64,000 nt of DNA from Patescibacteria group bacterium. GTDB taxonomy: Bacteria; Patescibacteriota; Microgenomatia; UBA12405. The notes below the pieces were generated by a model. That model made no database searches and had not been told where the DNA came from. It saw only the letters and a program-made list of their open reading frames with translations. Made by a program: the position numbers and the translations under genes. The stretch covers positions 186,371 to 250,370 of the forward strand of contig JBBTXE010000001.1 in NCBI GenBank assembly GCA_038062455.1, written 5' to 3'. Numbering within the stretch: position 1 is the stretch's first letter; each line of letters starts with the position of its first letter. Below are positions 1-64,000 of this stretch, one piece after another.

Positions 1-26
1 TCTTTCCAAGAAAAAGCAGGAATAAT

Positions 27-338
27 ATGTCTCAAGCAGTCACCACCAAAGATTTTAAATCCAAAGTTTTGGATTTTAAAGGCAAAGTCCTGGTCGATTT
101 TTGGGCCACCTGGTGTGGTCCCTGTCAGATGTTAGCTCCGATAATCGATGAAATCGCTGCCGAAGTTTCACCGGATAAAGTCAAGGTAGTTAAGGTCGAC
201 GTTGACAAGCAACAGGCCTTAGCCTCCGAACACGGAGTTGTTTCCATCCCCACCGTTTTAATTTTCGACCACGGTCAAAAAGTAGTTTCTTTGGTCGGTT
301 TCCGACAAAAACAAGAATATCTTCAAGCTTTGGGCTAA
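27..338 (+). CDS. trxA: Thioredoxin
   Basis: 103 aa; active site FWATWCGPCQ; typical thioredoxin length. Confidence 0.9.
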   Translation: MSQAVTTKDFKSKVLDFKGKVLVDFWATWCGPCQMLAPIIDEIAAEVSPDKVKVVKVDVDKQQALASEHGVVSIPTVLIFDHGQKVVSLVGFRQKQEYLQALG

Positions 339-347
339 AATACAAGC

Positions 348-1340
348 GTGAACCTCTCTGCCGTAAAAAATTATCTCCAATCTCTGTCATTGCCTGCCTT
401 TCGCCAACGTCAAATTACCAAAAACTATTTTTCCGGCCGCTTCCTCAATTTTTCCTCAATGACTGACATTCCCCTCAGTCTTCGTGCTGACCTTGATTTA
501 AAGTTTTCCCTGCTTTCAGTCAAAGAAGAAAATGTTCTTGCCTCCACTGATTCAAAAAAAGCTCTTTTGTCCCTTAGCGATGGTCAAAAGATTGAAACTG
601 TCCTTTTGGATTACCACGACTGGTTAAGTGTCTGTGCCAGCACTCAAGTCGGTTGCCTGCTTGGTTGCAAATTCTGCGCCACCGGCAAAATGGGATTTAT
701 TCGAAACCTAACAGAGGAGGAAATTATCGATCAAATCATTTATTGGAATCATAAACTTTACCCCAAATATGTCGGCCGGATTGCATTTATGGGTATGGGT
801 GAACCCTTCTTAAATTGGGATAATCTAATTGTCGCTCTAAACTTAATTAGATCTAAAAATGGGCTAAATTTAGGCAGCCGCAAAATCAGTATTTCCACCG
901 CCGGCATCGTTCCCCGCATCTATGATTTTGCCGATTTAAACACCGAAATCAATCTGGCCATCTCCCTTCACTCCGCCATCCAATCCACTAGAGAATCGTT
1001 AATGCCGATTGCTCAAAAATATCCCTTATCCGATTTAACTAAATCTCTTTACTATTACACCCAAAAGACCCACCGTCAGCTCTTTTTGGAATATGCCCCG
1101 ATTGCCGATATTAATGATACTCAAAAGGAAATTGATGCTCTTATTAAACTTCTCTTCTCCGATAAATTATTTTTCTTAAACTTAATTCCTCTCAATCCGG
1201 TCAAAGGCGGTCTTATACCTTCATCAAAAATAAATAAAATCGAAAAACAGCTTAAAGAATCCGGGGTTGATTATTCCCTTCGCCACTCCCTTGGCCAGTC
1301 GATTAATTCCGCCTGTGGTCAATTGGCCACTGCTTCCTGA
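348..1340 (+). CDS. rlmN: Radical-SAM 23S rRNA/tRNA adenine-C2 methyltransferase (RlmN/Cfr family)
   Basis: GTG start; CX3CX2C cluster motif GCLLGCKFCATG; C-terminal SACGQL typical of RlmN. Confidence 0.85.
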   Translation: MNLSAVKNYLQSLSLPAFRQRQITKNYFSGRFLNFSSMTDIPLSLRADLDLKFSLLSVKEENVLASTDSKKALLSLSDGQKIETVLLDYHDWLSVCASTQVGCLLGCKFCATGKMGFIRNLTEEEIIDQIIYWNHKLYPKYVGRIAFMGMGEPFLNWDNLIVALNLIRSKNGLNLGSRKISISTAGIVPRIYDFADLNTEINLAISLHSAIQSTRESLMPIAQKYPLSDLTKSLYYYTQKTHRQLFLEYAPIADINDTQKEIDALIKLLFSDKLFFLNLIPLNPVKGGLIPSSKINKIEKQLKESGVDYSLRHSLGQSINSACGQLATAS

Positions 1341-1353
1341 TAAAATACTCTAA

Positions 1354-2325
1354 ATGCTTATCGATGAAACCAGAATTACCATCAAAGCCGGCAACGGCGG
1401 CGATGGTCTGGCCCATCTCTATCATGATGCCCAGCGTCCTAAAGGCGGCCCTGATGGTGGTAAAGGCGGCGATGGTGGCAGTGTCTTTTTTAAGGCCGTT
1501 TCCGATATCGGCCGACTATCCCAATTCCGCTTTAAAAGAATCTTTGAAGCCGAAAATGGCGATCCCGGTGGAGTAAATCAGAAATCCGGTAAAAATGGTC
1601 GGGATTTGGTGATCGAAGTTCCCATTGGTTCAGTCATAAATTACGACAACGGTACCGGTGTTGAATTAACCCAAGTCGGTCAAACCTATTTGGCCGCCCA
1701 AGGTGGTAAGGGTGGCTGGGGCAACTATCACTTTAGAAGCGCTACCAACCAAACTCCCAAAGAGTTTAAAATCGGCTTTAAAACCGCCACCCGAAATATT
1801 TTTATTCAGTTAAAACTTATCGCCGATGTCGGCTTAATCGGTCTCCCCAACGCCGGCAAAACCAGTCTCTTAAATGAGTTGACCTCCGCCAACGCCAAGG
1901 TCGCCAATTATGCTTTTACCACTCTCGAACCTAATCTGGGAGTCATGAAAAACGGTAAAATTATGGCTGATATTCCGGGGTTAATCGAAGGAGCCGCTGA
2001 TGGTAAAGGTTTAGGTTACAAGTTCTTAAAACACATTGAACGCACCCAAATATTAATTCATTGTCTTTCTGCTGAATCGTCGTCACCCAAAACTGACTAC
2101 CAAGTAATCCGTCAGGAACTTAAAAACTATAATTCAGTTTTAATTGAAAAACCGGAGATTTTAATCTTAACTAAATCAGATTTACTCTCTCCTTTTCAGA
2201 TCAAAAAAATCACCAAACTACTTCCCGTCAAACTGGCAGTTTCCATTATCGATGATTCCAGCCTCAAGAAACTCAATGACTTAATTACGCTATCGCTTTC
2301 TTCATCTTCTCCCAATCCTTCTTAA
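1354..2325 (+). CDS. obg: GTPase Obg
   Basis: Glycine-rich Obg fold (GNGGDG, GGKGGDGGSVFF); G1 motif GLPNAGKTSLL; DIPGLIEGA. Confidence 0.9.
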   Translation: MLIDETRITIKAGNGGDGLAHLYHDAQRPKGGPDGGKGGDGGSVFFKAVSDIGRLSQFRFKRIFEAENGDPGGVNQKSGKNGRDLVIEVPIGSVINYDNGTGVELTQVGQTYLAAQGGKGGWGNYHFRSATNQTPKEFKIGFKTATRNIFIQLKLIADVGLIGLPNAGKTSLLNELTSANAKVANYAFTTLEPNLGVMKNGKIMADIPGLIEGAADGKGLGYKFLKHIERTQILIHCLSAESSSPKTDYQVIRQELKNYNSVLIEKPEILILTKSDLLSPFQIKKITKLLPVKLAVSIIDDSSLKKLNDLITLSLSSSSPNPS

Positions 2326-2656
2326 GATATTTGCTTAGTTTTTCCATCCCATCCTTAGTCACCGTTAAATCCGATTTAAACTCTCCCACCACCTCATCCA
2401 CCACCTTTCCATACTTTTCTCCGTCAATTGATTCACCGGCCTTTTTAATTGCCAACACCTTTTTTTCTACTGCTTCTTTGACTTTATTATATTTGTCTCT
2501 AAATTCCTCACTATAAATCCCAAAAATATCCCGTATCTTGGCAACTATTTCGTCTCTGGTTTCCTTCCCGGCCTTCGGGGCCAGTAGTATTCCGCCGATC
2601 ACTCCGGCTAAAATCCCCAATAACCCTGCTGTAAACCTGCCACCATTTTTTGTCAT
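2285..2656 (-). CDS. YtxH-like membrane-anchored protein
   Basis: 123 aa; N-terminal Gly-rich TM (AGLLGILAGVIGGILLAPKAGKETR) followed by a charged helical region, the YtxH pattern. Overlaps the obg 3' end by 41 nt (convergent). Confidence 0.6.
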   Translation of the reverse strand: MTKNGGRFTAGLLGILAGVIGGILLAPKAGKETRDEIVAKIRDIFGIYSEEFRDKYNKVKEAVEKKVLAIKKAGESIDGEKYGKVVDEVVGEFKSDLTVTKDGMEKLSKYLKKDWEKMKKAIA

Positions 2657-2677
2657 ATAAACAGTCTATCAGATTCT

Positions 2678-3571
2678 TTACTTCATTCCCACTATTACTC
2701 TTTCATTCCAATGCCGGTCGGTTTTAACCGTCAGTTCTAAAAATACTTTTCTCCCGCTCATCAGTTCCAGCTCTTTTCGGGCGTTAAAGCCGATTTCTTT
2801 GATCTTTTGGCCGTTTCTACCAATAATCATTTTTTTATATTTATCGGCATTGGTATAAATTGAGGCGGCAATATAAATTAATTTCTTTTTATCCTCGACT
2901 TTTTCTACCTCGACAAAAACCGTGTAAGGTAACTCATCCCGTAAAAATAAGTAAGCTTTCTCTCTAATAATTTCTTCGATATACTCCTTTGAGCTCATCG
3001 CTGTCAGTGGTCTGATCTCGGCACACATTGCCTCAATACTTTCCTTTGTCCCCCTATTTATATTTGCCGGCAACAATTCAAAAATTTCGATTAATAATTG
3101 TTTGATATTTTTCGACTTAATAGCGCTAATAGCCACAGTTCGGTCAAATTCATCTTCCAGATAGTTGTAATCCGGCAGATGATTTTTCGAACCTATGGCT
3201 TTATCAATTTTGTTATAAACCAAAATCTTTTTACACTTCATCTTGCGCATCAAGCCCAATATCTTATTTTCCTCTTCATTTTTGGGGCGGGAAATATCGA
3301 CGAGAGTTACTATCAAATCAGCCTTGGCCAATTCCCGCGGCACTTCCTCATTGACTCTCTTGGATAACAAATCCTCAACTTTCCCGATTAATCCCGGAGT
3401 ATCGACAAACATTATTTTGCCCCGCTCATCCGAATAAACCACCGCCTGGCTTCGACGGGTGGTTTGGGGTAGCGGTGAGGTAATCGCCACCTTTTGGTTT
3501 ACGATGGTATTAAGCAATGTCGACTTGCCTGTATTCGGCCGTCCCACAATGGCCACCTTTCCGTATTTCAT
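2678..3571 (-). CDS. era: GTPase Era
   Basis: G1 GRPNTGKSTLLN, G3 DTPGL, NKID; C-terminal KH-like region (IIGRNGQKIKEIG). Confidence 0.9.
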   Translation of the reverse strand: MKYGKVAIVGRPNTGKSTLLNTIVNQKVAITSPLPQTTRRSQAVVYSDERGKIMFVDTPGLIGKVEDLLSKRVNEEVPRELAKADLIVTLVDISRPKNEEENKILGLMRKMKCKKILVYNKIDKAIGSKNHLPDYNYLEDEFDRTVAISAIKSKNIKQLLIEIFELLPANINRGTKESIEAMCAEIRPLTAMSSKEYIEEIIREKAYLFLRDELPYTVFVEVEKVEDKKKLIYIAASIYTNADKYKKMIIGRNGQKIKEIGFNARKELELMSGRKVFLELTVKTDRHWNERVIVGMK

Positions 3572-3633
3572 TGGTGTATTCTACCCTACTTTCTTCATTG
3601 ACACTTAGCACCTCTAGTGCTAGACTGCTAATT

Positions 3634-5961
3634 ATGCCCGATGAGAGAAAATATTTACCCCTAATCCCTCTGCGTAACGTAGTCTTATTTCCTTCAGTTG
3701 AAACCTCGCTCTTTTTTGGCCGCAAAGAATCCAGTAATTCACTATTAGAAGCCTACGACAAACACAACCATTTATGTATTATTACCGCCCAGCGGAATTC
3801 CACCACCGACAAACCGGCACTCAAAGATATCTACACCGTGGCCATTTTGGCCCGCATTGAACACATTTTGCAAACCGATGGCAGTCTCCATGCTATCGTC
3901 AGGGGTCTCTCCCGGGTCAATATATTAGGTTTTGTCCAAACCGATCCCTTTATAATGGCCGAATATACCGATACACCCATTATTTCCGAGTTGGCCTCCG
4001 ATATTCAGCAATCGGCTGAAGCTCTTCTTTCCCAGTTAAAAAAAGCTTTTTCTCTTGGCCGACAATTTGATCTTCCGGCCATGATGCAGCTATCAACCGG
4101 CGTTTCTTCTTCCGACCTTGCCGACCAGGTTTCCTTTTCCGTCGAGGCTAAACTGCCGGAAAAACAAAAACTTCTGGAGACTCTTTTAGTATCAGAGCGT
4201 CTCAAGACCGCCACCGAACTACTGATTCGGGAAATGAAAGTCGCCGATCTCGAGCGTTCTATCGAAGAAAAAACTCAACAAAAATTCAATTCCACCATGA
4301 AAAGAAATGTATTAGAGGAACGCAAACACCAAATTGAACAGGAGTTAAAAAAATTGGGGAAAGAAGGGGATAGTGAATTTAGCGATTTGGAACACAAATT
4401 AAAAAAAGCTCAAATGCCTGCCGATGTCAAAAAGAAAGTTCTCAAAGAATACCACCGTCTGACCCAAATGGGTCCCATGTCTCCCGAAAGCAGTTACATT
4501 CGAACCTATCTCGAAATCATTGTTGAACTCCCTTGGGGGAAATATGATAAATCCGATCTCTCGGTCAAAAAATCAGCCAGTATCTTAAATCATGATCATT
4601 ACGGACTCAAAGAAGTCAAAGAAAGGATTTTAGAATATCTATCGGTTTTAAAACTAAAAAAAGAATCCGGTGACGACACTCAAACTGCCAACATTTTATG
4701 TTTTATTGGTCCTCCCGGAGTCGGCAAGACCTCTCTTGGCCGCTCAATAGCGCAAGCTATGGGTCGCCACTTTGTCCGGGCCTCTCTGGGTGGTATTCGT
4801 GACGAAGCCGAAATCCGTGGCCACCGCCGAACCTATGTTGGCGCTATGGCCGGTCGGATTGTCAATGGTATCAAAGACGCCAAGTCTATGAATCCCGTTT
4901 TTATGCTCGACGAGGTGGACAAAATCGGCGCTGATTACCGCGGCGACCCCAGTGCCGCCCTGCTGGAAGCTCTTGATCCCGAACAAAATAAAGACTTCAC
5001 CGACCACTATCTCGATTTTCCCCTCGACCTCTCCAAAGTCTTTTTTATTCTTACCGGCAACGATGCCTCATCGGTTCCTTATGCCCTGCGGGATCGTCTG
5101 GAAATAATTAATTTCTCCGGCTATACCCAGGAGGAAAAATACCATATTGCCGATCAATATTTAATCAAGAAAGAATTAAAAGCCAATGGATTAAAGACTT
5201 CTCAAATTTCCCCCTTCAAACCCGACACTCTCCGCTACCTTATCGACAAATATACCCGTGAAGCCGGTGTCCGTCATCTGGAACGGACCATTGCTACTCT
5301 TTTCCGCAAAGCCGCCAAAAAAATTGTGGCTGGCAATGTCAAAAAAGTTGATGTCAACGACCGCCCCCTTCTTCAAAAGTTTTTAGGCCCGGAAAAATTT
5401 TCATCCCAGCTCAAGGGCAAAAAAGACGAAGTAGGTGTCTCAACCGGACTGGCTTGGACCTCTGTTGGCGGTGATATTCTCTTTATCGAGGTAAATATCA
5501 TGCCCGGAAAAGGCCAGCTGACATTGACTGGTAAACTCGGCTCTGTCATGAAAGAATCCTGTCAGGCTGCTCTCTCCTTTGTCCGTTCCCAAGCCAAGGA
5601 GTGGGGGATTAAGGTTGATTTTCACAAAATTGATATTCATATCCATGTTCCCGAGGGTGCCACCCCCAAGGATGGCCCTTCCGCCGGTGGCGCCATCACC
5701 ACTGCCCTTATTTCCGCTCTCAAAAACCATCCTGTCCCCCGTCACATTGGCATGACCGGCGAAATAACTCTTCGGGGGAATATTCTGGAAATTGGCGGAC
5801 TTAAGGAAAAATCTATTGCCGCTCATCGGGCCGGACTAACCACTATTTTTATCCCCAAAGATAATCAGAAATCATTAGTTGAAATTCCTTCCGAAGTTAA
5901 AAAAACTATCAAATTTATCCCCGTTTCCCACTATTCCGAAATTTACAAAAAGATTTTTTAG
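3634..5961 (+). CDS. lon: ATP-dependent Lon protease
   Basis: ORF track starts at 3517, which overlaps era. I prefer ATG 3634 ([20 protein letters not shown], a Lon N-domain start). Walker [10 protein letters not shown]; protease Ser motif KDGPSAG. Confidence 0.9.
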
Positions 5962-6003
5962 TAAATTTGACAAAATGTCTTAAGTTATCTATCCTAAAAT
6001 CAG

Positions 6004-7491
6004 GTGAATTTCAAAAAAAATCGTCAACCAGAAATTAGCTTGTTTCTCCTTTTTCTTCTAGCGATTGCCCTCCCTTTTTCATTTAAAGCCTCAAGGAATG
6101 TTGCTAATGTTTATCAATATGCAACTAATCCCCTTGGCGTTGCCACTACCACCCCCCTTCCAACTTTGGGGTTAGGGGAACTAAATAACATAAAAATCTT
6201 TATCACCGATCCGATCTATTCCACCGCTACATCCCCAAATTTTACTCGGGTTACCTTTCATGTTACCGGTATTGGAGTTTCCAGTTTTAATTCACTCACC
6301 GGTAAATATTACTATGGTAGTACTCCTAAAACATTTACCTTGACTAAGGTTGGAACAGAGTTATCCGGCCGGATTGATTTATATGGCCCCGACATTATTG
6401 AGTTTTACAGCCCCAATGGGCTTTATCTTGCCTCTCTTTGTCTGGCAACCAACATGTATGGCATTAATCAAGGTGATTATCTCTATGGTCCTAAATGCGG
6501 CAGCGTCGCCAATGTTCGTATTTTTTACAATTATCCCAACTATATATATAAAAATAAACTATCAGCTGTTGCCTATTCACTTCCCTACACCAAAATTCAA
6601 ACTCCTTCATTTAAACCTACAAACGTATTTTTTATTCTCCAAAGCCCAACCGGTTTTACCAACGTCGAACCATGGATTACTCCAAACAATTCCTCTATGT
6701 GTAGCCAACCGACAGCTAAAATGATGGTTTTCAGCTCTTTTGAAGACACTTCACCTCAATATTACGATCTTATTAATGCCTATTCCTGCATGTTTCGAAC
6801 CCCCTATGGCCAACCCTTAAATGAATTTATATTTAACAATAAATATTTAACCATCCTACCCTGGTTCGGTCCTACTCCATCTCCGATTCCTACAATTACT
6901 CCAACCCCTACTCCCACTCCAACCTCAATACCTACACCGACACCACAACAATTTATTAAAGTTGACGCCCCCAATGGTGGTGAAATTTTGACTGTCGGCT
7001 CAACTACCACAATTATTTGGTCCTCCGTCGGTATAACGTTAGTCAGCCTTGATTTGATTGATCAATCCGGTTTTGGTTCTGGTATTGCCCTGAACATTTC
7101 GTCTGTTCCCAATACTCTCACTTGGGTCGTTCAAAAAACCTACCACCAACCCAATCAATCCTGGTTCAAAATTCGAATTATCGGTGACCAGAATCCAAAC
7201 ATATCCGATCTATCCGATGATTATTTTACTATCAATAGCATTCTTCCTACACCAACCAATACCCCAATTCCCACAAGTACTCTTACACCTACCCCAAGAC
7301 CATCCAATATTCCTACTCTAACCCTTTCTCCCACCAAGCGTCCAACCCCCACTCCCACAAGGCGTCCTACACCTACTCCCACCATTAGAATTGGTCGCTG
7401 CGGTACTGCTTATCTTCGTTACTGCGCACTGCGGCATATGCTTTGCCAAAGAATAAACAACCGTGACACCTGCGTTCCCTATAAAAAATAG
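6004..7491 (+). CDS. Secreted protein with Pro/Thr-rich linkers and a Cys-rich C-terminus
   Basis: GTG start; N-terminal signal/TM (ISLFLLFLLAIALPF). Two PT linkers (PTPSPIPTITPTPTPTPTSIPTPTP; PTPTNTPIPTSTLTPTPRPS...RRPTPTPT) flank a beta-sandwich-like module (APNGGEILTVGSTTTIIWSS...DDYFTI). Four Cys in the last 30 aa. Confidence 0.6.
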   Translation: MNFKKNRQPEISLFLLFLLAIALPFSFKASRNVANVYQYATNPLGVATTTPLPTLGLGELNNIKIFITDPIYSTATSPNFTRVTFHVTGIGVSSFNSLTGKYYYGSTPKTFTLTKVGTELSGRIDLYGPDIIEFYSPNGLYLASLCLATNMYGINQGDYLYGPKCGSVANVRIFYNYPNYIYKNKLSAVAYSLPYTKIQTPSFKPTNVFFILQSPTGFTNVEPWITPNNSSMCSQPTAKMMVFSSFEDTSPQYYDLINAYSCMFRTPYGQPLNEFIFNNKYLTILPWFGPTPSPIPTITPTPTPTPTSIPTPTPQQFIKVDAPNGGEILTVGSTTTIIWSSVGITLVSLDLIDQSGFGSGIALNISSVPNTLTWVVQKTYHQPNQSWFKIRIIGDQNPNISDLSDDYFTINSILPTPTNTPIPTSTLTPTPRPSNIPTLTLSPTKRPTPTPTRRPTPTPTIRIGRCGTAYLRYCALRHMLCQRINNRDTCVPYKK

Positions 7492-7513
7492 AGTAAATAA
7501 TTTAGAGAATCCT

Positions 7514-7558
7514 ATCCCTGTCGGATACTTAAGTGAAATTTACAAAAAGATATTCTAA
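7514..7558 (+). repeat. Relic copy of the lon 3' end ([14 protein letters not shown])
   Basis: Reads in frame as [14 protein letters not shown]-stop, versus the lon C-terminus [14 protein letters not shown]-stop at 5917..5961. 17-nt exact core GAAATTTACAAAAAGAT (5938..5954 and 7535..7551). Confidence 0.7.
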
Positions 7559-7560
7559 CC

Positions 7561-7644
7561 CGTCATTGCGAGGGTAATACCAAAGCAATCACCACATTGT
7601 GGTATACGACTATATTAAGATTGCCACGCTTCGCTCGCAATGAC
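7561..7644. repeat. Imperfect palindromic element (GTCATTGCGAG...CTCGCAATGAC) between convergent genes
   Basis: Left arm cgtcattgcgagggtaataccaaagcaatc (7561..7590). Inner palindrome accacattgtggt. Right arm gattgccacgcttcgctcgcaatgac (7619..7644), the imperfect reverse complement of the left arm. Sits 6 nt from the argS stop, so it could act as a bidirectional terminator. Confidence 0.7.
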
Positions 7645-7650
7645 AAAAAC

Positions 7651-9963
7651 TCACATCTTTTCCAATATCTTTATTCCTAGTATCGTCAAACCGTCTTTAA
7701 TTATTTTAGCCGTCACTTTGGTCAAAAATAATCTCTGTTCTTCATGTGCTTCGCCGATAATCCGATGTTTTCCATAAAACTCATTATATTTCCGGGCTAA
7801 TATCAGCAAATATTCTGCCAACACTGCCGGAGAAAATCTATCCGCCGCCTCAACTATTTTTTCGCTATATTGATAAAAATACCGCAGTAGTGCCTTTTCC
7901 TCTTCATTAAATTCGTAATTTGTAATTCGTAATTCGTAATTGGTTTTGGCTTTAGCCAAAACGCTCCGGCATCTGGCATAGGTATATTGCAAATATGGTC
8001 CCGAATTTCCCTCCATACTCATCACTTTATCCCAATCAAAAATGATGTCCCTTTTGGGGTCAGCCGATAAATCATTAAATTTAATCGCTCCAATGGCTAC
8101 TGCTTCAATCTCCGCCTCAGTGTTTGTCGGGGCAATCTTTTTTGCCTGTTCTTTAGCCGTTTCTATTATTTCGGCCAAGTGGATTGTGTCACCTTTCCGA
8201 GTAGAAAATTTGCCTTCTTTCCAACGGATTAGACCATGCCCTATATGGATAAAACTATCTCCCCAGCCCATCAATCTGGCTGCCGCAAAAACTTGTTTAA
8301 AATGCAGGTTTTGTTCCGACCCCACCTCATAAATAATTAAATCCGGATTCCATTTTTCCTTTCTAAATTTGACCGTCGCCATATCCCGGGTAAAATAGGT
8401 TGTGGCTCCGTCGGACTTAAGAAGCATTGCCGGCGGAAGACTCTTCATCTCCACCATCAGTGCCCCCTCTGATTTCTTGGTTAGGCCTCCAGCCTTCATT
8501 TCTGAAATCACTTCCGGAAGCATTGGCAAATAAAACGCCTCACCGTAAGCATTATCTATTTTGACATCCAGCATTTCATAAACCCGGTTAAATTCATTCA
8601 TTGATATATCAACGCAATCCTGCCAGATTTTTTTAGCTTCTCCATTACCTTGTTCCAGTTTGGCAAACCAGGCTCGAGCCTCGTCCTCCAGTGTTTTATC
8701 AGTTTCGGCTTCTTCATGAAACTTCACATACAACTTTTCCAAGCCCTCAATTGTCTCCTCCATTCCCCAATGTTTAATTGCGGTAATCATTTTGCCAAAT
8801 TGAGTTCCCCAATCACCCAAGTGGTTGTCCCCGATGCATGTCCAACCTAAGGTTTGGTAAATATTGTAGAGTGCCTGACCGATGTTGGTCGACCGCAGGT
8901 GGCCTATCCCAAAGGGTTTGGCAATATTCGGGGCGCTGTAATCGATTACCATTGTTTTTCCTTTACCAATTTTTTTCAGCTCATCTTTTTGTTTACCGTT
9001 TAATATTTTTTCGGCCTCTTTTGCCAATACTTCTTGTTTCAGCCAGAGGTTTGAGAAACCGGTCACCTTATCCATTTTTTCAATAATATCCAAATCGGTT
9101 ACATCAACATCTCCCCGTATTGCAAAATCCCCAAAGTTATCCGCCGGATGGGTTATCGGTACACCAACTTTATCGTGTATATTTTTTGCCAGAAAATAAT
9201 ACTTCTTTTCCACCACTTTCTTTTCTATCTTATTTACTTCAAAATCAGCTAGTTTTTTTGATTCAAAATTAATCTCTGCTTCCGGATGATCTTTATTGAG
9301 AATCAAAATTTCCCCCTTACCTCCAAGATTCCTAGTCACATAGTCAATAAATTCTTCAGCAATTTTAACTAGTTCTTCTTTATTGCTTTCAAATCCATCC
9401 ATGACAAAATAGCCATTTTTAGATTCCGGAGTTAATTTAGTCCGATCACACTGTCGCCAGTTCCAAGATCGGCAGGTAACGTCTAGATCATCCCGCCAGA
9501 TCAATTCCCCTTCAAATGCTGGTTTACTTTTGGTTGAGCCAATGACCACCCATCTTTCCCCACCTTTGGCTAATGTTAGTACCAAGTTCCCGCAAGACTG
9601 ATCCAAATTTTCTCCGCCAAACGGTGTCAAATACTTGACACTAAAAGCATTGTAGGTATTAACAATGGTGTTAATATCGGGCAGCTTTGAACCTTCTAAA
9701 AGCCTCTTGGTTAGGGCTATGTGCGATGGTTCGGCTTCCTCGATGGCTCCAAAATCTTTAAACACTTTTCGGTATTCAGTTACTCTTTTATCTTTTTCCC
9801 ATGTTACCTTATCTATATTTTTTAAAAAATCGTTTTGCACTGTATCCAAAAACATGGCCGATTCTTCTCTTTTTATTCCGGCATTAAATCCGTAAACAAT
9901 CGGTACCACCTCCACCATCTCCGGAAATTTCTCAAATACCGTTTTATCAATTTTGAATTTCAT
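7651..9963 (-). CDS. argS: Arginyl-tRNA synthetase with N-terminal B3/B4 (PheRS-beta-like) domain
   Basis: 770 aa. The C-terminal ~520 aa are ArgRS (PNIAKPFGIGHLRS, DHLGDWGTQFGKM, GNSGPYLQYTYARCRS, DALR-type anticodon domain). The first ~235 aa match the COG3382 B3/B4 family pattern (LPDINTIVNTYNAFSVKYLTPFGGENLD...TCRSWNWRQCDRTKLT). Confidence 0.9.
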   Translation of the reverse strand: MKFKIDKTVFEKFPEMVEVVPIVYGFNAGIKREESAMFLDTVQNDFLKNIDKVTWEKDKRVTEYRKVFKDFGAIEEAEPSHIALTKRLLEGSKLPDINTIVNTYNAFSVKYLTPFGGENLDQSCGNLVLTLAKGGERWVVIGSTKSKPAFEGELIWRDDLDVTCRSWNWRQCDRTKLTPESKNGYFVMDGFESNKEELVKIAEEFIDYVTRNLGGKGEILILNKDHPEAEINFESKKLADFEVNKIEKKVVEKKYYFLAKNIHDKVGVPITHPADNFGDFAIRGDVDVTDLDIIEKMDKVTGFSNLWLKQEVLAKEAEKILNGKQKDELKKIGKGKTMVIDYSAPNIAKPFGIGHLRSTNIGQALYNIYQTLGWTCIGDNHLGDWGTQFGKMITAIKHWGMEETIEGLEKLYVKFHEEAETDKTLEDEARAWFAKLEQGNGEAKKIWQDCVDISMNEFNRVYEMLDVKIDNAYGEAFYLPMLPEVISEMKAGGLTKKSEGALMVEMKSLPPAMLLKSDGATTYFTRDMATVKFRKEKWNPDLIIYEVGSEQNLHFKQVFAAARLMGWGDSFIHIGHGLIRWKEGKFSTRKGDTIHLAEIIETAKEQAKKIAPTNTEAEIEAVAIGAIKFNDLSADPKRDIIFDWDKVMSMEGNSGPYLQYTYARCRSVLAKAKTNYELRITNYEFNEEEKALLRYFYQYSEKIVEAADRFSPAVLAEYLLILARKYNEFYGKHRIIGEAHEEQRLFLTKVTAKIIKDGLTILGIKILEKM
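7909..7941 (-). repeat. 7-nt tandem repeat (AATTACG x ~4.5) in frame inside argS
   Basis: Minus strand aattacg aattacg aattaca aattacg aattt encodes NYELRITNYEF at the junction to the anticodon-binding domain. Confidence 0.8.
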
Positions 9964-9972
9964 ATCTATATT

Positions 9973-10470
9973 TTACCCCAATAAATCTTTAACAATTTTA
10001 TAAATGTCAATTAAGGATGCGACATGGACGAAATTAACCCCGATTGTATCCGCTTCCTTTTTATAGTCTTTATCATCAAACCAATAAACATCATTCATAC
10101 TAATATGTGTTTTCTTCATGATCTCTTCAACCATAACGTGTTTTGGACAGTACCCTCGCCACAGTCTGACGTTGACAGAGTTTATGTCTATATATGGCCA
10201 CAATTTAAATAATTTTAGCGCCTCGACCACCATCGATTTTTGATTGTCACTAACAATTCCCGCAAGGTGACCCGTGTCGGATAATAATTTAAATACTTCC
10301 ACTATATTTTTTCCTAAGTAGATTTTTTGACCATCGATTTGTCTTAAAATCAATCTTGGATCAACAAATTTTAGTTTTGATGTTTTACTACTAATATAGT
10401 CTTTATTTTTGGTATGCCACAAAGTTTCATCAGCATCAAATAAAAATAGTTTTTTATTCATGTGTTTCAA
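9973..10470 (-). CDS. HAD-superfamily phosphatase, MDP-1-like
   Basis: 165 aa; motif I FDADETLW (DxDxT followed by LW, as in magnesium-dependent phosphatase-1); IVSDN; WFDDKDYK. Confidence 0.65.
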   Translation of the reverse strand: MKHMNKKLFLFDADETLWHTKNKDYISSKTSKLKFVDPRLILRQIDGQKIYLGKNIVEVFKLLSDTGHLAGIVSDNQKSMVVEALKLFKLWPYIDINSVNVRLWRGYCPKHVMVEEIMKKTHISMNDVYWFDDKDYKKEADTIGVNFVHVASLIDIYKIVKDLLG

Positions 10471-11815
10471 TAACTTTTAATAAAGTATTAATCAAACCGT
10501 ATTTTTTAAGCTCCTCCCAAGAGGGATTATTGAAGTTAAGCCCTTCCCAAACAGCTTCTCCTTCAAAAACATCTGAGTTTGGGTAAAACACTGTCGAGTA
10601 GGCCACTTTTCCGGCATACTCCATAGGAAACAATCTCTCTTGACCAAAATGATATTCTCGGATTTCAAAACTTTTACCCTTATGTCCGATACCGAATCTT
10701 TGACAATAATCGCCGTTAAGATTTGTTATTTTACCCACTAAGTTATTAGACAATCCGGCTAATTCTGAGGTCCAAGGTAGATGAATTGTCGAATTAAAAC
10801 TCCACAAATGACTTAATTTAGAAATTAAATCATCAAATTGAAAACAATATTTCTGGTCTGGTATTTTTCCTGATGCCAGATCTAAAAATAATCTATTTAA
10901 AAAATTAAATTCATATGATGGAGAATGAAACGCAGACCCTAAATCGACTATCCTTCCTTCCGCTTGGTAAGGCAGCCACTTTTTCATCTCGCTCCACGGT
11001 GGAATATAGGCACTGCACAACACACTCAGTCCTTCTGTTTCCGATTTGGACGTATTATCGATAGCCCGCTTCAGCATAAATACTTTTTTAGATATCACAC
11101 TATTATCTAGATTTTTTAAGGCTGGAATTTGGTCCAAAGAATTCTGGGTTAGCCAATAAAATATACCCATGCCCGGGTAATATCGCTTATCTTCTTTTAC
11201 TTTTAAGTCGACAAATGTAGGTAAATCAGTAGCCCAATTCCAGTCCCTATCTTTTCGTAGACCGCCAACTCCGGTTATGTTTCTGACCGTAATAATTGGT
11301 TTTCCTGTTAGGGTTAACCAGGTGAAATCTTCTAAATCTGGAACCATGGAATCAGTTTTGGTCACTCCGGGGAAAATAAAATCCTGACATCCGCCCAATT
11401 CCTGAGCCATTTGGCAAAAAAGTAAAGCAAATTTCCTGGATATTATCAGTTCTGATTTTACTGTTTTTAAAACTTGGTCGAAAGAAATATCAAGTCCTAG
11501 CAATTTAGCCTCATAAGTTAAACCGCCGACTAAAAATAATTCTCCAACCACCTTAGCCAGTTTTCGATGTGACTGGCAGGAATCATAGCCTGTTTCCAGA
11601 TAACCTACTTCTGGATCAGGTAAGTTATTTTTTACGGTACTAATTATTGCTTCAGCGTATTCAGGCCTTATAGTTTCTGTTTGTTTGTGTAGCCAAAATA
11701 AAGCTTCTTCTTGGCCATTATCGGTGCAAATATAGTCTTTGGCCCAATTTATATGCTCCTTAAGTTCCACCATCTGTTTTGGTGGAATATTCATTGTTTC
11801 TATTATATTTTTCAT
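10454..11815 (-). CDS. Hypothetical protein (453 aa from the first ATG)
   Basis: The ORF-track start at 11830 is a TTG lying inside the U-tract of the upstream terminator. The first ATG is at 11815 (MKNIIETMNIPP...). No motif I can recognise. 17-nt overlap with the downstream HAD gene suggests co-translation. Confidence 0.6.
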   Translation of the reverse strand: MKNIIETMNIPPKQMVELKEHINWAKDYICTDNGQEEALFWLHKQTETIRPEYAEAIISTVKNNLPDPEVGYLETGYDSCQSHRKLAKVVGELFLVGGLTYEAKLLGLDISFDQVLKTVKSELIISRKFALLFCQMAQELGGCQDFIFPGVTKTDSMVPDLEDFTWLTLTGKPIITVRNITGVGGLRKDRDWNWATDLPTFVDLKVKEDKRYYPGMGIFYWLTQNSLDQIPALKNLDNSVISKKVFMLKRAIDNTSKSETEGLSVLCSAYIPPWSEMKKWLPYQAEGRIVDLGSAFHSPSYEFNFLNRLFLDLASGKIPDQKYCFQFDDLISKLSHLWSFNSTIHLPWTSELAGLSNNLVGKITNLNGDYCQRFGIGHKGKSFEIREYHFGQERLFPMEYAGKVAYSTVFYPNSDVFEGEAVWEGLNFNNPSWEELKKYGLINTLLKVIETHE

Positions 11816-11825
11816 ATATTTTTTC

Positions 11826-12067
11826 AACAAAAAAGCCCCTTCGATTCCAATAGAAGATTGGAACCAAAGGGGCCAAAAAAGTTGGCGGTACCACCCTTTT
11901 TCAGTCTCTCAATAAAAATCCCCCTTGCGGAGGATGCCACTGAAATATTGAGAAACTCTCATTCTTCAGCGCTCCGTTGCCGACACGCTTTGCTTTCTTT
12001 ACGGTTTGCCTCCGTATCCCATTTTTGGGATCACCTCTCGGATCGCGACTCCGATTAAACGGTTTAT
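11826..12067 (-). promoter_or_regulatory. T-box riboswitch leader (terminator/antiterminator type)
   Basis: Minus-strand RNA contains AAAAAGGGUGGUACCGCC (plus 11885..11902), which matches the T-box consensus AAnnnGGGUGGNACCGCG. The antiterminator can be drawn as AGGG[UGGUACC]GCCAA-loop-UUGGC-CCCU. A competing terminator GCCCCUU...AAGGGGC (11835..11873) is followed by UUUUUU. A GNRA-capped hairpin AUCCUCC-GCAA-GGGGGAU (11918..11935) lies just upstream. Confidence 0.75.
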
Positions 12068-12073
12068 AACGAA

Positions 12074-12101
12074 ATTATAACCCATAATATAGTCGTGTCA
12101 A
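12074..12101 (-). promoter_or_regulatory. Sigma70-type consensus promoter for the T-box leader
   Basis: On the minus strand: TTGACA (12101..12096), 16-nt spacer, TATAAT (12079..12074). Predicted TSS near 12067. Confidence 0.6.
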
Positions 12102-12128
12102 TAGGGTAAATTATGCTAATATTAACTT

Positions 12129-12902
12129 GTGAAACCCATTTCCGAACTGACATCGAATCAAATATCTAATATTAAACTCATCTCTTTTGACAGTGATGGG
12201 GTTTTGGTCAAAAAGGGGACTGAACTCTCTCAAACCCAAGATGGCTCTTTCTCTCAAAGAACCAATTTTGTTTCACCTTCAGTATTGGACAGATTAAAAC
12301 TTCTTAAAAGACGCTTTCATATCGTTATCAATAGCGGTCGTAACAGTCTCTATCTTAGCCAAATTTATCAGGATATTCTCTGGGACAATGTCACTCTTAT
12401 CTCCGAAATCGGTGTCTTTCTTACCGGCCAGGGCTTCATGGTCCAAACCGAAAAAATGGATGATTATGAACTTGAAATTATCGCAAAAATCCGCGCCAAA
12501 TTAGGTAAATTAATCGGTGATCCCCGGGTCAAAGGTTTTGAACCCAAACAATTTTTGACCACTCTTCACTGTTTTTCCGAAGTTCCCGAAGTGGCTACAA
12601 TCGTCAAAGATTGTGATCCGGAAAATAAATTTTATTGTTGGTGGAATCTCGAGGCTTACGACATAAACTGTCAAAAATTTACCAAAATCAAGGCTCTGCT
12701 AAAACTACTATCATTGATGAAACTTAGTCCCTCCGAAGTTATGGTGGTTGGCAATGGTATTAACGATCGGGATTCGGTCACCTCCCAAATCCTCAACGTT
12801 TCCACCAATCCGTCAAACTTAATCGCTGACGATTATTCTATTGAGGGTGAACATCTCGGCGGTGAACTTCTTTTAGATCAACTTCTTCGGCTCATTTTCT
12901 AA
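12129..12902 (+). CDS. HAD-superfamily hydrolase (Cof/IIB-like)
   Basis: GTG start; motif I FDSDGVLV; motif IV VGNGINDRD; ~100-aa cap between them. Confidence 0.7.
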   Translation: MKPISELTSNQISNIKLISFDSDGVLVKKGTELSQTQDGSFSQRTNFVSPSVLDRLKLLKRRFHIVINSGRNSLYLSQIYQDILWDNVTLISEIGVFLTGQGFMVQTEKMDDYELEIIAKIRAKLGKLIGDPRVKGFEPKQFLTTLHCFSEVPEVATIVKDCDPENKFYCWWNLEAYDINCQKFTKIKALLKLLSLMKLSPSEVMVVGNGINDRDSVTSQILNVSTNPSNLIADDYSIEGEHLGGELLLDQLLRLIF

Positions 12903-13513
12903 TCAAAATTTCCCAGTCTCCAAATCGATCTTTTTTCGTCAAAGTAAATAGAGGTAATTCCGCCGTTTTTAAAACTTAGAGCTCGGAAAAATTTTTTAAA
13001 CAGCTTCGACTCAAAATCATCTCCGACAATCAAGTGGCAAATTAGACATCTCAAAAAATCGGCATGTGATACTACCAATATTGTTTTGTCAAAATATTTT
13101 GTCATCAACATTTTTCCAATTACTTTTGCTCTTTTAAAAGCTTCAACCATTGATTCACCTGTCTTATCAAATTTCCACCTAGGATCACAAAATTTTTTCT
13201 CACGCTCCTTAGCGTATCTGATTGCCTCGCTGTCTTCATTACTTTTTCCGCCCAATGTTTGTGATTGCAACCGTTCCCGATACATTTTTTCAAAAATAAC
13301 CTCTATTTTTAAAGTCATGTTAATTATTTCAGCCGTCTCTCTGGCCCGGGTCCAAGGGCTGGAAATTATCACCTCTATTCCCTTATCTTTTATCAACCTG
13401 CCGGTTCTTCTAGATTGTATCTTGCCGGTTTCAGACAAGCTTGACTCTGTTCTCTGTTCTATTCCGTTTTCGGCGTCAATGGTTTGTCCATGTCGGACTA
13501 GATATAGTTTCAT
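12899..13513 (-). CDS. Histidine phosphatase (phosphoglycerate-mutase-like) family protein
   Basis: N-terminal LVRHGQT (RHG motif); SSPWTRARETA; VVSHADF. Confidence 0.8.
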   Translation of the reverse strand: MKLYLVRHGQTIDAENGIEQRTESSLSETGKIQSRRTGRLIKDKGIEVIISSPWTRARETAEIINMTLKIEVIFEKMYRERLQSQTLGGKSNEDSEAIRYAKEREKKFCDPRWKFDKTGESMVEAFKRAKVIGKMLMTKYFDKTILVVSHADFLRCLICHLIVGDDFESKLFKKFFRALSFKNGGITSIYFDEKRSIWRLGNFD

Positions 13514-13560
13514 TAAACTATTATAATTTACTTATAGTTATTTTTTAAATTATAAAAACT

Positions 13561-14028
13561 ATGCCATTTAGCATAAATCTAGCCATAATTACCGGTAATG
13601 CCACTCGTGATCCCGAGTTAAGATACACTCCCACCGGTTCAGCCGTTTGCAGTTTTGGTGTCGCCACCAATCATTCAATCAAAAGAGGCGATCAATGGGA
13701 AAATGTTCCCACCTTTCATAATATTATCGTTTGGGGAAAACAAGCTGAATATATTTCCAATACCGTCAAAAAAGGGATGAAAGTTTCCCTTACCGGCCGT
13801 ATCGACAATCGCCAATATAACGCTAAAGATGGTACCAAAAAATATATCAGCGAAATTGTTGCCGACACAGTTATTCCCTTTACCGACCGAAAAACCGATA
13901 GTGGCGAAATGCCTGATATTACCCAAGGTGATGAACCATCGTCCCTAAACCAGCCAGTTGCCGAAGTCGGGGAAAAAGTCGAAGAAAAGGTCGAAGATAT
14001 TGTCATCCCCGACGAAATGCCTTTCTGA
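13561..14028 (+). CDS. ssb: Single-stranded DNA-binding protein
   Basis: OB-fold start NLAIITGNATRDPELRYTPTGSAVCSFGVATN; acidic tail ending DEMPF. Confidence 0.9.
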   Translation: MPFSINLAIITGNATRDPELRYTPTGSAVCSFGVATNHSIKRGDQWENVPTFHNIIVWGKQAEYISNTVKKGMKVSLTGRIDNRQYNAKDGTKKYISEIVADTVIPFTDRKTDSGEMPDITQGDEPSSLNQPVAEVGEKVEEKVEDIVIPDEMPF

Positions 14029-14061
14029 TTTTTTCAATTTTCATTTTTTTGCATTTTTTAG

Positions 14062-14134
14062 TGACGCTACCGGGAGTCGAACCCGGGTTAGTAGAATGAG
14101 AATCTACTGTCCTAAACCACTAGACGATAGCGCC
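14062..14134 (-). tRNA. tRNA-Glu (anticodon CUC)
   Basis: 73-nt cloverleaf read by hand. Acceptor GGCGCUA/UAGCGUC; D stem GUCU/GGAC; anticodon stem GUAGA/UCUAC with loop UUCUCAU; T arm CCGGG-UUCGACU-CCCGG; discriminator A. CCA is not encoded. Confidence 0.85.
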
Positions 14135-14153
14135 AAAGTGCTAAAATGAACTG

Positions 14154-15287
14154 ATGAATTCTACCAAAATAGGCCGCCTTTTTCTGCTTTTAGGTATTAC
14201 CTTTTTTTCAACCCTGTTTTTTTGGGCCACCTTCTATTTTGACATCCCTGGTCGTATCGGCATAGGCCATGTTTCCATGGAAACCATTTGGGCCAATTAT
14301 GATGGTCCAAATTACCTAGCCATCAGCAAATGCGGCTACCGCCCTGACTGTATCCGCCAAAACTTTTCCCTGTCCCAGCCCCTGGAATATTATCCGGCCC
14401 ATTTTCCGGGGTTTTCAGCTTTAATTAATATCTTTCAACCCGGACTTTTAAGCGGCCCCCGGGCTATGCTTTTGGTTACTCTTCTTGGTTCACTTCTTTT
14501 AACCACTTTCTCCTATTTGTTTTTTTCTCTATTTTTTTCACCGAGTAATTCATTTACTTTAGCCGCTATTTTCATCTTTTTTCCCGCCCGGATTTTTATT
14601 CTCCGCCAAATTGGCGCTCCCGAAAGTTGGTTTATAGGCTCAATTTTAGCTTCTCTCTACTTTTTTAAACAAAAAAAGTATTTTGTTTCGGCCCTCTTTG
14701 CCGCCGCCGCTCAAACTTTCAAAAGCCCCGGGATTATATTATTTGCCGCCTATCTAATCCATTGGCTTTTAACTTTTATAAAAACCCGGGAAATTAATTT
14801 TAAAAAATATTTTTGGTATTTACTTTCACCCCTATCAGTATTAGTAATTTTCTGGCTTTTTCAGTGGCATACCGGCGATTTTTGGGCCTATTTCCACAGC
14901 GGCGACAATATTCATTTAAGTCTTATTCCTTACTCCGTCTTTTTGAGCCGAAATACTTGGGTCAACACCATTTGGCTCGAAGACGTCATTTACATTTTCG
15001 GTCTCTCGTTTGTTGCCCTCTTCGCTCTCTACCGCCGCTTTAAATTAAAAATCAGTTTTATTTTCCCGTTTTTATTTACTCTGGCCACCGTCTTTGTCGG
15101 TCATCGGGATATCAGCCGTTATATCGCTCCGGTTTATCCCTTTATTCTTCTTGCCTTTGGCCGATACCTAACTAAAAAATCTTTTCGTCTAGTTTTCCTC
15201 CTTTTAATCCCGGCTGTTCTCCTCTACGCCCTCAATTTTGTCGCCGGTAATGCCGCTCCCATTGCCAACTGGGCCCCTTATTTATAG
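14154..15287 (+). CDS. Polytopic membrane protein, PIG-V/GT-C-like mannosyltransferase family
   Basis: About 10 TM segments. The first loop WANYDGPNYLAISKCGY...YYPAHFPGFSALI resembles the W-D-x-x-x-Y-x-x-I-A-x-x-G-Y pattern of PIG-V-like enzymes. Confidence 0.5.
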   Translation: MNSTKIGRLFLLLGITFFSTLFFWATFYFDIPGRIGIGHVSMETIWANYDGPNYLAISKCGYRPDCIRQNFSLSQPLEYYPAHFPGFSALINIFQPGLLSGPRAMLLVTLLGSLLLTTFSYLFFSLFFSPSNSFTLAAIFIFFPARIFILRQIGAPESWFIGSILASLYFFKQKKYFVSALFAAAAQTFKSPGIILFAAYLIHWLLTFIKTREINFKKYFWYLLSPLSVLVIFWLFQWHTGDFWAYFHSGDNIHLSLIPYSVFLSRNTWVNTIWLEDVIYIFGLSFVALFALYRRFKLKISFIFPFLFTLATVFVGHRDISRYIAPVYPFILLAFGRYLTKKSFRLVFLLLIPAVLLYALNFVAGNAAPIANWAPYL

Positions 15288-16156
15288 AGCCGCCATTTAC
15301 CCAAATTTTCCGCCACCTTATTTCCCATACTCATTAGTGTCAGTTTTTGGCTGACAATCGATATTTCTTTATTTAATTTTTTAGCCAGCTCATCTGTTGT
15401 CAGATCCTCAATTTCCAAAAACTCTACCACCTTTTTTTCCAGAGGGTCGCCGTATTCAATCGTCATTTGATTTCCTGCGGTTTTCTGATCGGTAATATCA
15501 CTGCTATCAGTTACAATTTTGGCCCCTTTTTCTTTTATCAAATAATATATTCCCTGACTTAACGCCGAATTAATCGGTCCGGGAATGGCAAATAATTCTT
15601 TGCCCTGTTCCCGGGTAAAACGGGCAGTTATCAGTGATCCTGATTTTAATCCGGCTTCAACTACCAATGTTCCTAAAGATGCCAACCCGGCTACAATCCG
15701 GTCACGCAAGGGAAAGGTCCAAATGGTGGGGACAAAATCCGGTTCATATTCCGATACAATTAAACCGTCTTTTTCTAAAATCTTTAAATATATTTCTTCA
15801 TTTTCCGGCGGTGAGATAATATCTAAACCTCCTCCCAGCACTGCCACCGTTTTGCCGCCGCATTCCAAAGTTTCCCGGTGTGAGGCCATATCCACCCCGT
15901 ACATAAAACCGGAAATGATGGTAAAGCCATTGGCTACCAAATCCGGCACCAGTTTTTTAATAGCCGATAGCCCATATTGACTCATCCGTCGGCTGCCAAC
16001 CATTGCCAGCGACTTTTCAAAAATTTTGTTATCCCAAATTCCCCGATAAAATAATTTAAGGGGACTATTTTTAATTTTTCTCAAATGCTCCGGAAAATCC
16101 TTTTTTTCTATTATTTTAATCGGCCATCCCTGAATTTGTTTAAAAAATTTTGACAT
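15278..16156 (-). CDS. dprA: DNA processing protein DprA
   Basis: GSRRMSQYG, VSGFMYGVD-like, GGGLDIISPPEN, VVEAGLKSGSLITA; C-terminal winged-helix-like tail. Confidence 0.85.
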   Translation of the reverse strand: MSKFFKQIQGWPIKIIEKKDFPEHLRKIKNSPLKLFYRGIWDNKIFEKSLAMVGSRRMSQYGLSAIKKLVPDLVANGFTIISGFMYGVDMASHRETLECGGKTVAVLGGGLDIISPPENEEIYLKILEKDGLIVSEYEPDFVPTIWTFPLRDRIVAGLASLGTLVVEAGLKSGSLITARFTREQGKELFAIPGPINSALSQGIYYLIKEKGAKIVTDSSDITDQKTAGNQMTIEYGDPLEKKVVEFLEIEDLTTDELAKKLNKEISIVSQKLTLMSMGNKVAENLGKWRLYK

Positions 16157-16173
16157 TATGTTTTAAAATTTTT

Positions 16174-16190
16174 TTAGAAATTAGAAATTA
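16174..16190. repeat. 7-nt tandem repeat TTAGAAA x2.5 (intergenic dprA/yraN)
   Basis: ttagaaa ttagaaa tta; same unit as the in-frame repeat in lysS (21160..21192). Confidence 0.6.
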
Positions 16191-16541
16191 TATTGTGATA
16201 TTTTCATAATGTCTTATTTGATTTCCTAAAATACAGACCGCATCTATCCGGTATTTAACTTGCCTTGGTTTATTCAAAAAGACATAACTTTCAGCCACTT
16301 TTTTTATTCGATACAACTTGTTTTTATTAATCATTTCCTCCGGTAATCCCAAAAAGTCATCAGTTTTATATTTAACTTCCACAAACACCAGCCAGTCGTG
16401 ATCAGTCATTATCAAATCAATTTCTCCTAGTATATTCTCATAATTTTTCTCCACCAATTCAAACCCCTTTTTCAAAAGATACTCCAAAGCCACCCCTTCT
16501 CCCCGTTTTCCCTTATTGTAATTTTCAATTTTTGTTTTCAT
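16188..16541 (-). CDS. yraN: YraN-family (UPF0102) endonuclease-like protein
   Basis: 117 aa; GEIDLIM...LVFVEVKY...RIDAV pattern. Confidence 0.8.
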   Translation of the reverse strand: MKTKIENYNKGKRGEGVALEYLLKKGFELVEKNYENILGEIDLIMTDHDWLVFVEVKYKTDDFLGLPEEMINKNKLYRIKKVAESYVFLNKPRQVKYRIDAVCILGNQIRHYENITI

Positions 16542-16555
16542 AATTTGGTATTTTT

Positions 16556-16600
16556 CCCTTTTTCAAGGGGAAATACCCCGCGACAGCGGGGAAAGGGGTT
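16556..16600. repeat. GC-rich hairpin element (member a of a 3-copy family)
   Basis: ccctttttcaagggg + ccccgcgacagcgggg + aaaggggtt. Resembles 20134..20165 and 23831..23899. Confidence 0.5.
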
Positions 16601-18132
16601 TACAGATCTGTTTTAATCCTATACTGCAGCGCTTCGGCTATATGGGCATCGGAAATTACCTCCTTTTTATCGAGGTCGGCAATAGTTCTGGCTACTTTGA
16701 TTAAACGAAAATAAGTCCGGGCTGACAAGGAAAATTTATTTACTGCCTGTTTTAACAATAAATTTGCTCCATCTGAAAATTGAGCGTATTCCTTAAGATG
16801 TTTATTTTTCATATCCGAATTGCTATGAATATTTCTTAGTCCCTTGAATCTTTCCTGTTGAATTTTTCGGGCGGCTACCACCCGCTCCCTAATTACTGCC
16901 GATTTTTCGCCCACATACTTATCCTTATCAATCATCAGTTTATTTACATCTACCGATGGAACCGTTAAATGTAAATCAATCCGGTCCATTACCGGCCCCG
17001 ACAACTTCCGCTGATAATTCATAATCTGATGGAGAGAACATTTGCATTCCTTTTTCTCATCCCCTAAATAACCACACGGGCAGGGGTTTGACGCCGCGAT
17101 CAGCATAAATTGGGCCGGAAACTGAACACTCCCGGCCGCCCGGCATACGGTCACAAAACCATCCTCCAGCGGTTGACGCAGCGACTCCAGCGTTCCCCGT
17201 CCAAATTCGGGAAATTCATCCAAAAATAACACTCCCCGATGAGCCATGCTGATTTCTCCGGGTCGGGGATTACTTCCGCCGCCGATTAAGCCGACGAGTG
17301 AGGTGCTATGGTGAGGGCTCCGAAACGGCCGCTGGCGGATCAGTGAACCTCCGGCCGGAATATTTCCGGTAATCGAATATATTTTAGTCACTTCCAGACT
17401 TTCAGCTTCCGATAGTGGCGGTAAAATACCCGGCATTGCTCGAGACAACATTGTTTTTCCCGACCCCGGCGGCCCGACCATAAATAAATTGTGGCCTCCG
17501 GCGGCCGCAATTTCCATGGCTCTTTTAGCAAATTCCTGTCCCAAGACTTCGGCGAAATCAAATTCCGGACCCGAATATTCCAATTCACCCTCCACAATTG
17601 TTTTTAGAGGAATTATTTCTTTTTGTCCGTTTAGATGTCGTATTACCTCAATTAAATTAGTTACCGGAAATACTTTTATTCCCTCAATTACCGCCGCTTC
17701 ATTGGCACATTCCCGGGGAACAAATATATTTTTGATTTCATTTTCTTTAGCCAATATTGCCAGTAAAAATACCCCGCGGGTGTGTCGCAAGGAACCGTCG
17801 AGTGACACTTCTCCAAAAAAGTACGACTTTTCCTCAATTTTATTTACCGCTCCCGACGACGCCAGTATCCCCAACGCCAAAGGCAAATCAAAAAATGATC
17901 CGTCTTTTGGTAAATCCGCCGGTGCTAAATTAATCGTAATTTTGGCATTGGGAAACTCAAAATCGGAATTGACAATCGCCGTTTTAACCCGTTCTTTCGC
18001 CTCTTCGGCCGATTTGCTTTGCAATCCCACAATCGTGTATCCCGGGAAACCCTTTTCGGCCACATTGACCTCAACCTCAATTTCCACTGCCTTCAACCCA
18101 TAATTGGCCGCGCTCCAAATTTTTGTTAGCAT
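16600..18132 (-). CDS. comM: Mg-chelatase-like ATPase YifB/ComM
   Basis: The ORF track starts at 18186. The conserved N-terminus begins at M19 (MLTKIWSAANYGL), so the start is 18132. Walker A GPPGSGKTM; LFLDEFPEF; Cys cluster CPCGYLGDEKKECKC. Confidence 0.85.
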   Translation of the reverse strand: MLTKIWSAANYGLKAVEIEVEVNVAEKGFPGYTIVGLQSKSAEEAKERVKTAIVNSDFEFPNAKITINLAPADLPKDGSFFDLPLALGILASSGAVNKIEEKSYFFGEVSLDGSLRHTRGVFLLAILAKENEIKNIFVPRECANEAAVIEGIKVFPVTNLIEVIRHLNGQKEIIPLKTIVEGELEYSGPEFDFAEVLGQEFAKRAMEIAAAGGHNLFMVGPPGSGKTMLSRAMPGILPPLSEAESLEVTKIYSITGNIPAGGSLIRQRPFRSPHHSTSLVGLIGGGSNPRPGEISMAHRGVLFLDEFPEFGRGTLESLRQPLEDGFVTVCRAAGSVQFPAQFMLIAASNPCPCGYLGDEKKECKCSLHQIMNYQRKLSGPVMDRIDLHLTVPSVDVNKLMIDKDKYVGEKSAVIRERVVAARKIQQERFKGLRNIHSNSDMKNKHLKEYAQFSDGANLLLKQAVNKFSLSARTYFRLIKVARTIADLDKKEVISDAHIAEALQYRIKTDL

Positions 18133-18233
18133 TATCACTATTAATTTAACACCTTTAATAACCCATTCGTTTAAAGAACTAGTCACTAATCTCAGCGTCT
18201 GTTAATCAAAAAAAATTGTTATAATTTGAGGCC

Positions 18234-18929
18234 ATAAAAACAACTGTTTCAGTAATTGTTCCCTGTTTCAATGAAAATCATCGCATATTGTCGGTTATAT
18301 CAGCCATTAAACAATCAAAGTACTTTCCGGAAATTATTGTCGTGGACGACGGTTCCGATACAAGCTCCAAAAAAATTTTATCCAAAATTAAAAAAATAAT
18401 ATTGCTGACTCATCCCCGAAATATAGGTAAATCAAAAGCCATGCTTTCTGGTCTACTTAAGGCCAAAAATAATATAATTGTTTTTGTCGATGCCGATTTA
18501 AGAAATTTTACCCCGCCCCACCTTGATCTTTTGGTTGATACTTTTATTAAAACCAAAGTCTCCATGCTTTTGGGTGATCGTGAATATGAAGTCTTTTATG
18601 GCCGTCTTTCCGGATTTTCTTTAGCTTTTACTGGTGAACGGGTTTTTTGGCGCCACCAACTGATTAAATTAAAATCGCTTTTCTTTTTTGATAACTACTT
18701 AATTGAACCTTCGCTCAACCGATACTATTTTCATCATCGGAAAGTGTCATCCGTATTTTTAAGTCAGCTTGGTCAAACAGAAAAAATCACTAAGCAGGGA
18801 ATTTACGGTTTTATTAAAGATATTAAAATGCTTTTTGATATCATTCATTTTCTTGGTCTCCAAGAATTCCTTTTTCAGCTAAATTTCGCCGGGAATCTCC
18901 GTCGTCACCAGTTCCGCCAAAACCACTAA
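18234..18929 (+). CDS. Family-2 glycosyltransferase (start codon unresolved)
   Basis: ORF track starts at TTG 18288, but the conserved GT2 N-terminus (I)KTTVSVIVPCFNENHRI is encoded in frame from 18234. No ATG/GTG/TTG lies between the stop at 18222 and 18288; codon 18234 is ATA. DDGSDT, VDADL motifs. Confidence 0.55.
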   Translation: MKTTVSVIVPCFNENHRILSVISAIKQSKYFPEIIVVDDGSDTSSKKILSKIKKIILLTHPRNIGKSKAMLSGLLKAKNNIIVFVDADLRNFTPPHLDLLVDTFIKTKVSMLLGDREYEVFYGRLSGFSLAFTGERVFWRHQLIKLKSLFFFDNYLIEPSLNRYYFHHRKVSSVFLSQLGQTEKITKQGIYGFIKDIKMLFDIIHFLGLQEFLFQLNFAGNLRRHQFRQNH

Positions 18930-19586
18930 CCTCTGCCAGTCAGTCCCGATCGGCCAGCAGCTTTGAAGTATCAATATTTCCCGCCGGGGATCCGAATAGC
19001 TTAAGTACTGGATATCTTCAGCCTTAACGATTTTTTTGTCTATTACCTTATAAGTAAAGTCTTTACCCTCAAAACCAATAAAGATCTTATCTCCCGGCTG
19101 GAGTTCGCCAAGTAGATAAAAAACCGCATTTTTAGCCACCATGTTCAAACCCTGTCTGGTTGAATGGGCGAAAATATAGGTTGATTTTCCCACCCCGCTT
19201 CCGGGAGGATAACTGCCCTTAGCTTGGGCTACCACATCGGTTTTTAGTACCTTTTTATATTCAGCGGCGTCAAAAGGAGACACGTTGGCCACTACCTCGG
19301 AAATTGCCATAATTTTGGGAATTTGAATCATGTATTTGTTAGTGATTTGTAACTGCGTATCCATTACTTCTGTTTTTGCTTCGGGTGCTGTTGTTTTATA
19401 CCGGTAAATAGCGCCGAAAAGTGGATAATATAGAACCAGAAGATATCCCAAAGAAAGTCCTAAAATTAAATTGGCCGAATAAAATATTGCTTTTTGAGTC
19501 GGTGTCGGATTCCTAAAAATAATCCCGAAACCACCACTGATTTTAACTTTTCTTTTTTTAGGAACCGCTCGGAAAAAATCCAGCAT
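18879..19586 (-). CDS. Sortase-family transpeptidase
   Basis: N-terminal TM; catalytic-type motifs IFAHSTR (His), LILQSCWP (TLxTC-like Cys), downstream Arg (QRLVV). Confidence 0.7.
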   Translation of the reverse strand: MLDFFRAVPKKRKVKISGGFGIIFRNPTPTQKAIFYSANLILGLSLGYLLVLYYPLFGAIYRYKTTAPEAKTEVMDTQLQITNKYMIQIPKIMAISEVVANVSPFDAAEYKKVLKTDVVAQAKGSYPPGSGVGKSTYIFAHSTRQGLNMVAKNAVFYLLGELQPGDKIFIGFEGKDFTYKVIDKKIVKAEDIQYLSYSDPRREILILQSCWPIGTDWQRLVVLAELVTTEIPGEI

Positions 19587-19590
19587 TTAT

Positions 19591-19619
19591 TTGACAAACA
19601 TCTTCGTCTAGTTTAACAT
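19591..19619 (+). promoter_or_regulatory. Putative promoter of greA
   Basis: TTGACA (19591..19596), 17 nt, TAACAT (19614..19619); SD-like AAGGGG 8 nt before the ATG. Confidence 0.45.
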
Positions 19620-19672
19620 TCAGAACCATTCTTTTCCCCAAGATTGAAAAGTCAATATTAAGGGGATTTTTT

Positions 19673-20131
19673 ATGACCAAACAACAACTTACCCGGGAGG
19701 GTTACCAAAAACTACAGCAGGAATTAACCAATCTCCGCGCTAAAGCCGATCATCTGGTCGGTCAGGTTGAGGAAGTGGCTCAACCTGACGAATCCGGCGA
19801 GGACTCCCTCGTCTCTCAACTCAAAGCCGAGTTGGAAGTAGTCAATTCCAAGATTGATTCTCTGCAGGAAGCTCTGAAAAATGCCGAAATCATCAATGGC
19901 CACCAATCCAGGACCACGGTCGGCATTGGTTCCAAAGTCAAAATTCGGGTATCCGGAAAAGTTGAAAAAATCTTTCATGTTGTCAGCGAATTTGAAGCTG
20001 ACCCCTCCGCCAATAAAATTTCTGACCAGTCCCCGTTAGGAAAAGCCCTCATCGGCAAAAAAGTCAACGAGAATTTTGAAATCGAAGCCCCCGTCGGCAA
20101 ACTAACCTACAAAGTTGTCTCTATCGAGTAA
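19673..20131 (+). CDS. greA: Transcription elongation factor GreA
   Basis: 152 aa; LTREGYQKLQQEL coiled-coil N-domain; C-terminal SDQSPLGKALIGKKV motif. Confidence 0.9.
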   Translation: MTKQQLTREGYQKLQQELTNLRAKADHLVGQVEEVAQPDESGEDSLVSQLKAELEVVNSKIDSLQEALKNAEIINGHQSRTTVGIGSKVKIRVSGKVEKIFHVVSEFEADPSANKISDQSPLGKALIGKKVNENFEIEAPVGKLTYKVVSIE

Positions 20132-20133
20132 TT

Positions 20134-20165
20134 TCTCCCCCTGTCAAGGGGGATTAAGGGGGTTT
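20134..20165. repeat. GC-rich hairpin element (member b)
   Basis: tctccccctgtcaagggggattaagggggttt, immediately after the greA stop. Confidence 0.5.
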
Positions 20166-20175
20166 AAAATAAGTT

Positions 20176-22035
20176 ATGTCGGATCTCACCGATCAACGCC
20201 TCCAAAAACTGGCCGCTATCAAAAAACTAAAACTTGATCCCTATCCTCAACCCAACCTGGAAAAACGGGACTGGTGTCAGGAAGCTGCTCAAAAACTTGA
20301 TAAAATCGTTACTGTTGCCGGCCGTCTCCTGCTTCTCCGCGGCCACGGCAAAATTTTGTTTGCCGATCTTGTCGACAAAACCGGCAAAATCCAACTTTTT
20401 TTTGAACAAAACACTCTTGACGCTAAAATGGGTTTGGTTAAACTTTTAGATTTAGGTGACATTATTTCCGCCATCGGCACCGTTTTCAAAACTCAAGCCG
20501 GTGAAATTACCGTTCGGGTTTCTGAATTTCAAATTCTGGCCAAAAATCTCCGCCCTCTTCCGGAAAAATTTCATGGGCTGACCGATGTCGAGGAACGCTA
20601 TCGTCAACGTTACGTTGATCTGATTGTCAATCCTGCATCCCGGGAAGTTTTTCTCACCCGTAGCAAAATATTAACCGAAATGAGGCGTTTTTTTGACGTT
20701 CATGGCTTTTTGGAAGTCGAAACTCCCATCTTGCAGCCGGTCTATGGCGGCGCCTCGGCCAAACCTTTTGTCACCCGCCACCATGAATTAAATCAGGACA
20801 TGTATCTGCGGATTTCCGATGAACTTTATCTAAAACGCCTGATTGTCGGCGGTCTGGAAAAAGTCTATGAGGTTTCCCGGGATTTTCGTAATGAAAGTGT
20901 CTCCCGTTTTCACAATCCCGAATTTACTCAAGTCGAATTTTATTGGGCCTATGTTGACTATGAAGTCCTGATGCGTTTTACCGAAGAGCTGATCTCTCAT
21001 TTGGTCAATACCATCAAAGGTTCTTTAAAAGTCACTTTCCAAAACCAAACCATCGATTTTACCCCGCCATATCCGCGTCTCACTTTCCGCGATGCTGTCC
21101 TCAAATACACCAAAATTAACATCGACGATATTAATACCGAATCCGATTTTATTCATGCATTAGAAATTAGACATTTGAAATTAGAAATTACGGGGCTCAT
21201 TGGCTTAGGAGCCCTGTTCGACGCCCTCTACAAAGAATATGTTCGCCCCAAGCTAATCGGTCCGCTTTTCCTTACCGATTATCCTTCAGAAATGATTGCT
21301 CTGGCCAAAAGGAAAGCCGATGACCCCCGAAAAATTGCCTCTTTTCAGCTTTTAGCCTGTGGTACCGAGCTTTTAAAAGCCTACAATGAGTTAAATGATC
21401 CCCGGGATCAAAAAGACCGTTGGCTTCAGGAAGAAATCTTGGCCAAAAGGGGATTGGAATCGGCCATGCCGATTGATGATGATTATATTCGGGCCCTGGA
21501 ATACGGTATGCCGCCCACCGCCGGCTGGGGGATGGGTATTGACCGCTTCACCCAATTCTTAACCGACTCCCCTACTATCAAAGACGTAATTTTGTTCCCC
21601 TCCATGAAAAACGAAACCACCCCCGTCATTGCGACCCCCGGATCGTCATTGCGAGGTAATCCGAAGCAATCTCCACCGAGTGGCGAGATCATCATCGGTC
21701 AGGTTACGGAAATTAAAGATCACCCATCTGCTGAAAATTTAAAAGTTGTTATGGTCAAGGTTTCAGACTCCGATTCCCGCCAAATTGTCTGTGGAGCCGA
21801 TAATTATCAGGTTGGTGATCTTGTCCCGGTGGCTCTTCCCGGTACTACTGTTCCCACTCCCGATGGCGGTACTCAAGTTATTGCCAAGGTTAAACTTCGC
21901 GGTGTTGAATCTGACGGCATGCTCTGTTCACCCCTAGAAGTCGGCGCTTCCTCCGATCACACCACTATTCACATCCTTTCAAAAGAACTCGAAAAGCATC
22001 TGGGGAAACCTATTGTTGAATATCTGAAGGAATAA
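20176..22035 (+). CDS. lysS: Lysyl-tRNA synthetase (class II) with C-terminal tRNA_bind (Trbp111/CsaA-like) domain
   Basis: 619 aa. OB anticodon domain; class II motifs (RDFRNESVSRFHNPEFTQVEFY, GMGIDR). Extra ~115 aa C-terminal domain GQVTEIKDHPSAENLKVVMVKV...IVCGADNYQVGDLVPVALPG...KLRGVESDGMLCS. Confidence 0.9.
   Translation: MSDLTDQRLQKLAAIKKLKLDPYPQPNLEKRDWCQEAAQKLDKIVTVAGRLLLLRGHGKILFADLVDKTGKIQLFFEQNTLDAKMGLVKLLDLGDIISAIGTVFKTQAGEITVRVSEFQILAKNLRPLPEKFHGLTDVEERYRQRYVDLIVNPASREVFLTRSKILTEMRRFFDVHGFLEVETPILQPVYGGASAKPFVTRHHELNQDMYLRISDELYLKRLIVGGLEKVYEVSRDFRNESVSRFHNPEFTQVEFYWAYVDYEVLMRFTEELISHLVNTIKGSLKVTFQNQTIDFTPPYPRLTFRDAVLKYTKINIDDINTESDFIHALEIRHLKLEITGLIGLGALFDALYKEYVRPKLIGPLFLTDYPSEMIALAKRKADDPRKIASFQLLACGTELLKAYNELNDPRDQKDRWLQEEILAKRGLESAMPIDDDYIRALEYGMPPTAGWGMGIDRFTQFLTDSPTIKDVILFPSMKNETTPVIATPGSSLRGNPKQSPPSGEIIIGQVTEIKDHPSAENLKVVMVKVSDSDSRQIVCGADNYQVGDLVPVALPGTTVPTPDGGTQVIAKVKLRGVESDGMLCSPLEVGASSDHTTIHILSKELEKHLGKPIVEYLKE
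21160..21192 (+). repeat. 7-nt tandem repeat (TTAGAAA-like x ~4.5) in frame inside lysS
   Basis: ttagaaa ttagaca tttgaaa ttagaaa ttacg encodes LEIRHLKLEIT. Confidence 0.75.
21623..21690 (+). repeat. In-frame copy of the GTCATTGCGAG palindromic element inside lysS
   Basis: cgtcattgcgac ccccggat cgtcattgcgaggtaatccgaagcaatctcc..., versus the intergenic copy cgtcattgcgagggtaataccaaagcaatcacc at 7561. Translated as PVIATPGSSLRGNPKQSPPSGEII. Confidence 0.75.
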
Positions 22036-22240
22036 AACGTCGTGCAATTTCAGTTAAAGTACCGCCAATAGTAATCAATAACTGTTCTGAACCACTTAAA
22101 CTAATTCTGCCAACCATATCTGGAAAAGATGCTTCTCCAATCTCAATCGCCCCCCTCCAATCACCTTCCGTTAATCTTCGCCTCGCTCCGGCATGTACCA
22201 CACCAAGCGTCAAAAGGTAGCCTACATCTTTACTAGCCAT
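22010..22240 (-). CDS. Hypothetical small protein (76 aa), doubtful
   Basis: ORF only; overlaps the lysS 3' end by 26 nt; no recognisable motif. Confidence 0.25.
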   Translation of the reverse strand: MASKDVGYLLTLGVVHAGARRRLTEGDWRGAIEIGEASFPDMVGRISLSGSEQLLITIGGTLTEIARRFIPSDIQQ

Positions 22241-22266
22241 ATGCGAATTTTACCACATATGCGGGT

Positions 22267-22524
22267 TTATTCGCTGGCTTTGTAGACGATATCACCTGTT
22301 TTGACTGCCGCTGTCACTTTCAAAGCCGCTTCTTTTCCCTTAGCCACTCCGTCCACTTGAGCATGCTCAACCTGCATTGACTCCACTTTTTGTTCCAAAC
22401 CTGTTCCCTCTTCCCCGATTCGAACCATATCGCCCACATTGATTTTACCGTCAGTTGCCTCAATTACGGCCACCAATATTTTGTCAAAGTAGTGAACCAC
22501 CTTGCCCACTTTTTGATATGTCAT
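22267..22524 (-). CDS. Small EF-Tu-domain-2-like beta-barrel protein
   Basis: Prefer start M30 of the ORF (MTYQKVGKVVHYFDKILVAVIE). Pattern VGDMVRI...EQKVESMQVEHAQV..AKGKEAALKV...GDIVYK is typical of the standalone translation-factor domain II-like family. Confidence 0.55.
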   Translation of the reverse strand: MTYQKVGKVVHYFDKILVAVIEATDGKINVGDMVRIGEEGTGLEQKVESMQVEHAQVDGVAKGKEAALKVTAAVKTGDIVYKASE

Positions 22525-22566
22525 TTTTCTACCATTAATCTCTAACATGCTAATATTAGCACATAT

Positions 22567-23229
22567 ATGCCGCCTGCAAACAAATTTCACGACGATGATA
22601 TTCAAGTCCAAATATTAAAACCGCCTTTTTTTGAGCCGACAAGAATAGTGGTTAATCGGCGTGATGCTTGGCAAAAACATGAATGGATCGGTACTTTTAA
22701 TTTGTGGATTGTGCAATCGAAATCTATTCCCTCCATTATCTACCAACTTCGTGGTCCAACTATTGGTTGGGCCCCCGACAAACTAGATGTTGCCGTTGGC
22801 GGACATTATGAAAATCTTGAAAAAATTGAAGGTGGAATAAGAGAAGTTAATGAGGAAATAGGCAAAAATTATTTACCCAATGATTTAACTTTTCTTGGCA
22901 GACGATTATACGTTGGAGTAGGTCAGGATCAGGTTGTTCGGCAGAACATAGTTGATATTTACTTAACCGAAGATAATTTGGAATTAAACACATTCAATTT
23001 ACAAAAAAAAGAACTCTATGCCCTATTTTCTATCCCAATAGTAAATTTACTTAATCTATATTCAGGAAAGTTCGACACTTTTTCGGTCACTGGAATAAAA
23101 GCCGATAATACCCCCATTGAATACGAAGTAAACAAAAATAGCTTTCCTCCCAACTTCGATCCCTATCACTATAAAATGGCTCTTCTTATCGATCGCTATT
23201 TTAAAGGTGAGAGAAACTTAATGTATTAA
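22567..23229 (+). CDS. Nudix hydrolase family protein
   Basis: Nudix box GGHYENLEKIEGGIREVNEEIG. Confidence 0.7.
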   Translation: MPPANKFHDDDIQVQILKPPFFEPTRIVVNRRDAWQKHEWIGTFNLWIVQSKSIPSIIYQLRGPTIGWAPDKLDVAVGGHYENLEKIEGGIREVNEEIGKNYLPNDLTFLGRRLYVGVGQDQVVRQNIVDIYLTEDNLELNTFNLQKKELYALFSIPIVNLLNLYSGKFDTFSVTGIKADNTPIEYEVNKNSFPPNFDPYHYKMALLIDRYFKGERNLMY

Positions 23230-23239
23230 TATAAATAAT

Positions 23240-23830
23240 ATGGACAGACAAAAATATTTAGACGCCGTTAAATCAAACCTCGAACCCAACATCTTTAATC
23301 ACTCCTTAGCCCTCGAAGCCTGCATGGGTGGAATTTACGATTATCTTCAGTCTCAAAACCAGCTTCTTCCTGTTGAACCTTCCCGGGACGATTGGACTTT
23401 AGCCGGATTGGTTCACGATATCGATTTTGCCGGCGATACCAAGGAACAACATCCTTTAAAAACACTCGAAGTTTTAAATAAATACAATTTAGAAATTACC
23501 CCGGTTGTTCACCAAATAATTTTGGCTCATGACGGACGCCAAAAAGAAAATATTTATGACTGCAAGGCCAAGTGGGCGATATTTTGTGCCGACTCTCTTA
23601 CCGGACTGATTATGGCGGTGGCTTTTGTTTATCCCAGCCGTAAACTAGCCGATGTCAAGGTCTCATCGGTAGTCAAGCGCTTTCTTAAAGAACCCAAATT
23701 TGCCGCCGGCACCCGACGCGACGAAGTGGCTCAATGTGTCGATGTCGATAAATTGAATATTCCCTTGGAAAAATTCATCGAAATTTGTCTGACATCGATG
23801 CAACGGATAGCTGGTGAAATCGGTTTATAA
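23240..23830 (+). CDS. HD-domain metal-dependent phosphohydrolase
   Basis: HS...LAGLVHDIDF (H...HD) and later ILAHDG. Confidence 0.7.
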   Translation: MDRQKYLDAVKSNLEPNIFNHSLALEACMGGIYDYLQSQNQLLPVEPSRDDWTLAGLVHDIDFAGDTKEQHPLKTLEVLNKYNLEITPVVHQIILAHDGRQKENIYDCKAKWAIFCADSLTGLIMAVAFVYPSRKLADVKVSSVVKRFLKEPKFAAGTRRDEVAQCVDVDKLNIPLEKFIEICLTSMQRIAGEIGL

Positions 23831-23899
23831 GTCTCCCTTGCCTGCCCGCCTCTGGAGGGTCAAAGGGAGATTTAGAGGGATTGTGAAGTTGAAATCTCC
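23831..23899. repeat. GC-rich hairpin element (member c), two stem-loops
   Basis: tctccctt...aagggaga enclosing cctc-tgg-aggg, then ggagattt...aaatctcc. Directly after the HD gene stop. Confidence 0.5.
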
Positions 23900-24001
23900 G
23901 CATCTATCCGACCTAAATTAGTTTGTATATACACACCCACTCTACATTGACACATTTTGATATGTTTAAATAGGTGTTAGGATGCGGTAAAATACTCCAA
24001 G

Positions 24002-25267
24002 ATGATTGATTTAAATCTTCTCCGTTTTGGCCCTGACATCATCCGTCTCTCTCTAATTAACCGCAACAAGCCGGAAAAACTTCTCGACGATGCCATTAAA
24101 TTTGACACCGACTATCGCACTCTTTTAAAGTCAGTTGAAGAGCTCCGGGCCAAACAAAATACCATTTCCAAATCAGTTAAAGGCATTCCAACTCCCGAGC
24201 AGCTTACTCAAGGAAAAGAAATTAAAGGAGAGTTAAAAACCCTCGAAGAAAAGTTAAAAACAAAGGAGACTAAACTTAACCTGGTTCTGGAAGAAATTCC
24301 CAACACTCCCGCCGATGACGTTCCGATTGGTAAAGATGACTCTGGCAACATCGTTATCAAAACTGTCGGCCAAAAACCTGTTTTTGATTTTACCCCTCTC
24401 GATCATCAGGATCTGGGCCAAAAACTCAACATTATCGACAAAGCCAAAGCCGGCCAACTTTCCGGCGCCCGCTTTGGCTACTATAAAAATGAAGGTGTCA
24501 TTCTGGAAATGGCCGTTATGTTTTATGCCATGAAGAAATTAGCAGCCCTTGGCTTTATGGCCATGCTTCCGCCTCTGATGGTCAAATCCCAAACCGAATG
24601 GGGTTGCGGCTATACCAGCAATAAAAATTTAATGGGTGCTTATTATTCCCTGCCCGAAGACGATTTGGTTTTTATCAGTTCTTCCGAACATTCCGTCGTC
24701 CCCTATCATCAAAATGAAATTTTGCCCGAATCTGTATTTCCCTTAAAATACGTCAATTTTTCCCCCTGTTTCCGCCGCGAATCCGGCACCTACGGCAAAG
24801 ACATGAAGGGTATGCTTCGGCTCCATCACTTCAACAAGGTGGAAATGAATGTCTTTACTCTGCCTGATCTAAAAATTTCCGATGCCATGCAGTTGGAAAT
24901 GTTATCAGTTGAAGAAGAAATCCTGGCCGATTTCGGTCTCCATTATCAGGTTCTCAATTGCTGCACCGGTGATTTACCCCAACCCAACCGTCGGATGTAC
25001 GATATCAATGTCTGGTTTCCGGGTTTAAACGCTTATAAAGAAACCGGTTCCTGCAGTAATTGTGCCGATTATCAGGCCCGACGTCTCAATACCAAGGTAA
25101 AAATTAACGGCAAAAATGAATTTGTTCATATTTTAAATTCCACTGCTGTTTCCGACCGGGCCATGCTGGCCATTATTGAAAACTTCCAAACTAAAGACGG
25201 TTCTATTAATATTCCCGATTGCCTCCAGGCCCTTACCGGCTTTTCGGAAATCAAATCACCTAGCTAG
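24002..25267 (+). CDS. serS: Seryl-tRNA synthetase
   Basis: N-terminal coiled-coil arm; class II motifs (FRRESGTYGKD, RLHHFNKVE, NSTAVSDRAMLAIIEN). Confidence 0.9.
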   Translation: MIDLNLLRFGPDIIRLSLINRNKPEKLLDDAIKFDTDYRTLLKSVEELRAKQNTISKSVKGIPTPEQLTQGKEIKGELKTLEEKLKTKETKLNLVLEEIPNTPADDVPIGKDDSGNIVIKTVGQKPVFDFTPLDHQDLGQKLNIIDKAKAGQLSGARFGYYKNEGVILEMAVMFYAMKKLAALGFMAMLPPLMVKSQTEWGCGYTSNKNLMGAYYSLPEDDLVFISSSEHSVVPYHQNEILPESVFPLKYVNFSPCFRRESGTYGKDMKGMLRLHHFNKVEMNVFTLPDLKISDAMQLEMLSVEEEILADFGLHYQVLNCCTGDLPQPNRRMYDINVWFPGLNAYKETGSCSNCADYQARRLNTKVKINGKNEFVHILNSTAVSDRAMLAIIENFQTKDGSINIPDCLQALTGFSEIKSPS

Positions 25268-25280
25268 AGGAGCCATCTAT

Positions 25281-25321
25281 CCCGGTAACAGGCTTCGCCC
25301 GTTACCGGGACGGTCTTTTTA
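25281..25321 (+). terminator. Rho-independent terminator after serS
   Basis: 9-bp stem cccggtaac/gttaccggg (25281..25289 / 25301..25309) followed by ...tcttttt. Confidence 0.7.
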
Positions 25322-25349
25322 AATTGTTTTGTGATAAAATACTCTCAAT

Positions 25350-25718
25350 ATGAAACTTTTTGATGCAGTCATAATGGGCGGCGTGCTAGTTGAAGTAAAA
25401 CAAACCGAAGACATGTATGAAAGAGCCAGTGAACATGAATATCGTCCACCGTATAGAGGCGAACTTGAAATGTTAGGTGTTGAACTACGTCAAGATGGAG
25501 GAACAGTGAATGTCCTAGCATTCCCAGGGGAATTTGTACCCAGAGTACTGGTTTGTCAAAATGATGAAGTTGGCTCACGAGTCACCGGGGGCAACTTACA
25601 CGAGGGTCATCTTGGACAATTTACTCTTGAACCAGGCCAGCATTTGTTAATTGAACCAAGTGCATTTAAACAGCGCAAGGGAGATCGTCGGGTTGTAGTT
25701 TTTCCACGACAACCATAA
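25350..25718 (+). CDS. Hypothetical protein (122 aa), compositionally atypical
   Basis: ORF only, with no motif recognised. Third positions are purine/A-rich, unlike neighbouring plus-strand genes. Confidence 0.4.
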   Translation: MKLFDAVIMGGVLVEVKQTEDMYERASEHEYRPPYRGELEMLGVELRQDGGTVNVLAFPGEFVPRVLVCQNDEVGSRVTGGNLHEGHLGQFTLEPGQHLLIEPSAFKQRKGDRRVVVFPRQP

Positions 25719-25756
25719 ACTAGTTTCTTTACTTGGGGCTAGGATATAATTTCCCT

Positions 25757-28432
25757 ATGCTCGGATTCATAACCAATCTCTTTGATGAAAATGCGAAGCG
25801 GTTAAAAACTTACCAACCTTTGGTTGACAAAATCAACTCCCTTGAACCAAAAACTAAAAAACTTACCGATAAACAACTATTAGTCAAAACCGATGAGTTT
25901 AAAAAACGATTAGCCAAAGATGAAACTCTTGACGATCTTTTACCCGAAGCCTACGCTGTCGTTCGCGAAGCCATCGGCCGGACTATTAATCAACGCGCCT
26001 TTGATGTTCAACTCATGGCCGCCATCGCTCTTCATCAGGGCTCCATCGCCGAACAACGCACCGGAGAGGGTAAAACCCATTCAGTTATCTTTCCCGCTTA
26101 CCTCAATGCCCTAACCGGCCTTGGAGTTCACATTATCACCCCCAACGACTATCTCACCCGCGTCGGCACCGGCTGGTACCCCCAAGCCCTCAATCTTCTG
26201 GGCGTTTCCACTTCGGCCATTGTCCACGAGGAATCCTTTATTCTTGATCCGAAATTTACCGACCCCAGTGAAACTGTTGATGATCGTCTGGCCCATCTTC
26301 GCCCTATTTCCCGTCAGGAAGCTTACCGCGCCGATGTTACCTATGGCACCAATAATGAATTTGGCTTTGACTATCTCCGCGACCACATGGTCAAAAACTT
26401 TAACCAAAAAGTTCAGCGCCCCGAATTCAATTTTGCCATTGTCGATGAAGTTGACTTTGTCCTAATTGACGAAGCCCGTACCCCGCTGATTATTTCTTCA
26501 CCCAATTCGGAGCCGGTCGATAAATACTATCAATTTGCCAAAATCGCCGCCCAGCTTCAACCGAACGATTACGTCGTTGACGAAAAATCCAAAAGCGCCA
26601 CCCTCTCTGAATTCGGCATCCGTCGCGTCGAAAAGATCCTTAATATCGGCAATCTTTACGAAGAATCTTTTGCCACCATCCATTATATTGAAAACGCCAT
26701 TAAGTCCCAAACTCTTTTTCACAAAGACAAAGACTATGTCATCAAAGACGGCGAAATTATTATTGTTGACGAATTCACCGGACGGCTGATGCACGGCCGC
26801 CGTTGGTCCGATGGACTTCATCAGGCCGTCGAGGCCAAAGAAAACGTCAAAGTTCAGCAGGAATCCCAAACTTGGGCCACCATTACTTTTCAAAATTATT
26901 TCCGGCTTTATAAAAAATTATCCGGCATGACCGGCACCGCCGCCACCGAAGCCGAAGAGTTTCGCAAAATTTACCATCTCGAAGTCGTTACCATTCCCAC
27001 TAATCAAAATCTGGTCAGAATTGACTCCGAAGATTTAATTTTCAAAAATCAGCGGGCCAAATATGCCGCTATCGCCGCCGAAGTCGCCAAACTTTACGCC
27101 AAAGGCCAGCCGGTCCTCATCGGCACCACCAGCATTGCTAAAAACGAAATTATTGCCTCCATGCTTAAAAACAAAGGCATACCTTTTCAACTATTAAATG
27201 CCAAAAACCATCGCTCCGAAGCTGAAATTATTGCCAAAGCCGGCAAATTAAAAGCCGTTACTGTGGCCACCAACATGGCCGGTCGGGGAGTTGACATTAT
27301 TTTGGGTGGCCCCAGTGACAAACAAAGCCCCAAAGATTGGCAAAAAGAACATAACGAAGTTGTTCGCCTCGGCGGCCTTTTCGTCATCGGTACCGAACGC
27401 CACGAATCCCGCCGTATCGACAACCAGCTCCGCGGCCGCTCCGGCCGTCAGGGAGACCCCGGTTTTTCTCAATTTCATGTGGCTCTGGACGATGATTTAA
27501 TGCGCATCTTTGGCGGCGACAAAATTTCCGGTCTGATGACCCGCTTTAATATGCCCGAAAACGAGGCCTTAACTCATCCTCTGGTTTCCCGGGTGTTGGA
27601 ACAAATTCAGGTCAAGGTCGAAGGTTACAATTTTGACATCCGCAAAAACCTGGTCGAATACGACGATGTTATCAACAAACAACGCCAAATTATTTACTCT
27701 CTTCGTGATAATACTCTCCAGCAGGCCAAACTAGATCCGGCCAAAAATAATCTAAAAATTGAAGAGGTTTTAGGCTCCGAAATCAGCCGTTTAGTCCTTA
27801 GTCTCCCTGATTCCGAAGCTCTGACTTTGGAATTTTCTGAAATTCTCCCGTTAAACCCCCTCGACCGCCGCCGTCTGGAAAAGGATTTGGCTACAGTTCC
27901 CGACAAATCCATTCATTTAACCAATATTCTTTTAGATCAATGGCAGGAGCGCCAGAAATATTTTGGCGAGACTATCGGTCACGATATTGTTACCTATGCC
28001 ATTATTGAAGCTCTCGATCCTCTCTGGGTCGGTCACCTCACCGCCCTTGATGATCTCCGCGACGGTGTCCGTCTCCGCGGTTACGCTCAAAAAGATCCTT
28101 TAATTGAGTATCGCAAGGAAGGTTATGAAATGTTTCAGGCTCTGATGCGCCGTTTTGAGGCCAATCTTTGCCGGATGCTCTTTCGCCTCGAACCTATCGA
28201 CCAACCGGCTTTTACCCCGCAACAAGCCACCGAAGCCCGCGGCGACATTCTCGACCCCAACGCTCCCGTTGAAGACGTAGCCACCGACATTGCCGACATA
28301 TCCGCCAAACAATCTTTATCCCGCGGTGCCTATGTGGAGCCTTCTTCTGCCCCCACCATTGGTCGTAATGATCCATGCCCCTGCGGTTCGGGGAAGAAGT
28401 GGAAAAAATGTCACTACCCACAACTTAGTTAA
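25757..28432 (+). CDS. secA: Preprotein translocase ATPase SecA
   Basis: ORF-track start 25733 is TTG; the conserved N-terminus is MLGFITNLF at 25757. DEVDFVLIDEARTPLIIS, MTGTA, TNMAGRGVDI; C-terminal Zn finger CPCGSGKKWKKCH. Confidence 0.9.
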   Translation: MLGFITNLFDENAKRLKTYQPLVDKINSLEPKTKKLTDKQLLVKTDEFKKRLAKDETLDDLLPEAYAVVREAIGRTINQRAFDVQLMAAIALHQGSIAEQRTGEGKTHSVIFPAYLNALTGLGVHIITPNDYLTRVGTGWYPQALNLLGVSTSAIVHEESFILDPKFTDPSETVDDRLAHLRPISRQEAYRADVTYGTNNEFGFDYLRDHMVKNFNQKVQRPEFNFAIVDEVDFVLIDEARTPLIISSPNSEPVDKYYQFAKIAAQLQPNDYVVDEKSKSATLSEFGIRRVEKILNIGNLYEESFATIHYIENAIKSQTLFHKDKDYVIKDGEIIIVDEFTGRLMHGRRWSDGLHQAVEAKENVKVQQESQTWATITFQNYFRLYKKLSGMTGTAATEAEEFRKIYHLEVVTIPTNQNLVRIDSEDLIFKNQRAKYAAIAAEVAKLYAKGQPVLIGTTSIAKNEIIASMLKNKGIPFQLLNAKNHRSEAEIIAKAGKLKAVTVATNMAGRGVDIILGGPSDKQSPKDWQKEHNEVVRLGGLFVIGTERHESRRIDNQLRGRSGRQGDPGFSQFHVALDDDLMRIFGGDKISGLMTRFNMPENEALTHPLVSRVLEQIQVKVEGYNFDIRKNLVEYDDVINKQRQIIYSLRDNTLQQAKLDPAKNNLKIEEVLGSEISRLVLSLPDSEALTLEFSEILPLNPLDRRRLEKDLATVPDKSIHLTNILLDQWQERQKYFGETIGHDIVTYAIIEALDPLWVGHLTALDDLRDGVRLRGYAQKDPLIEYRKEGYEMFQALMRRFEANLCRMLFRLEPIDQPAFTPQQATEARGDILDPNAPVEDVATDIADISAKQSLSRGAYVEPSSAPTIGRNDPCPCGSGKKWKKCHYPQLS

Positions 28433-28438
28433 ACAAAA

Positions 28439-29314
28439 ATGAATAAAAGATTTATTGGATCCACCCTTCTTCTGACCTCAGCCGTTATCTATGGTTTATA
28501 TGGAATTTTTTCAAGATATGTCAGTGAATTTGGTTCATTTTCTCAAAGCTGGGTAAGATCCTCAATCGTCCTTTTCGTGATTTTACTAATAATGGTTTTT
28601 AAAAAATTTAAATGGCAAAAGATTCAAAAATATGACATCAAGTGGTTTTTAATTTGGATTCTTCCGGCTTCTTTCCAGCCGGTGATTACCTTCATGGCAT
28701 TTAATCATCTACCCCTGGGAACGGCTTATTTTTTAATTTATTCGACCATGATTTTAGGAGGAATGGTTTCAGGTAAAATATTTTTTTCGGAGAAATTAAG
28801 TTCGAGCAAAATTTTATCTCTAATCTTGGTTTTCATTGGCCTTTTTTTGATTTATAAATCGGATATTACTCTCGTTAAAAGTATTTATGTTTTATTTGCC
28901 CTTTTTTCAGGTCTATTAGTTGGGTTTTGGAACACTCTTACTAAAAAAGTTTCCGGAAAATATTCAGAATTTCAGATGATGTCACTTGATCAGTCCGCCA
29001 CCCTAATGGTTTGTTTAATTGGATCTGTTGTAGCCGGAGAAAAATTACCCCCGCTCTCTCAATACCATATTTGGATTTGGCTATTAATTTTCGCTCTTTC
29101 AACTGTCGTGACCATATTTCTACTAATTCGTGGTTTTAAGTATGTCGAGGCCCAGGTCGGAAGCTTAATTCTTCCTATGGAAATTGTCTTTGCGTCAATC
29201 TTTGGGTATCTAATTTTCAAGGAGATACTAAAAACAAATATCTACCTTGGTGGATTATTTATATTGGTGGCAGCTCTTCTTCCGGCACTTAAATTTCCCA
29301 AAAAGAATGATTAA
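28439..29314 (+). CDS. EamA/DMT-family transporter
   Basis: 291 aa, ~10 TM, two-fold internal repeat typical of EamA. Confidence 0.7.
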   Translation: MNKRFIGSTLLLTSAVIYGLYGIFSRYVSEFGSFSQSWVRSSIVLFVILLIMVFKKFKWQKIQKYDIKWFLIWILPASFQPVITFMAFNHLPLGTAYFLIYSTMILGGMVSGKIFFSEKLSSSKILSLILVFIGLFLIYKSDITLVKSIYVLFALFSGLLVGFWNTLTKKVSGKYSEFQMMSLDQSATLMVCLIGSVVAGEKLPPLSQYHIWIWLLIFALSTVVTIFLLIRGFKYVEAQVGSLILPMEIVFASIFGYLIFKEILKTNIYLGGLFILVAALLPALKFPKKND

Positions 29315-29927
29315 ATTCGTTTATTTTGATGTCGGTGGAGTGGTTATACTCGATTTTTCCAAAACCGACAAATTTTCCAAAGTCAAAAAACTCTGGGGAA
29401 TAAACGATTCTCAAGACTCGGAATTTAACCAGTTTTTTTCATCCCACGAAATTGAAATTTGTACGGTTTTAGATATAGACGCCCTTGTTCCCTTAATTAA
29501 TAAACAATTTGGCACCAAACTTCCGCCCGATTATTCACTTCTTTCCGATTTTGTGAATAATTTTGATATCAATCCGTCAATCTGGCCCGTAATTCAGGAA
29601 ATTAATCTTCACTGTCCCGTTGGTCTGTTGACTGATATGTATCCTCGGATGTTTTCGGCTATTAAAAAGAGGGGACTTATTCCTGATATAAATTGGCAGG
29701 TGGTTGTCGATTCCAGCCTTGTCAAACTCAAAAAACCTAACCCCAAAATCTATAAATTAGCCGAAGAAAAATGCGGCTTTAAGGGAAATGAGATTTTTTT
29801 TATTGAAAACTCTCAAAATAATATTGATGACGCTAAATTTTTTGGTTGGCAAACTTTCTTATATGACCCGGCCAATCCAAAAGAGTCGAGTCAAAACATA
29901 ATGAAGCTGTGGAATAACCGTTCTTGA
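29307..29927 (+). CDS. HAD-superfamily hydrolase (IA-like)
   Basis: Prefer M21 of the ORF (MIKFVYFDVGGVVILDF), with an ATGATTAA overlap onto the upstream stop; KKPNPKIY; FIENSQNNID. Confidence 0.7.
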   Translation: MIKFVYFDVGGVVILDFSKTDKFSKVKKLWGINDSQDSEFNQFFSSHEIEICTVLDIDALVPLINKQFGTKLPPDYSLLSDFVNNFDINPSIWPVIQEINLHCPVGLLTDMYPRMFSAIKKRGLIPDINWQVVVDSSLVKLKKPNPKIYKLAEEKCGFKGNEIFFIENSQNNIDDAKFFGWQTFLYDPANPKESSQNIMKLWNNRS

Positions 29928-29996
29928 TATCCTTTAATTGGTTTGCTTTTTACTGTTAGTTTTAGTTTACAATTATTATAGAGGTAATTTGTAAAG

Positions 29997-32156
29997 ATGA
30001 AAAAGATTTTGACTCTATTTTTAATAACCATAATTAGCCTATTAGTAGTTTTCCCTGTTTTAGCTGAAGACAAAAATTTTCAAAATTCCGGTTTCGCCGG
30101 TATAATTCCCAAGCTTCCTCAAACCCCCAACGATCCTGAACTTGTTAACGACTTCGTTTATCCCCCTTGGGGTCCGGTTTGCCAAAGATATACATATACG
30201 GTTACATACAAAGACAAAGAAGGTAGAAAGCCCGAGTATATGAGAATTATTTTCAACGGCAAACCGATTGAAATGGAAAAACAAAAACCAAATAATAATG
30301 ACTATAAAAATGGTGTTACTTATATCTATAAATTTGTCCCCAACAAATTGGGCTCGAATTTTTATTATTTTGAGACCTCCAATGGTTTAGGGAAAGCCCG
30401 GGCTGGGATTATAGATTCACCTGACAACGGTCCCGTTCTTTTCAAAAGCGCTTTTGACAAAAACGAAATTGCCGTTATCGACAGCCAAACCGGGCAAAAA
30501 GTCTTAAGTTATCCTACCAAAGAAGAATGGGTTGGCGGCATTGCCCTTTCTGACGACGGTAAATATTTAGCCGCCAAAACCTCGTTTAAAATCTATCTTT
30601 TTGATCTGGACAATCCCCAAAAACCAAAATGGGTTTACGAGCATATAAAAGGTAGCGGTATGGTTGGCGGAGACGTTAAAGGCGGGATTGATATTTCCGG
30701 AGACGGCTCTAAAATTATTGCTTCAATTGGTCAAAGCGTTTTACTTTTCGACCAATCCGGCCACGAACCGCTTTGGCGAAATGATCAAGTTGGCAATACT
30801 TACAATGTTGCCATCTCTCGCGATGGAAAATATATGGCTGCCGCTACGGCTGGCGAAGAATCAAACCCCAGAACAAATTTATTGATTTTATGGAGTGCCG
30901 ATAGTGAAAAACCTCTCTGGACTTATCATTCCTCCGGCAATTTCCATGATGTTTCCCTGTCGGCTGACGGCCAGTATATTGCCGCTGCCACCGGCTGTCC
31001 CGATAGAAGATTTTATGTATTCTCGCGTGACTCAAATACACCTCTGATTAAATCGGAAATGTTAACCCGTGACTCTCCCGTCCATCGGGCCAAAATTTCT
31101 GCTGATGGAACTTTGGCTGCCGTTGGCAGCGAATCCGATGCCGGGGCCGTTTTTCTTTTCAATACCAATTCCCCCAACCCGGTTTGGAAATTCCCCACGC
31201 CAAATGGCAGTTCAGTCCGGGCCCTAAACTTTACTCCTGACGGCAAATATATTGGCGCGGCCACTTTTGGCGGCCAGGCCTATATTTTTGAAAAGGATAA
31301 AAGTTCTCCGGTTGCCACCTGGGTTGTCAATAATGCTGCCTTAGGCGGAGTCGATATCGCTGATGACGGATCTTTTATAGCCGCCGGTGGGACGGATAAT
31401 AAACTTCATATTTTTGAAAGAGGAAAAACCACCGGAATAGAAATCCCTTTTGATGAGTATGTTGAGGAAATTGATATTTCCGGAAACGGCCAATATGTTG
31501 CCGCCGGCACCGGCGGATCAGTTTACTTTTTTGAGAGTATAAATAATGATAATAAGATTTTTCCCTGCACCACCATTATTGAACCAAAACCCCAAGGAGC
31601 TATGGGTGAAAACAGCACCGGTGGGCAACCTACTAACAGTCTATGCGGCGATGGAAAATGCGAAGGACCGGAGACAATTGATAATTGTCAACAGGACTGT
31701 GACCCGAATTCTAAAACAACAACCGGAAAACCTCCTATTAAAAACACTCAACCAAAACTCCCCGGCATGTTGTTTGGCTTTGGCTTTATTGGATCTGTCC
31801 TACTTCTTGGAGTGTCTAAAGTATTTAAAAAATATTTAATACAATTTTGCGTTTCCAAGTTTTCTTCTTCGAAGTTAACCGACAGAAAAATAACTATTTT
31901 TCTATTAATTATGTCCATATTATTTTTATTTCTCACCCTAACTGCGGTTTTAGTTAATAAAAATCCCGATGCTATCTTGTTAAAGACAGGCGAACAAACA
32001 AAGCCGGAACCCGGCCGAGTCATCTTGAATCAGGAAAATAAACCGATTCTAAATGAAGGTAAACAAAAAAGCGGCGTATGCGGTAACAATATCTGTGAAC
32101 CCGGTTTGGGAGAAACAAGAGAAAATTGCCCTAAGGACTGTTCGGCCGGAGATTAA
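29997..32156 (+). CDS. Secreted/membrane-anchored 8-blade beta-propeller protein with two CGxxxCE...NCxxDC motifs
   Basis: Signal peptide. Eight repeats of the (I/L)SxDGxY(I/L/M)AA type. CGDGKCEGPETIDNCQQDC, then two TM helices, then CGNNICEPGLGETRENCPKDC at the C-terminus. Confidence 0.65.
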   Translation: MKKILTLFLITIISLLVVFPVLAEDKNFQNSGFAGIIPKLPQTPNDPELVNDFVYPPWGPVCQRYTYTVTYKDKEGRKPEYMRIIFNGKPIEMEKQKPNNNDYKNGVTYIYKFVPNKLGSNFYYFETSNGLGKARAGIIDSPDNGPVLFKSAFDKNEIAVIDSQTGQKVLSYPTKEEWVGGIALSDDGKYLAAKTSFKIYLFDLDNPQKPKWVYEHIKGSGMVGGDVKGGIDISGDGSKIIASIGQSVLLFDQSGHEPLWRNDQVGNTYNVAISRDGKYMAAATAGEESNPRTNLLILWSADSEKPLWTYHSSGNFHDVSLSADGQYIAAATGCPDRRFYVFSRDSNTPLIKSEMLTRDSPVHRAKISADGTLAAVGSESDAGAVFLFNTNSPNPVWKFPTPNGSSVRALNFTPDGKYIGAATFGGQAYIFEKDKSSPVATWVVNNAALGGVDIADDGSFIAAGGTDNKLHIFERGKTTGIEIPFDEYVEEIDISGNGQYVAAGTGGSVYFFESINNDNKIFPCTTIIEPKPQGAMGENSTGGQPTNSLCGDGKCEGPETIDNCQQDCDPNSKTTTGKPPIKNTQPKLPGMLFGFGFIGSVLLLGVSKVFKKYLIQFCVSKFSSSKLTDRKITIFLLIMSILFLFLTLTAVLVNKNPDAILLKTGEQTKPEPGRVILNQENKPILNEGKQKSGVCGNNICEPGLGETRENCPKDCSAGD

Positions 32157-32789
32157 TTATTTAAAAATCTTTTTTTGTCTAAAGAAAAGAAACATCGATC
32201 CGCCGATAAAGGCGATCACCATAACCAGCAAACTTCCGTACAGGAATCTGTCAGCCAAATAAAGAAATGTCTTTTCGTAAAACAGGTATCTGATGCTTAT
32301 CTTCAATCCGTGAATAATAAGACTGTATAAAATTCCCAGGAAAAATAAATTGCCATAACCAAAATTCGATTTTTTAATTAGTATGTATCCGGAAACAGCA
32401 ATACATATTTCCCAAATCCACTGACTTATTCTTATTGACATAAAGTTATCGTCAATCTTCAGCCCAAACAAATACTGCCAAGCTACCATTGCTATGGAAA
32501 TAAGAATCAGAAACCAAATTGGCTCAATGTACTCTTTTAAAGTTTTGCCAAAAATTTTAATTTTAAATATAGCCAAGATGAAGAAAAGACCAATTATTGA
32601 CAGGAGAATGGTAAAAAAAATTGGATCACTTCGTTTTTCTAAAAATGGAATTGGTGGTAACAGGTTCAGTTTGTCGCCCACGGTGGTAAATGCCTTGCCG
32701 CTTTGTGGACAATCGACTTTTTGATTCCCAACAAAACACTCTCGGTTTTTTGTTTCGATTTTTCCGGAGTAAAAGGCAATTGGTCTCAT
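32157..32789 (-). CDS. Hypothetical polytopic membrane protein
   Basis: 210 aa, 5-6 TM; abuts the stop of the convergent gene with zero gap. Confidence 0.5.
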   Translation of the reverse strand: MRPIAFYSGKIETKNRECFVGNQKVDCPQSGKAFTTVGDKLNLLPPIPFLEKRSDPIFFTILLSIIGLFFILAIFKIKIFGKTLKEYIEPIWFLILISIAMVAWQYLFGLKIDDNFMSIRISQWIWEICIAVSGYILIKKSNFGYGNLFFLGILYSLIIHGLKISIRYLFYEKTFLYLADRFLYGSLLVMVIAFIGGSMFLFFRQKKIFK

Positions 32790-32899
32790 CGGTAAAACCC
32801 GCCCAATCTGGGTAGAATTTGAGTTTTTATCAAAATAATTCCCAAAACGGTTAAAATGACTATGGCGATGACATCGAGAAAGATTTTATTATTTTTCAT
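32786..32899 (-). CDS. Possible 37-aa single-TM peptide (below ORF-track cut-off)
   Basis: Hand translation: MKNNKIFLDVIAIVILTVLGIILIKTQILPRLGGFYR-stop. Its TGA overlaps the ATG of the 210-aa membrane protein (ATGA). Confidence 0.3.
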   Translation of the reverse strand: MKNNKIFLDVIAIVILTVLGIILIKTQILPRLGGFYR

Positions 32900-32989
32900 A
32901 TTTTTCCTTAAAAAATATTACCACAAAACCTAAATAATACATGCTATACCAAAACTCCATCTAACCCTCTCTTAAGGTAAAATAGGGGA

Positions 32990-33529
32990 ATGGACAAAAA
33001 CACCAATCTCGTTTGGATCGACATTGAAGGCACCGGTCTTGATTTAAATATCGCCTTGCCTCTGGAAATTGCCGTGGTAATTACTGATCGGAAACTCGAG
33101 GTTTTAGACAGTGTCTCCTTTGTTATCCACCAATCCCAAAAATCCCTGTCGGTTCTCGAAAATTGGCCTAAAAAACATTTAACCAAAAATAAACTTCTCA
33201 CCGAAGTGGATAAATCCAAAACTACCGTCAAATCCACCCAAACTTCAATTCTAAAGTTATTAGAAAAATACTGTCTCCCCCAAAATTCGCCCCTCTGCGG
33301 CAACTCTCTTTTCTACGACAAATATCTGTTGATGAAATATCTACCCAAGGTGTTTGATTTTCTTCACTACCGGATTATCGATATTTCCTCTCTCAAAGAG
33401 CTTTATTTCCGCCTAAACAAAAATCCTGTCAAATTTGCCAAATCCGAAAATCATCGGGCCCTTGACGACATCCATGAATCAATCACCGAGCTAAAATTCT
33501 ACCAATCAAACTTTCTCAAAACTTTATAG
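32990..33529 (+). CDS. orn: Oligoribonuclease (DEDDh exonuclease)
   Basis: LVWIDIEGTGLD (exo I), NSLFYDKYLL (exo II), HRALDDIHESI (exo III, DEDDh). Confidence 0.8.
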   Translation: MDKNTNLVWIDIEGTGLDLNIALPLEIAVVITDRKLEVLDSVSFVIHQSQKSLSVLENWPKKHLTKNKLLTEVDKSKTTVKSTQTSILKLLEKYCLPQNSPLCGNSLFYDKYLLMKYLPKVFDFLHYRIIDISSLKELYFRLNKNPVKFAKSENHRALDDIHESITELKFYQSNFLKTL

Positions 33530-33547
33530 TAAGATTATTTAGTATTT

Positions 33548-33952
33548 ATGAACAATAACTGTATTTTTTGCCAAATAGTCAAGGGTGACGTTCCCTGTTT
33601 CAAGGTCTACGAAGACGATCTATTCTTAGGTTTTTTAGACATCAAACCTCTCAATCCGGGTAATTCCCTGCTTATCCCCAAAATTCATTATCGTTGGGTA
33701 TATAATGTTCCTGAATTTGGTCAATATTGGGAAATTGCCAAAAAGATCGCTCTTATCACTATGCCTATTGTAAAAGCTGATGCAGTATCTTTCCTAACCT
33801 TAGGTTATGAAGTCGCTCACGCCCATATCAGAATAATTCCCCGTTTCGACCACGATTCTCATACCCACGGCATTGATACTCTGGCTATTGTCGAACAAAC
33901 CCCTGAAGAAATATCCCATATCGCTAACAAAATGTTATCCTTAACTAAATGA
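33548..33952 (+). CDS. HIT-family protein with variant triad
   Basis: N-terminal CIFCQIVKG; triad region reads VAHAHIRIIPR (H-x-H-x-R instead of H-x-H-x-H). Confidence 0.75.
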   Translation: MNNNCIFCQIVKGDVPCFKVYEDDLFLGFLDIKPLNPGNSLLIPKIHYRWVYNVPEFGQYWEIAKKIALITMPIVKADAVSFLTLGYEVAHAHIRIIPRFDHDSHTHGIDTLAIVEQTPEEISHIANKMLSLTK

Positions 33953-34191
33953 ACGACCAAGACATTCTTGCGGAACTCAAAAAACTTAATCAAAAACTGG
34001 ATATTTTCACCCATCCTTTCAAATATGCCCGCCAAAATTTTATTGCCGGTATTTCCCGCTCCCTTGGTTCCCTGTTTGGTACTGTCGTTATCGCTGCTGT
34101 TCTTGTCTATCTTTTTTCTCAACTAAATCTCGGTGAAGTCCTTAATAACTATATAAAAAATCTCATTCCTAGTCGGTTACCCGCTAATTAA
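33949..34191 (+). CDS. Small membrane protein (DUF5665-like)
   Basis: 80 aa; NFIAGISRSLGSLFGTVVIAAVLVYLF; 4-nt overlap with the HIT gene. Confidence 0.45.
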   Translation: MNDQDILAELKKLNQKLDIFTHPFKYARQNFIAGISRSLGSLFGTVVIAAVLVYLFSQLNLGEVLNNYIKNLIPSRLPAN

Positions 34192-34890
34192 AGTTCCAAA
34201 AGAATAATCACCCCGGATTGCTTCGGGTAAATGACATAAATCTTTGATATCAAATACAAATATGGGTATTCCCGATTCCTCGCACATAGTAAAAGCCGTT
34301 TGGTCCATTACCCCTAATCTTTCATGAATTACTGCCCGATAATTTAGTTCCGGATATTTTTTAGCGTCTGGATATTTTTTGGGATCTTTATCATAAACCC
34401 CATCAACCGTACTGGCCTTAAAAATCATCTTACATTCAAGCTCGGCCGCATATTGAGCCACGGCTGAATCGGTTGAGAAAAACGGTATTCCCAATCCCCC
34501 CGCAATAATTACCAGTCGGTTATTAGCCAAATGATACCGGCCCTTAATTAAAATAAAAGGTTCAGCCACTTGGGGAATATTTATCGAAGTCATCAATCGG
34601 GTATTTTCGGCGCCATTTCTAACCAAAGCTTCCCGCAATCCGATTCCATTCATAATTGTTGCCAACATTCCCATTGAATCAGCCTGTGTCCGGTCAACTC
34701 CGACACTGGCCTCCCGGCCCCGAAAAATATTTCCTCCGCCTACCACCATCGCCAATTGGACCTTTGTTTGTTCCCGAATCTCAATTATTTGCCTGGCCAC
34801 CACCTCATATTGTTCAAAATCAATCTGCTTTCCTTCACTTTCAAACAGCTGGCCGCTAAGTTTCAGTATGGCTCTTTCCACTATTCCCAT
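34177..34890 (-). CDS. pyrH: UMP kinase
   Basis: KLSGQ, VVGGGNIFRG, GIPFFSTDSAVA, VDGVYDKDP. Confidence 0.9.
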   Translation of the reverse strand: MGIVERAILKLSGQLFESEGKQIDFEQYEVVARQIIEIREQTKVQLAMVVGGGNIFRGREASVGVDRTQADSMGMLATIMNGIGLREALVRNGAENTRLMTSINIPQVAEPFILIKGRYHLANNRLVIIAGGLGIPFFSTDSAVAQYAAELECKMIFKASTVDGVYDKDPKKYPDAKKYPELNYRAVIHERLGVMDQTAFTMCEESGIPIFVFDIKDLCHLPEAIRGDYSFGTLISG

Positions 34891-34997
34891 TGTTGAAGGA
34901 TTGTATTTTATCGTTCTCGAGTTGTCAATTCTTTGTTTCGCCTTTTCTTCGGTTTTGCTTCTTGACTTATTCCATTTTACCCGCGTATCATTTTTAT

Positions 34998-35840
34998 ATG
35001 AATGATAACCATCTCGCCATTTTTAAAGGTAAAAAAATTAGAAGAGAAATTTATTTAAATGAGTGGTGGTTTTCGGTGGTTGATATTTGTGAGGCTCTAA
35101 CTGAAAGTACAAATGGCGGTGCCTACTGGCGTAAGTTAAAACAAAGGCTAATTTTAGAGAGTAATCAGGTCGTGACATTTTGTCACGGACTGAAATTAAC
35201 TGCCTCAGATGGGAAAAAGTATATAACCGATTGTGCCGATACCGAAGGTGTCTTCCGTATCGTTCAATCTATTCCTTCTCCTAAAGCCGAACCATTCAAA
35301 CGTTGGTTGGCAAAAGTTGGTTATGAAAGAGTGCAGGAAATAGAAAACCCGGAGTTAGCGACCAAACGAACAAGGGCACTTTACAAACTTAAGGGTTACC
35401 CTGAAGATTGGATTGAAAAACGGATGCGGGGTATTGCTATCCGCGAAGAATTGACTGATGAATGGGACCAGCGTGGCGCCAAATTACAAAAAGATTATGA
35501 AATATTAACTGCTGAAATTTCCAAAGCCACTTTTGGCGTCACCCCAAATGAATACAAAAAACTCAAAGGTCTTCAGCGGGAAAATCTCCGTGATCACATG
35601 GATGATTTTGAATTAATCTTTACTATGTTAGGAGAAAGGTCAACTACTGAAATCCACCGTCAGGAAGAATCGAAAGGTGTACCAAAATTAAAACACGATG
35701 CAGCACGGGGAGGCAAAATCGCCGGTCATGCCAGAGCAGAGCTAGAAAAAGAAATTGGCCGATCAGTAGTTTCCAGACAAAACTATCTGCCAAATGGAAA
35801 AACAAAGTTGTCCAAAATTATGAAGAGTTTAAAAAGCTGA
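34998..35840 (+). CDS. Bro-N domain protein (antirepressor/DinD-like)
   Basis: Prefer ATG 34998 (MNDNHLAIFKGKKIRREIYLNEWWFSVVDICEAL = Bro-N pattern). The ORF-track start at 34890 is a TTG abutting pyrH. Confidence 0.6.
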   Translation: MNDNHLAIFKGKKIRREIYLNEWWFSVVDICEALTESTNGGAYWRKLKQRLILESNQVVTFCHGLKLTASDGKKYITDCADTEGVFRIVQSIPSPKAEPFKRWLAKVGYERVQEIENPELATKRTRALYKLKGYPEDWIEKRMRGIAIREELTDEWDQRGAKLQKDYEILTAEISKATFGVTPNEYKKLKGLQRENLRDHMDDFELIFTMLGERSTTEIHRQEESKGVPKLKHDAARGGKIAGHARAELEKEIGRSVVSRQNYLPNGKTKLSKIMKSLKS

Positions 35841-35884
35841 AATAACCTTATTGACTTTGGGTTTTATTCGGGTATATTTTAATT

Positions 35885-36718
35885 ATGAAAAATAAAAAAG
35901 TAAACGTCCGCGGGTTTGAAATAATTATATTCAGAAAAAACCTTAGCGACTATATATCTCTAACTGACATGGCAAAATTTAAAAATACCGATGATCCTCG
36001 ATATGTAATTCAAAACTGGATGAAGACACGATTTACTGTCGATTTCTTGGGAATATGGGAACAAATTTATAATAATAATTTTAACCGTGTCGAATTCGAC
36101 ACCTTTAGACTTGAGGTTGGGACAAATGCTTTTGTAATGACTCCACAAAAATGGATTAGCAAAACAAATGCCATTGGATTAATTTCCAAGGCAGGCCGTT
36201 ACGGCGGTGGTACTTTTGCTCATCAGGACATTGCTTTTGAATTTGCCAGTTGGCTAAGCCCCGAATTTAAACTTTATTTGATTAAGGAATTTCAACGGCT
36301 TAAATTTGAAGAAAATGAAAGGTTGTCTCTCGGTTGGGATGTTAAACGTCAGTTAACTAAAATTAATTATCGGATTCATACCGATGCTATCAAAGAAAAT
36401 TTAATTCCCAATTCATTAACCAAAAAACAAACCAATGTTATCTATGCTTCCGAAGCCGATGTTTTAAATGTTGCCTTGTTTGGTAAAACAGCTAAAGATT
36501 GGCGTGAAGAAAACATAAATAAAGAAGGTAATATTCGCGACTATTGCGATGTCACCCAACTGGTTGTTTTGGCAAATCTTGAGGGAATAAATGCGCAATT
36601 AATTCGGCAAAATTTACTACAGTCAGACAGGTTAAGTCAATTAAACAAAATCGCTATTTCACAAATGAAGTCTTTAGTCAACAATTCATCAATTAAAAAA
36701 CTAGAAAGTAGAAATTAA
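35885..36718 (+). CDS. KilA-N domain protein
   Basis: YISLTDMAKF...GGTFAHQDIAFEFASWLSPEFKLYL matches the KilA-N DNA-binding domain pattern. Confidence 0.7.
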   Translation: MKNKKVNVRGFEIIIFRKNLSDYISLTDMAKFKNTDDPRYVIQNWMKTRFTVDFLGIWEQIYNNNFNRVEFDTFRLEVGTNAFVMTPQKWISKTNAIGLISKAGRYGGGTFAHQDIAFEFASWLSPEFKLYLIKEFQRLKFEENERLSLGWDVKRQLTKINYRIHTDAIKENLIPNSLTKKQTNVIYASEADVLNVALFGKTAKDWREENINKEGNIRDYCDVTQLVVLANLEGINAQLIRQNLLQSDRLSQLNKIAISQMKSLVNNSSIKKLESRN

Positions 36719-36719
36719 A

Positions 36720-36740
36720 TTATCCCTTTCTCCCCGCCCT
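36720..36740. repeat. 21-nt direct repeat, left copy (duplicate of the typA 3' end)
   Basis: ttatccctttctccccgccct is identical to 37914..37934, which is the typA stop codon plus its last 6 codons (RAGRKG*). Confidence 0.85.
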
Positions 36741-36778
36741 CACCCAGTCAATTATTGTAATAAATTTTCACAATTCTA

Positions 36779-36807
36779 TTGACAAACAATTTTACATCAG
36801 CTACCAT
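36779..36807 (+). promoter_or_regulatory. Putative promoter of the TA pair (near-leaderless)
   Basis: TTGACA (36779..36784), 17 nt, TACCAT (36802..36807). The ATG lies only 5 nt downstream at 36813. Confidence 0.4.
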
Positions 36808-36812
36808 AGGTT

Positions 36813-37583
36813 ATGGCTATAACATTTTTCAAACAACTTCGCCTAAAAAACAACTTTAGCCAATCCTTTGTCGCTTCCCACCTTTGTGTTTCCCGACCCA
36901 CCTATATGCAAATAGAAAAAGGGGAACGGGAATTGGTGGTCAGTGAGGCTCGAAAACTAGCTGATCTCTACGGTCTGACTCTTGAGGCTCTACTTGGAGA
37001 ACAGGATATTAAAGTGGGTATAACAGAATTAAAACAATCCAAGAAAATATTAAACCTGCCCCGGGTTTACATTCCTCAAAACAACATCGAAAAATTTAAA
37101 CAAGTGCTACTTTACCTTTTGGGCAAGGTTGGTTCGCGCCCAAATATTGGAGAAACAGCCGTTTATAAAATACTCTATTTTATTGACTTTGACTATTACG
37201 AAAAATACGAAGATCAGTTAATTGGCGCCAAATATATCCGGAATAATTATGGCCCGACTCCGGTTCATTTTAAAAAAGTGGTTGATAAAATGATCAAGAA
37301 TGGTGAGCTGGAAGCTGTATCTAGTAAATATTTTCAATATCCTCAGAAAAAATATTTACCGAAAATATCGGCAGACTTATCTAAATTATCCGGCCAGGAA
37401 ATAGCCCACATTGATGATGTTCTGGCTCGACTATCCGGCAAAAGCGCTAAAGAATTAACTGACTACTCTCATACCGACAATCCTTGGATGACTAAAAAAT
37501 CAGGCGAAATTTTAGATTACGAATCAGTTTTTTATCGGGACGCCCTCCATTCGGTACGGGACAACAGCCATGATCAACTATGA
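36813..37583 (+). CDS. XRE-HTH + Panacea (DUF4065/SocA-like) domain antitoxin
   Basis: N-terminal HTH (LRLKNNFSQSFVASHLCVSRPTYMQIEKGERE). C-terminal ETAVYKILYFIDFDYYEKYEDQLIGAKYIRNNYGPTP matches the DUF4065/PanA pattern. Confidence 0.7.
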   Translation: MAITFFKQLRLKNNFSQSFVASHLCVSRPTYMQIEKGERELVVSEARKLADLYGLTLEALLGEQDIKVGITELKQSKKILNLPRVYIPQNNIEKFKQVLLYLLGKVGSRPNIGETAVYKILYFIDFDYYEKYEDQLIGAKYIRNNYGPTPVHFKKVVDKMIKNGELEAVSSKYFQYPQKKYLPKISADLSKLSGQEIAHIDDVLARLSGKSAKELTDYSHTDNPWMTKKSGEILDYESVFYRDALHSVRDNSHDQL

Positions 37584-37911
37584 AAGACTATCCGCTTTCG
37601 ACAAAGAATATAAAAAACTTTCCAAAAAGTTTCGCTCACTTGACTCCGATTTAACAGTCTTTAAAGAAGCACTGGAAATTTTTCCTTGTGGTCAAAGCAA
37701 TAATAGTGAAATAGTAAACGACTCCGGTAATGTGAAAATTATTAAATCAAGATTGTTTTGTCGATATTTACGTGGCTCAACCCTAAGAATTGTTTATGCC
37801 TTCCATAAGAGTGAAAATATGATTTGTTTTATCGAAATTTATTTTAAGGGTCAAAGGGAAAATGAAGATCGAAACAGAATAAAATCCTATTTAAGCGAGT
37901 TAAAAATATAA
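37570..37911 (+). CDS. RelE/ParE-superfamily-like toxin
   Basis: 113 aa; 14-nt overlap with the antitoxin. FDKEYKKLSKKF N-terminus and LRIVYAFHKSENMICFIEIYFKGQRENED C-terminus resemble RelE/ParE-type toxins. Confidence 0.5.
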   Translation: MINYERLSAFDKEYKKLSKKFRSLDSDLTVFKEALEIFPCGQSNNSEIVNDSGNVKIIKSRLFCRYLRGSTLRIVYAFHKSENMICFIEIYFKGQRENEDRNRIKSYLSELKI

Positions 37912-37913
37912 CC

Positions 37914-39746
37914 TTATCCCTTTCTCCCCGCCCTGGTTCTGTCGACTCTGGTTAGATATTTTTTTCGTAGCCGCACCGTTTTGGTAGTGACGTCGATGAG
38001 TTCGTCGCTTTCGATAAAATCCAGAGCTTCTTCGATACTATATTTCACTGCCGGGGCCAGAATTATGGCATCATCATTGCCGGATGAGCGCATGTTGGTT
38101 AATTGTTTCCCCTTGCAGACGTTAATTTCCAGGTCGCCGATCACCGGCCGCAGTCCCACCACTTGTCCCTCATAGACTCCTTCCGTCGGCTCGACAAAGG
38201 TAATCCCTCTTTTTTGGGCAATATCCAGACCAAAAGACAGGGCTTTGCCGCTTTTATCGGCAATTAGTACTCCGTTTCGCTCCCGTTTTAAATCAACACC
38301 TTTCGGCTCGTAACCAAGCGACAAAAAGGTTATGGCGACCGAACCCCGGGTATCAGTCATTAGTTTGCTTCGTAGCCCCAGCGCATTTCTCTCCGAAATC
38401 CGGTAGATGGCTTTGGTGCCCATTTTTTCATCACTGACCATATCCAACATTTGGGCTTTTCTTTTACCCATTTCGGTAGTCACTACCCCGACAAAGTTGT
38501 CCGGGGCGATTATAGTTACTTCAGAAAATGGCTCCATGGTTTTTCCCTCCACGGTTTTATAAATCACTTCCGGTTTACCCACTTCCATGGCGTAACCCTC
38601 GCGCCGTAATTTTTCAATTAAAATGGCCAAATGCAATTCACCCCGGCCGGCCACAATCATTCTGATACTGTCGGTTTTATCATCCTCGACTTTCATTCCC
38701 AAATTGGTTTCTACTTCTTCCAGCAATCTTTCCTTAAGCTCGCGGCTGGTTAAAAATTTCGCCTCATCGCGGGCAAAAACGGAGGTATTGGGACCAAAAC
38801 TGGCCTTAATCGTCGGCTCACTTATTTCAATGGAGCTAATCGCTACCTGATAATGGGGATCAGTGATAGTCTCACCGATTTTTATGTCCGGTATTCCCGC
38901 TAAATAAACTATTTCCCCGCTTTCGGCCTCCGCCGCCTCTACTTTTTTTATTCCTTCATTAACATACATCTTTTCAATCCGGTAATTGCCTACCAATTTT
39001 TGATCCGGTTTTATTAAAGACACAAAATCACCCTTGCGTACTTTTCCCTGCGAAATCCGGCCCAAAGCGAGGTTCCCCAAATACTCATTTTTATCAAAAG
39101 CCGAAATCTGCATTTGCAGCGGTTTATCTGATTTGACTCTAGCCGAAGGAATATATTTTAGGATAGTTTCAAAGAGGGGAGTGGTATCGCCTTTTTCTTC
39201 CATATTTTCCGGCATTTTGTCAAAAGTTTTGCCGTCGCGGCCAAAAGCATAAATAATGGGAAAATCGAGCAAATCATCATCGGCAACAACTGTTAAAAAT
39301 AAGTTTTCCGTATCCCGGATAACATCGGCCACCCTTGCATCCTTTCGGTCAATTTTGTTAATCACCAAGATTATTTTTAGCCCAAATTCCAGCGCCTTTT
39401 TTAAGACAAATTTAGTTTGGGACAAGGGTCCCTCGGCCGCGTCAACTATAAGAAGCGCGCCGTCGGCCATATTTAGCACTCTCTCCACCTCACCGCCAAA
39501 ATCAGCGTGTCCCGGAGTGTCAATAATGTTGATCTTTACCCCTTTATAGAACACCGAGGTATTTTTGGATAATATGGTAATTCCCTTTTCCCGTTCCAGA
39601 TCATTGCTGTCCATAATCCGCTCCTGTTGCATTTCCATTTCGTTTTCACGGAAAGTTTTGGTCTGTTTCAGCATCGCATCCACCAAAGTAGTTTTGCCAT
39701 GATCGACGTGGGCAATTACCGCAATATTTCTGATATCAAAATTCAT
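37914..39746 (-). CDS. typA: Translational GTPase TypA/BipA
   Basis: AHVDHGKTTLVD, DTPGHADF, NKID; EF-G-like domains; 610 aa. Confidence 0.9.
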   Translation of the reverse strand: MNFDIRNIAVIAHVDHGKTTLVDAMLKQTKTFRENEMEMQQERIMDSNDLEREKGITILSKNTSVFYKGVKINIIDTPGHADFGGEVERVLNMADGALLIVDAAEGPLSQTKFVLKKALEFGLKIILVINKIDRKDARVADVIRDTENLFLTVVADDDLLDFPIIYAFGRDGKTFDKMPENMEEKGDTTPLFETILKYIPSARVKSDKPLQMQISAFDKNEYLGNLALGRISQGKVRKGDFVSLIKPDQKLVGNYRIEKMYVNEGIKKVEAAEAESGEIVYLAGIPDIKIGETITDPHYQVAISSIEISEPTIKASFGPNTSVFARDEAKFLTSRELKERLLEEVETNLGMKVEDDKTDSIRMIVAGRGELHLAILIEKLRREGYAMEVGKPEVIYKTVEGKTMEPFSEVTIIAPDNFVGVVTTEMGKRKAQMLDMVSDEKMGTKAIYRISERNALGLRSKLMTDTRGSVAITFLSLGYEPKGVDLKRERNGVLIADKSGKALSFGLDIAQKRGITFVEPTEGVYEGQVVGLRPVIGDLEINVCKGKQLTNMRSSGNDDAIILAPAVKYSIEEALDFIESDELIDVTTKTVRLRKKYLTRVDRTRAGRKG

Positions 39747-39792
39747 GAGCTTAATTCTAGCACGTTAGCGCTTTTTATGATTAAATAAGACG

Positions 39793-40497
39793 ATGACATC
39801 TGGCAAAACTATTATAACCCCACTACTTTGTTTATTCCTCCTTTCCGCTTGTGGCTTGAAAGAAAAAGTCAAAAACAAAACTGATGATATTTCCCGTCAG
39901 CCCACCACCATCAAATCCGACGGGTTGCCCGACAAACACCTGATATCTACGACTTTTGTCCCCCAGGCTCCGGAAAAAAACTGGTCCCAGCCCTGGCAGG
40001 ACGCCTGCGAAGAAGCCGCCATCCTGACGGTCCACTATTATTTAGAAAACAAAACTCCCGACCTGGCCACCATGATAAAGGATTATGAGGAACTGTTGGC
40101 TGAATCTACTACTCGCGATATTAATCTTGAAGATATGGGTAAAATTGCTAAAGATTTATATGGTTATCAACCTCAAATTATTGAAAATCCGACCATCGAA
40201 GACATTAAAACCTTTATTGCCGTTGATACTCCGGTAATTATTCCCGCCAATGGCAAAACCCTCTTTAGTGAAAACAAACATTTCAAAAACGGCGGCCCCT
40301 GGTACCATAACCTCGTTATTTTAGGCTACGACGACGACAAAAAACAGTTTACCGTCCACGACGTCGGCACTCAATTTGGTGCCTACTTCCGCTATTCCTA
40401 CGCTACTCTAATGGACAGCATTCATGATTTCCCCGACTCAAAAGTTAAGGAAGAAATCAACGACGGCCAAAAAATAATCTTGGTTTTGCTAAAATAG
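39793..40497 (+). CDS. Lipoprotein, C39-like peptidase fold
   Basis: Lipobox LLSAC; VPQAPEKNWSQPWQDACEEAAILTV pattern of the peptidase_C39_2-like family. Confidence 0.5.
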   Translation: MTSGKTIITPLLCLFLLSACGLKEKVKNKTDDISRQPTTIKSDGLPDKHLISTTFVPQAPEKNWSQPWQDACEEAAILTVHYYLENKTPDLATMIKDYEELLAESTTRDINLEDMGKIAKDLYGYQPQIIENPTIEDIKTFIAVDTPVIIPANGKTLFSENKHFKNGGPWYHNLVILGYDDDKKQFTVHDVGTQFGAYFRYSYATLMDSIHDFPDSKVKEEINDGQKIILVLLK

Positions 40498-40503
40498 ACT
40501 ACT

Positions 40504-41082
40504 ATGAAAACATTTATCCTCCTCCTGGCCGCCCTTATTTTGTCTGCCTGCGGCAAGAAAGAAAATTCAAATATTCTTCCTCCTGCTCCCACCTCAATTC
40601 CCTTATTATCAGTTACCAAAACTCTTTCTAAAACTATGACTAATACTTCAGAACCCATGGTCGCGCTTAATACTACCAACGGCCAAATTGTATTAAAGCT
40701 TTATACCGATTCAGCCCCCAAAACTGTGGCTAACTTTCTTGCCAAAGTTAATGCCGGCTTTTACAATGGTCTTATTTTCCATCGGGTCATCGCCGGCTTT
40801 ATGGCCCAAGGCGGCGATCCATTGGGTACCGGCACCGGCGGCGGTACTCAGGTCTCGGAAATCAATACCCGGCCCTTTGTCCGGGGAACCATTGGTCTGG
40901 CCCGCGGCAGCGACAAAGCTTTTAGTAACGACTCTCAATTTTTTATCTGTTTTACCACTGACGGTTGTCAGCATTTAACCTCTGATTACGTCAATTTCGG
41001 TGAAGTTGTTTCCGGCCTCGACGTTCTTGATCAAATTGTTCAGGGAGACAAAATTATTAACCTCACCACCACCACTAAATGA
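40504..41082 (+). CDS. Cyclophilin-type peptidyl-prolyl isomerase (lipoprotein)
   Basis: Lipobox ILSAC; FHRVIAGFMAQGGDPLGTGTGG; SQFFI. Confidence 0.85.
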   Translation: MKTFILLLAALILSACGKKENSNILPPAPTSIPLLSVTKTLSKTMTNTSEPMVALNTTNGQIVLKLYTDSAPKTVANFLAKVNAGFYNGLIFHRVIAGFMAQGGDPLGTGTGGGTQVSEINTRPFVRGTIGLARGSDKAFSNDSQFFICFTTDGCQHLTSDYVNFGEVVSGLDVLDQIVQGDKIINLTTTTK

Positions 41083-41444
41083 GAAAAGTCATCATTGCCT
41101 TTATAATTCTGTTTTTGGCTTATATCGGTTTTCAGATTTTTAAACCGGAAATGGCTTCCATACCCGACTCTGAAGCCGATTTAATTCTTTATTGGGGTCA
41201 GGGTTGTCCTCACTGTGAAACTGTCAAAAAATACATAGAGGATTTTAATCTCGATTCTAAATTTAAAATTTCCCAAAAAAAAGTTTATTACAACAAGGCC
41301 AATCAAAAACAACTTGAAAACACCGTCAAACTCTGTCCGAAAGTGGATACTTCACCGGGTATCGGCGTTCCCCTGGCCTTTGATGTCAAAAATAAACTCT
41401 GTCTTTTGGGTGACGAATCAATAATCGAATGGCTAAAAAAGTAA
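41079..41444 (+). CDS. Membrane-anchored thioredoxin/glutaredoxin-like protein
   Basis: N-terminal TM; WGQGCPHCETVKKY (CxxC). Confidence 0.6.
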   Translation: MRKVIIAFIILFLAYIGFQIFKPEMASIPDSEADLILYWGQGCPHCETVKKYIEDFNLDSKFKISQKKVYYNKANQKQLENTVKLCPKVDTSPGIGVPLAFDVKNKLCLLGDESIIEWLKK

Positions 41445-41755
41445 CCCATTTTACCGCCGCATCTCTAGTTCGCCTTTTGGTTTTTGGTGTTGTTGTTTAT
41501 CTTTCACTTCTTTATATCAACTCGTCTCTTAGTACTAAAAAACCCAGCTCCGACATTTCCCCTGATCTGCCCCCGATTGTCAACTCCATTGTCGACTCTA
41601 TTGCCAGCTCTTCCGCCTTTAAAGAGCTAAGTGGAAAAATTTCTCCCACCATCGAGGAAATTAAAAAATTACCTCAAAAAGAATACGAAAAATTTAAAAA
41701 CCAACTCATCGATGAACTTCTCAAACGTTTAGAAACCACTCTTCGCTCCAAATGA
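41429..41755 (+). CDS. Hypothetical membrane-anchored protein
   Basis: 108 aa, one TM; overlaps both neighbours. Confidence 0.4.
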
Positions 41756-42828
41756 CACCCCTGAATCTCCAAAAACGACTAACCGAAATTCAGACCAAAC
41801 TAAATTTTACTGAATATCAAAATAAAATCGTCGAATTAAAGGCCAAATCAGTTGACCCTGCTCTTTGGCAGGAACCGCAACGGGCCGGCGGGATTATGCA
41901 GGAGCTCTCCTCTCTTGAAAAAACGGTTAAAAACTTTGCCGATCTCAAAAACGAAATCGATACCTTAATTGAATTCGCCGCTCTCGAAGATCAAGGCAGT
42001 GACAATACTTATGCCAAAGATCTGGAATCCCAGATTAAAAAAACTGATAGTAAGCTTGCCGAACTTGAAATAACCACCTATTTGTCGGGTAAATATGACC
42101 ACAACTTTGCCATCTTTTCCATTCACTCCGGTCAGGGTGGTACCGAGGCTATGGATTGGGCCTCCATGCTTCAGCGGATGTATCTTCGCTACTTTGATAA
42201 AAAGGGTTGGCCCTATCAGGTTCTGGATTTGATTATGGGCGACGAAGCTGGTGTCAAAACTGTCTCTCTAAAAATCTCCGAGCCCTTTGCTTATGGCTAT
42301 CTTCGGGGGGAAGCCGGAGTTCACCGTTTAGTTCGTCTTTCTCCTTTCAATGCCGACCAGCTTCGTCAAACTTCCTTTGCCAAAGTCGAAGTTTCGCCGG
42401 TGGTTGACGCTCAAACTGTCACCAATATCCGTCCCGAGGACATTGAATTTAGCGCCTTTAGAGCCGGCGGTCATGGTGGTCAAAATGTCAACAAAGTCAG
42501 CACTGCTGTTCGGATCACCCATAAACCCACCGGTATCGCGGTTAGCTGTCAAAGTCAGCGCTCCCAGGAACAAAACCGGCTCCAGGCCCAGGAAATTTTG
42601 GCCTCCAAACTTTGGGCCCTTGAGGAAGAAAAAAGGCGCTCCGAACAAAAAGATATCAAAGGTGAAAATGTCATTGCCGGCTGGGGCCGCCAAATCCGCT
42701 CCTACGTTCTCCATCCCTATAAAATGGTCAAAGATCTTCGCACCCGCTACGAAAGTTCCGATACTGTCGGCGTTTTAGACGGCGATCTTGATCCCTTTAT
42801 TGAAGCCGAGCTTCGGCAACTCAAATGA
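41752..42828 (+). CDS. prfB: Peptide chain release factor 2 (single ORF, no frameshift)
   Basis: SPF tripeptide (RLSPFNA), GGQ ([11 protein letters not shown]); continuous 358-aa ORF. Confidence 0.9.
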
Positions 42829-43766
42829 AAAAACTCTATTTAATACTATTTTCTTTTTTCATAATATTTTTTTCTATTGGCTTTATTATTTATCGAAGTA
42901 TCTCCGGATTACCTTCACCTCCTCAAAATTTTTTAATTCTCGGTCTTGATCCCCGGAATGATTTGTTGGAAAAAACCGAAACTACCGACACCATTATTTT
43001 TGCCCATCTCAACCTCAGCCAAAATAAAATCAGTCTTATCTCTTTTCCCCGCGACCTCTGGTATTACCCCTTGTCTGTAAAAATAAATCAAATCTTTCCC
43101 CTCTCTTTAAGCACCGATTCCTCATTTAATTTTGTCAAAACAAACTTTAACCATCTATTGGGCCAAAATATCGATCGAGTTTTGGTTCTAACCACCCAAG
43201 ATTTAGAGCACATTATTAATCTTTTGGGTGGTGTTGATGTTTACTTGGATACTGGATTTATTGACAAAGAATATCCCAACCCGGAATATATTAAAAATCC
43301 TACCTCAAAAACTCCGGTCTATATTACTATCGAATTCCCTGCTGGCTGGAATAAAATCACCGCCACCAATGTTGCCCAATTTGTCAGGTCTCGAAAAAGC
43401 GCCCAGACTGCTGCTGATGGCGGCACCGATTTAGGCCGCATTCAGCGTCAACAACTATTACTCCAAAACATCTTTCAAAAGATGTTAACCCTCAGAACTC
43501 AACCACAGACTCTTCTCAAATTATTCCGATATTATCAGCAAGATATTAATACCGATGTCAATAAAACCGATTTGGTGCTCACGGGCGCCAAGCTTTTACC
43601 GCATCTAAAGTCCCTAAAACTTGAAAAGATTGAACTTCCTGTTGGCAACAATCCCCGGACCGATCTTATTTATGATCCTGAAAAGCTAGTTAATGGTCAA
43701 TGGGCCTTCCTCCCCCAGGATCCCGAATATCTTAAGCTTCAGGAGTATCTTAAAAACGTTTTATAG
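42825..43766 (+). CDS. LytR-CpsA-Psr (LCP) family protein
   Basis: N-terminal TM; ILGLDPRND...[10 protein letters not shown]...SFPRD. Confidence 0.8.
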
Positions 43767-43850
43767 TACTAAAACCCCGCCGAAAATAAGCCTATAGTTT
43801 TGACTTTCAATTGATATTGTTGTATTTTAGCGTTGATATTATTATTCTAT

Positions 43851-44522
43851 ATGAATAAAGAGGACATTCATTCGGTCAAACAGTATGAATTATTCGGACC
43901 AGGTATTTTTATTCCAAATTTTGAATTGATAGAAAGGGGCATGGAAGCCGAAATGGTAGTCAAAATGCTGTTTGACACCCACCAGGTAAAAAGATTTTCA
44001 TGTATAGAGTTTGACCCAAACGCTCCCTATCCGGTTGATGCCGACCAGCCATATTCGTGGAAAAAATGGCGAGGGACAAGAAATATTGAAAAATTATCAA
44101 GACGTATATACAACAGATCATTGGTCGTTTTTAAATTTGAAGGCGAAGATATTTATCTTTACAAGATACTGGGTCTTGGGTCGAAGGTCAAGGTAGAAGG
44201 GGGAGCAGTCAAACACATGAGAATGCTTGATTTTGACGATGATGACACTAATGTTGATATAAACAAAATTAAGGACATTGGTTTACCCCGCGGCATAGTG
44301 CTCAAAACAGATAATTCTTACCACTATTATGGGTCAGATCTTGTGTCAGAAGACGGTTGGAAATATTGGATTCAAAGCCTAATCAGATTAGGTGGAAAAA
44401 AACAGCTTTTTGGGTCTACCTATTTACCTTTATGTCTTGAAAGAGGCTATAGCACCCTTAGGCTCTTTGGTTATAAAGACACTTCTAAACAAAAAACACC
44501 TGTTGTTGTAGCCACAATCTAA
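43851..44522 (+). CDS. Hypothetical protein with AEP primase-like motif spacing
   Basis: Prefer ATG 43851 (MNKEDIH). Motifs MRMLDFDDDD ... VLKTDNSYHYYG ... STLRLFGYKDTSK. Atypical composition. Confidence 0.4.
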   Translation: MNKEDIHSVKQYELFGPGIFIPNFELIERGMEAEMVVKMLFDTHQVKRFSCIEFDPNAPYPVDADQPYSWKKWRGTRNIEKLSRRIYNRSLVVFKFEGEDIYLYKILGLGSKVKVEGGAVKHMRMLDFDDDDTNVDINKIKDIGLPRGIVLKTDNSYHYYGSDLVSEDGWKYWIQSLIRLGGKKQLFGSTYLPLCLERGYSTLRLFGYKDTSKQKTPVVVATI

Positions 44523-44573
44523 TCCAAATAACTTCAACTACCGTATATTATTTTTTTGTTATACTGAAATCAT

Positions 44574-45065
44574 ATGGAAATCCCAAATCTTCTCCCGGAA
44601 CCCCAACCGCAGTCGGAACTACTGCCTCGGCCGCAGTTAATAAAAAATGGAAAACCCCTATCTACCGGCATAATTATTCTGGTAGTAATTCTGGCTCTGA
44701 CTTCGGGCTTTTGGGGCTCCCGTTTTTTCCCCTTAACCAAGACTCCTTCAACTTCTCGGGCCTTGATTATCAATCCCGAATCTATTCAAAACAAAGACCA
44801 AGTCGAGGTCGGCAAATTGTATGGCAATTTATCCAAAAACTTCAAAGATTCGGCTGCCGGCGAAATTGAAAAAGGCTCCATCAATGGGGAGGGAACCCAC
44901 ATTCTCAATCGTCCCGGTGGCTTGTCCCAACGGGCTTCGCTGACCTCCTCCGTGATCGATCTGGATTTGTTTGTTGGCCGAAAGGTCGAAATCAAAGGCG
45001 AGACCAATGCCTCCAACAAGACTTCGTGGCTTCTTGACGTTGGCACCATCAAGGTCACGCAATAA
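44574..45065 (+). CDS. Hypothetical membrane-anchored protein
   Basis: Pro/Gln-rich N-terminus, one TM (GIIILVVILALTSGFWG), ~100-aa extracytoplasmic domain. Confidence 0.45.
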   Translation: MEIPNLLPEPQPQSELLPRPQLIKNGKPLSTGIIILVVILALTSGFWGSRFFPLTKTPSTSRALIINPESIQNKDQVEVGKLYGNLSKNFKDSAAGEIEKGSINGEGTHILNRPGGLSQRASLTSSVIDLDLFVGRKVEIKGETNASNKTSWLLDVGTIKVTQ

Positions 45066-45066
45066 A

Positions 45067-45717
45067 ATGGAAATAGTTTTTGATAATGTTTCCAAAAACT
45101 ATGGTCCGATTACAGCTCTAAATTGTCTGTCTTTTAAGGTACACGGCGGCGATTTTGTTTTTGTGGTTGGTCCCTCAGGCAGCGGCAAATCGACTCTGAT
45201 TAAGTTAATTCTCAATCAGATTAAGCCCACTAGCGGCCGGATTGTGGTTGGGGGCAGCGACTATTCCTTTTTTAAAAAATATCGGGATATCGACCAGCTT
45301 CGCCGCAAAATCGGAGTAATATTTCAAGATTTTCAAATGATTGCCGATCTGACCGTCGAAGAAAATATTGCCTTAAATCTGGATATCGTTAATCACGACC
45401 GCCGCCTGATTCCTTTAACCATCGACGCTGTTTTAAAAAAAGTCAAACTCCAAAACCGGCGTTTTTTATTCCCTTCACAACTCTCCGGCGGAGAGCTTCA
45501 ACGGGGGTGTTTAGCCCGGGCTCTCAGCATCGGCCCGGAATTAATTTTAGCCGACGAACCTACCGGCAACCTTGACAGCGCCAACGCCTGGAATTTAGTC
45601 AAGCTTCTTAAAGAAATTAACGAAAAGCAGGGAACTACAATTTTGATGACCACCCATCATCTTGATTTTGTGAAATCTCTGGGGAAAAATGTTATTAAGT
45701 TATCCAAGGGAGTATAA
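45067..45717 (+). CDS. ftsE: Cell-division ABC ATPase FtsE
   Basis: The ORF-track start at 44971 overlaps the upstream gene; the conserved start is MEIVFDNVSKNYG at 45067. GPSGSGKST, LSGGELQR, LADEPTGNLD. Confidence 0.85.
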   Translation: MEIVFDNVSKNYGPITALNCLSFKVHGGDFVFVVGPSGSGKSTLIKLILNQIKPTSGRIVVGGSDYSFFKKYRDIDQLRRKIGVIFQDFQMIADLTVEENIALNLDIVNHDRRLIPLTIDAVLKKVKLQNRRFLFPSQLSGGELQRGCLARALSIGPELILADEPTGNLDSANAWNLVKLLKEINEKQGTTILMTTHHLDFVKSLGKNVIKLSKGV

Positions 45718-46590
45718 ATGAGACACCTTATCCACGCTTGGCGCCACATCCGCCGTTCACCCTTCCAAAGCCTGATGGCCGCCTTTACCCTTAGCGCCAG
45801 CTTTTTTGTCATCACTGCTTTTATCTTTCTCAATAGCGGTCTTTCCTCTCTTTTAAGCAACTTCGAAACCAAACCGGAAATCACCATCTTTTTAAAAGAC
45901 GGCCTTAACCAAGACACTCTGGAAAATGTTCAAAAAGAGTTGTCAGCCTACCCCGACATCAAAGAAATCCGCTTTATTTCCAAAGAAAAGGCCCTGACCA
46001 TCTATAAGGAACTAAACAAAACCAATCCGCTTCTTACCGAAATGGTTACCAGTTCCATTTTACCTGCCTCTTTTGAAATTTCGGCCTACAATCCCAAGGT
46101 TCTCGAGGTCATTGCCCAAAACTTTGCCGCCAAAAACACTGTCGTCGATGAAATTATCTACCAAAAAGATATCATCCAGTCCCTTTTAACTTGGACCAAT
46201 TTAGTCCGTAAAGCCGGCATAATTTCCATTTCCCTTTTAGGAACAATCGCCTTTTTCATGGTTTTTGTTATTATCGGTTTAAAAATTACCAACCGCAAGG
46301 AAGAAATTAATATCGCCAGGCTTTTGGGCGCTTCGGTTTTTTATGTCAAGAGACCTTTTCTTTTAGAGGGGATGTTTTATGGGTTGGTGGGGGCGCTGGT
46401 TGGCTTCTCTTTCTCCCTAATACTGGTTCTAAATCTAAAACCGGTTCTAAACCGTTTCTTTGATCCGGTAGTTTTTGTCCGATCAGATCCCGGCTACTAT
46501 CTTTTTTGGCTATCCCTAGAAATTCTTCTTGGACTTCTGGTGGGTCTCTTTGCCAGTTGGACCGTCTCCCGAAGATATATCAAATGGTAA
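45718..46590 (+). CDS. ftsX: Cell-division permease-like FtsX
   Basis: 290 aa; TM1, periplasmic domain, 3 C-terminal TM; follows ftsE with zero gap. Confidence 0.8.
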   Translation: MRHLIHAWRHIRRSPFQSLMAAFTLSASFFVITAFIFLNSGLSSLLSNFETKPEITIFLKDGLNQDTLENVQKELSAYPDIKEIRFISKEKALTIYKELNKTNPLLTEMVTSSILPASFEISAYNPKVLEVIAQNFAAKNTVVDEIIYQKDIIQSLLTWTNLVRKAGIISISLLGTIAFFMVFVIIGLKITNRKEEINIARLLGASVFYVKRPFLLEGMFYGLVGALVGFSFSLILVLNLKPVLNRFFDPVVFVRSDPGYYLFWLSLEILLGLLVGLFASWTVSRRYIKW

Positions 46591-47660
46591 TCGTTTTTCT
46601 TCTCCTTTTTTTCTTTTTTCCCCAGCCTCTTATTGCCGAAGACAATGTTGTAACTGAACTGACTAACCAAATAAATCAGCTTGATTTAAAACTACTTGAG
46701 CTTTCCCGGTCCAAAGACACTCTTAATAATCAAATTAAATATCTTGATACCCAGTATTCTCTCACCGAACTAAAAATCAGACAAACCGAAGCCAGTATTG
46801 TCCAGCTGCAAACCGAAATTGCCGATCTAACCATTAAAATAAAGGAACTCGATGTTTCCTTAAACCAACTGACCGCTGTTTTTATTGAACAGATTAACCA
46901 AAACTATCGCCTTAATAAACGTCTGCCCTACATTTCCATTCTTTTTACCGGAAATTTCAATCATTTTTTTGAACAATATAAATATCTTACCCGGGCCCAA
47001 AAAAGCAGTCAGGACACTCTGCTGGCAATGGAAACCGCCCGCAGTAATCTTGATACCCAAAAACAGATCAAATCCCAAAAACAAAAGGATCTCTCTGCCC
47101 TCGAAACCAAACTCGAGGCCCAGAAGAAGGATCTGGGCAACCAAAAGAACTCTAAATTGGTGTTATTAACTATCACCCGCAATGACGAAGCCCGTTATCG
47201 GAAACTCAAAACCCAAGCCGAAACCGAACTCTCCTCTCTTCTAGCCGCCAAATTTGTCGGCTCCCGAAAAGTCACTAAGGGTGAAGCTTTGGGTCTGATG
47301 GGTAATTCCGGCTATTCATTCGGCGACCACCTTCATTTTGGCCTATATAATCTTAAAGAAGATGATATATCAACCTGGAGCTATTTTAATGACATAGACG
47401 CGTTCGATTATTTAAAGAATCACGTTTGGCCCATGAACTCTCCTATAGAAATCACCCAGGAACGGGGACGGACTAAATACAGCTACCTTTATGCCGATCG
47501 TTTTCATCACGGCATCGACATGGTTTCCACCAATAAGACAGTCCGGACAGTTGAAAATGGAGTCGCCTATTTTTATCGCCACCCCAGCTCATCTCTGGGC
47601 AATCACGTTAAAGTTTTTCATCCCGACGGTAAAATGACCCTCTATCTCCACCTTCAGTAG
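46584..47660 (+). CDS. Coiled-coil M23 peptidase (EnvC-like)
   Basis: Prefer ATG 46584 (MVIVFLLLFFFF signal; overlaps the ftsX stop). Long coiled coil, then the M23 motifs HLHFGLY and HHGIDM. Confidence 0.8.
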   Translation: MVIVFLLLFFFFPQPLIAEDNVVTELTNQINQLDLKLLELSRSKDTLNNQIKYLDTQYSLTELKIRQTEASIVQLQTEIADLTIKIKELDVSLNQLTAVFIEQINQNYRLNKRLPYISILFTGNFNHFFEQYKYLTRAQKSSQDTLLAMETARSNLDTQKQIKSQKQKDLSALETKLEAQKKDLGNQKNSKLVLLTITRNDEARYRKLKTQAETELSSLLAAKFVGSRKVTKGEALGLMGNSGYSFGDHLHFGLYNLKEDDISTWSYFNDIDAFDYLKNHVWPMNSPIEITQERGRTKYSYLYADRFHHGIDMVSTNKTVRTVENGVAYFYRHPSSSLGNHVKVFHPDGKMTLYLHLQ

Positions 47661-48274
47661 CCACGGCCAAATTTACGCAAACCTAGGGCTATAACCGCTC
47701 CGGACAAACCCAATAGACTTTGAATTAAAATCCAGGGAGCTCCGGTACTCGGTACCTGCTTGCCGGCCACAAAAAACGAAGCCCGGTCACAGTCAGAGAC
47801 ATTGTCTCCGTTGACACAAACCTTGTTGGTAAGCATTTGAGAGTATTTACTCTTAACCTCTCCGATTCTGGTTCTAATGGTAAATACCTTGCTTTCACCC
47901 ACGTTTAAATTGCCAATTGACCAATTAATTTCCGCTTTATTTTTGTCGTAAACACCCGGATTAAAAATAATCTTTTGGAAAAGAGGCAAAAAGTCTTTAA
48001 TAGTAAGATTTGTTAAATCCCGATTACCGGTATTTTCCACCAAAATCGAAAAATCTAAACTGTTGTCTTCAAAAAAAGTTTTGTCATCCTGGCTAATATT
48101 GTCTAGATATTTATTACTGTTTATAGGCCGGACTTTTTTGTCAATCGAAATTGATTTACTGCCTTCTCCCGATGAGTAGTATTGAGAAAAAGCATTTTGG
48201 GGAGAAAATAGGAAACTAATCAAGACTCCCGTTGCCATCACCGCCAACTTAAATGTTCTAATTATTTGTTCCAC
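47654..48274 (-). CDS. Secreted DUF11-like repeat protein with sortase-type sorting signal
   Basis: Signal peptide. The C-terminus has VPSTG + hydrophobic stretch + RKFGRGY, an LPXTG-like architecture. Confidence 0.6.
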   Translation of the reverse strand: MEQIIRTFKLAVMATGVLISFLFSPQNAFSQYYSSGEGSKSISIDKKVRPINSNKYLDNISQDDKTFFEDNSLDFSILVENTGNRDLTNLTIKDFLPLFQKIIFNPGVYDKNKAEINWSIGNLNVGESKVFTIRTRIGEVKSKYSQMLTNKVCVNGDNVSDCDRASFFVAGKQVPSTGAPWILIQSLLGLSGAVIALGLRKFGRGY

Positions 48275-48352
48275 CTACTTTGTAAATAACATATATTAGA
48301 GGATAGTATATCCTGTTTTTTCCCGTTGTCAACCTTTTGCTATACTCATCTT

Positions 48353-49075
48353 ATGGCCTACCTGTTTAATTCACTTTCCCTTTTTCTGCCCTGCTACAAC
48401 GAAGAAGCCAATTTAGAATCAACTGTCAGTAAAACCCTGCCTATATTAATAAAAATAGCTAAAAATTGGGAATTAATCATTGTCAACGACGGTTCCGGGG
48501 ATAAAACCGGCGCTGTCGCCTTCAAGATTCAAAAAACTTACCCCCAAAACATCAAAATTGTCACTCATTCACTCAACCGCGGCTATGGCGCCGCCTTCAA
48601 AAGTGGTTTTTATGCTGCTAAGTGCGACTGGATTGCCTTGATTGATGCTGATGGTCAGTTCGATTTTAATGACATTTATAAGCTTCAAGCAGTTCAAAAA
48701 GAGTCCAAAGCTGATGTGGTCATTGGTTATTATTTAGGCCGAAAAGTCCCTTTTTATCGAATCTGGGGTTCAAAGCTCTGGCAACTGGTTGTTTTTCTTC
48801 TTTTTGGCCTAAAAGTCCGGGATATTGATTGTGGCTTCAAGTTAGTCCGAAAAAAAGTTATTGACACCATTCCGGAGCTTGTTGCCGAAAGAGGACCCTT
48901 TATTTCTTCCGAATTCTTAATCAAAGCCAAAAAAGCCGGCTTTAAAATTATGGAATCAGGCGTTTCCCATTACCCGCGTACTGCCGGAGAGGCCACCGGT
49001 GCCAAGCTAAGTGTAGTTTTGGCCGGTTTTAAGGATCTATTCCGACTCTGGTTTAAATTAAACTTCTCTTCGTGA
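48353..49075 (+). CDS. GT2 polyprenyl-phosphate glycosyltransferase (ArnC/DPM1-like)
   Basis: Prefer ATG 48353 (MAYLFNSLSLFLPCYNEEANL); NDGSGD; DADGQFD; C-terminal amphipathic tail. Confidence 0.8.
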   Translation: MAYLFNSLSLFLPCYNEEANLESTVSKTLPILIKIAKNWELIIVNDGSGDKTGAVAFKIQKTYPQNIKIVTHSLNRGYGAAFKSGFYAAKCDWIALIDADGQFDFNDIYKLQAVQKESKADVVIGYYLGRKVPFYRIWGSKLWQLVVFLLFGLKVRDIDCGFKLVRKKVIDTIPELVAERGPFISSEFLIKAKKAGFKIMESGVSHYPRTAGEATGAKLSVVLAGFKDLFRLWFKLNFSS

Positions 49076-50490
49076 AAAAACACTGGCCCATAATTTTAAT
49101 CCTCCTTATTGCTATCTTTTGCCGTTTCTACCGCCTTTCCGAATACATGGAATTTTTAGGCGACCAAGGTCGTGATGTAGTTATTGTCCGGGATTTTCTT
49201 AAAAATGGCAATTTCTTTTTTATCGGCCCTCAAACCAGTATCGGCAACATGTATCTTGGCCCCTATTACTACTATTTCATCGCTCCCGCCCTGCTGTTAG
49301 CTTTTTTTAACCCAATTGGCCCGGCCGCCTTTGTCGCTCTCTTGGGCGTCCTGACTGTTTATCTTCTTTATAAAATCGCCGCTAAATGGTTTAACCCCCG
49401 CGTCGGTCTTATTTCCGCCCTGCTTTTTGCCCTATCTCCAGTAGTTATTAAATACAGCAGCTTTTCCTGGAATCCCAATATCATGCCTCTTTTTTCCCTC
49501 CTCTTTATCTATTTTCTGACCGAAAAACGATATATTCTAGCTTCTTTAGCTTTTATCTTTTGCCTCAACTCCCACTATTTGGCCCTGCTTCTCATTTTTC
49601 CGGCTGCTCTTATTGTGTTCAAAAACTATCGCCAAACCGACCTCAAGCCTATTCTATTGGCCTTCGGCCTCTTTTTTTTGTCATTTACCCCCCAAGTTCT
49701 CTTTGACATCAAACATCAGGGTCAAAATATTGGCGCTCTGATTACCTTTTTTAGCCAACGGGAAACTACCGTCAATCTTAAGGCTTACAAAGCCCTGCCC
49801 AAACTACCCGAGCTTTTTAATCAAGTCAGCACCCGTCTGGCCGCCGGTAAAGTTGAGTCAATCGGCTCCTTTGTTTCAGTTGTCTTTTTTGTCCTTCTTG
49901 CCTTTTATACCTCCAAAAACTTTAGAAACAAAAACTTTCTAGTTTGTCTTGTCTGGTTTTTTTCCGGTTTGATTGGTCTGGCTCTTTACAAACAGCATAT
50001 CTACGATCATTATTTTGCTTTTATCTATCCGGCCTTTTTTATGCTTTTAGCTGTCTGCTTTTCTATCTTACCCAAGCTTCTCTTTTATCCGGTCTTTCTT
50101 TTATTAGTAATGCTCTCTCTTCTTAATAATCCATTTCGTTACCCCCCTCCGCGTCAGTTACAAGTGACCCAAGATATTACTCAATTAATTAAAAAAGAAT
50201 CCAATTTTGCTGATTTTAATTTTGCCCTTTTAGCCAAAATGAATTACGATCCCGGCTATCTCTATTTTCTAACGGCCAATAAATTGTCTAACTATTTTCA
50301 TCTTCGCGATAAAATTACCGATCAGCTTTTTGTTGTTTGTGAGCCGTTTCAAATTGACTGCAACCCCATCAACAACCCCGAGTGGGGGATTGCCGCCTTT
50401 GGTTGGGCCAAAATTGACAAGCATTGGGAAATAAACGGTATTAAAATCTTCCGTCTAGTTCACAACCCCTCCGGCCAATCACTACCATAA
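49072..50490 (+). CDS. GT-C fold glycosyltransferase (ArnT/PMT, GT39-like)
   Basis: GTG start overlapping the upstream stop; ~12 TM; first loop EFLGDQGRD. Confidence 0.65.
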   Translation: MKKHWPIILILLIAIFCRFYRLSEYMEFLGDQGRDVVIVRDFLKNGNFFFIGPQTSIGNMYLGPYYYYFIAPALLLAFFNPIGPAAFVALLGVLTVYLLYKIAAKWFNPRVGLISALLFALSPVVIKYSSFSWNPNIMPLFSLLFIYFLTEKRYILASLAFIFCLNSHYLALLLIFPAALIVFKNYRQTDLKPILLAFGLFFLSFTPQVLFDIKHQGQNIGALITFFSQRETTVNLKAYKALPKLPELFNQVSTRLAAGKVESIGSFVSVVFFVLLAFYTSKNFRNKNFLVCLVWFFSGLIGLALYKQHIYDHYFAFIYPAFFMLLAVCFSILPKLLFYPVFLLLVMLSLLNNPFRYPPPRQLQVTQDITQLIKKESNFADFNFALLAKMNYDPGYLYFLTANKLSNYFHLRDKITDQLFVVCEPFQIDCNPINNPEWGIAAFGWAKIDKHWEINGIKIFRLVHNPSGQSLP

Positions 50491-50519
50491 AAAGATCATA
50501 CCGCTTATAATCTATACAC

Positions 50520-51284
50520 ATGTTTGCCGTCAGTATCGTCATCCCCTGCTACAACGAGGAAAATAACCTTCGCCGGGGAGTCTTAGAAGATGTAAATCAA
50601 TTTCTGGCAAAACAAAAATTTAATTGGGAAGTATTAATCTGCAATGATGAGTCTACTGACAACAGTCTGTCTATTATTAAGGCTTTTGCCCAAAAACACC
50701 CCAAATTTAGGGTTTTAAATTTAGCTCACGGCGGCAAACCGGGAGCAGTTTGGCATGGAATAAAAAAAGCCAAATATCCGGTTGTTCTATTCACCGACAT
50801 GGATCAATCCACTCCTCTAAAAGAAATAAATAAATTAATCCCGTTTTTCGACAAAGACTATGGTGTCGTCATCGGTTCCCGTGGTTCCCGCCGCCGCGGA
50901 AATAGTTTATTGCGGATTACTATGGCCAAGGCCTTCCTCTTTTTTCGCCGTCTGATTCTGTTACCCCGGATTATTGACACCCAGTGCGGTTTCAAGGCCA
51001 TCAATACCGCTCTGGCCAAAAAAATATTTCCTCATCTCCAATTTTTCCAAGACAAATCAATCAAAAGCGGTTGGCGGGTATCGGCTTTTGATATCGAGCT
51101 TCTCTTTATGGCTCAAAAGTTGGGTGCCAAAATCAAAGAAGTCGAAATTGACTGGCGAAACGAAGATACCAGTACCACCAAAGGCGATGATGCCGCCCGC
51201 TTTAAAAAAGAATCCCTCCAAATGCTTTCGGAAATCTACCGGGTAAAACTAAACGATTTAAAAGGCTTTTATGACCAAATTTAA
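50520..51284 (+). CDS. GT2 polyprenyl-phosphate glycosyltransferase (ArnC/DPM1-like)
   Basis: VIPCYNEENNL, CNDESTD, TDMDQS, IIDTQCGFK. Confidence 0.8.
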   Translation: MFAVSIVIPCYNEENNLRRGVLEDVNQFLAKQKFNWEVLICNDESTDNSLSIIKAFAQKHPKFRVLNLAHGGKPGAVWHGIKKAKYPVVLFTDMDQSTPLKEINKLIPFFDKDYGVVIGSRGSRRRGNSLLRITMAKAFLFFRRLILLPRIIDTQCGFKAINTALAKKIFPHLQFFQDKSIKSGWRVSAFDIELLFMAQKLGAKIKEVEIDWRNEDTSTTKGDDAARFKKESLQMLSEIYRVKLNDLKGFYDQI

Positions 51285-52809
51285 ACCAAATTTTATCCTC
51301 GGTATTATTCTGTTGGCGCTTGTCTATCTATTAACCCGTCTGCCCAATCTCACCTCTATTCCCGTCTTTGGCGACGAAGCTATATATCTTCGCTGGTCTC
51401 AGTTGATTAAAAACGTTGAAACCCTCCGCTTTGTTCCTCTCACCGACGGCAAACAACCCCTGTATATGTGGCTGACTGTCCCTTTTCTTAAAATCGTCCC
51501 TGACCCCCTTTATGCCGGTCGCTTTTTGTCAGTTCTGATTGGTCTGGGTTCTCTTATTGTCCTTTGTCTCACCTTTTCCCTTTATTTAAATTACGCTTCC
51601 AAAAATCGTCAACCACACCTCTTTATTTTTGAGTCTCCGAAAAAATTTCCTCTGCGCTCACTGATTCCCGGTCTGATTTATATCTTTTTTCCCCTCACCT
51701 TCTTTTTTGACCGTTTAGCTCTGCCTGATGGCCTTCTTTCTTTTTTTGGCATCCTCACTATCTTTTTTACCCTGCTTCTGGCCAAATACCCCCGTCTCGA
51801 CTTATCCATGTTTCTCGGGGCTACTCTTGGGCTGGCTTGGTTGACTAAATCGCCGGCCGTTTATTTTGTGGTTCTGTCATTTTTCGGTTTTGTTCTTCTT
51901 TCCCGATCCAAAAAATATTATTATCCGCTTATTTCAGCTTTATTAGCTTTTATTATTTATAATCTTCTCCGGCTCGGCCCCCAATTCCAGCAAATTGCTC
52001 TTCGCAATCGGGATTATATTTGGCCGCTGTCCGAAGTCCTTCGTCATCCTTTGGATCCCTTTATTCCCCACTTAAAAGATCTCTTTGTTCTCTACTATCA
52101 ATATCTCTCCCCCCCTCTGCTTATTTTCTTTTTTATTGGTATTGCCCTCCATTTATTCCAAGCCAAATCTCTTTCACGGCCCTCTATTTTTATTCTTAGT
52201 TTTTTTTTCCTACCCACTATTGCCAGTCTGGCCATGGCCAAAATTTTTACCGGCCGCTACCTCCTTTTTACTGCCCCATCTCTAATTATTTTATTTTCTT
52301 TATCTCTAATAAAATTTTTTCAATCATCCACCCAAATTATTCAAAATCGTCTCCGGCAAATATTAATTGTTTTTCTCTGTTTCCTGCCAAATATATATTG
52401 GCAAGTTTTTGTTTCCTTTAATCCTTTTCGGGCCAAATTACCTCTTTCCGAATCGGGTTATCTTGAAGGCTGGACCGCCGGCTGGGGTGTCAAATCTGTC
52501 GCCGACTATCTTATTTCCCGATCCCGAAATTTCAATGTTATTATCGGCACCGAAGGCTATTTCGGCACTCTTCCTGACGGTCTTCAGATCTATACCGACA
52601 GCCTGCCCCGCCTAACTGTTTTTGGCCTCGATCCGGGTTTAACCCAAATCCCCTTTAAATTAATTGATGCTAAAAATTTCGGTGACGATGTTTATCTTCT
52701 TCTCAATTCACCTAAACAAAAATTAAATTCGTCTTCCCTTGATCAATTGACGCTCGTTCAAAGCTACCCCAAACCCGACGACAGCCGGCTCCTTCTTTAT
52801 AAGCTATGA
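51271..52809 (+). CDS. GT-C fold glycosyltransferase (ArnT/PMT, GT39/83-like)
   Basis: First loop VFGDEAIYLRW (the DE motif of ArnT/PMT); ~12 TM plus a C-terminal soluble domain. Confidence 0.75.
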   Translation: MTKFKPNFILGIILLALVYLLTRLPNLTSIPVFGDEAIYLRWSQLIKNVETLRFVPLTDGKQPLYMWLTVPFLKIVPDPLYAGRFLSVLIGLGSLIVLCLTFSLYLNYASKNRQPHLFIFESPKKFPLRSLIPGLIYIFFPLTFFFDRLALPDGLLSFFGILTIFFTLLLAKYPRLDLSMFLGATLGLAWLTKSPAVYFVVLSFFGFVLLSRSKKYYYPLISALLAFIIYNLLRLGPQFQQIALRNRDYIWPLSEVLRHPLDPFIPHLKDLFVLYYQYLSPPLLIFFFIGIALHLFQAKSLSRPSIFILSFFFLPTIASLAMAKIFTGRYLLFTAPSLIILFSLSLIKFFQSSTQIIQNRLRQILIVFLCFLPNIYWQVFVSFNPFRAKLPLSESGYLEGWTAGWGVKSVADYLISRSRNFNVIIGTEGYFGTLPDGLQIYTDSLPRLTVFGLDPGLTQIPFKLIDAKNFGDDVYLLLNSPKQKLNSSSLDQLTLVQSYPKPDDSRLLLYKL

Positions 52810-54026
52810 AGCCAAGTTATTTCCACTTTTCCATTATTCTATTTTCTTTCGTTTTTCTTTTTCTTCGTCTTAATCAATTAAAATCCCTGATGACCTTTGG
52901 TTTTGATCAATCAGTCCATCTTCAGGAAGCTCGCGACCTGGTTGACAATCGTCAAATCAAGCTTGTCGGGCCGATGGTTGCCTCTCAAATGATTCAAGGG
53001 AGAGGATTTTTTATCGGCCCGTATTACACCTACATTTTGACGCTTATAGGACTAATCACCAATTGGCAGCCATTAATTATCACCCAGATATTAATATATT
53101 TTGACTTGTTTTGTCTTTTATTATTCACTTTTTGGCTGTCATCAAAGTCTTCCCCTCCGATTACTCTGCTCCTCTTTTTACTTTTTGTCTTTTCCCCTTT
53201 TTTAATTGAGCAAAGTCGGTTTTTTTGGAACCCCCATTTCCTGTTGCCAATTAGTTTTCTTCTGATCTATTTTTTAGAAAAAAAGCGTTTCTTTTGGGCG
53301 GCAATTACCATGGGTTTCGGATTTAGTTTTCACTTTAGCGCGCTTCTTTGGATTCTCCCGTTTCTTTATTATTTGGTAAAAAATAAAATCAGTTTTAAAG
53401 TTTATCCCTTGTTGCTGTTTGCCTTTATCCTCGGTGACCTTCCTTATTTTATTTTTGAACTTCGCCACCACTTCTACAACCTTTCTACCTTCTATCTCGT
53501 TTTGACCCATTCCGCCAAATCGGGATTATTTTATTTCCATTATTATGTTTTTTCCCTATCAGCTTTCATTTATTTATTATTAAGCCGACTTTCCGTCAAA
53601 TATTCCCAAACGACCTATCTTAGCATTATAGTTCTAACTTTAATAAACGCCGCTTACTTTTTTTTCTGGCGTGAGTCTCTGCCTGTCGGTATGACTTCCG
53701 GTTGGAATTACCCGACTCAACTTAAAGTAATTGACAAAATTCTGGAGAACGGCTGCCCTAAAAACTTTAATGTCGCCACCACTAACAGTGGCGATACCCG
53801 AGCCTATGATTTACGCTTTTTATTAAAACAAAAAAATTGTTTTCCTAACCCTGTCGACTCTTATCCCTATGACAAAACTCTTTATTTAGTGGCTCCCGTC
53901 TCCCGCCCACCCCCAACCGATACTGTTTGGGAAGTTTTATCTCTTCGGCCTTTTAAGATAGAATTAACCTATTCGATTAATAAAGAGCTTGTCCTCTATC
54001 AGCTTTCCCGCACTAATGAAAATTAA
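52806..54026 (+). CDS. Polytopic membrane protein, GT-C-like
   Basis: 406 aa, ~11 TM. The first loop FGFDQSVHLQEARD is similar to that of 49072..50490. Confidence 0.5.
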   Translation: MKPSYFHFSIILFSFVFLFLRLNQLKSLMTFGFDQSVHLQEARDLVDNRQIKLVGPMVASQMIQGRGFFIGPYYTYILTLIGLITNWQPLIITQILIYFDLFCLLLFTFWLSSKSSPPITLLLFLLFVFSPFLIEQSRFFWNPHFLLPISFLLIYFLEKKRFFWAAITMGFGFSFHFSALLWILPFLYYLVKNKISFKVYPLLLFAFILGDLPYFIFELRHHFYNLSTFYLVLTHSAKSGLFYFHYYVFSLSAFIYLLLSRLSVKYSQTTYLSIIVLTLINAAYFFFWRESLPVGMTSGWNYPTQLKVIDKILENGCPKNFNVATTNSGDTRAYDLRFLLKQKNCFPNPVDSYPYDKTLYLVAPVSRPPPTDTVWEVLSLRPFKIELTYSINKELVLYQLSRTNEN

Positions 54027-55689
54027 AATTCTTTTGTTTTTACTTTTAATCCCCGCTTTCTTTTTTCTTCTTCGTCCCGGTGAATATTGGAACATGCATG
54101 ACGATATGCAGGTCATCAGACAATTGGAAATGGAAAAGTGCTTCAAAGACGGTCAGATACCCTGCCGCTGGTCTCCGGATTTAGGCTACGGCTACGGCTA
54201 CCCCCTGTTCAACTATTACCCCCCACTGCCATACCTGGTTGGTGAAATTTTTCGTGTTTTTGGATTCAGTTTTATCGCTGCCGTTAAACTAACTGCCATC
54301 GCCCAAATTCTTTTATCGGCTCTGGCAATGTATATCTGCGCCGGAGCTATTTTTGGATCCCTGGGCGGTGCTCTATCAGCTCTTTTTTACACTTATGCTC
54401 CCTATCGCAATCTAAACATTTATGTCCGGGGAGCTATGAACGAAGCCTGGGCTTCGGTTTTTTTCCCCCTAATCTTTTATTTTTCCTACCAGATTATTAT
54501 TACCAAAAAATTTTCCCCAAAACATTCCCTTCTTCTGTCCCTATCAACTTGTGGCCTGTTGCTGTCTCACAATCCCATGGTTCTTATCTTCATCCCGCTG
54601 ACGCTTCTCTGGATTGCCTATTGGCTCTTCCGCCGTCGTTTTGATTGGGCCAAGATCAGGACGTTGGGTTTAGCTGCCGTTCTGTCTCTGGGTCTTTCCG
54701 CCTTTTATACTCTGCCGGTTTTATTTGAAAGCAAACTGGTTCAAATCGAATCCATGTTCCAAAACTACTATCATTATTCAGTTCATTATGTCTCGGTTTA
54801 CCAGCTTTTTATCAGTAATTTCTGGAGTGATGGGCCCTCTGTCTGGGGGACGGCTGATCAAATGTCCTTTATGGTTGGCTATCTTCATTGGATTGTTCCA
54901 ACCATTTTGCTTGTTTATTCGCTGTTTCTTTATTACCGGAAGAAATACCTCGCTACTTCCCAACTTGTCATCTTATTATCCCTCATGGGTTTTGCCGTCA
55001 CCTTTATGGCTCACCAAAAAAGTGTTTTTATCTGGCAGCTTTTTCCTTCAGTCCAAAAAATTCAATTTCCCTGGCGCTTTCTCAATCCGGCCGCCTTTCT
55101 TTTTTCTCTATCCGTTGGAGCCCTGGCTTTTTATCTTGAAAAAACCAATCCCAAGCCAAAATTTATATACCTAATTACTTTATCCGCTGTCATCCTTTTA
55201 TTGGCTTTAAACTGGCCGCACATCACTCCCATCACTCATGGCCCGATCACCGACAATCAAAAAATGGGAGGTAAGGCCTGGAACAATCAGATTACTTCGG
55301 GAATTTACGACTATTTACCCAAAACAGCTTCTACCGCCGCCAAAGCGCCGGCTCAAAAAGTGGTTGATGAGATCTCGCCGCCGGTAAACTATCGAATAAG
55401 CGGTGACAAATCAGGTACAGATTGGCTATTTTTTAATCTAGACCTCAAGGAAAACGCCACTATCACTCTCGCTCGTTTAGCCTTTCCTGGTTTCAAATTG
55501 TTTGATTTTCAACAAGAAATTAAATATTTTATCGAACCATCTTTAGGCCGCTTCCGATTTGACCTTCAGGCCGGAAACCACCAGATTTATCTTAAGCTTT
55601 ACAATACTCCGATTAGAACCATCGCTAATTATTTGTCATTATTATCCTGGACCTTCCTGATATGGAAACTTTTAAAGTTGAAGAAATAA
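54016..55689 (+). CDS. Polytopic membrane protein (YfhO/COG5617-like, GT-C-like)
   Basis: Prefer ATG 54016 (MKIKILLFLLL). The first loop HDDMQVIRQLEMEKCFKDGQIPCRWSPDLGYGYGYPLFNYYPPLPY is typical of that family. Confidence 0.5.
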   Translation: MKIKILLFLLLIPAFFFLLRPGEYWNMHDDMQVIRQLEMEKCFKDGQIPCRWSPDLGYGYGYPLFNYYPPLPYLVGEIFRVFGFSFIAAVKLTAIAQILLSALAMYICAGAIFGSLGGALSALFYTYAPYRNLNIYVRGAMNEAWASVFFPLIFYFSYQIIITKKFSPKHSLLLSLSTCGLLLSHNPMVLIFIPLTLLWIAYWLFRRRFDWAKIRTLGLAAVLSLGLSAFYTLPVLFESKLVQIESMFQNYYHYSVHYVSVYQLFISNFWSDGPSVWGTADQMSFMVGYLHWIVPTILLVYSLFLYYRKKYLATSQLVILLSLMGFAVTFMAHQKSVFIWQLFPSVQKIQFPWRFLNPAAFLFSLSVGALAFYLEKTNPKPKFIYLITLSAVILLLALNWPHITPITHGPITDNQKMGGKAWNNQITSGIYDYLPKTASTAAKAPAQKVVDEISPPVNYRISGDKSGTDWLFFNLDLKENATITLARLAFPGFKLFDFQQEIKYFIEPSLGRFRFDLQAGNHQIYLKLYNTPIRTIANYLSLLSWTFLIWKLLKLKK

Positions 55690-57116
55690 AAAAACTAACT
55701 ACCAAAAGTGTCTTTTATCTTTCTATCAGAAACTTTGGTATTCAGATAGTTGCTGTCCTTGGTTTCTTTTTATTAACCCTCCTTTTGGGTGCCCGTGAAG
55801 TTGGACTTTTTGCCATCGTGGCTGAATCAATCGCTATTTTGGGCTACTTTTCCGACATCGGTCTGGCCTCGGCTCTGATTCAGCGAAAGGAAAAAATCGA
55901 GGATAAAGACCTTCAAACCACCTTTACCATTCAGCAGATACTGGTTTTTTTGGGTCTGCTTATTATCGCTCTGATCTATCCTCGAATTGCCGTCCCCAGA
56001 CACTACGGTTCCAAAGAATTCTGGATTTTACTTTCTCTTTGCTTTTCCTTCCTTTGCGCTTCCCTAAAAACCATCCCTTCAGTTTTGTTGGAACGAAAAC
56101 TGGATTTTAAAACTCTTTCCCTGATAGATATGGTCGAAAACATGCTTTTCTACACCATTGCCGTTATTTTTGCCTTTGCCGGTTTTGGCGCCTTCTCCTA
56201 CGCCATCGCCACCTTTGTCAAAAGTATTGTCGGCCTTATCCTGATGTATCGGTTTCAATCCTGGCCGATAGGTATTAGCTTTTCCTGGGATAGCCTCAAA
56301 AAACTTCTTCAATTCGGTATCCCCTTTCAACTGAATTCTTTTATCGCTTTGGCCAAAGACCGTCTCTCCAATCTATTAGTGGCCGGTATTCTTGGCCGCG
56401 AGGCTTTTGGGCTTCTCTCCTGGGCTCAAAAGGGCTCTCGAATTCCACTTTCTTTCATGGACGCCATCATGAAGATTACCTTCCCCACCTTCTCCCGAAT
56501 CCAAAATGATTTTGAACTTCTTCGGAAGTCTATTTCCCGAAGTATCTATTTTATTGCTCTGGTGGTATTCCCCTCCCTTTTGGGAATAACCTTAGTTGCC
56601 GCTGATTTAGTTGCCGTCATCCCTAAATATGGCAAGTGGCAACCGGCTCTTTTGCCTCTTTACTTTTACGCCCTTTCCTTTGCTATCGCCGCCGTTACCA
56701 CCCCCATCACTAACGCCTTTAACGCCGTCGGCAAAATAAAAATAACTACCAAGCTAATGATAATGTGGACCATATTAACCTGGATCTTTTTCCCTATTTT
56801 AAGTCTGAAGTTTGGATATATCGGCACCTCGATTGCCGCCCTTTTAGTCGGCCTAAGTTCCGTTTTTGCCTGGCTTCTCTGCCAAAAACATTTTCAGGTC
56901 AATATTTTTTCCACTGTTTTCAAACCCTTTCTAGCCTCCCTGCTGATGCTTGTCGTCTGTTTACCACTAAATAATTTATTTCCCTCACCGCTCTATCGTC
57001 TGGTCTCCAAAACCTTCATCGGTCTTTTGGTCTACTCCCTCTTTCATTGGAAATATAGCCGTTCTGAAATTACTTGGTTTCTGTCTCAAGCAAAATGGCT
57101 AAAAAGAAACGCCTAA
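55662..57116 (+). CDS. Wzx-like oligosaccharide flippase (MOP superfamily)
   Basis: 484 aa, ~14 TM; N-terminal SVFYLSIRNFGIQIV and overall polysaccharide-biosynthesis-protein layout. Confidence 0.7.
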   Translation: METFKVEEIKKLTTKSVFYLSIRNFGIQIVAVLGFFLLTLLLGAREVGLFAIVAESIAILGYFSDIGLASALIQRKEKIEDKDLQTTFTIQQILVFLGLLIIALIYPRIAVPRHYGSKEFWILLSLCFSFLCASLKTIPSVLLERKLDFKTLSLIDMVENMLFYTIAVIFAFAGFGAFSYAIATFVKSIVGLILMYRFQSWPIGISFSWDSLKKLLQFGIPFQLNSFIALAKDRLSNLLVAGILGREAFGLLSWAQKGSRIPLSFMDAIMKITFPTFSRIQNDFELLRKSISRSIYFIALVVFPSLLGITLVAADLVAVIPKYGKWQPALLPLYFYALSFAIAAVTTPITNAFNAVGKIKITTKLMIMWTILTWIFFPILSLKFGYIGTSIAALLVGLSSVFAWLLCQKHFQVNIFSTVFKPFLASLLMLVVCLPLNNLFPSPLYRLVSKTFIGLLVYSLFHWKYSRSEITWFLSQAKWLKRNA

Positions 57117-58750
57117 TTTTTATTCTGGTATTTTCTATCTGTCTCCTTGTTCAGGTGATTCCGGTAATCAGAAGCGGGGTTACCACTTCTTCCGGTATTT
57201 CTTTTTGGGGGTCAAACGGTCACGACGGAGTCTGGCATCTGGCCCTGATCAATCACATCAACAATCCTTTGTCTATAAAAATGCCGATATTTTCCGGAGA
57301 AGTGCTTAAAAATTATCATCCCTTTTTTGATATTTTAATTGCCTTTTTATCCAGATTGACCTACATCAGCCCCTCATTTTGGTTATTTCAGCTCTTTCCG
57401 CTTCTATCAGCCTCACTTTTTATTTTTCTAAGTTTTCGTCTCGGGCAAATTCTTACTAAAAGTTTTTCCGGCGGAATTTTATTAATGATATTAAATTGCG
57501 CCAATAATTCTTTCGGCTGGCTAATTACTTTATTCCGCTCCGGCAGCCTCAATGGCGAGTCTTTATTTTGGGCCATGCAGTCCCCAAGCAACCAGCTCAA
57601 CCCACCTTTTGCCCTGTCTATCCTGCTCTTAACTCTGCTTATTTATATTCTGGCAAAAAATACTAACAAATTAAACAAAGCCAGCCAATCGACAATTTTT
57701 CTGATTCTCGTTTTATTGCCGGTTATCAAAGTCTATTCGGCCCTTCCCGCCTTTTTTATATTTTTAATTTATTGTCTTAAAAATCGACGCTATTTTTTAA
57801 ATCTGTTTATTTCACTCTTTATCGCCTTTCTTTTATTTGCTCAACACAACCCCCTCTCTTCTTCACTTTTAGTTTTTAAGCCTTTTTGGTTTACCAACTC
57901 CTTAATTGAATCCCCCGACCGCTTTTTTTTACCGCAAATTGCCAATATGCGTTATTCACTTGAAGCCACCGGACTCGTTGGGCCGAGACTGTTTCTAATC
58001 TATCTGTTTAGTCTAATTGTCTTTCTGGCTGGTAATCTAGCCTGGAGAATTCTGTCTTTTATTGACTGGGTCAAAAACAAAAACTGGCTAAATTTTAGTC
58101 TTTTTGCTAGCTCTCTTATTTTAATTTTAGTTCCTACACTATTTATTCAATCGGGGACCAGCTGGAACACTATTCAGTTTATTTATTACGCCCTCTTTCT
58201 TCTCAACCTCCCTCTTTGCCATTTTCTAATTGTCACCAAACAAAAAATTCTCACTCCAATCATTGTCGTTTCTTTGTTTTTTCCTCTTTTAGGCTCCTTG
58301 CCCTCATTTTTAGGCTCTCCGGCTCCGGCCAATCTTTCTACCCCGGAGCTCGAAGCTCTCTCGTTTTTATCAACTCAACCGCCGGGAGTTGTCCTGACCT
58401 ATCCTTATGATAAATATGAAAAATTTAAATTTACTAAAACCCCCATCCCCCTCTATGCCTACGAAACTACATCCTATGTTTCCGCCTATTCAAAGCAAAT
58501 CACCTATCTTGAGGATGAAATGAACTTAGCCAACTCCGGATTTGACTGGCAAAGTCGTCGACAAAACTCTCTGGATTTTTTTAAGCAGCTCGATATCTTT
58601 AAAGACCGGGGCTTCTTAGTCAACAACCAAATTGATTATATTTATCTAGTTGACGACCAAAAAGAAAATCTTAATCTAAACAAGCTGGATCTTTCTCTCA
58701 AAAAGATTTTTGAAAACCGGCAAAGTTTAATTTATCGGGTCCAAAGGTGA
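57095..58750 (+). CDS. Polytopic membrane protein (possible GT-C or polymerase-like)
   Basis: Prefer ATG 57095 (MAKKKRLIFILVF); ~13 TM plus a C-terminal soluble domain; no firm motif. Confidence 0.4.
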   Translation: MAKKKRLIFILVFSICLLVQVIPVIRSGVTTSSGISFWGSNGHDGVWHLALINHINNPLSIKMPIFSGEVLKNYHPFFDILIAFLSRLTYISPSFWLFQLFPLLSASLFIFLSFRLGQILTKSFSGGILLMILNCANNSFGWLITLFRSGSLNGESLFWAMQSPSNQLNPPFALSILLLTLLIYILAKNTNKLNKASQSTIFLILVLLPVIKVYSALPAFFIFLIYCLKNRRYFLNLFISLFIAFLLFAQHNPLSSSLLVFKPFWFTNSLIESPDRFFLPQIANMRYSLEATGLVGPRLFLIYLFSLIVFLAGNLAWRILSFIDWVKNKNWLNFSLFASSLILILVPTLFIQSGTSWNTIQFIYYALFLLNLPLCHFLIVTKQKILTPIIVVSLFFPLLGSLPSFLGSPAPANLSTPELEALSFLSTQPPGVVLTYPYDKYEKFKFTKTPIPLYAYETTSYVSAYSKQITYLEDEMNLANSGFDWQSRRQNSLDFFKQLDIFKDRGFLVNNQIDYIYLVDDQKENLNLNKLDLSLKKIFENRQSLIYRVQR

Positions 58751-58762
58751 TAAACTATTACC

Positions 58763-59692
58763 ATGAGGCCGTTAATTTCCGCTGTTATTAATGTCCGTAA
58801 CGAGGCCGATGACTTAAGTAAATGTCTCCGTTCCCTTCGGGACTTTGCGGACGAAATAATTGTGGTCGACATGCACTCTACCGACGCCAGTGTCTCAATT
58901 GCTCAAACTCTTGGGGCCAAGGTATTTTCCTTTCGTCCCATGAAACATGTCGAGCCGGCTCGAAACTTTGCCCTTTCCAAGGCCACCGGCCGATGGATAA
59001 TTCTTCTCGACCCCGATGAATATCTTTCCAAAACTCTAAAACGGGAACTAAAACGGATTACTGCCCGCACGGACATCGATTTTGTCCGCATCCCCCGGAA
59101 GAATTTAATTTTAGGAAAATGGTTTCGCCACTCCAACTGGTGGCCGGATTACCTTATTCGCTTTTTCAGACGAGGACAGGTTAACTGGAACAAAGAAATC
59201 CATAGTCAGCCCACCACCAAAGGCAATGGCCTGACCCTTCTTGACTCCGAAAAACTGGCCATTCGTCACCACAATTACCGATCAATTAACCAGTTTGTCT
59301 CTCGGGCTCTCCGCTATAGTGCCATTCAGGCCGACGAACTCTTCGCTTCCGAATATAAACTCAAAACCAGTGATTTTGTGCTTAAACCCGTTCAGGAATT
59401 TAACAGTCGCTTTTTTGCCTCGGAAGGCTACAAAGACGGCATTCATGGTTTGGTTTTTTCGATTCTTCAAGCCTTTGCCATTGCCCTAATCTATATCAAG
59501 TTTTGGGAGAGACAGGGAGCATCGGAAAAAGTTGTTGCCAAAGATTCCTTTGTCTCTGCCAGTCAGGAAACGGTCTATGAATATTCTTATTGGTTTACCA
59601 AATATTTTCGGGAAGAATACAGTCAGAATATATTTAAAAACTTTTTTATTCGACTCCGTCTTTTATTGGACCGGCTGACCAAAAATTTCTAA
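58763..59692 (+). CDS. Family-2 glycosyltransferase
   Basis: ISAVINVRNEADDL, VVDMHSTD, LDPDE. Confidence 0.75.
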   Translation: MRPLISAVINVRNEADDLSKCLRSLRDFADEIIVVDMHSTDASVSIAQTLGAKVFSFRPMKHVEPARNFALSKATGRWIILLDPDEYLSKTLKRELKRITARTDIDFVRIPRKNLILGKWFRHSNWWPDYLIRFFRRGQVNWNKEIHSQPTTKGNGLTLLDSEKLAIRHHNYRSINQFVSRALRYSAIQADELFASEYKLKTSDFVLKPVQEFNSRFFASEGYKDGIHGLVFSILQAFAIALIYIKFWERQGASEKVVAKDSFVSASQETVYEYSYWFTKYFREEYSQNIFKNFFIRLRLLLDRLTKNF

Positions 59693-60613
59693 ATGATCGC
59701 CAAAGTCGCCGTTATTATCTTAAATTGGAAACAACCCCGGCTTACTCTTGATACCGTTAATTCTTTTTTAAAAATCAATCACTCTGGCTTCGATTATCAA
59801 ATTATTTTAATTGACAACGGTTCTCCCGATAATTCATTTAAAATCTTTCAAAAAAATTTTGATAAACATCCTCTGGTTACTCTGCTTCAAACCGGATCAA
59901 ATCTGGGTTATGTCGGTGGCAACAATTTTGGCATTAAATATGGACTAAAAAAGAAATTTGATCACTTTCTAATTGTTAATAATGATGTCTTGGTTGATCT
60001 TCAGTTTTTAAATATTTTAATTAAGGAAATTGCCAAACATCCCCAAAGTATTTTGGCCCCCAAAATCTATTTTGCTCCCGGCTTTGAATTTCACCGGGAT
60101 CGCTACCGCCAAAAAGATTTGGGAAAGGTCATTTGGGCCATGGGGGGGAAAATAGATTGGCAAAATGTCTACGGGAGCAATCTGGGAATTGATGAAGTCG
60201 ATACCGGCCAATATAACCGCCAACCCCCGAAACCTGACTTTATCAGCGGTTGTTGTTTTCTGGTCAACCGACGCTTTTTCCAAGAAGTTGGTCTCTTTGA
60301 TGAAAAATATTATCTATATCTTGAAGATGCCGATCTTTCCCGCCGGGCCGTTAACTTAGGATACCAGCTGGCTGTTGTCCCGAAATCCATAATCTGGCAT
60401 GTCAATTCCGGATCCTCCGGCGCCGGCAGTCCGCTTCATGACTACTTTCTTACCCGAAACCGGCTTCTGTTTACCTTTCGTTACGCTAGCCTTCGGACCA
60501 AATTTGCCGTTTTTCGCGAATCTCTCCGCCATCTAATTACTGGCCGAAATTGGCAAAAAAGGGGAGTCATTGACTTTTATTTAGGCCGTTTAGGTAAAGG
60601 TTCATGGAAATAA
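59693..60613 (+). CDS. Family-2 glycosyltransferase (rhamnosyltransferase-like)
   Basis: VAVIILNWKQ, IDNGSPDNS, NLGYVGGNNFG, YLEDADLSRR. Confidence 0.8.
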   Translation: MIAKVAVIILNWKQPRLTLDTVNSFLKINHSGFDYQIILIDNGSPDNSFKIFQKNFDKHPLVTLLQTGSNLGYVGGNNFGIKYGLKKKFDHFLIVNNDVLVDLQFLNILIKEIAKHPQSILAPKIYFAPGFEFHRDRYRQKDLGKVIWAMGGKIDWQNVYGSNLGIDEVDTGQYNRQPPKPDFISGCCFLVNRRFFQEVGLFDEKYYLYLEDADLSRRAVNLGYQLAVVPKSIIWHVNSGSSGAGSPLHDYFLTRNRLLFTFRYASLRTKFAVFRESLRHLITGRNWQKRGVIDFYLGRLGKGSWK

Positions 60614-61401
60614 GCCATCCCCGACTAAGCATAATTGTTCTGGCCGGTAACGAAGCCGAAGTCATTGAAGACTGCCTAAAAAGCTGTCTTTTTGCCGATG
60701 AACTGATTGTGGTTTTAGCCAATTCCAGCGACACCACTAAAGAAATTATCCGTGACCTTTTCCCCGAAACAAAAATCATCGTCACTGCCGATGAGTACAA
60801 CAAAAATTTCAGTAAATGGCGCAACCTTGGCCTGTCCTCCGCTGCCGGTGATTGGATTCTTTATGTCGACGCCGATGAAAGAGTCACCCAAAATTTGAAA
60901 GATGAAATAATTCAGACTATTCAAGAATCGGGGGCCTTTGCCTACTATGTTATTCCCCGATTTAATTATTTTCTTGGAAAACGGGTAAAATACGGCGGCA
61001 CCTATCCTGACTACGTCAAAAGGCTATTTCGCCGTTTCTGTTTTTCCGGTTTTGAGGGGATTCTTCATGAAGAACCAAAAGTAACCGGAGATCTTGGTTA
61101 TTTAAAATCGGCTCTGACTCACCTGACTCACCGTTATCTGGAAACAATGGTTGATAAAACCCTTTCCTGGACAGAAATACAAGCCAAACATCTCTACGAA
61201 TCCAAACATCCGCCGCTTTTCTGGTGGCGTTTTCCCCGGATGTTTTTCTGGAAATTCTGGCGCCGTCTAATCAAAGAACAATCATTTAAAGACGGCGCCG
61301 TCGGCTGGATTTCTACCATCTTTGAGAGTTTCGATACCTTTATTATTTATGCTAGACTTTGGGAACTCCAACATTATGGAAAAACGAGCCGCTATCTATG
61401 A
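60604..61401 (+). CDS. Family-2 glycosyltransferase
   Basis: LSIIVLAGNEAEVI, YVDADERV. Confidence 0.75.
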   Translation: MEISHPRLSIIVLAGNEAEVIEDCLKSCLFADELIVVLANSSDTTKEIIRDLFPETKIIVTADEYNKNFSKWRNLGLSSAAGDWILYVDADERVTQNLKDEIIQTIQESGAFAYYVIPRFNYFLGKRVKYGGTYPDYVKRLFRRFCFSGFEGILHEEPKVTGDLGYLKSALTHLTHRYLETMVDKTLSWTEIQAKHLYESKHPPLFWWRFPRMFFWKFWRRLIKEQSFKDGAVGWISTIFESFDTFIIYARLWELQHYGKTSRYL

Positions 61402-62560
61402 TCCTTATCTTGACACCCTTGGCGGCGGTGAACGCTATTGCCTTACTGTGGCTGAAATATTGCTTATAGCCGGCTGGCAGGTTGATCTTTTTTGGTCAGG
61501 GGACGAAAACATTATCGAATCGGCCCAAAACCGTTTTTCCTTAGCTCTCGGCGGTCTTCACCTAATCCCCGATATTTTTGGACTGGTGCCTCAATTTATT
61601 GACCAAATCGATGGTGAACTTCCTCGAGAACACTTTGCCACCCGCCAATCTCCTTCGCCTTCGTTATTAAAAAAAATCCTGTCTCTTAAAAATAAATACC
61701 AAATTCTTCACCGCTATGACCTTTTGTTTTATCTTAGCGACGGCAGTTTCCCTTTTCTATTCGCCAAAAAGAATCTTTTTCATGTTCAGGTTCCCTTTAA
61801 AAACAATGGCACCAACCACCCTATATTAAACAAGTTGATCAAAAGCCGCCTTATATATCGGATAATATGCAATTCGTCTTTTACCGCATCCTTCATTAAT
61901 AACGATTTAAAATCCAAAACTTCGGTTATTTTCCCGCCGGTATCGGTGGCTAATTTTGAAGCTGCTCCCCAAAAACTAAACCAAATTCTGTCAGTTGGCC
62001 GTTTTGATAATATTCTTAACCTCAAAAGACAGGACCTGCTGATTGAAGTCTTTGCCAAATTTATCCGCCAAAACCCCGCCACCGACTGGAAACTAATTCT
62101 GGCCGGTAGCAGTCAAAGTGAGCAAAATTGCAATCACTACCTTCTTCACCTTCGTCAGTTGGCTAAATCCCTTCCAATCGAATTCAGCGTCAATCCCGAT
62201 TTTCCGACTTTAAAAAATATTTATTCTCAAAGCAAACTTTATTGGCACGCTGCCGGCTACGGTATAGATGAATCGAAAAACCCGGAAAAAGCCGAACATT
62301 TCGGCATATCTCCGGTTGAAGCTATGGCCTCCGGGGTTGTCCCCCTGCTGGTTAAAAAAGGCGGACTTAAAGAAATTATAACTGACGGCCAAGACGGCTT
62401 TTTCTGGGATACGCCCGATGAACTTTTGGCCAAAACCCAACTTCTAGTCAGCACCAAGTCAGATTTATCCCGATTGGCCCAAAATGCCCAAAAATCATCT
62501 CAAAGATTTTCCAAAGAAATTTTTTGCCAAAAATTATTAGAGCTTATTAATACCCCGTGA
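61376..62560 (+). CDS. Family-4 (GT-B) glycosyltransferase
   Basis: Prefer ATG 61376 (MEKRAAIYDPYLDTLGGGERYC); EHFGISPVEAMASGVVPL (EX7E region). Confidence 0.8.
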   Translation: MEKRAAIYDPYLDTLGGGERYCLTVAEILLIAGWQVDLFWSGDENIIESAQNRFSLALGGLHLIPDIFGLVPQFIDQIDGELPREHFATRQSPSPSLLKKILSLKNKYQILHRYDLLFYLSDGSFPFLFAKKNLFHVQVPFKNNGTNHPILNKLIKSRLIYRIICNSSFTASFINNDLKSKTSVIFPPVSVANFEAAPQKLNQILSVGRFDNILNLKRQDLLIEVFAKFIRQNPATDWKLILAGSSQSEQNCNHYLLHLRQLAKSLPIEFSVNPDFPTLKNIYSQSKLYWHAAGYGIDESKNPEKAEHFGISPVEAMASGVVPLLVKKGGLKEIITDGQDGFFWDTPDELLAKTQLLVSTKSDLSRLAQNAQKSSQRFSKEIFCQKLLELINTP

Positions 62561-63426
62561 AAATTTCCGTTATAGTTACCAATTGGAACGGTCTTTCCTT
62601 TTTAAAGAAATACTTTGAAAAAACAGTCATTGCTTCTCCCGAAGCTGACGAAATAATTTTTGCCGATGATACTTCCAAAGATGATAGTGTTGCTTTTATC
62701 AAAACACTTCAAAAAAAATACCCCCGGATAAAAATCATCTCCCACCAAAAAAATCAGGGTTTTGGCAAAAACAGCAACAATGCTGTCAAAAAAGCCATTG
62801 GCGAGTTAGTCGTGCTTCTAAATAGCGACATTGACCCACATCAGGGATATATAACCAATTGTCTTTCCCATTTTAATGATCCTAAGGTCTTTGGCGTCGG
62901 TTTTTCTGAGCTAAATCACGAAAATTACGGCAAAATATTTTGGAAAAATGGCTATATCCAAATCGAGCCGGGCATTTCGTCTAAAACTCACATCTCCGCC
63001 TGGCTCTCCGGTGGTTCCTCTATTATCCGCCGTTCGGAATTTCTTCGTCTGGGCGGTTTTGATGCAGTCTACGAACCCTTTTATTTTGAAGACTTAGACC
63101 TTGGTCTTCGTGCCTGGCGCTCCGGCTACAAATTACTTTGGGAACCTGCCGCCGTTGTTGAACACCAACACGAATCAACCATGTCCAAAAAACCCAAATC
63201 TTTATTAACCTATGTTAAGGAAAGAAATCATCTTATCTGTGTCCGCCGGAACATTACTAGTCCCGGCCTCCTTCGGCAAAACTCCCTCTTTTCAACTTTT
63301 CGGGTCTTCTCCGGTCCCAATTATATTAAAATTATTTTGGCCGCTTCCCGCCAGCTAAAAAAATATCCTCCTTCAATTGTTTTCCCTGCCCTGACTGATC
63401 TTCAGGTTTTTTCCCTATTTAAATAG
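62557..63426 (+). CDS. Family-2 glycosyltransferase
   Basis: GTG start; ISVIVTNWNG, ADDTSKDDS, NQGFGKNSN, YFEDLDLGLR. Confidence 0.8.
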   Translation: MKISVIVTNWNGLSFLKKYFEKTVIASPEADEIIFADDTSKDDSVAFIKTLQKKYPRIKIISHQKNQGFGKNSNNAVKKAIGELVVLLNSDIDPHQGYITNCLSHFNDPKVFGVGFSELNHENYGKIFWKNGYIQIEPGISSKTHISAWLSGGSSIIRRSEFLRLGGFDAVYEPFYFEDLDLGLRAWRSGYKLLWEPAAVVEHQHESTMSKKPKSLLTYVKERNHLICVRRNITSPGLLRQNSLFSTFRVFSGPNYIKIILAASRQLKKYPPSIVFPALTDLQVFSLFK

Positions 63427-63432
63427 TTCTCT

Positions 63433-64000
63433 ATGACAACACCAACCCTATCTATCATTATTCTCACCTGGAACACGGCCGACATTACCTGCAGTTGTCT
63501 CTCAAGCATTGTTAAACACCTTAAAAATATCGTTTACGAAATTATTGTTGTCGACAACAACTCCACCGACAATTCTGTGTTGAAAATTAAATCATTAATT
63601 CATTCATTGAAAATTGAAAATTGTAAATTGAAAATTAATCCCCAAAATTTAGGTTTTGCCCGGGGAAACAATGCCGCCTTAAAACATGCCAAAGGTAAAT
63701 ATCTTCTCTTTCTCAATTCCGACATGGAAATCCTCGATTCTTCAATTGCCGACATGCTTAAATTTTTTATAAAGAATAAAGATATTGGCGCCATTGGTCC
63801 GGCTTTTTTAAATCCTGACTTATCCCCCCAAGGTTCAGTTTTTCCTCCCCAAACTATTAAAAACGCCTTTTTGGAATTTTGGTTAGGCAAAGCGGCTTAT
63901 TCAAAATTTGTCCCTCAATCAAGGTCACCCCAACCGGCATGGTCAATTTCTGGTGGGGCCATACTCATTTCCAAAAAACTCTTCCGCCAAATTGGGGGCT
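63433..64000 (+). CDS. Family-2 glycosyltransferase (partial, runs off the window)
   Basis: Hand translation from ATG 63433: MTTPTLSIIILTWNTADIT...VVDNNSTDNS...NLGFARGNNAAL...FLNSDME. Not in the ORF track because it has no stop within the window. Confidence 0.7.
   Translation, partial: MTTPTLSIIILTWNTADITCSCLSSIVKHLKNIVYEIIVVDNNSTDNSVLKIKSLIHSLKIENCKLKINPQNLGFARGNNAALKHAKGKYLLFLNSDMEILDSSIADMLKFFIKNKDIGAIGPAFLNPDLSPQGSVFPPQTIKNAFLEFWLGKAAYSKFVPQSRSPQPAWSISGGAILISKKLFRQIGG
63606..63640 (+). repeat. 7-nt tandem repeat (ATTGAAA x ~5) in frame inside the last GT2 gene
   Basis: attgaaa attgaaa attgtaa attgaaa attaatc encodes LKIENCKLKIN between the DxD-proximal beta-strand and the NLGFARGNN motif. 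Confidence 0.75.

Follow-up and report, generated by a model that had tools for sequence, protein, structure and literature searches.

How did a single gene come to stand between two versions of the 3′ end of lon in an uncultivated groundwater bacterium? The host belongs to Candidatus Shapirobacteria, and the window, by which we mean the whole stretch of DNA that was analysed (64,000 nucleotides), contains an intact lon gene (ATP-dependent protease La, 775 aa; 3634..5961, + strand) with the Pfam domains LON_substr_bdg, AAA, Lon_lid and Lon_C, its true start being the ATG at 3634. The functional 3′ end of this gene (5917..5961, +), the left or attL-like copy, reads ATC CCC GTT TCC CAC TAT TCC GAA ATT TAC AAA AAG ATT TTT TAG, and a displaced, non-coding copy on the same strand (7514..7558), the attR-like relic, reads ATC CCT GTC GGA TAC TTA AGT GAA ATT TAC AAA AAG ATA TTC TAA, in a frame different from that of the ORF at 6004-7491. 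An earlier note on this DNA had taken the arrangement for the footprint of an element that integrated into the end of lon while carrying a replacement end, and the coordinates and sequences of both lon ends were found exactly as it had given them. An essential gene with a rebuilt working end, and a dead second copy of that end at the far side of an insert, is what integrating mobile elements classically leave behind, and we have weighed this origin against several others.

Two copies of the lon 3′ end

At 31 of 45 positions the copies carry the same base (binomial P = 2.4e-9 per position, given the local base composition). Comparison of the lon end with all 45-mers of the window, on both strands, gave 45 identities for itself, 31 for the relic and 27 for the next best. 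The identity count and the exact core of 17 nt that had been noticed before were both confirmed. This core, GAAATTTACAAAAAGAT (5938..5954 and 7535..7551, both +), occurs exactly twice in the 64 kb; with up to two mismatches allowed, 0.14 matches are expected in shuffled sequence. A six-frame search of the window found the motif [IV]P[IV]....E[IV]Y..IF at these two sites only. A chance resemblance in AT-rich, low-complexity sequence could appeal to the A/T-rich core and to the degenerate EIYKKIF pattern, which matches many unrelated public contigs, a CRESS-DNA virus included. It is effectively refuted by the probability and the distance to the next-best 45-mer, by the stops of the two copies, which are aligned in frame, and by the comparison with relatives given below, in which the relic falls at the lon stop and a relative's lon end aligns to both copies. 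The claim that the similarity is above chance thus held.

All 14 differences between the copies lie outside the core (hypergeometric P = 2.4e-4), and by a hand count synonymous third positions differ at five of six outside it and at none of five inside. This pattern fits hybrid att sites better than decay. The core is also, for the most part, the best-conserved part of lon alleles (0-2 differences in many relatives), so that its identity is only partial evidence for a crossover. The relic has Tyr-Leu where lon has an invariant His-Tyr, as expected of a stretch that was never translated; since no natural Lon ends like the relic among 120 close homologues, the Tyr-Leu probably stems from decay or from a look-alike that was not translated, and not from an allele in use. 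Its codons GGA, AGT, ATA and TTC occur in other Shapirobacteria lon genes, and the earlier suggestion that the two ends come from different lon alleles is plausible. The 31% divergence of the relic plausibly exceeds the decay expected since the split from the closest relative; the stretch from the relic to argS has diverged by 26%, and roughly half of this was taken as the expectation in rough hand arithmetic. The C-terminus of the window Lon agrees with the clade consensus.

The same arrangement was found in eight near-identical contigs from different samples, of which L001, L002, L006 and L008 span both junctions into argS. Searches with the exact Lon, ORF495 (the cargo) and TypA proteins brought up only contigs that are filled, with identical arrangement, and no empty site (attB) from the same population was seen among them. 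Such contig ends as were seen fall in the palindromic element that follows the relic, or only part-way into the repeat. A search for the four-way attL/attR/attB/attP pattern in JGI metagenomes, which may lack this population, yielded no excised circle (attP), and degenerate lon-end searches of the viral contigs in IMG/VR yielded no viral look-alike. A 2.2-kb IMG/VR contig with ...PVKIKKEIYKKIF and a stop (L202) was considered as an attP circle and rejected as an AT-rich intergenic coincidence; its Rep-like and capsid-like ORFs, read by eye, point to a CRESS-DNA virus. Two candidate core sites for a recombinase were also discarded, an AT palindrome at attL (5939-5968) and a 7-6-7 dyad, GAAATCT-ACAAAA-AGATTTT, found in most lon alleles: neither folds significantly or has a counterpart at typA.

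The cargo gene and its flanks

The cargo is a single orphan gene, ORF495 (6004..7491, +), which the earlier note had described as a Cys-rich secreted protein with PT linkers. Its translation does begin with a signal or anchor sequence and carries two Pro/Thr-rich linkers; it is not Cys-rich overall, the cysteines in question forming a C-terminal four-Cys motif within the last 30 residues. Pfam gave a weak match only, to Kre9_KNH (Kre9/KNH-like Ig domain, E = 0.008), and no full-length homologue was found among 5.8 billion proteins. Composition does not clearly mark the gene as foreign, its GC3 of 35.5% being only about 1 SD below the window mean of 40.6%. Directly 3′ of the lon stop there is a promoter-like site, TTGACA-17-TATCCT (5967..5995, +; 10/12 consensus matches), which probably came with the cargo and may act as its promoter, and a spacer of 22 nt (7492..7513, +) leads from the cargo stop to the relic, ending ...AATCCT just before ATCCC. 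The observation that the cargo brings no integrase was extended to the full 64 kb: a family scan of the cargo and of the ca. 60 window ORFs found no integrase, excisionase, recombinase or transposase.

The relic directly adjoins a palindromic element, GTCATTGCGAG...CTCGCAATGAC (7559..7650, no strand assigned; fold of -28.9 kcal/mol, z = -5.0), beyond which lies argS (7651..9963, - strand; arginyl-tRNA synthetase with an N-terminal B3_4 domain by Pfam), convergent with lon. The element is probably the original shared terminator of this convergent pair. The same element ends flank an ORF in L013 and L308 that appears GIY-YIG-like when its sequence is read by eye.

Empty and filled sites in related genomes

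The gene argS is the conserved right-hand neighbour of lon, and the convergent pair is kept in ca. 35 other Shapirobacteria loci, ca. 12 of them empty or nearly so. In the closest relative found (L332/L333, with 97.7% amino acid identity between the L332 and window Lon proteins), lon is followed by TTT, the orthologous GTCATTGCGAG palindromic element and argS, that is, by an empty site. L015 has the same layout, and ca. 10 further species have lon/argS gaps of 0-55 nt without the insertion, while ORF495 was found in none of the ca. 35 loci. The empty sites by which the earlier note had proposed to check its reading thus exist, and the cargo is not common to the relatives.

The end of the L332 lon (its last 45 nt) can be aligned with either copy in the window, the breakpoints falling at 5961 and 7513, so that the window corresponds to the L332 site plus an insertion of 1597 nt flanked by a 45-nt duplication. 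The relic takes the position of the lon stop in L332, L013, L015 and L308, directly against the palindromic element, which fits the earlier proposal that the displaced native end of lon was left at the far junction.

Formally, the comparison with L332 shows an insertion with a duplicated target, as transposition-like or Cas1-like staggered cuts ca. 45 nt apart across the lon end might produce; filling of the gaps would have made two copies that were identical at first, the downstream non-coding one having decayed afterwards. Casposons, too, are directed to 3′ ends of conserved genes, where their target becomes duplicated. The repeats at the three sites reported here are of similar length (45, at least 40 and 49 nt), and in one of them, L223, a stretch of 40 nt has stayed the same in both copies. 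We nevertheless regard this origin as quite improbable. The cargo ends lack terminal inverted repeats, neither the cargo nor the window encodes a transposase or Cas1, and a duplication of 45 nt is not known to us from any system. The avoidance of the core by all 14 differences, together with the TCC to AGT serine switch, is unlike neutral decay, and in the young L223 case the copies already differ at the stop codon.

As an independent second case, L223 carries, at the same place of lon, a different single gene, a GT2 glycosyltransferase (Glycos_transf_2), also bracketed by copies of the lon end. These form a perfect repeat of 40 nt, starting at the same codon as the window repeat, and their identity includes lineage-specific synonymous sites. 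Beyond the repeats, the two sequences part right at the stop codon (TTC TGT TAA vs TTT TAA TAA), so that the working copy cannot be a pure duplicate and must have brought new sequence with it. On its 3′ side, the relic has a flank similar to that of the native lon in L335, a relative of L223, and the flank of the working copy is new. Between the window and L223 lineages, lon has diverged by ca. 20% at the nucleotide level. A scan for 3′-end copies over 73 window ORFs and 352 gene ends of related loci returned the bracket sites only, plus one borderline case. At lon, the bracket was seen in two of the ca. 35 loci sampled.

A left boundary shared by two lineages would require no site-specific enzyme if the lon end had been duplicated once, in the ancestor of the window and L223, with the cargo replaced later, a precise loss leading to L332, L335 and L336, and gene conversion keeping the copies partly alike; direct repeats of 40-45 nt could mediate both the precise deletion and the conversion. 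This scenario seems to us very unlikely, as a non-functional relic of 45 nt would have to outlast the ca. 20% divergence of lon, the replacement of the cargo would still require an unexplained insertion mechanism, and the bracket is absent from all other relatives, the closest included.

The lon/argS gap is a variable spot, with different genes in different species. The other filled gaps (L010-L041, L335, L336, L348, L350) contain no relic, most of what they hold being antisense small ORFs, and arose by another route. L024 was rejected as a relic carrier, its hits being a borderline match to the lon end and paralogous genes that stand in tandem in the gap. Among the ca. 35 loci of this small sample, none has an occupant of the lon site that bears an integrase. 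Another conceivable origin is a one-off import from a related Shapirobacterium by homology-facilitated illegitimate recombination, in which the donor fragment (the 3′ part of lon plus ORF495) was anchored inside lon by homologous recombination and joined illegitimately at its other end, 45 nt before the stop of the recipient lon, the truncated native end remaining as the relic. The variability of the gap makes it plausible that donors exist in which a cargo gene follows lon. The genome encodes DprA and SSB, which makes natural transformation plausible; both right junctions show microhomology (...ATCCT/ATCCC in the window, ...ATCT/ATCCC in L223); and no integrase was found. However, the window and L223, with different cargo, would have had to be joined at exactly the same nucleotide of lon. 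Sliding identity of the window lon to L223, L009 and L332 revealed no discontinuity in its 3′ segment, neither a drop nor a jump toward the end, and we have discarded the idea of a foreign 3′ segment. Moreover, the 40-nt identity of the L223 copies, lineage-specific synonymous sites included, is unexpected for a foreign donor. We therefore hold such an import to be unlikely.

A second target in the window

A similar bracket is found at typA/bipA (37914-39746, - strand). Its functional 3′ end (37914..37962, -) matches the BipA C-terminal consensus, and a displaced copy, KFITIIDWVRAGRKG with its stop (36720..36768, -), is identical to it at 37 of 49 positions (P = 7e-13), 21 nt being exact, stop included. 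Between them lies a toxin-antitoxin cassette (36769..37913, +; assigned by Pfam) with an HTH + SocA_Panacea antitoxin (36813-37583, +) and an ORF of 113 aa (37570-37911, +), of low GC3 (28-36%), a kind of cargo that is typical of mobile DNA. The cassette is antisense to typA, which does not match a co-linear import from a syntenic donor. The lon and typA cores have no common motif, and one site-specific enzyme therefore cannot explain both. With KilA-N and Bro-N genes beyond its relic, the typA locus may show tandem accretion of the kind possible for the cis-mobilizable elements treated below. An apparent third gene-end copy, the end of serS against 26091-26122, was rejected as a chance match because it lies inside the secA coding sequence and scores near the controls.

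Proposed mechanism

The empty L332 site, the second cargo in L223 and the bracket at typA support the earlier proposal of an integration into the lon 3′ end with a replacement end. We consider it moderately probable that horizontally acquired DNA entered by Campbell-type integration, through a look-alike of the lon end that it carried. The acquired segment would run from ca. 5962 to 7513 and hold, besides the promoter-like site, a single gene whose product is secreted or located at the surface. In a single reciprocal crossover, the last 45 nt of lon would have acted as attB and the look-alike on the incoming DNA, presumably circular, as attP. This would have rebuilt an intact lon at attL (5917-5961) and left an untranslated gene-end copy as attR (7514-7558) beside the former neighbours of lon, the palindromic terminator element and argS. 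The 17-nt exact block may contain or adjoin the crossover zone, and its diverged flanks would then be arms from two different parents. For its expression the cargo could rely on a promoter of its own, on read-through from lon or on both, and its transcript would presumably end at the old lon/argS terminator. As for the recombinase, the insertion may be a decayed island that has lost its integrase, it may be a cassette on which a recombinase encoded at some other place acts in trans, or host homologous recombination may have acted on the short homology.

Comparison with known integrating elements

The principle of integration at gene ends is established for e14 in icd, with icdC left behind (PMC13626634, which cites Hill et al. 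1989), for islands in tRNA and tmRNA genes (PMC4383910), and for cis-mobilizable elements (CIMEs) and repeats of 8-60 bp (PMC5704250). The prophage e14 (and phage 21) in the icd gene of E. coli resembles the lon case in three respects: the 3′ end of an essential housekeeping gene is split and a substitute end supplied, which keeps the gene intact, the displaced end stays as a C-terminal fragment (icdC) at the far junction, and the differences between the copies are mostly conservative or synonymous (PMC13626634). However, e14 measures 15 kb, has its own integrase and excisionase and is excised upon SOS induction, whereas the lon insertion is of 1.6 kb and one gene, with a 45-nt duplication, no recombinase nearby and no excision observed. 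Of the features of an e14/icd-type integration, direct repeats with a regenerated end and the empty site in relatives are thus present, and an integrase within the element is not.

CIMEs are decayed ICEs or IMEs that lack integration and transfer genes and keep attL and attR, and they can undergo tandem accretion at the regenerated target (PMC5704250). With a 45-nt repeat and no recombination genes, the lon insertion falls within this definition (PMC5704250). Yet a CIME is identified through its homology to a complete ICE that shares its att specificity, and the lon insertion is without a known complete parent; the known ones come from Firmicutes, the host here from the Candidate Phyla Radiation (CPR); and the cargo boundaries here are unusually tight, 2-44 nt from the repeats. 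Streamlined genomes also carry the cargo islands of tycheposons, where successive integrations have left partial copies of the target scattered about (bioRxiv 10.1101/2020.12.28.424599). From these and from the tRNA/tmRNA islands, the present cases differ in that lon and typA are protein-coding targets, that no tyrosine recombinase turned up and that the lon cargo is a single gene.

Like the lon cargo, integron cassettes are single-gene, mostly without integrase, with a recombination site directly after the ORF, and different cassettes occur at one fixed chromosomal site. Unlike in integrons, there is no IntI, attI, structured attC or array at lon, the repeat is the end of a housekeeping gene, and the toxin-antitoxin cargo at typA has the opposite orientation. 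The lon repeat folds no better than shuffled sequence, with z = -1.5 in the functional copy and z = +1.0 in the relic, and no IntI-like protein is encoded in the window.

Implications for the Candidate Phyla Radiation

CPR bacteria have tiny, streamlined genomes with few recognised mobile elements, and little has been documented of the way in which they acquire accessory genes, among them those for surface proteins, glycosyltransferases and toxin-antitoxin modules. This locus provides a clean example resolved to the base: the matching empty site exists, another species has a different cargo at this site, and the same genome has a second target gene. In this lineage, conserved gene ends therefore appear to be landing pads, whose occupants can be one gene without a recombinase of its own. 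Displaced gene-end fragments are a possible computational marker for recently gained genes in metagenome-assembled CPR genomes, and gene-end repeats may contribute to assembly breaks at such loci. More speculatively, and we think it rather doubtful, Shapirobacteria and perhaps other CPR might practise a cassette exchange reminiscent of integrons, in which small circles with single genes or operons would carry a copy of ca. 45 nt of a housekeeping 3′ end (lon, typA, possibly argS) as their only “mobility module”, integrating and excising by a host or trans-acting recombinase or by RecA after transformation. If this were true, ultra-small genomes would be able to sample accessory genes without carrying integrases.

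The Two lon Ends and the Gene Between Them

The window comes from a genome of Candidatus Shapirobacteria (Microgenomates, CPR), and identical contigs were found in Hainich groundwater assemblies (runs ERR3654040, ERR3858110-12 and ERR3858128-29) and in runs SRR32696696 and SRR32696699. Its lon gene (3634-5961, + strand) encodes a complete Lon protease, as judged from the Pfam domains, with the last 14 residues and the stop at 5917-5961. ORF495 (6004-7491, +) starts 42 nt past the lon stop, and 22 nt past its own stop, in a different frame, there is a second copy of the lon end (7514-7558, +), which we refer to as the relic. A palindromic element of 92 nt (7559-7650) lies directly 3' of the relic and adjoins the stop of argS (7651-9963, - strand), a gene convergent with lon.

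The resemblance of the two lon ends, described in the earlier note as 31 of 45 identical nucleotides around an exact 17-nt core, was confirmed (binomial P = 2.4e-9). When the lon end was scored against all 45-mers of the window on both strands, it gave 45 for itself, 31 for the relic and 27 for the next one, and these values exclude a chance resemblance. The core has just two copies in the window, and the C-terminal motif of Lon is confined to the two lon ends in the six-frame translation. Both junctions are spanned without mismatch in four independent assemblies, so the arrangement is not an assembly artefact.

The ORF495 protein begins with a signal-like N-terminus, contains two Pro/Thr linkers and ends in a four-Cys tail; it gave a weak Kre9/KNH Ig-like match in Pfam and no full-length homologue among 5.8 billion proteins. 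A candidate promoter-like site (5967-5995, by consensus match) precedes the gene. The old palindromic element, which folds strongly (z = -5), now marks the end of the cargo, and lon after the insertion has no obvious terminator of its own.

Empty Sites in Related Genomes

Scanned with Lon, the genomes of species representatives provided about 25 Shapirobacteria loci, none of them containing ORF495 or a second lon end. The genes lon and argS lie next to each other and converge in every locus that extends far enough, with 0-55 nt between them in eight species and 190-1270 nt, occupied by unrelated small genes, in the remaining ones. The closest relative found (L332/L333, on a 795-kb contig located by a search with the ArgRS C-terminus and context look-ups) has a Lon 97.7% identical in amino acids and 91.9% in nucleotides to that of the window (background 78-93% nt). 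Its lon ends in ...ATT TTT TAA TTT and directly adjoins the orthologous palindromic element, beyond which lies argS; this is the empty site that had been predicted from the window. By blastn, the last 45 nt of this lon align to both 5916-5960 and 7513-7558, and the window thus corresponds to a site of the L332 type with an additional 1597 nt, which a 45-nt duplication flanks. The relic lies where the ancestral lon stop was, as in the related loci L013, L015 and L308, in agreement with the earlier claim that it is the native lon end displaced to the far junction. The opposite situation, with the cargo and both copies common to all relatives, was not seen.

Other arrangements were also observed at this locus. 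In L350/L351 a Wzy_C (O-antigen ligase-like) gene (6090-7148), co-directional with argS, overlaps the lon stop, and the gap has no relic, while the gap of L024 holds two tandem paralogous genes. The contig of L009 (CAZSLG010000060.1; Lon 91% identical) ends 13 nt into the repeated lon-end segment, and either strain variation or a further repeat at the lon site may lie behind this break.

The Palindromic Element and Neighboring Genes

The palindromic element (GTCATTGCGAG...CTCGCAATGAC) is found in the window at 7559-7650, 21620-21690 and 47176-47186, and several short-read contigs end within it. In the lon/argS gaps of L013 and L308 its ends flank an ORF that is GIY-YIG-like by eye, so that the window copy looks like an empty, MITE-like derivative. 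The gene at 20176-22035 encodes an aminoacyl-tRNA synthetase of class II (Pfam tRNA-synt_2), probably for lysine, that carries a tRNA_bind domain at its C-terminus. Half of the palindromic element is translated in frame as the linker between the two (...TPVIATPGSSLRGNPKQSPPSG...; nt 21620-21690), so two genes may have been fused across an element that was once intergenic.

The ArgRS of the window (7651-9963) has 770 aa and an N-terminal B3_4 domain, otherwise known from PheRS beta. This fusion was seen only in the window and in L039, L041, L217 and L223; the closest relatives, L332 and L336, have a 521-aa ArgRS without B3_4. At the same position, the ArgRS of L011, L012 and L022 show 34-39% identity vs. 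the 55-67% usual in the clade, and their argS was apparently replaced by a xenologue at a lon/argS hot spot. Elsewhere in the window, a 229-aa ORF with an AEP-like primase domain (43833-44522; E = 3e-8), alone after a LytR_cpsA_psr gene, may be the remnant of another mobile element.

Recurrence at lon and at Other Gene Ends

A degenerate metagenome scan for EIYKKIF gave, among the matches listed, contig L223 (Ga0210051_1000510) of a related species, with 91% Lon and 84% ArgRS identity to the window and conserved lon/argS synteny. Here the translated lon end (4260-4307) is followed by a single gene with a Glycos_transf_2 domain in Pfam (GT2 glycosyltransferase, 4328-5281) and, 15 nt past it, by a relic (5297-5341), with a perfect 40-nt repeat between the two lon ends. 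The repeats of L223 and the window begin at the same codon, both relics starting with ATC CCy GTC after ...CT. The working lon end opens with GTC in L223, L009 and L335 and the L223 relic with ATC, so that the left arm of this relic looks element-borne. On its 3' side this relic is flanked by TAA TAA ATCATT..., similar to the sequence that natively follows lon in L335; at the end of the working copy stands new sequence, TTC TGT TAA TTTGC. Together with the empty site of L332, this second case supports the proposal of the earlier note that an element integrated into the 3' end of lon carrying a replacement end. If the attP of the elements fixes the left boundary, this accounts for its recurrence in two independent insertions that carry different cargo. 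One could also imagine a one-ended homologous import completed by an illegitimate join, but two events with an identical boundary and the lack of an identity break within lon make this less likely.

When 73 ORF ends of the window were systematically scanned for downstream copies, only lon and typA/bipA (37914-39746, - strand) scored above all controls. The last 49 nt of typA (37914-37962) are repeated 1.2 kb away (36720-36768), with 37/49 positions identical and 21 nt, including the stop, exact (P = 7e-13). The working end agrees with the BipA consensus and the relic agrees only in part. These two ends form a second bracket like that at lon, and between them (36813-37911) there is a gene with HTH and SocA_Panacea antitoxin domains plus a 113-aa ORF, a putative toxin; beyond the relic, before pyrH, are a KilA-N gene (35885-36718) and a Bro-N gene (34890-35840). 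Among 352 gene ends scanned in related loci, copies appeared just at the lon of L223 and, as a borderline case, at the argS of L011. There (4624-5036) the ArgRS ends in NILGIKTVEKM and a 112-aa ORF that is MazG-like by eye starts 1 nt later; its stop is followed after 12 nt by HFMGIKKVEKIE..., which matches the argS end at 24/30 nt. With a score just above the controls, it is a possible third bracketed case.

Origin of the Insertion

All 14 differences between the two lon ends of the window fall outside the 17-nt core (P = 2.4e-4). By hand count, five of six synonymous third positions differ outside the core vs. none of five inside, and a serine codon switches from TCC to AGT outside it. The relic codons GGA, AGT, ATA and TTC are each present in the lon of other Shapirobacteria. 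The Tyr-Leu of the relic stands for a His/Arg-Tyr pair kept in all of roughly 24 clade relatives; in a wider set of Lon homologues the first position of this pair varies, and none of 120 homologues had Gly-Tyr-Leu. From sequence comparison, this pattern fits hybrid att sites, with two parental arms around a shared block, better than the neutral decay of a duplicate. In lon alleles, conservation is also highest in the core, and its identity is therefore only partly informative. An ancient duplication of the lon end with turnover of the cargo would need a relic that outlasts a long divergence, and an insertion mechanism would still be required. Formally, the comparison to L332 would also allow a target-site duplication of 45 nt, but this reading has no enzyme, inverted repeats or precedent in its favor, and it leaves unexplained the divergence pattern and why the working copies carry new sequence at their stop.

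The best-supported reading, favored over these rivals, is a classical crossover integration into a gene end. A single reciprocal crossover between the lon end and a look-alike on incoming DNA would restore the lon end and displace a fragment of the native one to the far junction. The predicted empty-site junction (attB) would be TCCCACTATTCCGAAATTTACAAAAAGATATTCTAACCCGTCATTGCGAG and the circle junction (attP) GAGAATCCTATCCCTGTCGGATACTTAAGTGAAATTTACAAAAAGATTTTTTAGTAAATTTGACAAAATG; neither was found in the JGI metagenome collection, which may not contain this population, or in contigs encoding an identical Lon. Prophage e14 regenerates its target icd and displaces a fragment, icdC (PMC13626634). 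The same principle applies to tRNA and tmRNA islands (PMC4383910) and to tycheposon islands, where partial targets also build up (bioRxiv 10.1101/2020.12.28.424599). The earlier note had stated that no integrase is present; the cargo indeed has no recombinase, and a search of about 60 ORFs of the 64-kb window against Pfam gave no integrase, recombinase or transposase. The cargo ends have no terminal inverted repeats, and the lon and typA cores have no common motif. The best comparison is therefore with a CIME, in which att sites are kept and the integrase is lost (PMC5704250), like the att-like sites without integrase seen here, or with a cassette that depends on a recombinase acting in trans. 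Host RecA acting on short homology after natural transformation could be an alternative route, as genes for DprA and SSB lie nearby.

The evidence supports the crossover reading, with the lon insertion as an island without integrase that entered a housekeeping gene at its 3' end. A brief literature search found no description of such cassettes in CPR bacteria. The finding is of moderate interest for its single-gene cargo, its recurrence with a different cargo and the existence of another target gene within this CPR genome.

Follow-up and report, generated by a model that had tools for sequence, protein, structure and literature searches.

Arginyl-tRNA synthetase (ArgRS) is usually described without a proofreading domain, and no editing domain has been described in it (Hauth et al. 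2023, PMC10018355). The locus studied here raises the question of whether one member of this enzyme class carries such a domain after all. In the 64-kb window, by which we mean the whole stretch of DNA that was analysed, the ORF listing contains a single open reading frame on the minus strand at 7651..9963, with an ATG start and the stop codon included. Its 770-aa product is about 250 aa longer than the unfused orthologues (516-521 aa); a preliminary description of this DNA had put the excess over ordinary bacterial ArgRS at about 200 aa. We contend that the gene encodes a housekeeping ArgRS with a CtdA-type deacylase on a flexible tether of about 37 residues and that it acts as a cis-editing enzyme, a reading to which we give a probability of roughly 70%. 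CtdA, discovered in 2023 and characterised only as a free-standing protein, is the only known proofreading activity for tRNA(Arg). ArgRS seems to have gained a proofreading domain here, and our literature search found no description of an ArgRS-CtdA fusion. The features of the gene are as follows.

7651..9963, minus strand: whole fusion gene (CtdA-like deacylase domain, linker, reduced Add-1, ArgRS catalytic core and DALR; 770 aa plus stop)
9289..9963, minus strand: CtdA-type B3/4 aminoacyl-tRNA deacylase domain, residues 1-225 (phmmer against the PDB, Foldseek, pLDDT, pN/pS)
9373..9744, minus strand: Pfam B3_4 (PF03483) match, residues 74-197 (E 4.1e-18, 66 bits, gathering cutoff 29.3)
9397..9654, minus strand: predicted editing-pocket residues Y104, N105, G116, E118, C164, Q171, V187 and D189 (alignment to two PDB CtdA fragments)
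9178..9288, minus strand: K/E-rich linker, residues 226-262, flexibly connecting the deacylase domain to ArgRS (pLDDT and composition)
9199-9237, minus strand: predicted disordered stretch of the linker, residues 243-255 (pLDDT <50)
9007..9177, minus strand: reduced Add-1 (ArgRS N-terminal domain), residues 263-319, without the segment 'NIAxxLAKxxxxNPxEIAxxI' (alignment)
8032..9006, minus strand: class I ArgRS catalytic domain (tRNA-synt_1d, PF00750), residues 320-644 (E 1.5e-80)
8899-8937, minus strand: HIGH-position motif SAPNIAKPFGIGH, residues 343-355 (motif search)
8191-8211, minus strand: KMSKS-position motif KFSTRKG, residues 585-591 (motif search)
7654..7992, minus strand: DALR anticodon-binding domain (DALR_1, PF05746), residues 658-770 (E 1.2e-26)

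The preliminary description had proposed that a B3/B4 domain sits on the N-terminus of an ArgRS within one ORF, and this non-standard architecture is borne out by the B3_4 match, which lies above the gathering cutoff in the N-terminal part of the protein, and by the match to the argS profile. The ArgRS core and DALR domain that it placed behind the extra domain are likewise present with the E-values listed above, and both of the peptides that it quoted are found in the protein, namely LPDINTIVNTYNAFSVKYLTPFGGENLD at residues 94-121 and LIWRDDLDVTCRSWNWRQCDRTKLT at residues 154-178. An AlphaFold2 model of the 770-aa protein has a mean pLDDT of 90.3; its pTM is 0.69 and the linker is disordered, with the relative orientation of the domains uncertain. 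The linker is rich in charged residues (10 K and 6 E in 43 residues), and its length is highly variable in an alignment of fused homologues.

An unusual architecture of this kind might be produced by an assembly or frameshift error joining two neighbouring genes, or by a chimeric contig. However, a separately assembled contig from Hainich groundwater (L087) shows 99.904% identity across 8313 bp, differing by 8 SNPs and no gap, and it keeps the fusion ORF intact with D379E as the sole difference in the protein; the same intact ORF thus stands in two independent assemblies without an indel over 8.3 kb. The architecture recurs in more than 20 additional protein clusters, whose identity ranges from 45 to 84%, and in an exhaustive search ArgRS fusions accounted for 41 of the nearest 150 clusters (50% identity). 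The latter counts were taken from the exhaustive search, as a word-indexed search with the N-terminal domain did not list known fused proteins. The N-terminus (MKF..) is conserved, and composition is uniform across the window. No support for an artefact was found, and the intact ORF in two assemblies together with the more than 20 homologous fused clusters rules this reading out for practical purposes.

Both in sequence and in predicted fold, the N-terminal domain comes closest to the two CtdA canavanyl-tRNA(Arg) deacylases whose structures have been solved. A phmmer search of the PDB with residues 1-325 retrieved CtdA of P. canavaninivorans (9f7e, E 2.6e-25) and CtdA of S. enterica (9mkl, E 7.3e-24), and Foldseek aligned the predicted model with the CtdA chains (226-231 residues) over about 226 columns at a target-normalised TM of 0.84-0.86 and an rmsd of 2.6-2.8 A. 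Confidence in the modelled domain is high, with pLDDT mostly 91-98 per 10-residue block and three blocks at 85-88. In the region of the three-helix insertion IS1 that is specific to CtdA (about residues 28-92), the model predicts helices at residues 32-49, 52-57, 59-70 and 80-89. The predicted structure thus agrees with the CtdA form of the B3/B4 fold, which has IS1 as its single long insertion and none of the insertions typical of PheRS. The domain is 35% identical to a C. perfringens locus (L051) that corresponds to the characterised C. perfringens protein only by inference. The similarity between the pair of characterised CtdAs that served as queries in PMC12449066 is about 31%; on these sequence comparisons, its similarity to the characterised CtdAs appears comparable to their mutual similarity.

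The predicted pocket is also that of CtdA. Six of its eight residues are identical (Y104, N105, G116, E118, C164 for CtdA C166, and Q171 for CtdA Q173) and the other two are conservative changes (V187 for CtdA I189 and D189 for CtdA E191). Six of these eight CtdA positions are backed by mutagenesis and two are pocket-defining only. In the S. enterica enzyme activity is lost with N105A, G116H/W or Q173G and specificity is tuned by C166 (PMC12449066), and in that of P. canavaninivorans Y104, N105, E118 and E191 are important (PMC12268091). The Cys by which CtdA-1 is told apart from CtdA-2 (PMC12449066) is present in the fused protein as C164.

The label of PheRS-beta type that the domain had been given in the preliminary description proved imprecise. 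CtdA G116 aligns with H265 of E. coli PheRS and CtdA Q173 with PheRS G318 (PMC12449066), and at both positions the fused protein has the CtdA residues, Gly116 and Gln171. Of the E. coli PheRS set R244, N254, Y255, H265, F267, A312, G318 and E334, only the Asn is common to the N-terminal domain. There was no PheRS chain among the 50 Foldseek matches listed, and Pfam detected none of the domains of the PheT context (B1/B2, B5) in the fused protein. Based on the PDB matches, the pocket residues and the Foldseek results, a PheRS-type editing domain was rejected in favour of the CtdA subclass. In a comparison with locus L007, pN is 0.083 for this domain versus 0.119 for the ArgRS core, with pS at about 0.70 in both; purifying selection on the N-terminal domain therefore equals or exceeds that on the synthetase core.

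The remainder of the protein is a housekeeping ArgRS, orthologous to the argS of related genomes. It scores 385.8 bits against NCBIfam TIGR00456 (argS), for which the equivalog cutoff is 261.65, with the alignment starting only at model position 68, and its Foldseek matches to the ArgRS structures 6ao8, 5yym and 1f7u have TM values of 0.75-0.81. The gene order His_Phos_1, Hydrolase_3, argS, Lon matches that of unfused orthologues with 82-85% identity, and no second ArgRS occurs in the 64-kb window. At the KMSKS position, the MSTR form is the variant usual in ArgRS. The protein thus resembles canonical bacterial ArgRS (E. coli 5yym or 4oby; N. gonorrhoeae 6ao8) in its core, its MSTR-type motif, its DALR domain and its argS score, but differs from them in the additional N-terminal residues, made up of domain and linker, and in a truncated Add-1.

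As to Add-1, which the preliminary description considered recognisable, alignment does identify a homologous, shortened remnant, but the corresponding Pfam domain (PF03485) has no match in the fused protein even at E <= 1. Alignment with homologues that bear PF03485 shows that a helical segment of about 18-25 residues is absent, and the same deletion is seen in alignment with the unfused orthologues of about 520 aa. As it is common to the closest unfused ArgRS, the truncation belongs to the lineage and has nothing to do with the fusion.

This bears on a different explanation of the added domain, by which it would be a non-catalytic module that binds tRNA, raises the affinity for tRNA(Arg) and offsets the truncated Add-1. 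Appended tRNA-binding domains raise tRNA affinity on other synthetases, one relative of the present domain is fused to a tRNA_bind domain, and Add-1 is indeed reduced here. The insertion of CtdA is, moreover, positively charged and thought to bind the CCA end (PMC12268091). Against this stand the conservation of the catalytic and pocket residues and the strong purifying selection, as well as the presence of a complete PF03485 Add-1 in 12 of 23 fused proteins and in all six ArgRS fusions scanned against Pfam. Because many fusions have a complete Add-1, and unfused orthologues a reduced one, fusion and loss of Add-1 do not go together; the idea of compensation was rejected on this lack of correlation, and we regard a mere binding module as very unlikely.

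In the cis-editing reading, the ArgRS core would charge tRNA(Arg), sometimes with an arginine look-alike, and the fused domain would hydrolyse the ester bond of the mischarged tRNA(Arg) ahead of the ribosome, its 3' end being captured while still bound or right after release. The tether would provide a high local concentration of the deacylase and allow it to borrow specificity for tRNA(Arg) from the synthetase, by which the trans-editing factor CtdA would be turned into a cis-editing domain. From the conserved pocket and the genomic association we consider it probable that the N-terminal domain is catalytically active and that its target is mischarged tRNA(Arg). Genomic linkage of CtdA-like genes with argS is recurrent and constitutes Rosetta-stone support for a shared function. 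In vitro, S. enterica CtdA and ArgRS cooperate, with ArgRS shielding Arg-tRNA(Arg) from CtdA (PMC12449066).

The converse activity, by which the domain would hold down the charged tRNA pool through regulatory deacylation of cognate Arg-tRNA(Arg), is suggested by S. enterica CtdA, which hydrolyses Arg-tRNA(Arg) weakly at high enzyme and as the C166S variant does so effectively (PMC12449066). Tethering would raise the local concentration, and many fused homologues have Thr, which is Ser-like, at the Cys166 specificity position. The fused protein studied here, however, has Cys rather than Ser or Thr there, and a futile, ATP-wasting cycle in an essential enzyme is unlikely for a minimal-genome organism, so that a role of this kind is highly improbable.

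The identity of the analogue is a separate matter within the cis-editing reading. Canavanine, a toxic arginine mimic, is the best-documented analogue, and canavanyl-tRNA(Arg) is what CtdA acts on; it may well be what is edited here, with odds that we put slightly short of even. The preliminary description had named canavanine as one example of an amino acid for a deacylation assay, a choice that agrees well with CtdA being the closest solved relative. The very Cys and Gln that touch the canavanine oxa group in the S. enterica docking model (PMC12449066) are retained in the fused protein, and all members of the family characterised so far act on canavanyl-tRNA(Arg). [quoted passage not shown]

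An active cis-editing deacylase for tRNA(Arg) whose natural target in an amino-acid-scavenging CPR cell is some other arginine-like compound is a less likely, though appreciable, alternative. Homoarginine, indospicine, ornithine or citrulline-type analogues, and oxa-analogues from side reactions of ArgG/ArgH are possible targets of this kind. In addition to the groundwater source, it is favoured by the lack of a guanidine riboswitch in the window, where an Rfam scan of the whole window at gathering thresholds returned one tRNA only, by variation between C and T and between Q and E at the specificity positions among fusions, and by a standalone homologue that is linked to argG and argH; neither of these two genes occurs in the window, unlike in the cluster of that homologue. 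Activity on other amino acids has also been raised as possible for CtdA in organisms not exposed to canavanine (PMC12449066). Sister domains are fused to LysRS and TyrRS, which shows the scaffold serving several specificities and suggests that the substrate range of the family is wider than canavanine. ArgRS-linked and LysRS-linked domains cannot be told apart by the eight pocket positions, and as their signatures overlap, the pocket residues were dropped as a predictor of substrate; with this overlap and the LysRS and TyrRS fusions, amino-acid specificity is unreadable from sequence.

Compared with known systems, the cis-editing reading has parallels in several synthetases. The two solved CtdAs share with the present domain the B3_4 family, the predicted fold over the whole chain, the pocket and the tRNA(Arg)/ArgRS partner. 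They differ from it in being standalone, single-domain, trans-editing proteins, as CtdA is described in the literature (PMC10018355, PMC12449066, PMC12268091), whereas the domain in the window is covalently fused to ArgRS; CtdA is also often, though not always, controlled by a guanidine riboswitch, which the window does not have, and the host here is a groundwater CPR bacterium. The cis-editing domains of other synthetases (B3/B4 of PheRS beta, CP1 of Leu/Ile/ValRS, INS of ProRS, N2 of ThrRS and the editing domain of AlaRS) follow the same concept of hydrolytic post-transfer proofreading, and the PheRS B3/B4 fold is distantly common to the present domain, which is, however, an N-terminal appendage on a disordered tether and not an insertion into the catalytic core. 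Free and fused forms of one deacylase family are likewise known for ProRS INS versus YbaK/ProXp, AlaX versus the AlaRS editing domain, and ThrRS-ed versus ThrRS, and the literature searched held no report of such a duality for the CtdA family. Free-standing trans-editing factors are often encoded beside the synthetase gene, a pattern that is common to the CtdA-like family. If the cis-editing reading is true, ArgRS, described as being without an editing domain, has a natural cis-editing form.

The natural fusion offers independent Rosetta-stone support for the view that ArgRS and tRNA(Arg) are the working partners of the CtdA family far outside legume-associated bacteria, and a ready system for studying the transition from trans- to cis-editing and the sparing of the cognate product when the deacylase is tethered. 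It also suggests that CPR bacteria, thought to depend on scavenged amino acids, face a pressure from arginine analogues that is worth proofreading against in an essential enzyme. Taking these observations together, it can tentatively be speculated that the CtdA-type B3/4 domain is a mobile, exchangeable proofreading cassette that became attached independently to ArgRS, both LysRS classes and TyrRS in small-genome, amino-acid-scavenging lineages (CPR bacteria and Chlamydiae, and as a gene neighbour in DPANN archaea). Variants of its pocket would set different analogue specificities, the substrate in groundwater CPR bacteria would be an unrecognised arginine antimetabolite rather than legume canavanine, and continuing selection by this antimetabolite would account for the presence or absence of the cassette in strains that are nearly identical.

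Mapping of the distribution, which had been proposed along with the preliminary description, found the fusion to be widespread but patchy. Among 80 GTDB species loci the domain is fused in 13, whose ArgRS lineages are only 25-30% identical to the ArgRS of the window, and the fusion involves at least two deeply divergent ArgRS lineages. In 5 more of these loci an ArgRS lies 0.3-1.3 kb downstream on the same strand; one of the five is the standalone homologue mentioned above, in a cluster of the order argH-argG-B3_4-(80 aa)-argS. A first ArgRS tree, in which all basal branches were fused, appeared to indicate an ancestral fused state, but this was dropped as selection bias, because a distant protein needs the added score of the extra domain to rank among the top 120. 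An apparent unfused sister (P0031) is truncated at a contig edge, which calls for caution with unfused tips in general. The unfused state was confirmed by context for P0011, P0013 and P0015, and most of the other unfused tips start with a conserved MIK.. N-terminus. The window gene lies at the argS locus of Candidatus Shapirobacteria (CPR), where close relatives have the unfused ArgRS of 516-521 aa, its core 82-86% identical to that of the fused protein. As these closely related strains lack the N-terminal domain, it is dispensable. Very close relatives alternate between the fused and the free state, and the locus suggests that they gain and lose the proofreading domain quickly.

The gene at positions 7651-9963 on the minus strand of the window is one uninterrupted ORF of 770 aa, in which both peptides cited by the preliminary description are present (residues 94-121 and 154-178). 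An AlphaFold2 model of the protein (83-sequence alignment, mean pLDDT 90.3, pTM 0.69), Pfam searches and alignment to homologues divide it as follows.

Residues 1-~225: compact alpha/beta N-domain, pLDDT mostly 91-98 per 10-residue block
Residues 74-197: B3_4 (PF03483; Pfam, 66 bits against a cutoff of 29.3, E 4.1e-18)
Residues ~226-262: K/E-rich linker, disordered at residues 243-255 in the model
Residues ~263-319: shortened Add-1 (ArgRS N-terminal domain, PF03485)
Residues 320-644: ArgRS catalytic domain (Pfam, E 1.5e-80)
Residues 658-770: DALR_1 (Pfam)

The B3/B4, catalytic and DALR domains claimed for this protein are all matched by Pfam, but PF03485 went undetected in the same scan, and the Add-1 region that had been called recognisable is a homologous stretch which, aligned to PF03485-bearing homologues, is missing one helical segment, roughly 18-25 residues long. 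The TIGR00456 argS equivalog model scores 385.8 (cutoff 261.65), its alignment beginning only at residue 292 (model position 68). The start codon lies 9 nt past the stop of the co-directional gene upstream; homologues share the N-terminus MKF-ID--VFE-FP, with M1 invariant, in support of this start. A Hainich groundwater contig (ERZ1292620, 0.2 um fraction of well H52) matches the window over 8313 bp at 99.904% identity, with eight substitutions, no indels and D379E as the only protein change; given that the single ORF is intact in this second, independent assembly, an origin of the fusion by assembly error or frameshift is excluded.

The N-domain is of the type of CtdA, the standalone deacylase of canavanyl-tRNA(Arg) discovered in 2023 (PMC10018355), for which structures and mutagenesis were reported in 2025 (PMC12449066, PMC12268091). 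The best solved sequence relatives of residues 1-325 are 9f7e, 'CtdA canavanyl tRNA deacylase' (E 2.6e-25), and 9mkl (E 7.3e-24), and in a Foldseek search of the PDB with the predicted model the N-domain matches both of these CtdA crystal structures at full length (TM 0.84-0.86, rmsd 2.6-2.8 A, about 226 columns), with no PheRS chain among the 50 structural matches listed. The model also shows helices where CtdA carries the long three-helix insertion specific to it. Alignment to both PDB CtdA fragments shows that, of the pocket residues singled out in the two 2025 papers, six are identical (CtdA Y104, N105, G116, E118, C166 and Q173, our Y104, N105, G116, E118, C164 and Q171) and two are substituted (I189 by V187 and E191 by D189). 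The pocket Cys separates the characterised CtdA-1 clade, in which C166 is strictly conserved and tunes Can/Arg selectivity, from CtdA-2 (PMC12449066). Thr occupies the C166-equivalent position (our C164, nt 9472-9474) in the majority of CPR homologues, both fused and standalone, and in deeper branches Cys is paired with Glu at the position of Q173, a Glu also reported for C. perfringens CtdA (PMC12449066). Compared with the GTDB homologue L007, the N-domain has a pN of 0.083 and a pS of 0.70 and the ArgRS core a pN of 0.119, which indicates that the domain is constrained at least as strongly as the essential core, the ratio being approximate because synonymous sites are saturated.

The remainder of the protein after the linker is ArgRS. 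Its C-terminal ~565 residues match the ArgRS structures 6ao8, 5yym, 1f7u and others (Foldseek against the PDB, predicted model; TM 0.75-0.81, normalised to the target), and the class I signature positions are kept (SAPNIAKPFGIGH, residues 343-355, and KFSTRKG, residues 585-591). Since the nearest unfused ArgRS (~520 aa) share the same Add-1 deletion, the reduction is a trait of this ArgRS lineage and did not result from the fusion.

The named relatives are Candidatus Shapirobacteria (Patescibacteria group, Microgenomates), and the surroundings of the fusion gene are as follows.

3517-5961, plus strand: Lon, one flank
6004-7491, plus strand, and 9973-11830, minus strand: three genes extra to the syntenic unfused locus L001
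12129-13513: Hydrolase_3 / His_Phos_1 pair, other flank

The same locus holds an unfused ArgRS in the relatives P0011, P0013 and P0015, the cores of which are 82-85% identical to ours; each unfused argS is separated by only 36-61 bp from the end of a divergent gene upstream, which leaves no space for an N-domain. Given this shared position, the fused gene is the orthologue of the housekeeping argS, and no second ArgRS or CtdA-like sequence was found in the 64-kb window. A bootstrapped NJ tree built from the ArgRS cores places three fused genes and three genes verified as unfused in our clade (98% support). Fused P0002 and unfused P0013 are sisters (96% support), and further fused/unfused sister pairs occur across the tree; in one pair the 'unfused' state of P0031 was rejected, its gene call being truncated. 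In the fused homologue P0008 (765 aa), compared with the N-domain and linker at window 9178-9963, the ArgRS core is 82% identical to ours and the linker and first helix of Add-1 hardly differ, while the B3_4 domain is only 28% identical and its pocket is different, with H at the E118 position, A at C166 and D at Q173. The editing domain seems to have been swapped in place, perhaps for one of another specificity. Together with the fused and unfused sisters, it indicates that the 5' module of argS is gained, lost and exchanged over short evolutionary times.

An exhaustive phmmer search with the domain gave 1650 clusters (50% identity, E <= 1e-3).

Partners of the CtdA-like domain among the 150 closest cluster representatives
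ArgRS, domain N-terminal, P0153 included: 41
LysRS (4 class II, 2 class I): 6
TyrRS, N-terminal B3_4 then tRNA-synt_1b and SYY C-terminal/S4 (P0240, 632 aa; P0276, 658 aa; P0278, 669 aa): 3
GNAT acetyltransferase, GNAT + B3_4 (P0238, P0239): 2
tRNA_bind domain, B3_4 + tRNA_bind (P0262): 1
Amidase, B3_4 + amidase, 427 aa (P0178): 1
Over 300 aa, partner undetected (P0181, P0211): 2
Short, under 300 aa: 94

P0153 (1124 aa) has tandem CtdA-like domains (residues 1-238 and 266-462) followed by Add-1 and ArgRS. Among the 80 best loci in GTDB species representatives, 13 are ArgRS fusions, all in CPR-type MAGs, and in eight of these the ArgRS core is only 25-30% identical to ours, with a full Add-1 in all four divergent cores scanned with Pfam (L008, L012, L019, L078). 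The domain and core are 55% and 29% identical to ours in L008, 50% and 71% in L011, and 83% and 79% in L007. The CtdA-like domain is therefore joined to ArgRS of two or more lineages that diverge deeply from each other. A role of the domain as a non-catalytic tRNA-binding module is disfavoured, because its pocket residues are conserved and fusion is uncorrelated with the Add-1 state. Several of the TPA MAGs with CPR-type fused ArgRS (L007, L009, L012, L019, L078) are titled 'uncultured Gammaproteobacteria', 'Bdellovibrionales' or 'Saccharibacteria', labels that appear to be wrong.

Five further loci of the best 80, two of them from Woesearchaeota, carry an ArgRS gene on the same strand, 0.3-1.3 kb downstream. 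A standalone CtdA-like gene lies directly upstream of argS in L004/L005/L006:5234-11006, L066 and L074 (Woesearchaeota), L033 (Peregrinibacteria) and L014, and one standalone homologue sits in an argH-argG-B3_4-(80 aa ORF)-argS cluster with a 4-nt argG/B3_4 overlap. The order deacylase then argS in these clusters is the domain order of the fusion. The linkage reaches DPANN archaea.

The same CtdA-like domain is fused to LysRS at the following loci.

L020:3995-6292, L027:1815-4148, L029:3998-6298: B3_4 N-terminal to class II LysRS (Chlamydiales, Simkania)
L070:2414-4690: B3_4 C-terminal to class II LysRS (Gribaldobacteria)
L071:2411-4702: B3_4 C-terminal to class II LysRS (Parachlamydiales)
L063:2321-4684: B3_4 C-terminal to class I LysRS (Peribacteria)

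This architecture, of which no description was found in the literature searched, suggests that the attached domains proofread lysine analogues. TyrRS, like ArgRS, is not known to have a classical editing domain. Given that a canavanine-acetylating GNAT associated with a guanidine riboswitch is known (PMC10416765), the GNAT-CtdA fusions may join two canavanine defences in one protein.

The fusion protein is most likely a cis-editing ArgRS. The core would charge tRNA(Arg) and, where an arginine analogue had been transferred to the tRNA, the tethered deacylase would hydrolyse the ester, with the synthetase providing tRNA specificity and proximity and the CtdA-type pocket the amino-acid discrimination. 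The basis for this is the architecture, CtdA homology, pocket residues, purifying selection, argS orthology and the recurrent CtdA-like/argS linkage, and from it we infer that the N-domain is catalytic, that it acts on tRNA(Arg) and which analogue it removes. The first analogue to consider is naturally canavanine, since its oxa group faces, in a docking model of the S. enterica enzyme, the residues to which Cys164 and Gln171 correspond (PMC12449066). Confidence in it is limited, since the source is groundwater, an Rfam scan found no guanidine riboswitch in the window and the pocket signatures of LysRS- and TyrRS-fused relatives overlap with ArgRS-linked ones; other substrates are a possibility, raised for CtdA in the same paper (PMC12449066).

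ArgRS, CtdA and the principle of free and fused editing domains are known already. The editing families INS/YbaK, AlaX and ThrRS-ed occur both free and fused to their own synthetase, and the ArgRS-CtdA fusion resembles them in this respect. According to PMC10018355, no editing domain had been described in ArgRS up to its date, and CtdA is termed standalone or single-domain in PMC10018355, PMC12449066 and PMC12268091, in none of which 'fusion' or 'fused' occurs, whereas here a CtdA-type domain is joined to ArgRS. We could not find this combination described in the full-text literature searched, which covers few subscription journals, so that a prior mention is possible; databases annotate the fused proteins as plain 'arginine--tRNA ligase'. 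The fusion is directly testable and of interest to translation-fidelity specialists, yet it follows a familiar evolutionary pattern.

In gene content the argS neighbourhood is variable. The three genes extra to L001 are a HAD/acid-phosphatase-like gene (165 aa) 9 nt upstream of argS, an ORF of 458 aa that has no Pfam match and is called as two genes (258 + 177 aa) in the near-identical Hainich contig L087, and a gene for a Pro/Thr-rich protein (495 aa, weak Ig-like match). The Lon ORF is listed as 814 aa against 775-794 aa in orthologues; the ~39 residues at its N-terminus seem to lack homology, so translation probably begins at an internal Met. GC skew is below zero in all of the window's 2-kb bins (-0.02 to -0.31, cumulative -5.0, sign constant), and the sole RNA gene found there is a tRNA-Glu(CTC) at 14061-14134 on the minus strand.

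Follow-up and report, generated by a model that had tools for sequence, protein, structure and literature searches.

Heptanucleotides are reported to be the most abundant class of long simple-sequence repeats (SSRs) in most genomes, and polymerase slippage has been proposed to account for them (Mrazek et al. 2007, as summarised in PMC4679880 and PMC4692102). In Cyanothece strains, for example, intergenic heptamer sets differ by 7-nt indels (PMC4679880). The heptanucleotide long SSRs (LSSRs) of Mrazek, Guo and Shah (2007), as those two papers summarise them, are head-to-tail 7-nt units that are specific to each locus and show an excess of period 7, and those borne by genes have units that are multiples of three. 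The TAACTGA repeats of Beggiatoaceae, cyanobacteria and Bacteroidetes (MacGregor 2015, PMC4679880) occur in sets of two to six copies, mostly just upstream of start codons; some sets lie inside open reading frames (ORFs), where their stop-free orientation yields 7-residue-periodic peptides, such as LSVINYQLS, which belongs to a variable loop at the surface of a protein resembling RNA polymerase beta-prime. The GGGAATC and GGGGAYT repeats of Xanthomonas and Nostoc (Rehm 2015, PMC4692102) are G-rich and mainly intergenic, and their preference for four units has been read as a G-quadruplex effect. Tandem heptamers also make up the cyanobacterial STRR (Mazel 1990), which reportedly comprise three defined units in heterocystous cyanobacteria; one STRR occupies a variable part of the essential gene for RNase P RNA (Vioque 1997, cited in PMC2858038), an RNA gene that has no frame constraint. 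The over-representation of heptamers, the four-unit preference and the presence of heptamers in surface loops encoded by ORFs are already published.

The arrays described here lie in a window of 64,000 nucleotides, the whole stretch of DNA analysed, from a groundwater Candidatus Shapirobacteria (CPR) whose relatives are Shapirobacteria. Three arrays had been noted in argS, lysS and a terminal family 2 glycosyltransferase (GT2) gene, and TRF recovers all of them in place, each with at least three head-to-tail copies of a 7-nt unit: in argS at 7910-7941 on the minus strand (period 7, 4.6 copies, 92% matches), in lysS at 21159-21190 on the plus strand (4.6 copies, 84% matches) and in the GT2 gene at 63606-63636 on the plus strand (4.4 copies, 91% matches). 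All three measure 31-32 nt, or about 4.5 units. Gene identities agree with the Pfam domains, and the peptides announced for the arrays (NYELRITNYEF, LEIRHLKLEIT and LKIENCKLKIN, respectively) are correct on translation. Period-7 arrays with a score of at least 12 number three in the window, against 0.03 per dinucleotide shuffle, which rules out chance periodicity; in the same scan each other period from 4 to 24 gave no array or one. Two shorter copies also proposed, TTAGAAA ×2.4 at 16174-16190 (intergenic) and ATTTTCA ×2 at 14030-14043 adjoining tRNA-Glu, are indeed present but carry no evidential weight, because repeats of other periods occur in two copies at least as often as heptamers do. 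Rfam and ARAGORN return a single match, the tRNA-Glu at 14061-14134, and a structured-RNA or tRNA-related origin of the arrays is ruled out.

The argS gene (7651-9963, minus strand) encodes 770 residues with Pfam B3_4, tRNA-synt_1d and DALR_1, that is, a B3_4 domain, a class I catalytic domain and a DALR anticodon-binding domain. On its coding strand the array reads AATTACG AATTACG AATTACA AATTACG AATT and encodes (T)NYELRITNYE(F). In the structural model, this peptide falls within a predicted coil (residues 672-686) that links helix 655-671 to helix 687-696, and pLDDT dips in this inter-helix loop. The lysS gene (20176-22035, plus strand) encodes 619 residues with Pfam tRNA_anti-codon, tRNA-synt_2 and tRNA_bind; this LysRS is a class II enzyme with the tRNA_bind domain at its C-terminus. 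Its array, ATTAGAA ATTAGAC ATTTGAA ATTAGAA ATTA, encodes LEIRHLKLEI, and residues 329-339 are predicted to span the end of helix 322-331 and part of the coil 332-343 (local pLDDT 82-91). Both models thus agree with the proposal that the arrays lie in variable regions. The GT2 gene (63433-64000, plus strand; Pfam Glycos_transf_2) is truncated at the edge of the window, and its array, ATTGAAA ATTGAAA ATTGTAA ATTGAAA ATT, encodes LKIENCKLKI.

The periodicity originates in the DNA. Identity at lag 7 exceeds that of synonymous-codon resampling in all five arrays examined (P = 0.0007-0.007), in keeping with the original prediction that this is not ordinary coding sequence; together with the existence of intergenic arrays, the resampling rules out a protein-level origin. 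An explanation by chance, by codon usage or by selection for a heptad-like peptide could point to the AT-richness of the genome, in which AATT is over-represented (observed/expected 1.56), and to peptides like LKIxNxKLKI that are kept in GT2 orthologues whose DNA is non-periodic. Set against the shuffles, the resampling and the intergenic arrays of the same kind, that explanation is scarcely credible.

Within the arrays, the synonymous positions stay in the 7-nt register, and third-position differences are found at three of 33 sites, compared with 37-42% gene-wide (binomial P = 1.4e-4). Purifying selection would give such conservation too, if the arrays were functional elements in DNA or RNA. 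At short evolutionary distances the arrays diverge less than the surrounding gene, while at longer distances all units of an array change together. In lysS, for example, the window reads, in the TTA register, TTAGAAA TTAGACA TTTGAAA TTAGAAA TTACG; L019, at 68% protein identity, has TTGGAAA TTGGTAA TTTGAAA TTGGAAA TTGCC, L020 has TTAAAAA-type units, and in L028 the third unit has become the consensus TTGGAAA, with a conserved Leu changed to Trp. Perfection would put a stop codon into eight of the coding arrays; in all eight the departure from it falls at that codon, and in several it is the sole departure. Thus lysS carries TTG where a perfect array would read TAG, and the GT2 array has TGT in place of TGA, its only imperfection.

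Whether the arrays are added sequence can be judged from orthologue lengths, which bear on the common insertion or expansion mechanism initially suggested. That suggestion is only partly right. The GT2 array segment, at 23 residues, is 4-7 longer than in most orthologues, which have 16-19, but the two synthetases show no insertion: the ArgRS segment has 47 residues, the mode among 120 homologues, and for LysRS both anchor motifs matched in 87 homologues, 83 of which have a segment of 35 residues. A three-unit in-frame expansion or a small mobile cassette would also find encouragement in the array-bearing uvrC loops, which exceed the shortest orthologous loops, and in the arithmetic of 31-32 nt, equal to a proto-repeat of 10-11 nt plus an in-frame gain of 21 nt. 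Such an insertion is nevertheless improbable, given that neither ArgRS nor LysRS gains length (120 homologues each), that 60%-identical orthologues with non-periodic DNA have the long GT2 form as well, that the sequence on either side of the arrays shows neither conserved flanks nor terminal repeats, and that intergenic arrays, free of any frame constraint, have the same size. Conserved, non-repetitive orthologue sequence of equal length had been named as a sign of chance periodicity. Equal length is indeed found at the ArgRS and LysRS sites, whereas the orthologue sequence there is not of that kind: many orthologues bear heptamer arrays of their own, built from other units. Because equal-length sites often carry other heptamer arrays, the comparison of orthologues does not settle the question of chance.

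Different lineages carry different heptamer units at the same permissive protein sites. In the ArgRS loop the units are AATTACG in the window and in L006, CAAACAT in L009, TTCCTTC in L016 and CTTCAAT in L029, and about 25 of the 120 homologues carry 7-residue-periodic peptides at this site, in at least seven unrelated families. Likewise, the uvrC loop has AAGATCT in L019 and CAATCTA in L020. The variant unit of argS is the third in the window and the second in L006, which, as far as sequence comparison goes, would fit compensated unit shifts. Many orthologues lack an array altogether, with no visible consequence.

Heptanucleotide tracts reportedly drive phase variation at some Haemophilus loci, and since 7 is not a multiple of 3, a change of one unit would shift the frame and could turn a gene on or off. 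Phase variation is nonetheless very improbable here. A contingency locus has an uninterrupted tract that varies in unit number within the population and switches a dispensable gene, usually one related to the cell surface. The genes, two of them encoding aaRSs, are housekeeping genes, and the arrays lie in the middle or late part of the gene and are interrupted by variant units; five independent consensus assemblies of the population are identical over them, with no gaps and no difference in unit number, and orthologous coding arrays strictly keep their length. Several Hainich groundwater samples yield the identical ArgRS protein, on 10 contigs in all. It is the interruption of the arrays, together with the five assemblies, that leaves phase variation unsupported.

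The window arrays form part of a lineage-wide excess. A scan of 505 kb of Shapirobacteria/Microgenomates DNA at periods 4 to 15 found 30 arrays of period 7 and at most three of each other period, period 14 excepted. Period 7 therefore dominates and exceeds expectation both in the window and in the clade, as in the LSSR class. About a third of the clade arrays (~9-11 of 30) lie outside long ORFs; since the non-coding share of these genomes is small, heptamer arrays are probably still over-represented in intergenic DNA. Their size has a sharp mode, with 15 of the 30 measuring 31-32 nt, coding and intergenic alike. In seven arrays the third unit is the variant one and in two the second, an architecture of the form U-U-V-U-u that was judged not significant and in part an effect of detection. 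Among the 28 clade arrays analysed there are about 20 different units, which are somewhat more alike than composition predicts: 68 pairs lie within one mismatch, against 42 ± 5.5 for shuffled units, and 15 arrays share an AATT core, against 5.9 expected. The relatedness of units first proposed is thus borne out to some degree, with part of it explained by the genomic excess of AATT; no common origin of the units is claimed, because orthologous arrays and this excess cover part of the likeness. Once the arrays are masked, there is no diffuse signal at lag 7 (0.2613, compared with 0.2686 at lag 4 and 0.2649 at lag 10). Taken with the background level of two-copy heptamers, this makes the arrays unlike the tail of a stepwise slippage process.

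These observations place the arrays among the known heptamer systems without making them a new kind of genetic element. Like LSSRs, they consist of head-to-tail, locus-specific 7-nt units in period-7 excess; unlike the gene-borne LSSRs of the 2007 survey, as summarised, they combine a 7-nt unit with a coding location, since the strong arrays of the window all lie in genes, two of them for aaRSs, whereas the LSSR class is mainly intergenic. They also differ from that class in their CPR lineage and in showing, across the assemblies and orthologues compared, fixed length and concerted evolution rather than copy-number polymorphism. The 7-residue-periodic peptides recall those of the TAACTGA sets, but that family has one dominant unit placed near start codons, and here the units are many, none of the arrays has the TAACTGA unit, the window arrays lie mid-gene and there is no link to start codons. 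The Xanthomonas and Nostoc repeats prefer the same size; the arrays here are AT-rich, however, and a quadruplex is impossible. With the STRR the arrays share tandem heptamers and a variable region of an essential gene, though in a protein gene under frame constraint. Their units (AATTACG, ATTAGAA and ATTGAAA) are not the STRR ones and their host is a Candidatus Shapirobacteria; the absence of HIP1 sites and the affiliation of the relatives with Shapirobacteria rule out both a cyanobacterial source and membership in the STRR. Finally, repeats inside the ORFs of Borg elements are reportedly built of unit lengths in threes and add disordered regions, whereas the present arrays have a 7-nt unit and mostly leave the segment as long as it was. 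What the two have in common (PMC9879509) is that local nucleotide tandem repeats are translated into new peptide segments. A literature search turned up no account of heptamer repeats from the CPR or Patescibacteria.

The arrays are true heptanucleotide SSRs. Misaligned copying from one unit to another probably homogenises them, while selection to keep the frame open filters the products. When DNA is replicated or repaired, the two strands of an array would pair one 7-nt unit out of register, and sequence would be copied between neighbouring units by slippage, templated misalignment or short-patch conversion. Such copying would homogenise the array, amounting to concerted evolution, and selection would remove products that shift the frame, create a stop codon or destroy a needed residue. 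The outcome would be an array as perfect as the ORF allows, with a variant unit wherever TAG, TGA or TAA would arise, and the 7-residue-periodic peptide would be a tolerated by-product. Because single-unit steps shift the frame, growth in an essential gene must use conversion or 21-nt steps, neither of which has been directly observed, and no slippage products are seen in the five assemblies or in the lengths of orthologous arrays. Simple slippage does not predict the uniform size of about 32 nt, with its sharp mode at 31-32 nt.

It is this uniformity, about 4.5 units in coding and intergenic arrays, that lends interest to a functional nucleic-acid element under purifying selection, for instance a ~32-nt platform for an oligomeric DNA- or RNA-binding protein with one heptad per subunit, such as an RHH omega-type repressor or a cold-shock-domain protein. 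The omega repressor binds arrays of contiguous heptads. CspB is known to bind heptamer repeats (PMC4679880), and the conservation of synonymous sites points in the same direction. Omega/RHH iterons, however, share one heptad consensus genome-wide, and here some 20 units occur in 28 arrays; because units differ so widely, even at one orthologous site, no single sequence-specific binder fits. The arrays moreover occupy loops in the middle of housekeeping genes that are unrelated and share no context, and many orthologues do without one, so that a functional element is rather unlikely.

Misaligned copying with frame selection thus being the preferred reading, a bolder version of it would set the size as well. 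A templated process intrinsic to polymerase or repair may write and maintain arrays at about 4.5 units (~32 nt) in many prokaryotic phyla, converting sequence in place, loops of essential enzymes included; this is unlikely but deserves to be entertained. If true, it would be a recurrent source of new 7-residue-periodic loop peptides, and the preference for four units described in the literature would reflect the process in general rather than G-quadruplexes. The G-quadruplex account is in any case open to a testable doubt, because AT-rich arrays share that size.

The findings extend the heptamer-repeat phenomenon to the CPR. They indicate that a non-triplet microsatellite can survive in essential genes over long spans of evolution and leave them intact, with its length fixed and its units homogenised against one another, checked only where perfection would create a stop codon. 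The ArgRS loop, rewritten by at least seven different heptamers, offers a natural system in which to separate mutational drive from selection.

Sequence inspection and Tandem Repeats Finder confirmed that 7-nt tandem repeats are read in frame in the three genes named in the original prediction. The argS array (7910-7941, minus-strand gene, period 7, 4.6 copies, 92% matches) encodes the peptide NYELRITNYEF, that of lysS (21159-21190, period 7, 4.6 copies, 84% matches) encodes LEIRHLKLEIT, and that of a family 2 glycosyltransferase (GT2) gene starting at 63433 (63606-63636, 4.4 copies, 91% matches) encodes LKIENCKLKIN. The predicted short intergenic copies are both present, but at the two-copy level period 7 is no more frequent than other periods. 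A period-8 repeat (ATTAATTC, 2.9 copies, 63586-63608) directly abuts the GT2 array, within the portion of the GT2 segment that most orthologues lack. ArgRS (ORF 7651-9963, minus strand) comprises B3_4, tRNA-synt_1d and DALR_1 domains, and the class II LysRS (ORF 20176-22035) a C-terminal tRNA_bind domain. Appended tRNA-binding domains are shuffled among the aaRSs of the clade (both window enzymes; orthologues P0009, P0029 and P0034): B3_4, N-terminal in the window ArgRS, is additionally present in some LysRS orthologues (844-849 aa), and many ArgRS orthologues (about 520-530 aa) are devoid of it.

Arrays were counted with a single scoring scheme for periods 4-24 (score ≥12) and compared with dinucleotide shuffles. 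The window contains three period-7 arrays versus 0.03 in the shuffles, and at most one array for each other period. In a clade set of 505 kb, made up of the window together with 13 argS loci and another 11 retrieved via LysRS, GT2 and ArgRS homologues, there are 30 period-7 arrays, about one-third of them outside long ORFs, versus at most three for any other period in the range 4-15, period 14 excepted. The window arrays are therefore local cases of a lineage-wide feature. The closest genomes are Candidatus Shapirobacteria (CPR, Microgenomates), with a top ArgRS identity of 84%, and contigs encoding an identical ArgRS were recovered in several groundwater samples from Hainich. Two comparison loci (L011 and L015) bear the title ‘uncultured Gammaproteobacteria bacterium’, yet their ArgRS is 55% identical to the window's Shapirobacteria protein; the titles suggest CPR bins that were taxonomically mislabeled. 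A 24-nt repeat (2.4 copies, 7328-7384), inside the ORF 6004-7491 of a 495-aa protein with no Pfam match, encodes a Pro/Thr-rich PTKRPTPT-like repeat; it is an ordinary multiple-of-three repeat with which the heptamers can usefully be contrasted. The GC skew stays below zero (-0.05 to -0.22) across the entire window (1-64000) irrespective of gene orientation, the plus strand being consistently C-rich.

When synonymous codons were resampled with the genome's own codon usage, a lag-7 identity (identical bases 7 nt apart) as high as that observed was rare for the window arrays (P = 0.0013 for argS, 0.00065 for lysS and 0.007 for GT2) and for divergent lysS arrays (P = 0.007 in locus L019 and 0.005 in L020). 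Among relatives, 3 of 33 synonymous third positions differ in the arrays, versus 37-42% across the genes (P = 1.4e-4). Over longer distances, array units change together. The lysS array reads TTAGAAA TTAGACA TTTGAAA TTAGAAA TTACG in the window and TTGGAAA TTGGTAA TTTGAAA TTGGAAA TTGCC in L019, with four A-to-G changes, two of them non-synonymous; in the lysS of locus L028 the third unit is likewise TTGGAAA, which puts Trp in place of a conserved Leu. Taken together, these features show the pattern of concerted evolution. Perfect ATTAGAA or ATTGAAA arrays would place TAG or TGA in frame, stops abolished by the observed TTG or TGT codons. The perfect form would hold a stop in 8 of 19 coding arrays, all eight of which depart from the consensus at that codon, in several cases as the sole departure. 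A stop-free ORF is trivial by itself; the near-perfection of the arrays elsewhere is not.

The original prediction also proposed a common insertion or expansion mechanism at surface-loop or variable sites. Insertion finds no echo in the two aaRSs, whose segments are of normal length: the ArgRS segment from YLQYTxAR to PxVLAEY has 47 residues, with a mode of 47-49 in 120 homologues, and the LysRS segment, 35 residues long, shows no indel among 22 aligned orthologues and has this length in all but four of the 87 homologues with both anchors matched (83 of 87). In GT2, insertion is favored by a segment of 23 residues versus 16-19 in most orthologues; it is non-repetitive and 17 residues long in the nearest orthologue (70% identity). 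In two further orthologues, at 60% identity, the segment is likewise long and contains the peptide LKIKNFKLKIN, encoded by DNA that is not periodic. Judged from these lengths, the arrays mostly rewrite a pre-existing segment rather than add sequence. The proposed variable or surface location holds for ArgRS, where, in the anticodon-binding domain of the model (mean pLDDT 86), a single coil (residues 672-686, with pLDDT dropping to 67) links helices 655-671 and 687-696, and is reasonable for LysRS and GT2. In the LysRS model (mean pLDDT 69; 82-91 locally), the array peptide runs from the last residues of helix 322-331 into the coil 332-343, within the subdomain flanked by motifs 2 and 3.

Arrays recur at the same protein sites with different units. 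In the ArgRS loop these are AATTACG (window and L006), CAAACAT (L009), TTCCTTC (L016, a Collierbacteria genome) and CTTCAAT (L029), each with 17-19 of 21 lag-7 matches versus 8-13 in array-free orthologues; in about 25 of 120 ArgRS homologues, stretches of this loop repeat the same residues 7 positions on, and the peptides involved fall into at least seven unrelated families. LysRS and GT2 sites display related families (LEIRHLK, LEIGNWK, LKIKNFK and LKIENCK), and LKIKNFKLKI occurs both in one LysRS and in GT2 proteins. A UvrC loop carries an AAGATCT array in L019 (4261-4291) and a CAATCTA array in L020 (3662-3693), with nothing periodic in four other orthologues. This loop, between PQVxA and IGLAKK, is length-variable, and its array peptide IYDLR turns up again in L010, in an N-terminal array of the ArgRS.

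Period-7 scores in the clade set are bimodal, with repeats of about two copies at background, none at 21-23 nt and a peak at 31-32 nt comprising 15 of the 30 arrays, in coding and intergenic DNA alike. Masking the arrays leaves no lag-7 excess. No unit-number difference exists in five assemblies of the population, identical and gap-free over up to 18 kb including the argS array, and a one-unit step is a frameshift in argS, lysS and GT2. Homogenization at constant length therefore seems a better fit than stepwise gain and loss; it may proceed through transient misalignment or through short conversion. Simple slippage does not account for the 31-32 nt mode.

A metagenome scan with AATTACGAATTACGAATT matched at least 120 contigs of 27-67% GC, none of which, among the matches listed, encodes a relative of the window's ArgRS. 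These contigs (L030-L149), picked solely for an AATTACG array, contain at least 101 further heptamer arrays with other units (e.g. contigs L032, L039, L043, L052 and L058), whose length mode is again 31-33 nt across this GC range, a mode possibly confounded in this set by assemblers with k ~31 that may collapse perfect arrays. The window arrays escape this caveat because they are interrupted, in frame and length-matched. A four-unit preference has been published for G-rich heptamers and explained by G-quadruplexes (PMC4692102); given the mode across GC contents, it seems to extend to AT-rich units. The window arrays are AT-rich and cannot form quadruplexes, yet prefer four to five units.

The heptamer-repeat class is already known, and the window arrays belong to it. 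According to the survey of Mrazek et al. 2007, as summarized in PMC4679880 and PMC4692102, heptanucleotides outnumber every other long-SSR class in most prokaryotic genomes, polymerase slippage is proposed, and in-gene units have multiple-of-three lengths. TAACTGA repeats also occur within ORFs in a stop-free orientation, for example as LSVINYQLS, which lies in a variable loop on the surface of an RNA polymerase beta-prime-like protein, and intergenic sets show 7-nt indels between strains (PMC4679880). The cyanobacterial RNase P RNA gene contains STRR heptamers, as cited in PMC2858038. Our literature search found no description of heptamer repeats in CPR. To this class, the present analysis adds arrays that sit in essential aaRS genes, hotspots at which arrays recur, a pattern of concerted evolution without length change, and a preference for four to five units in AT-rich, non-quadruplex arrays.
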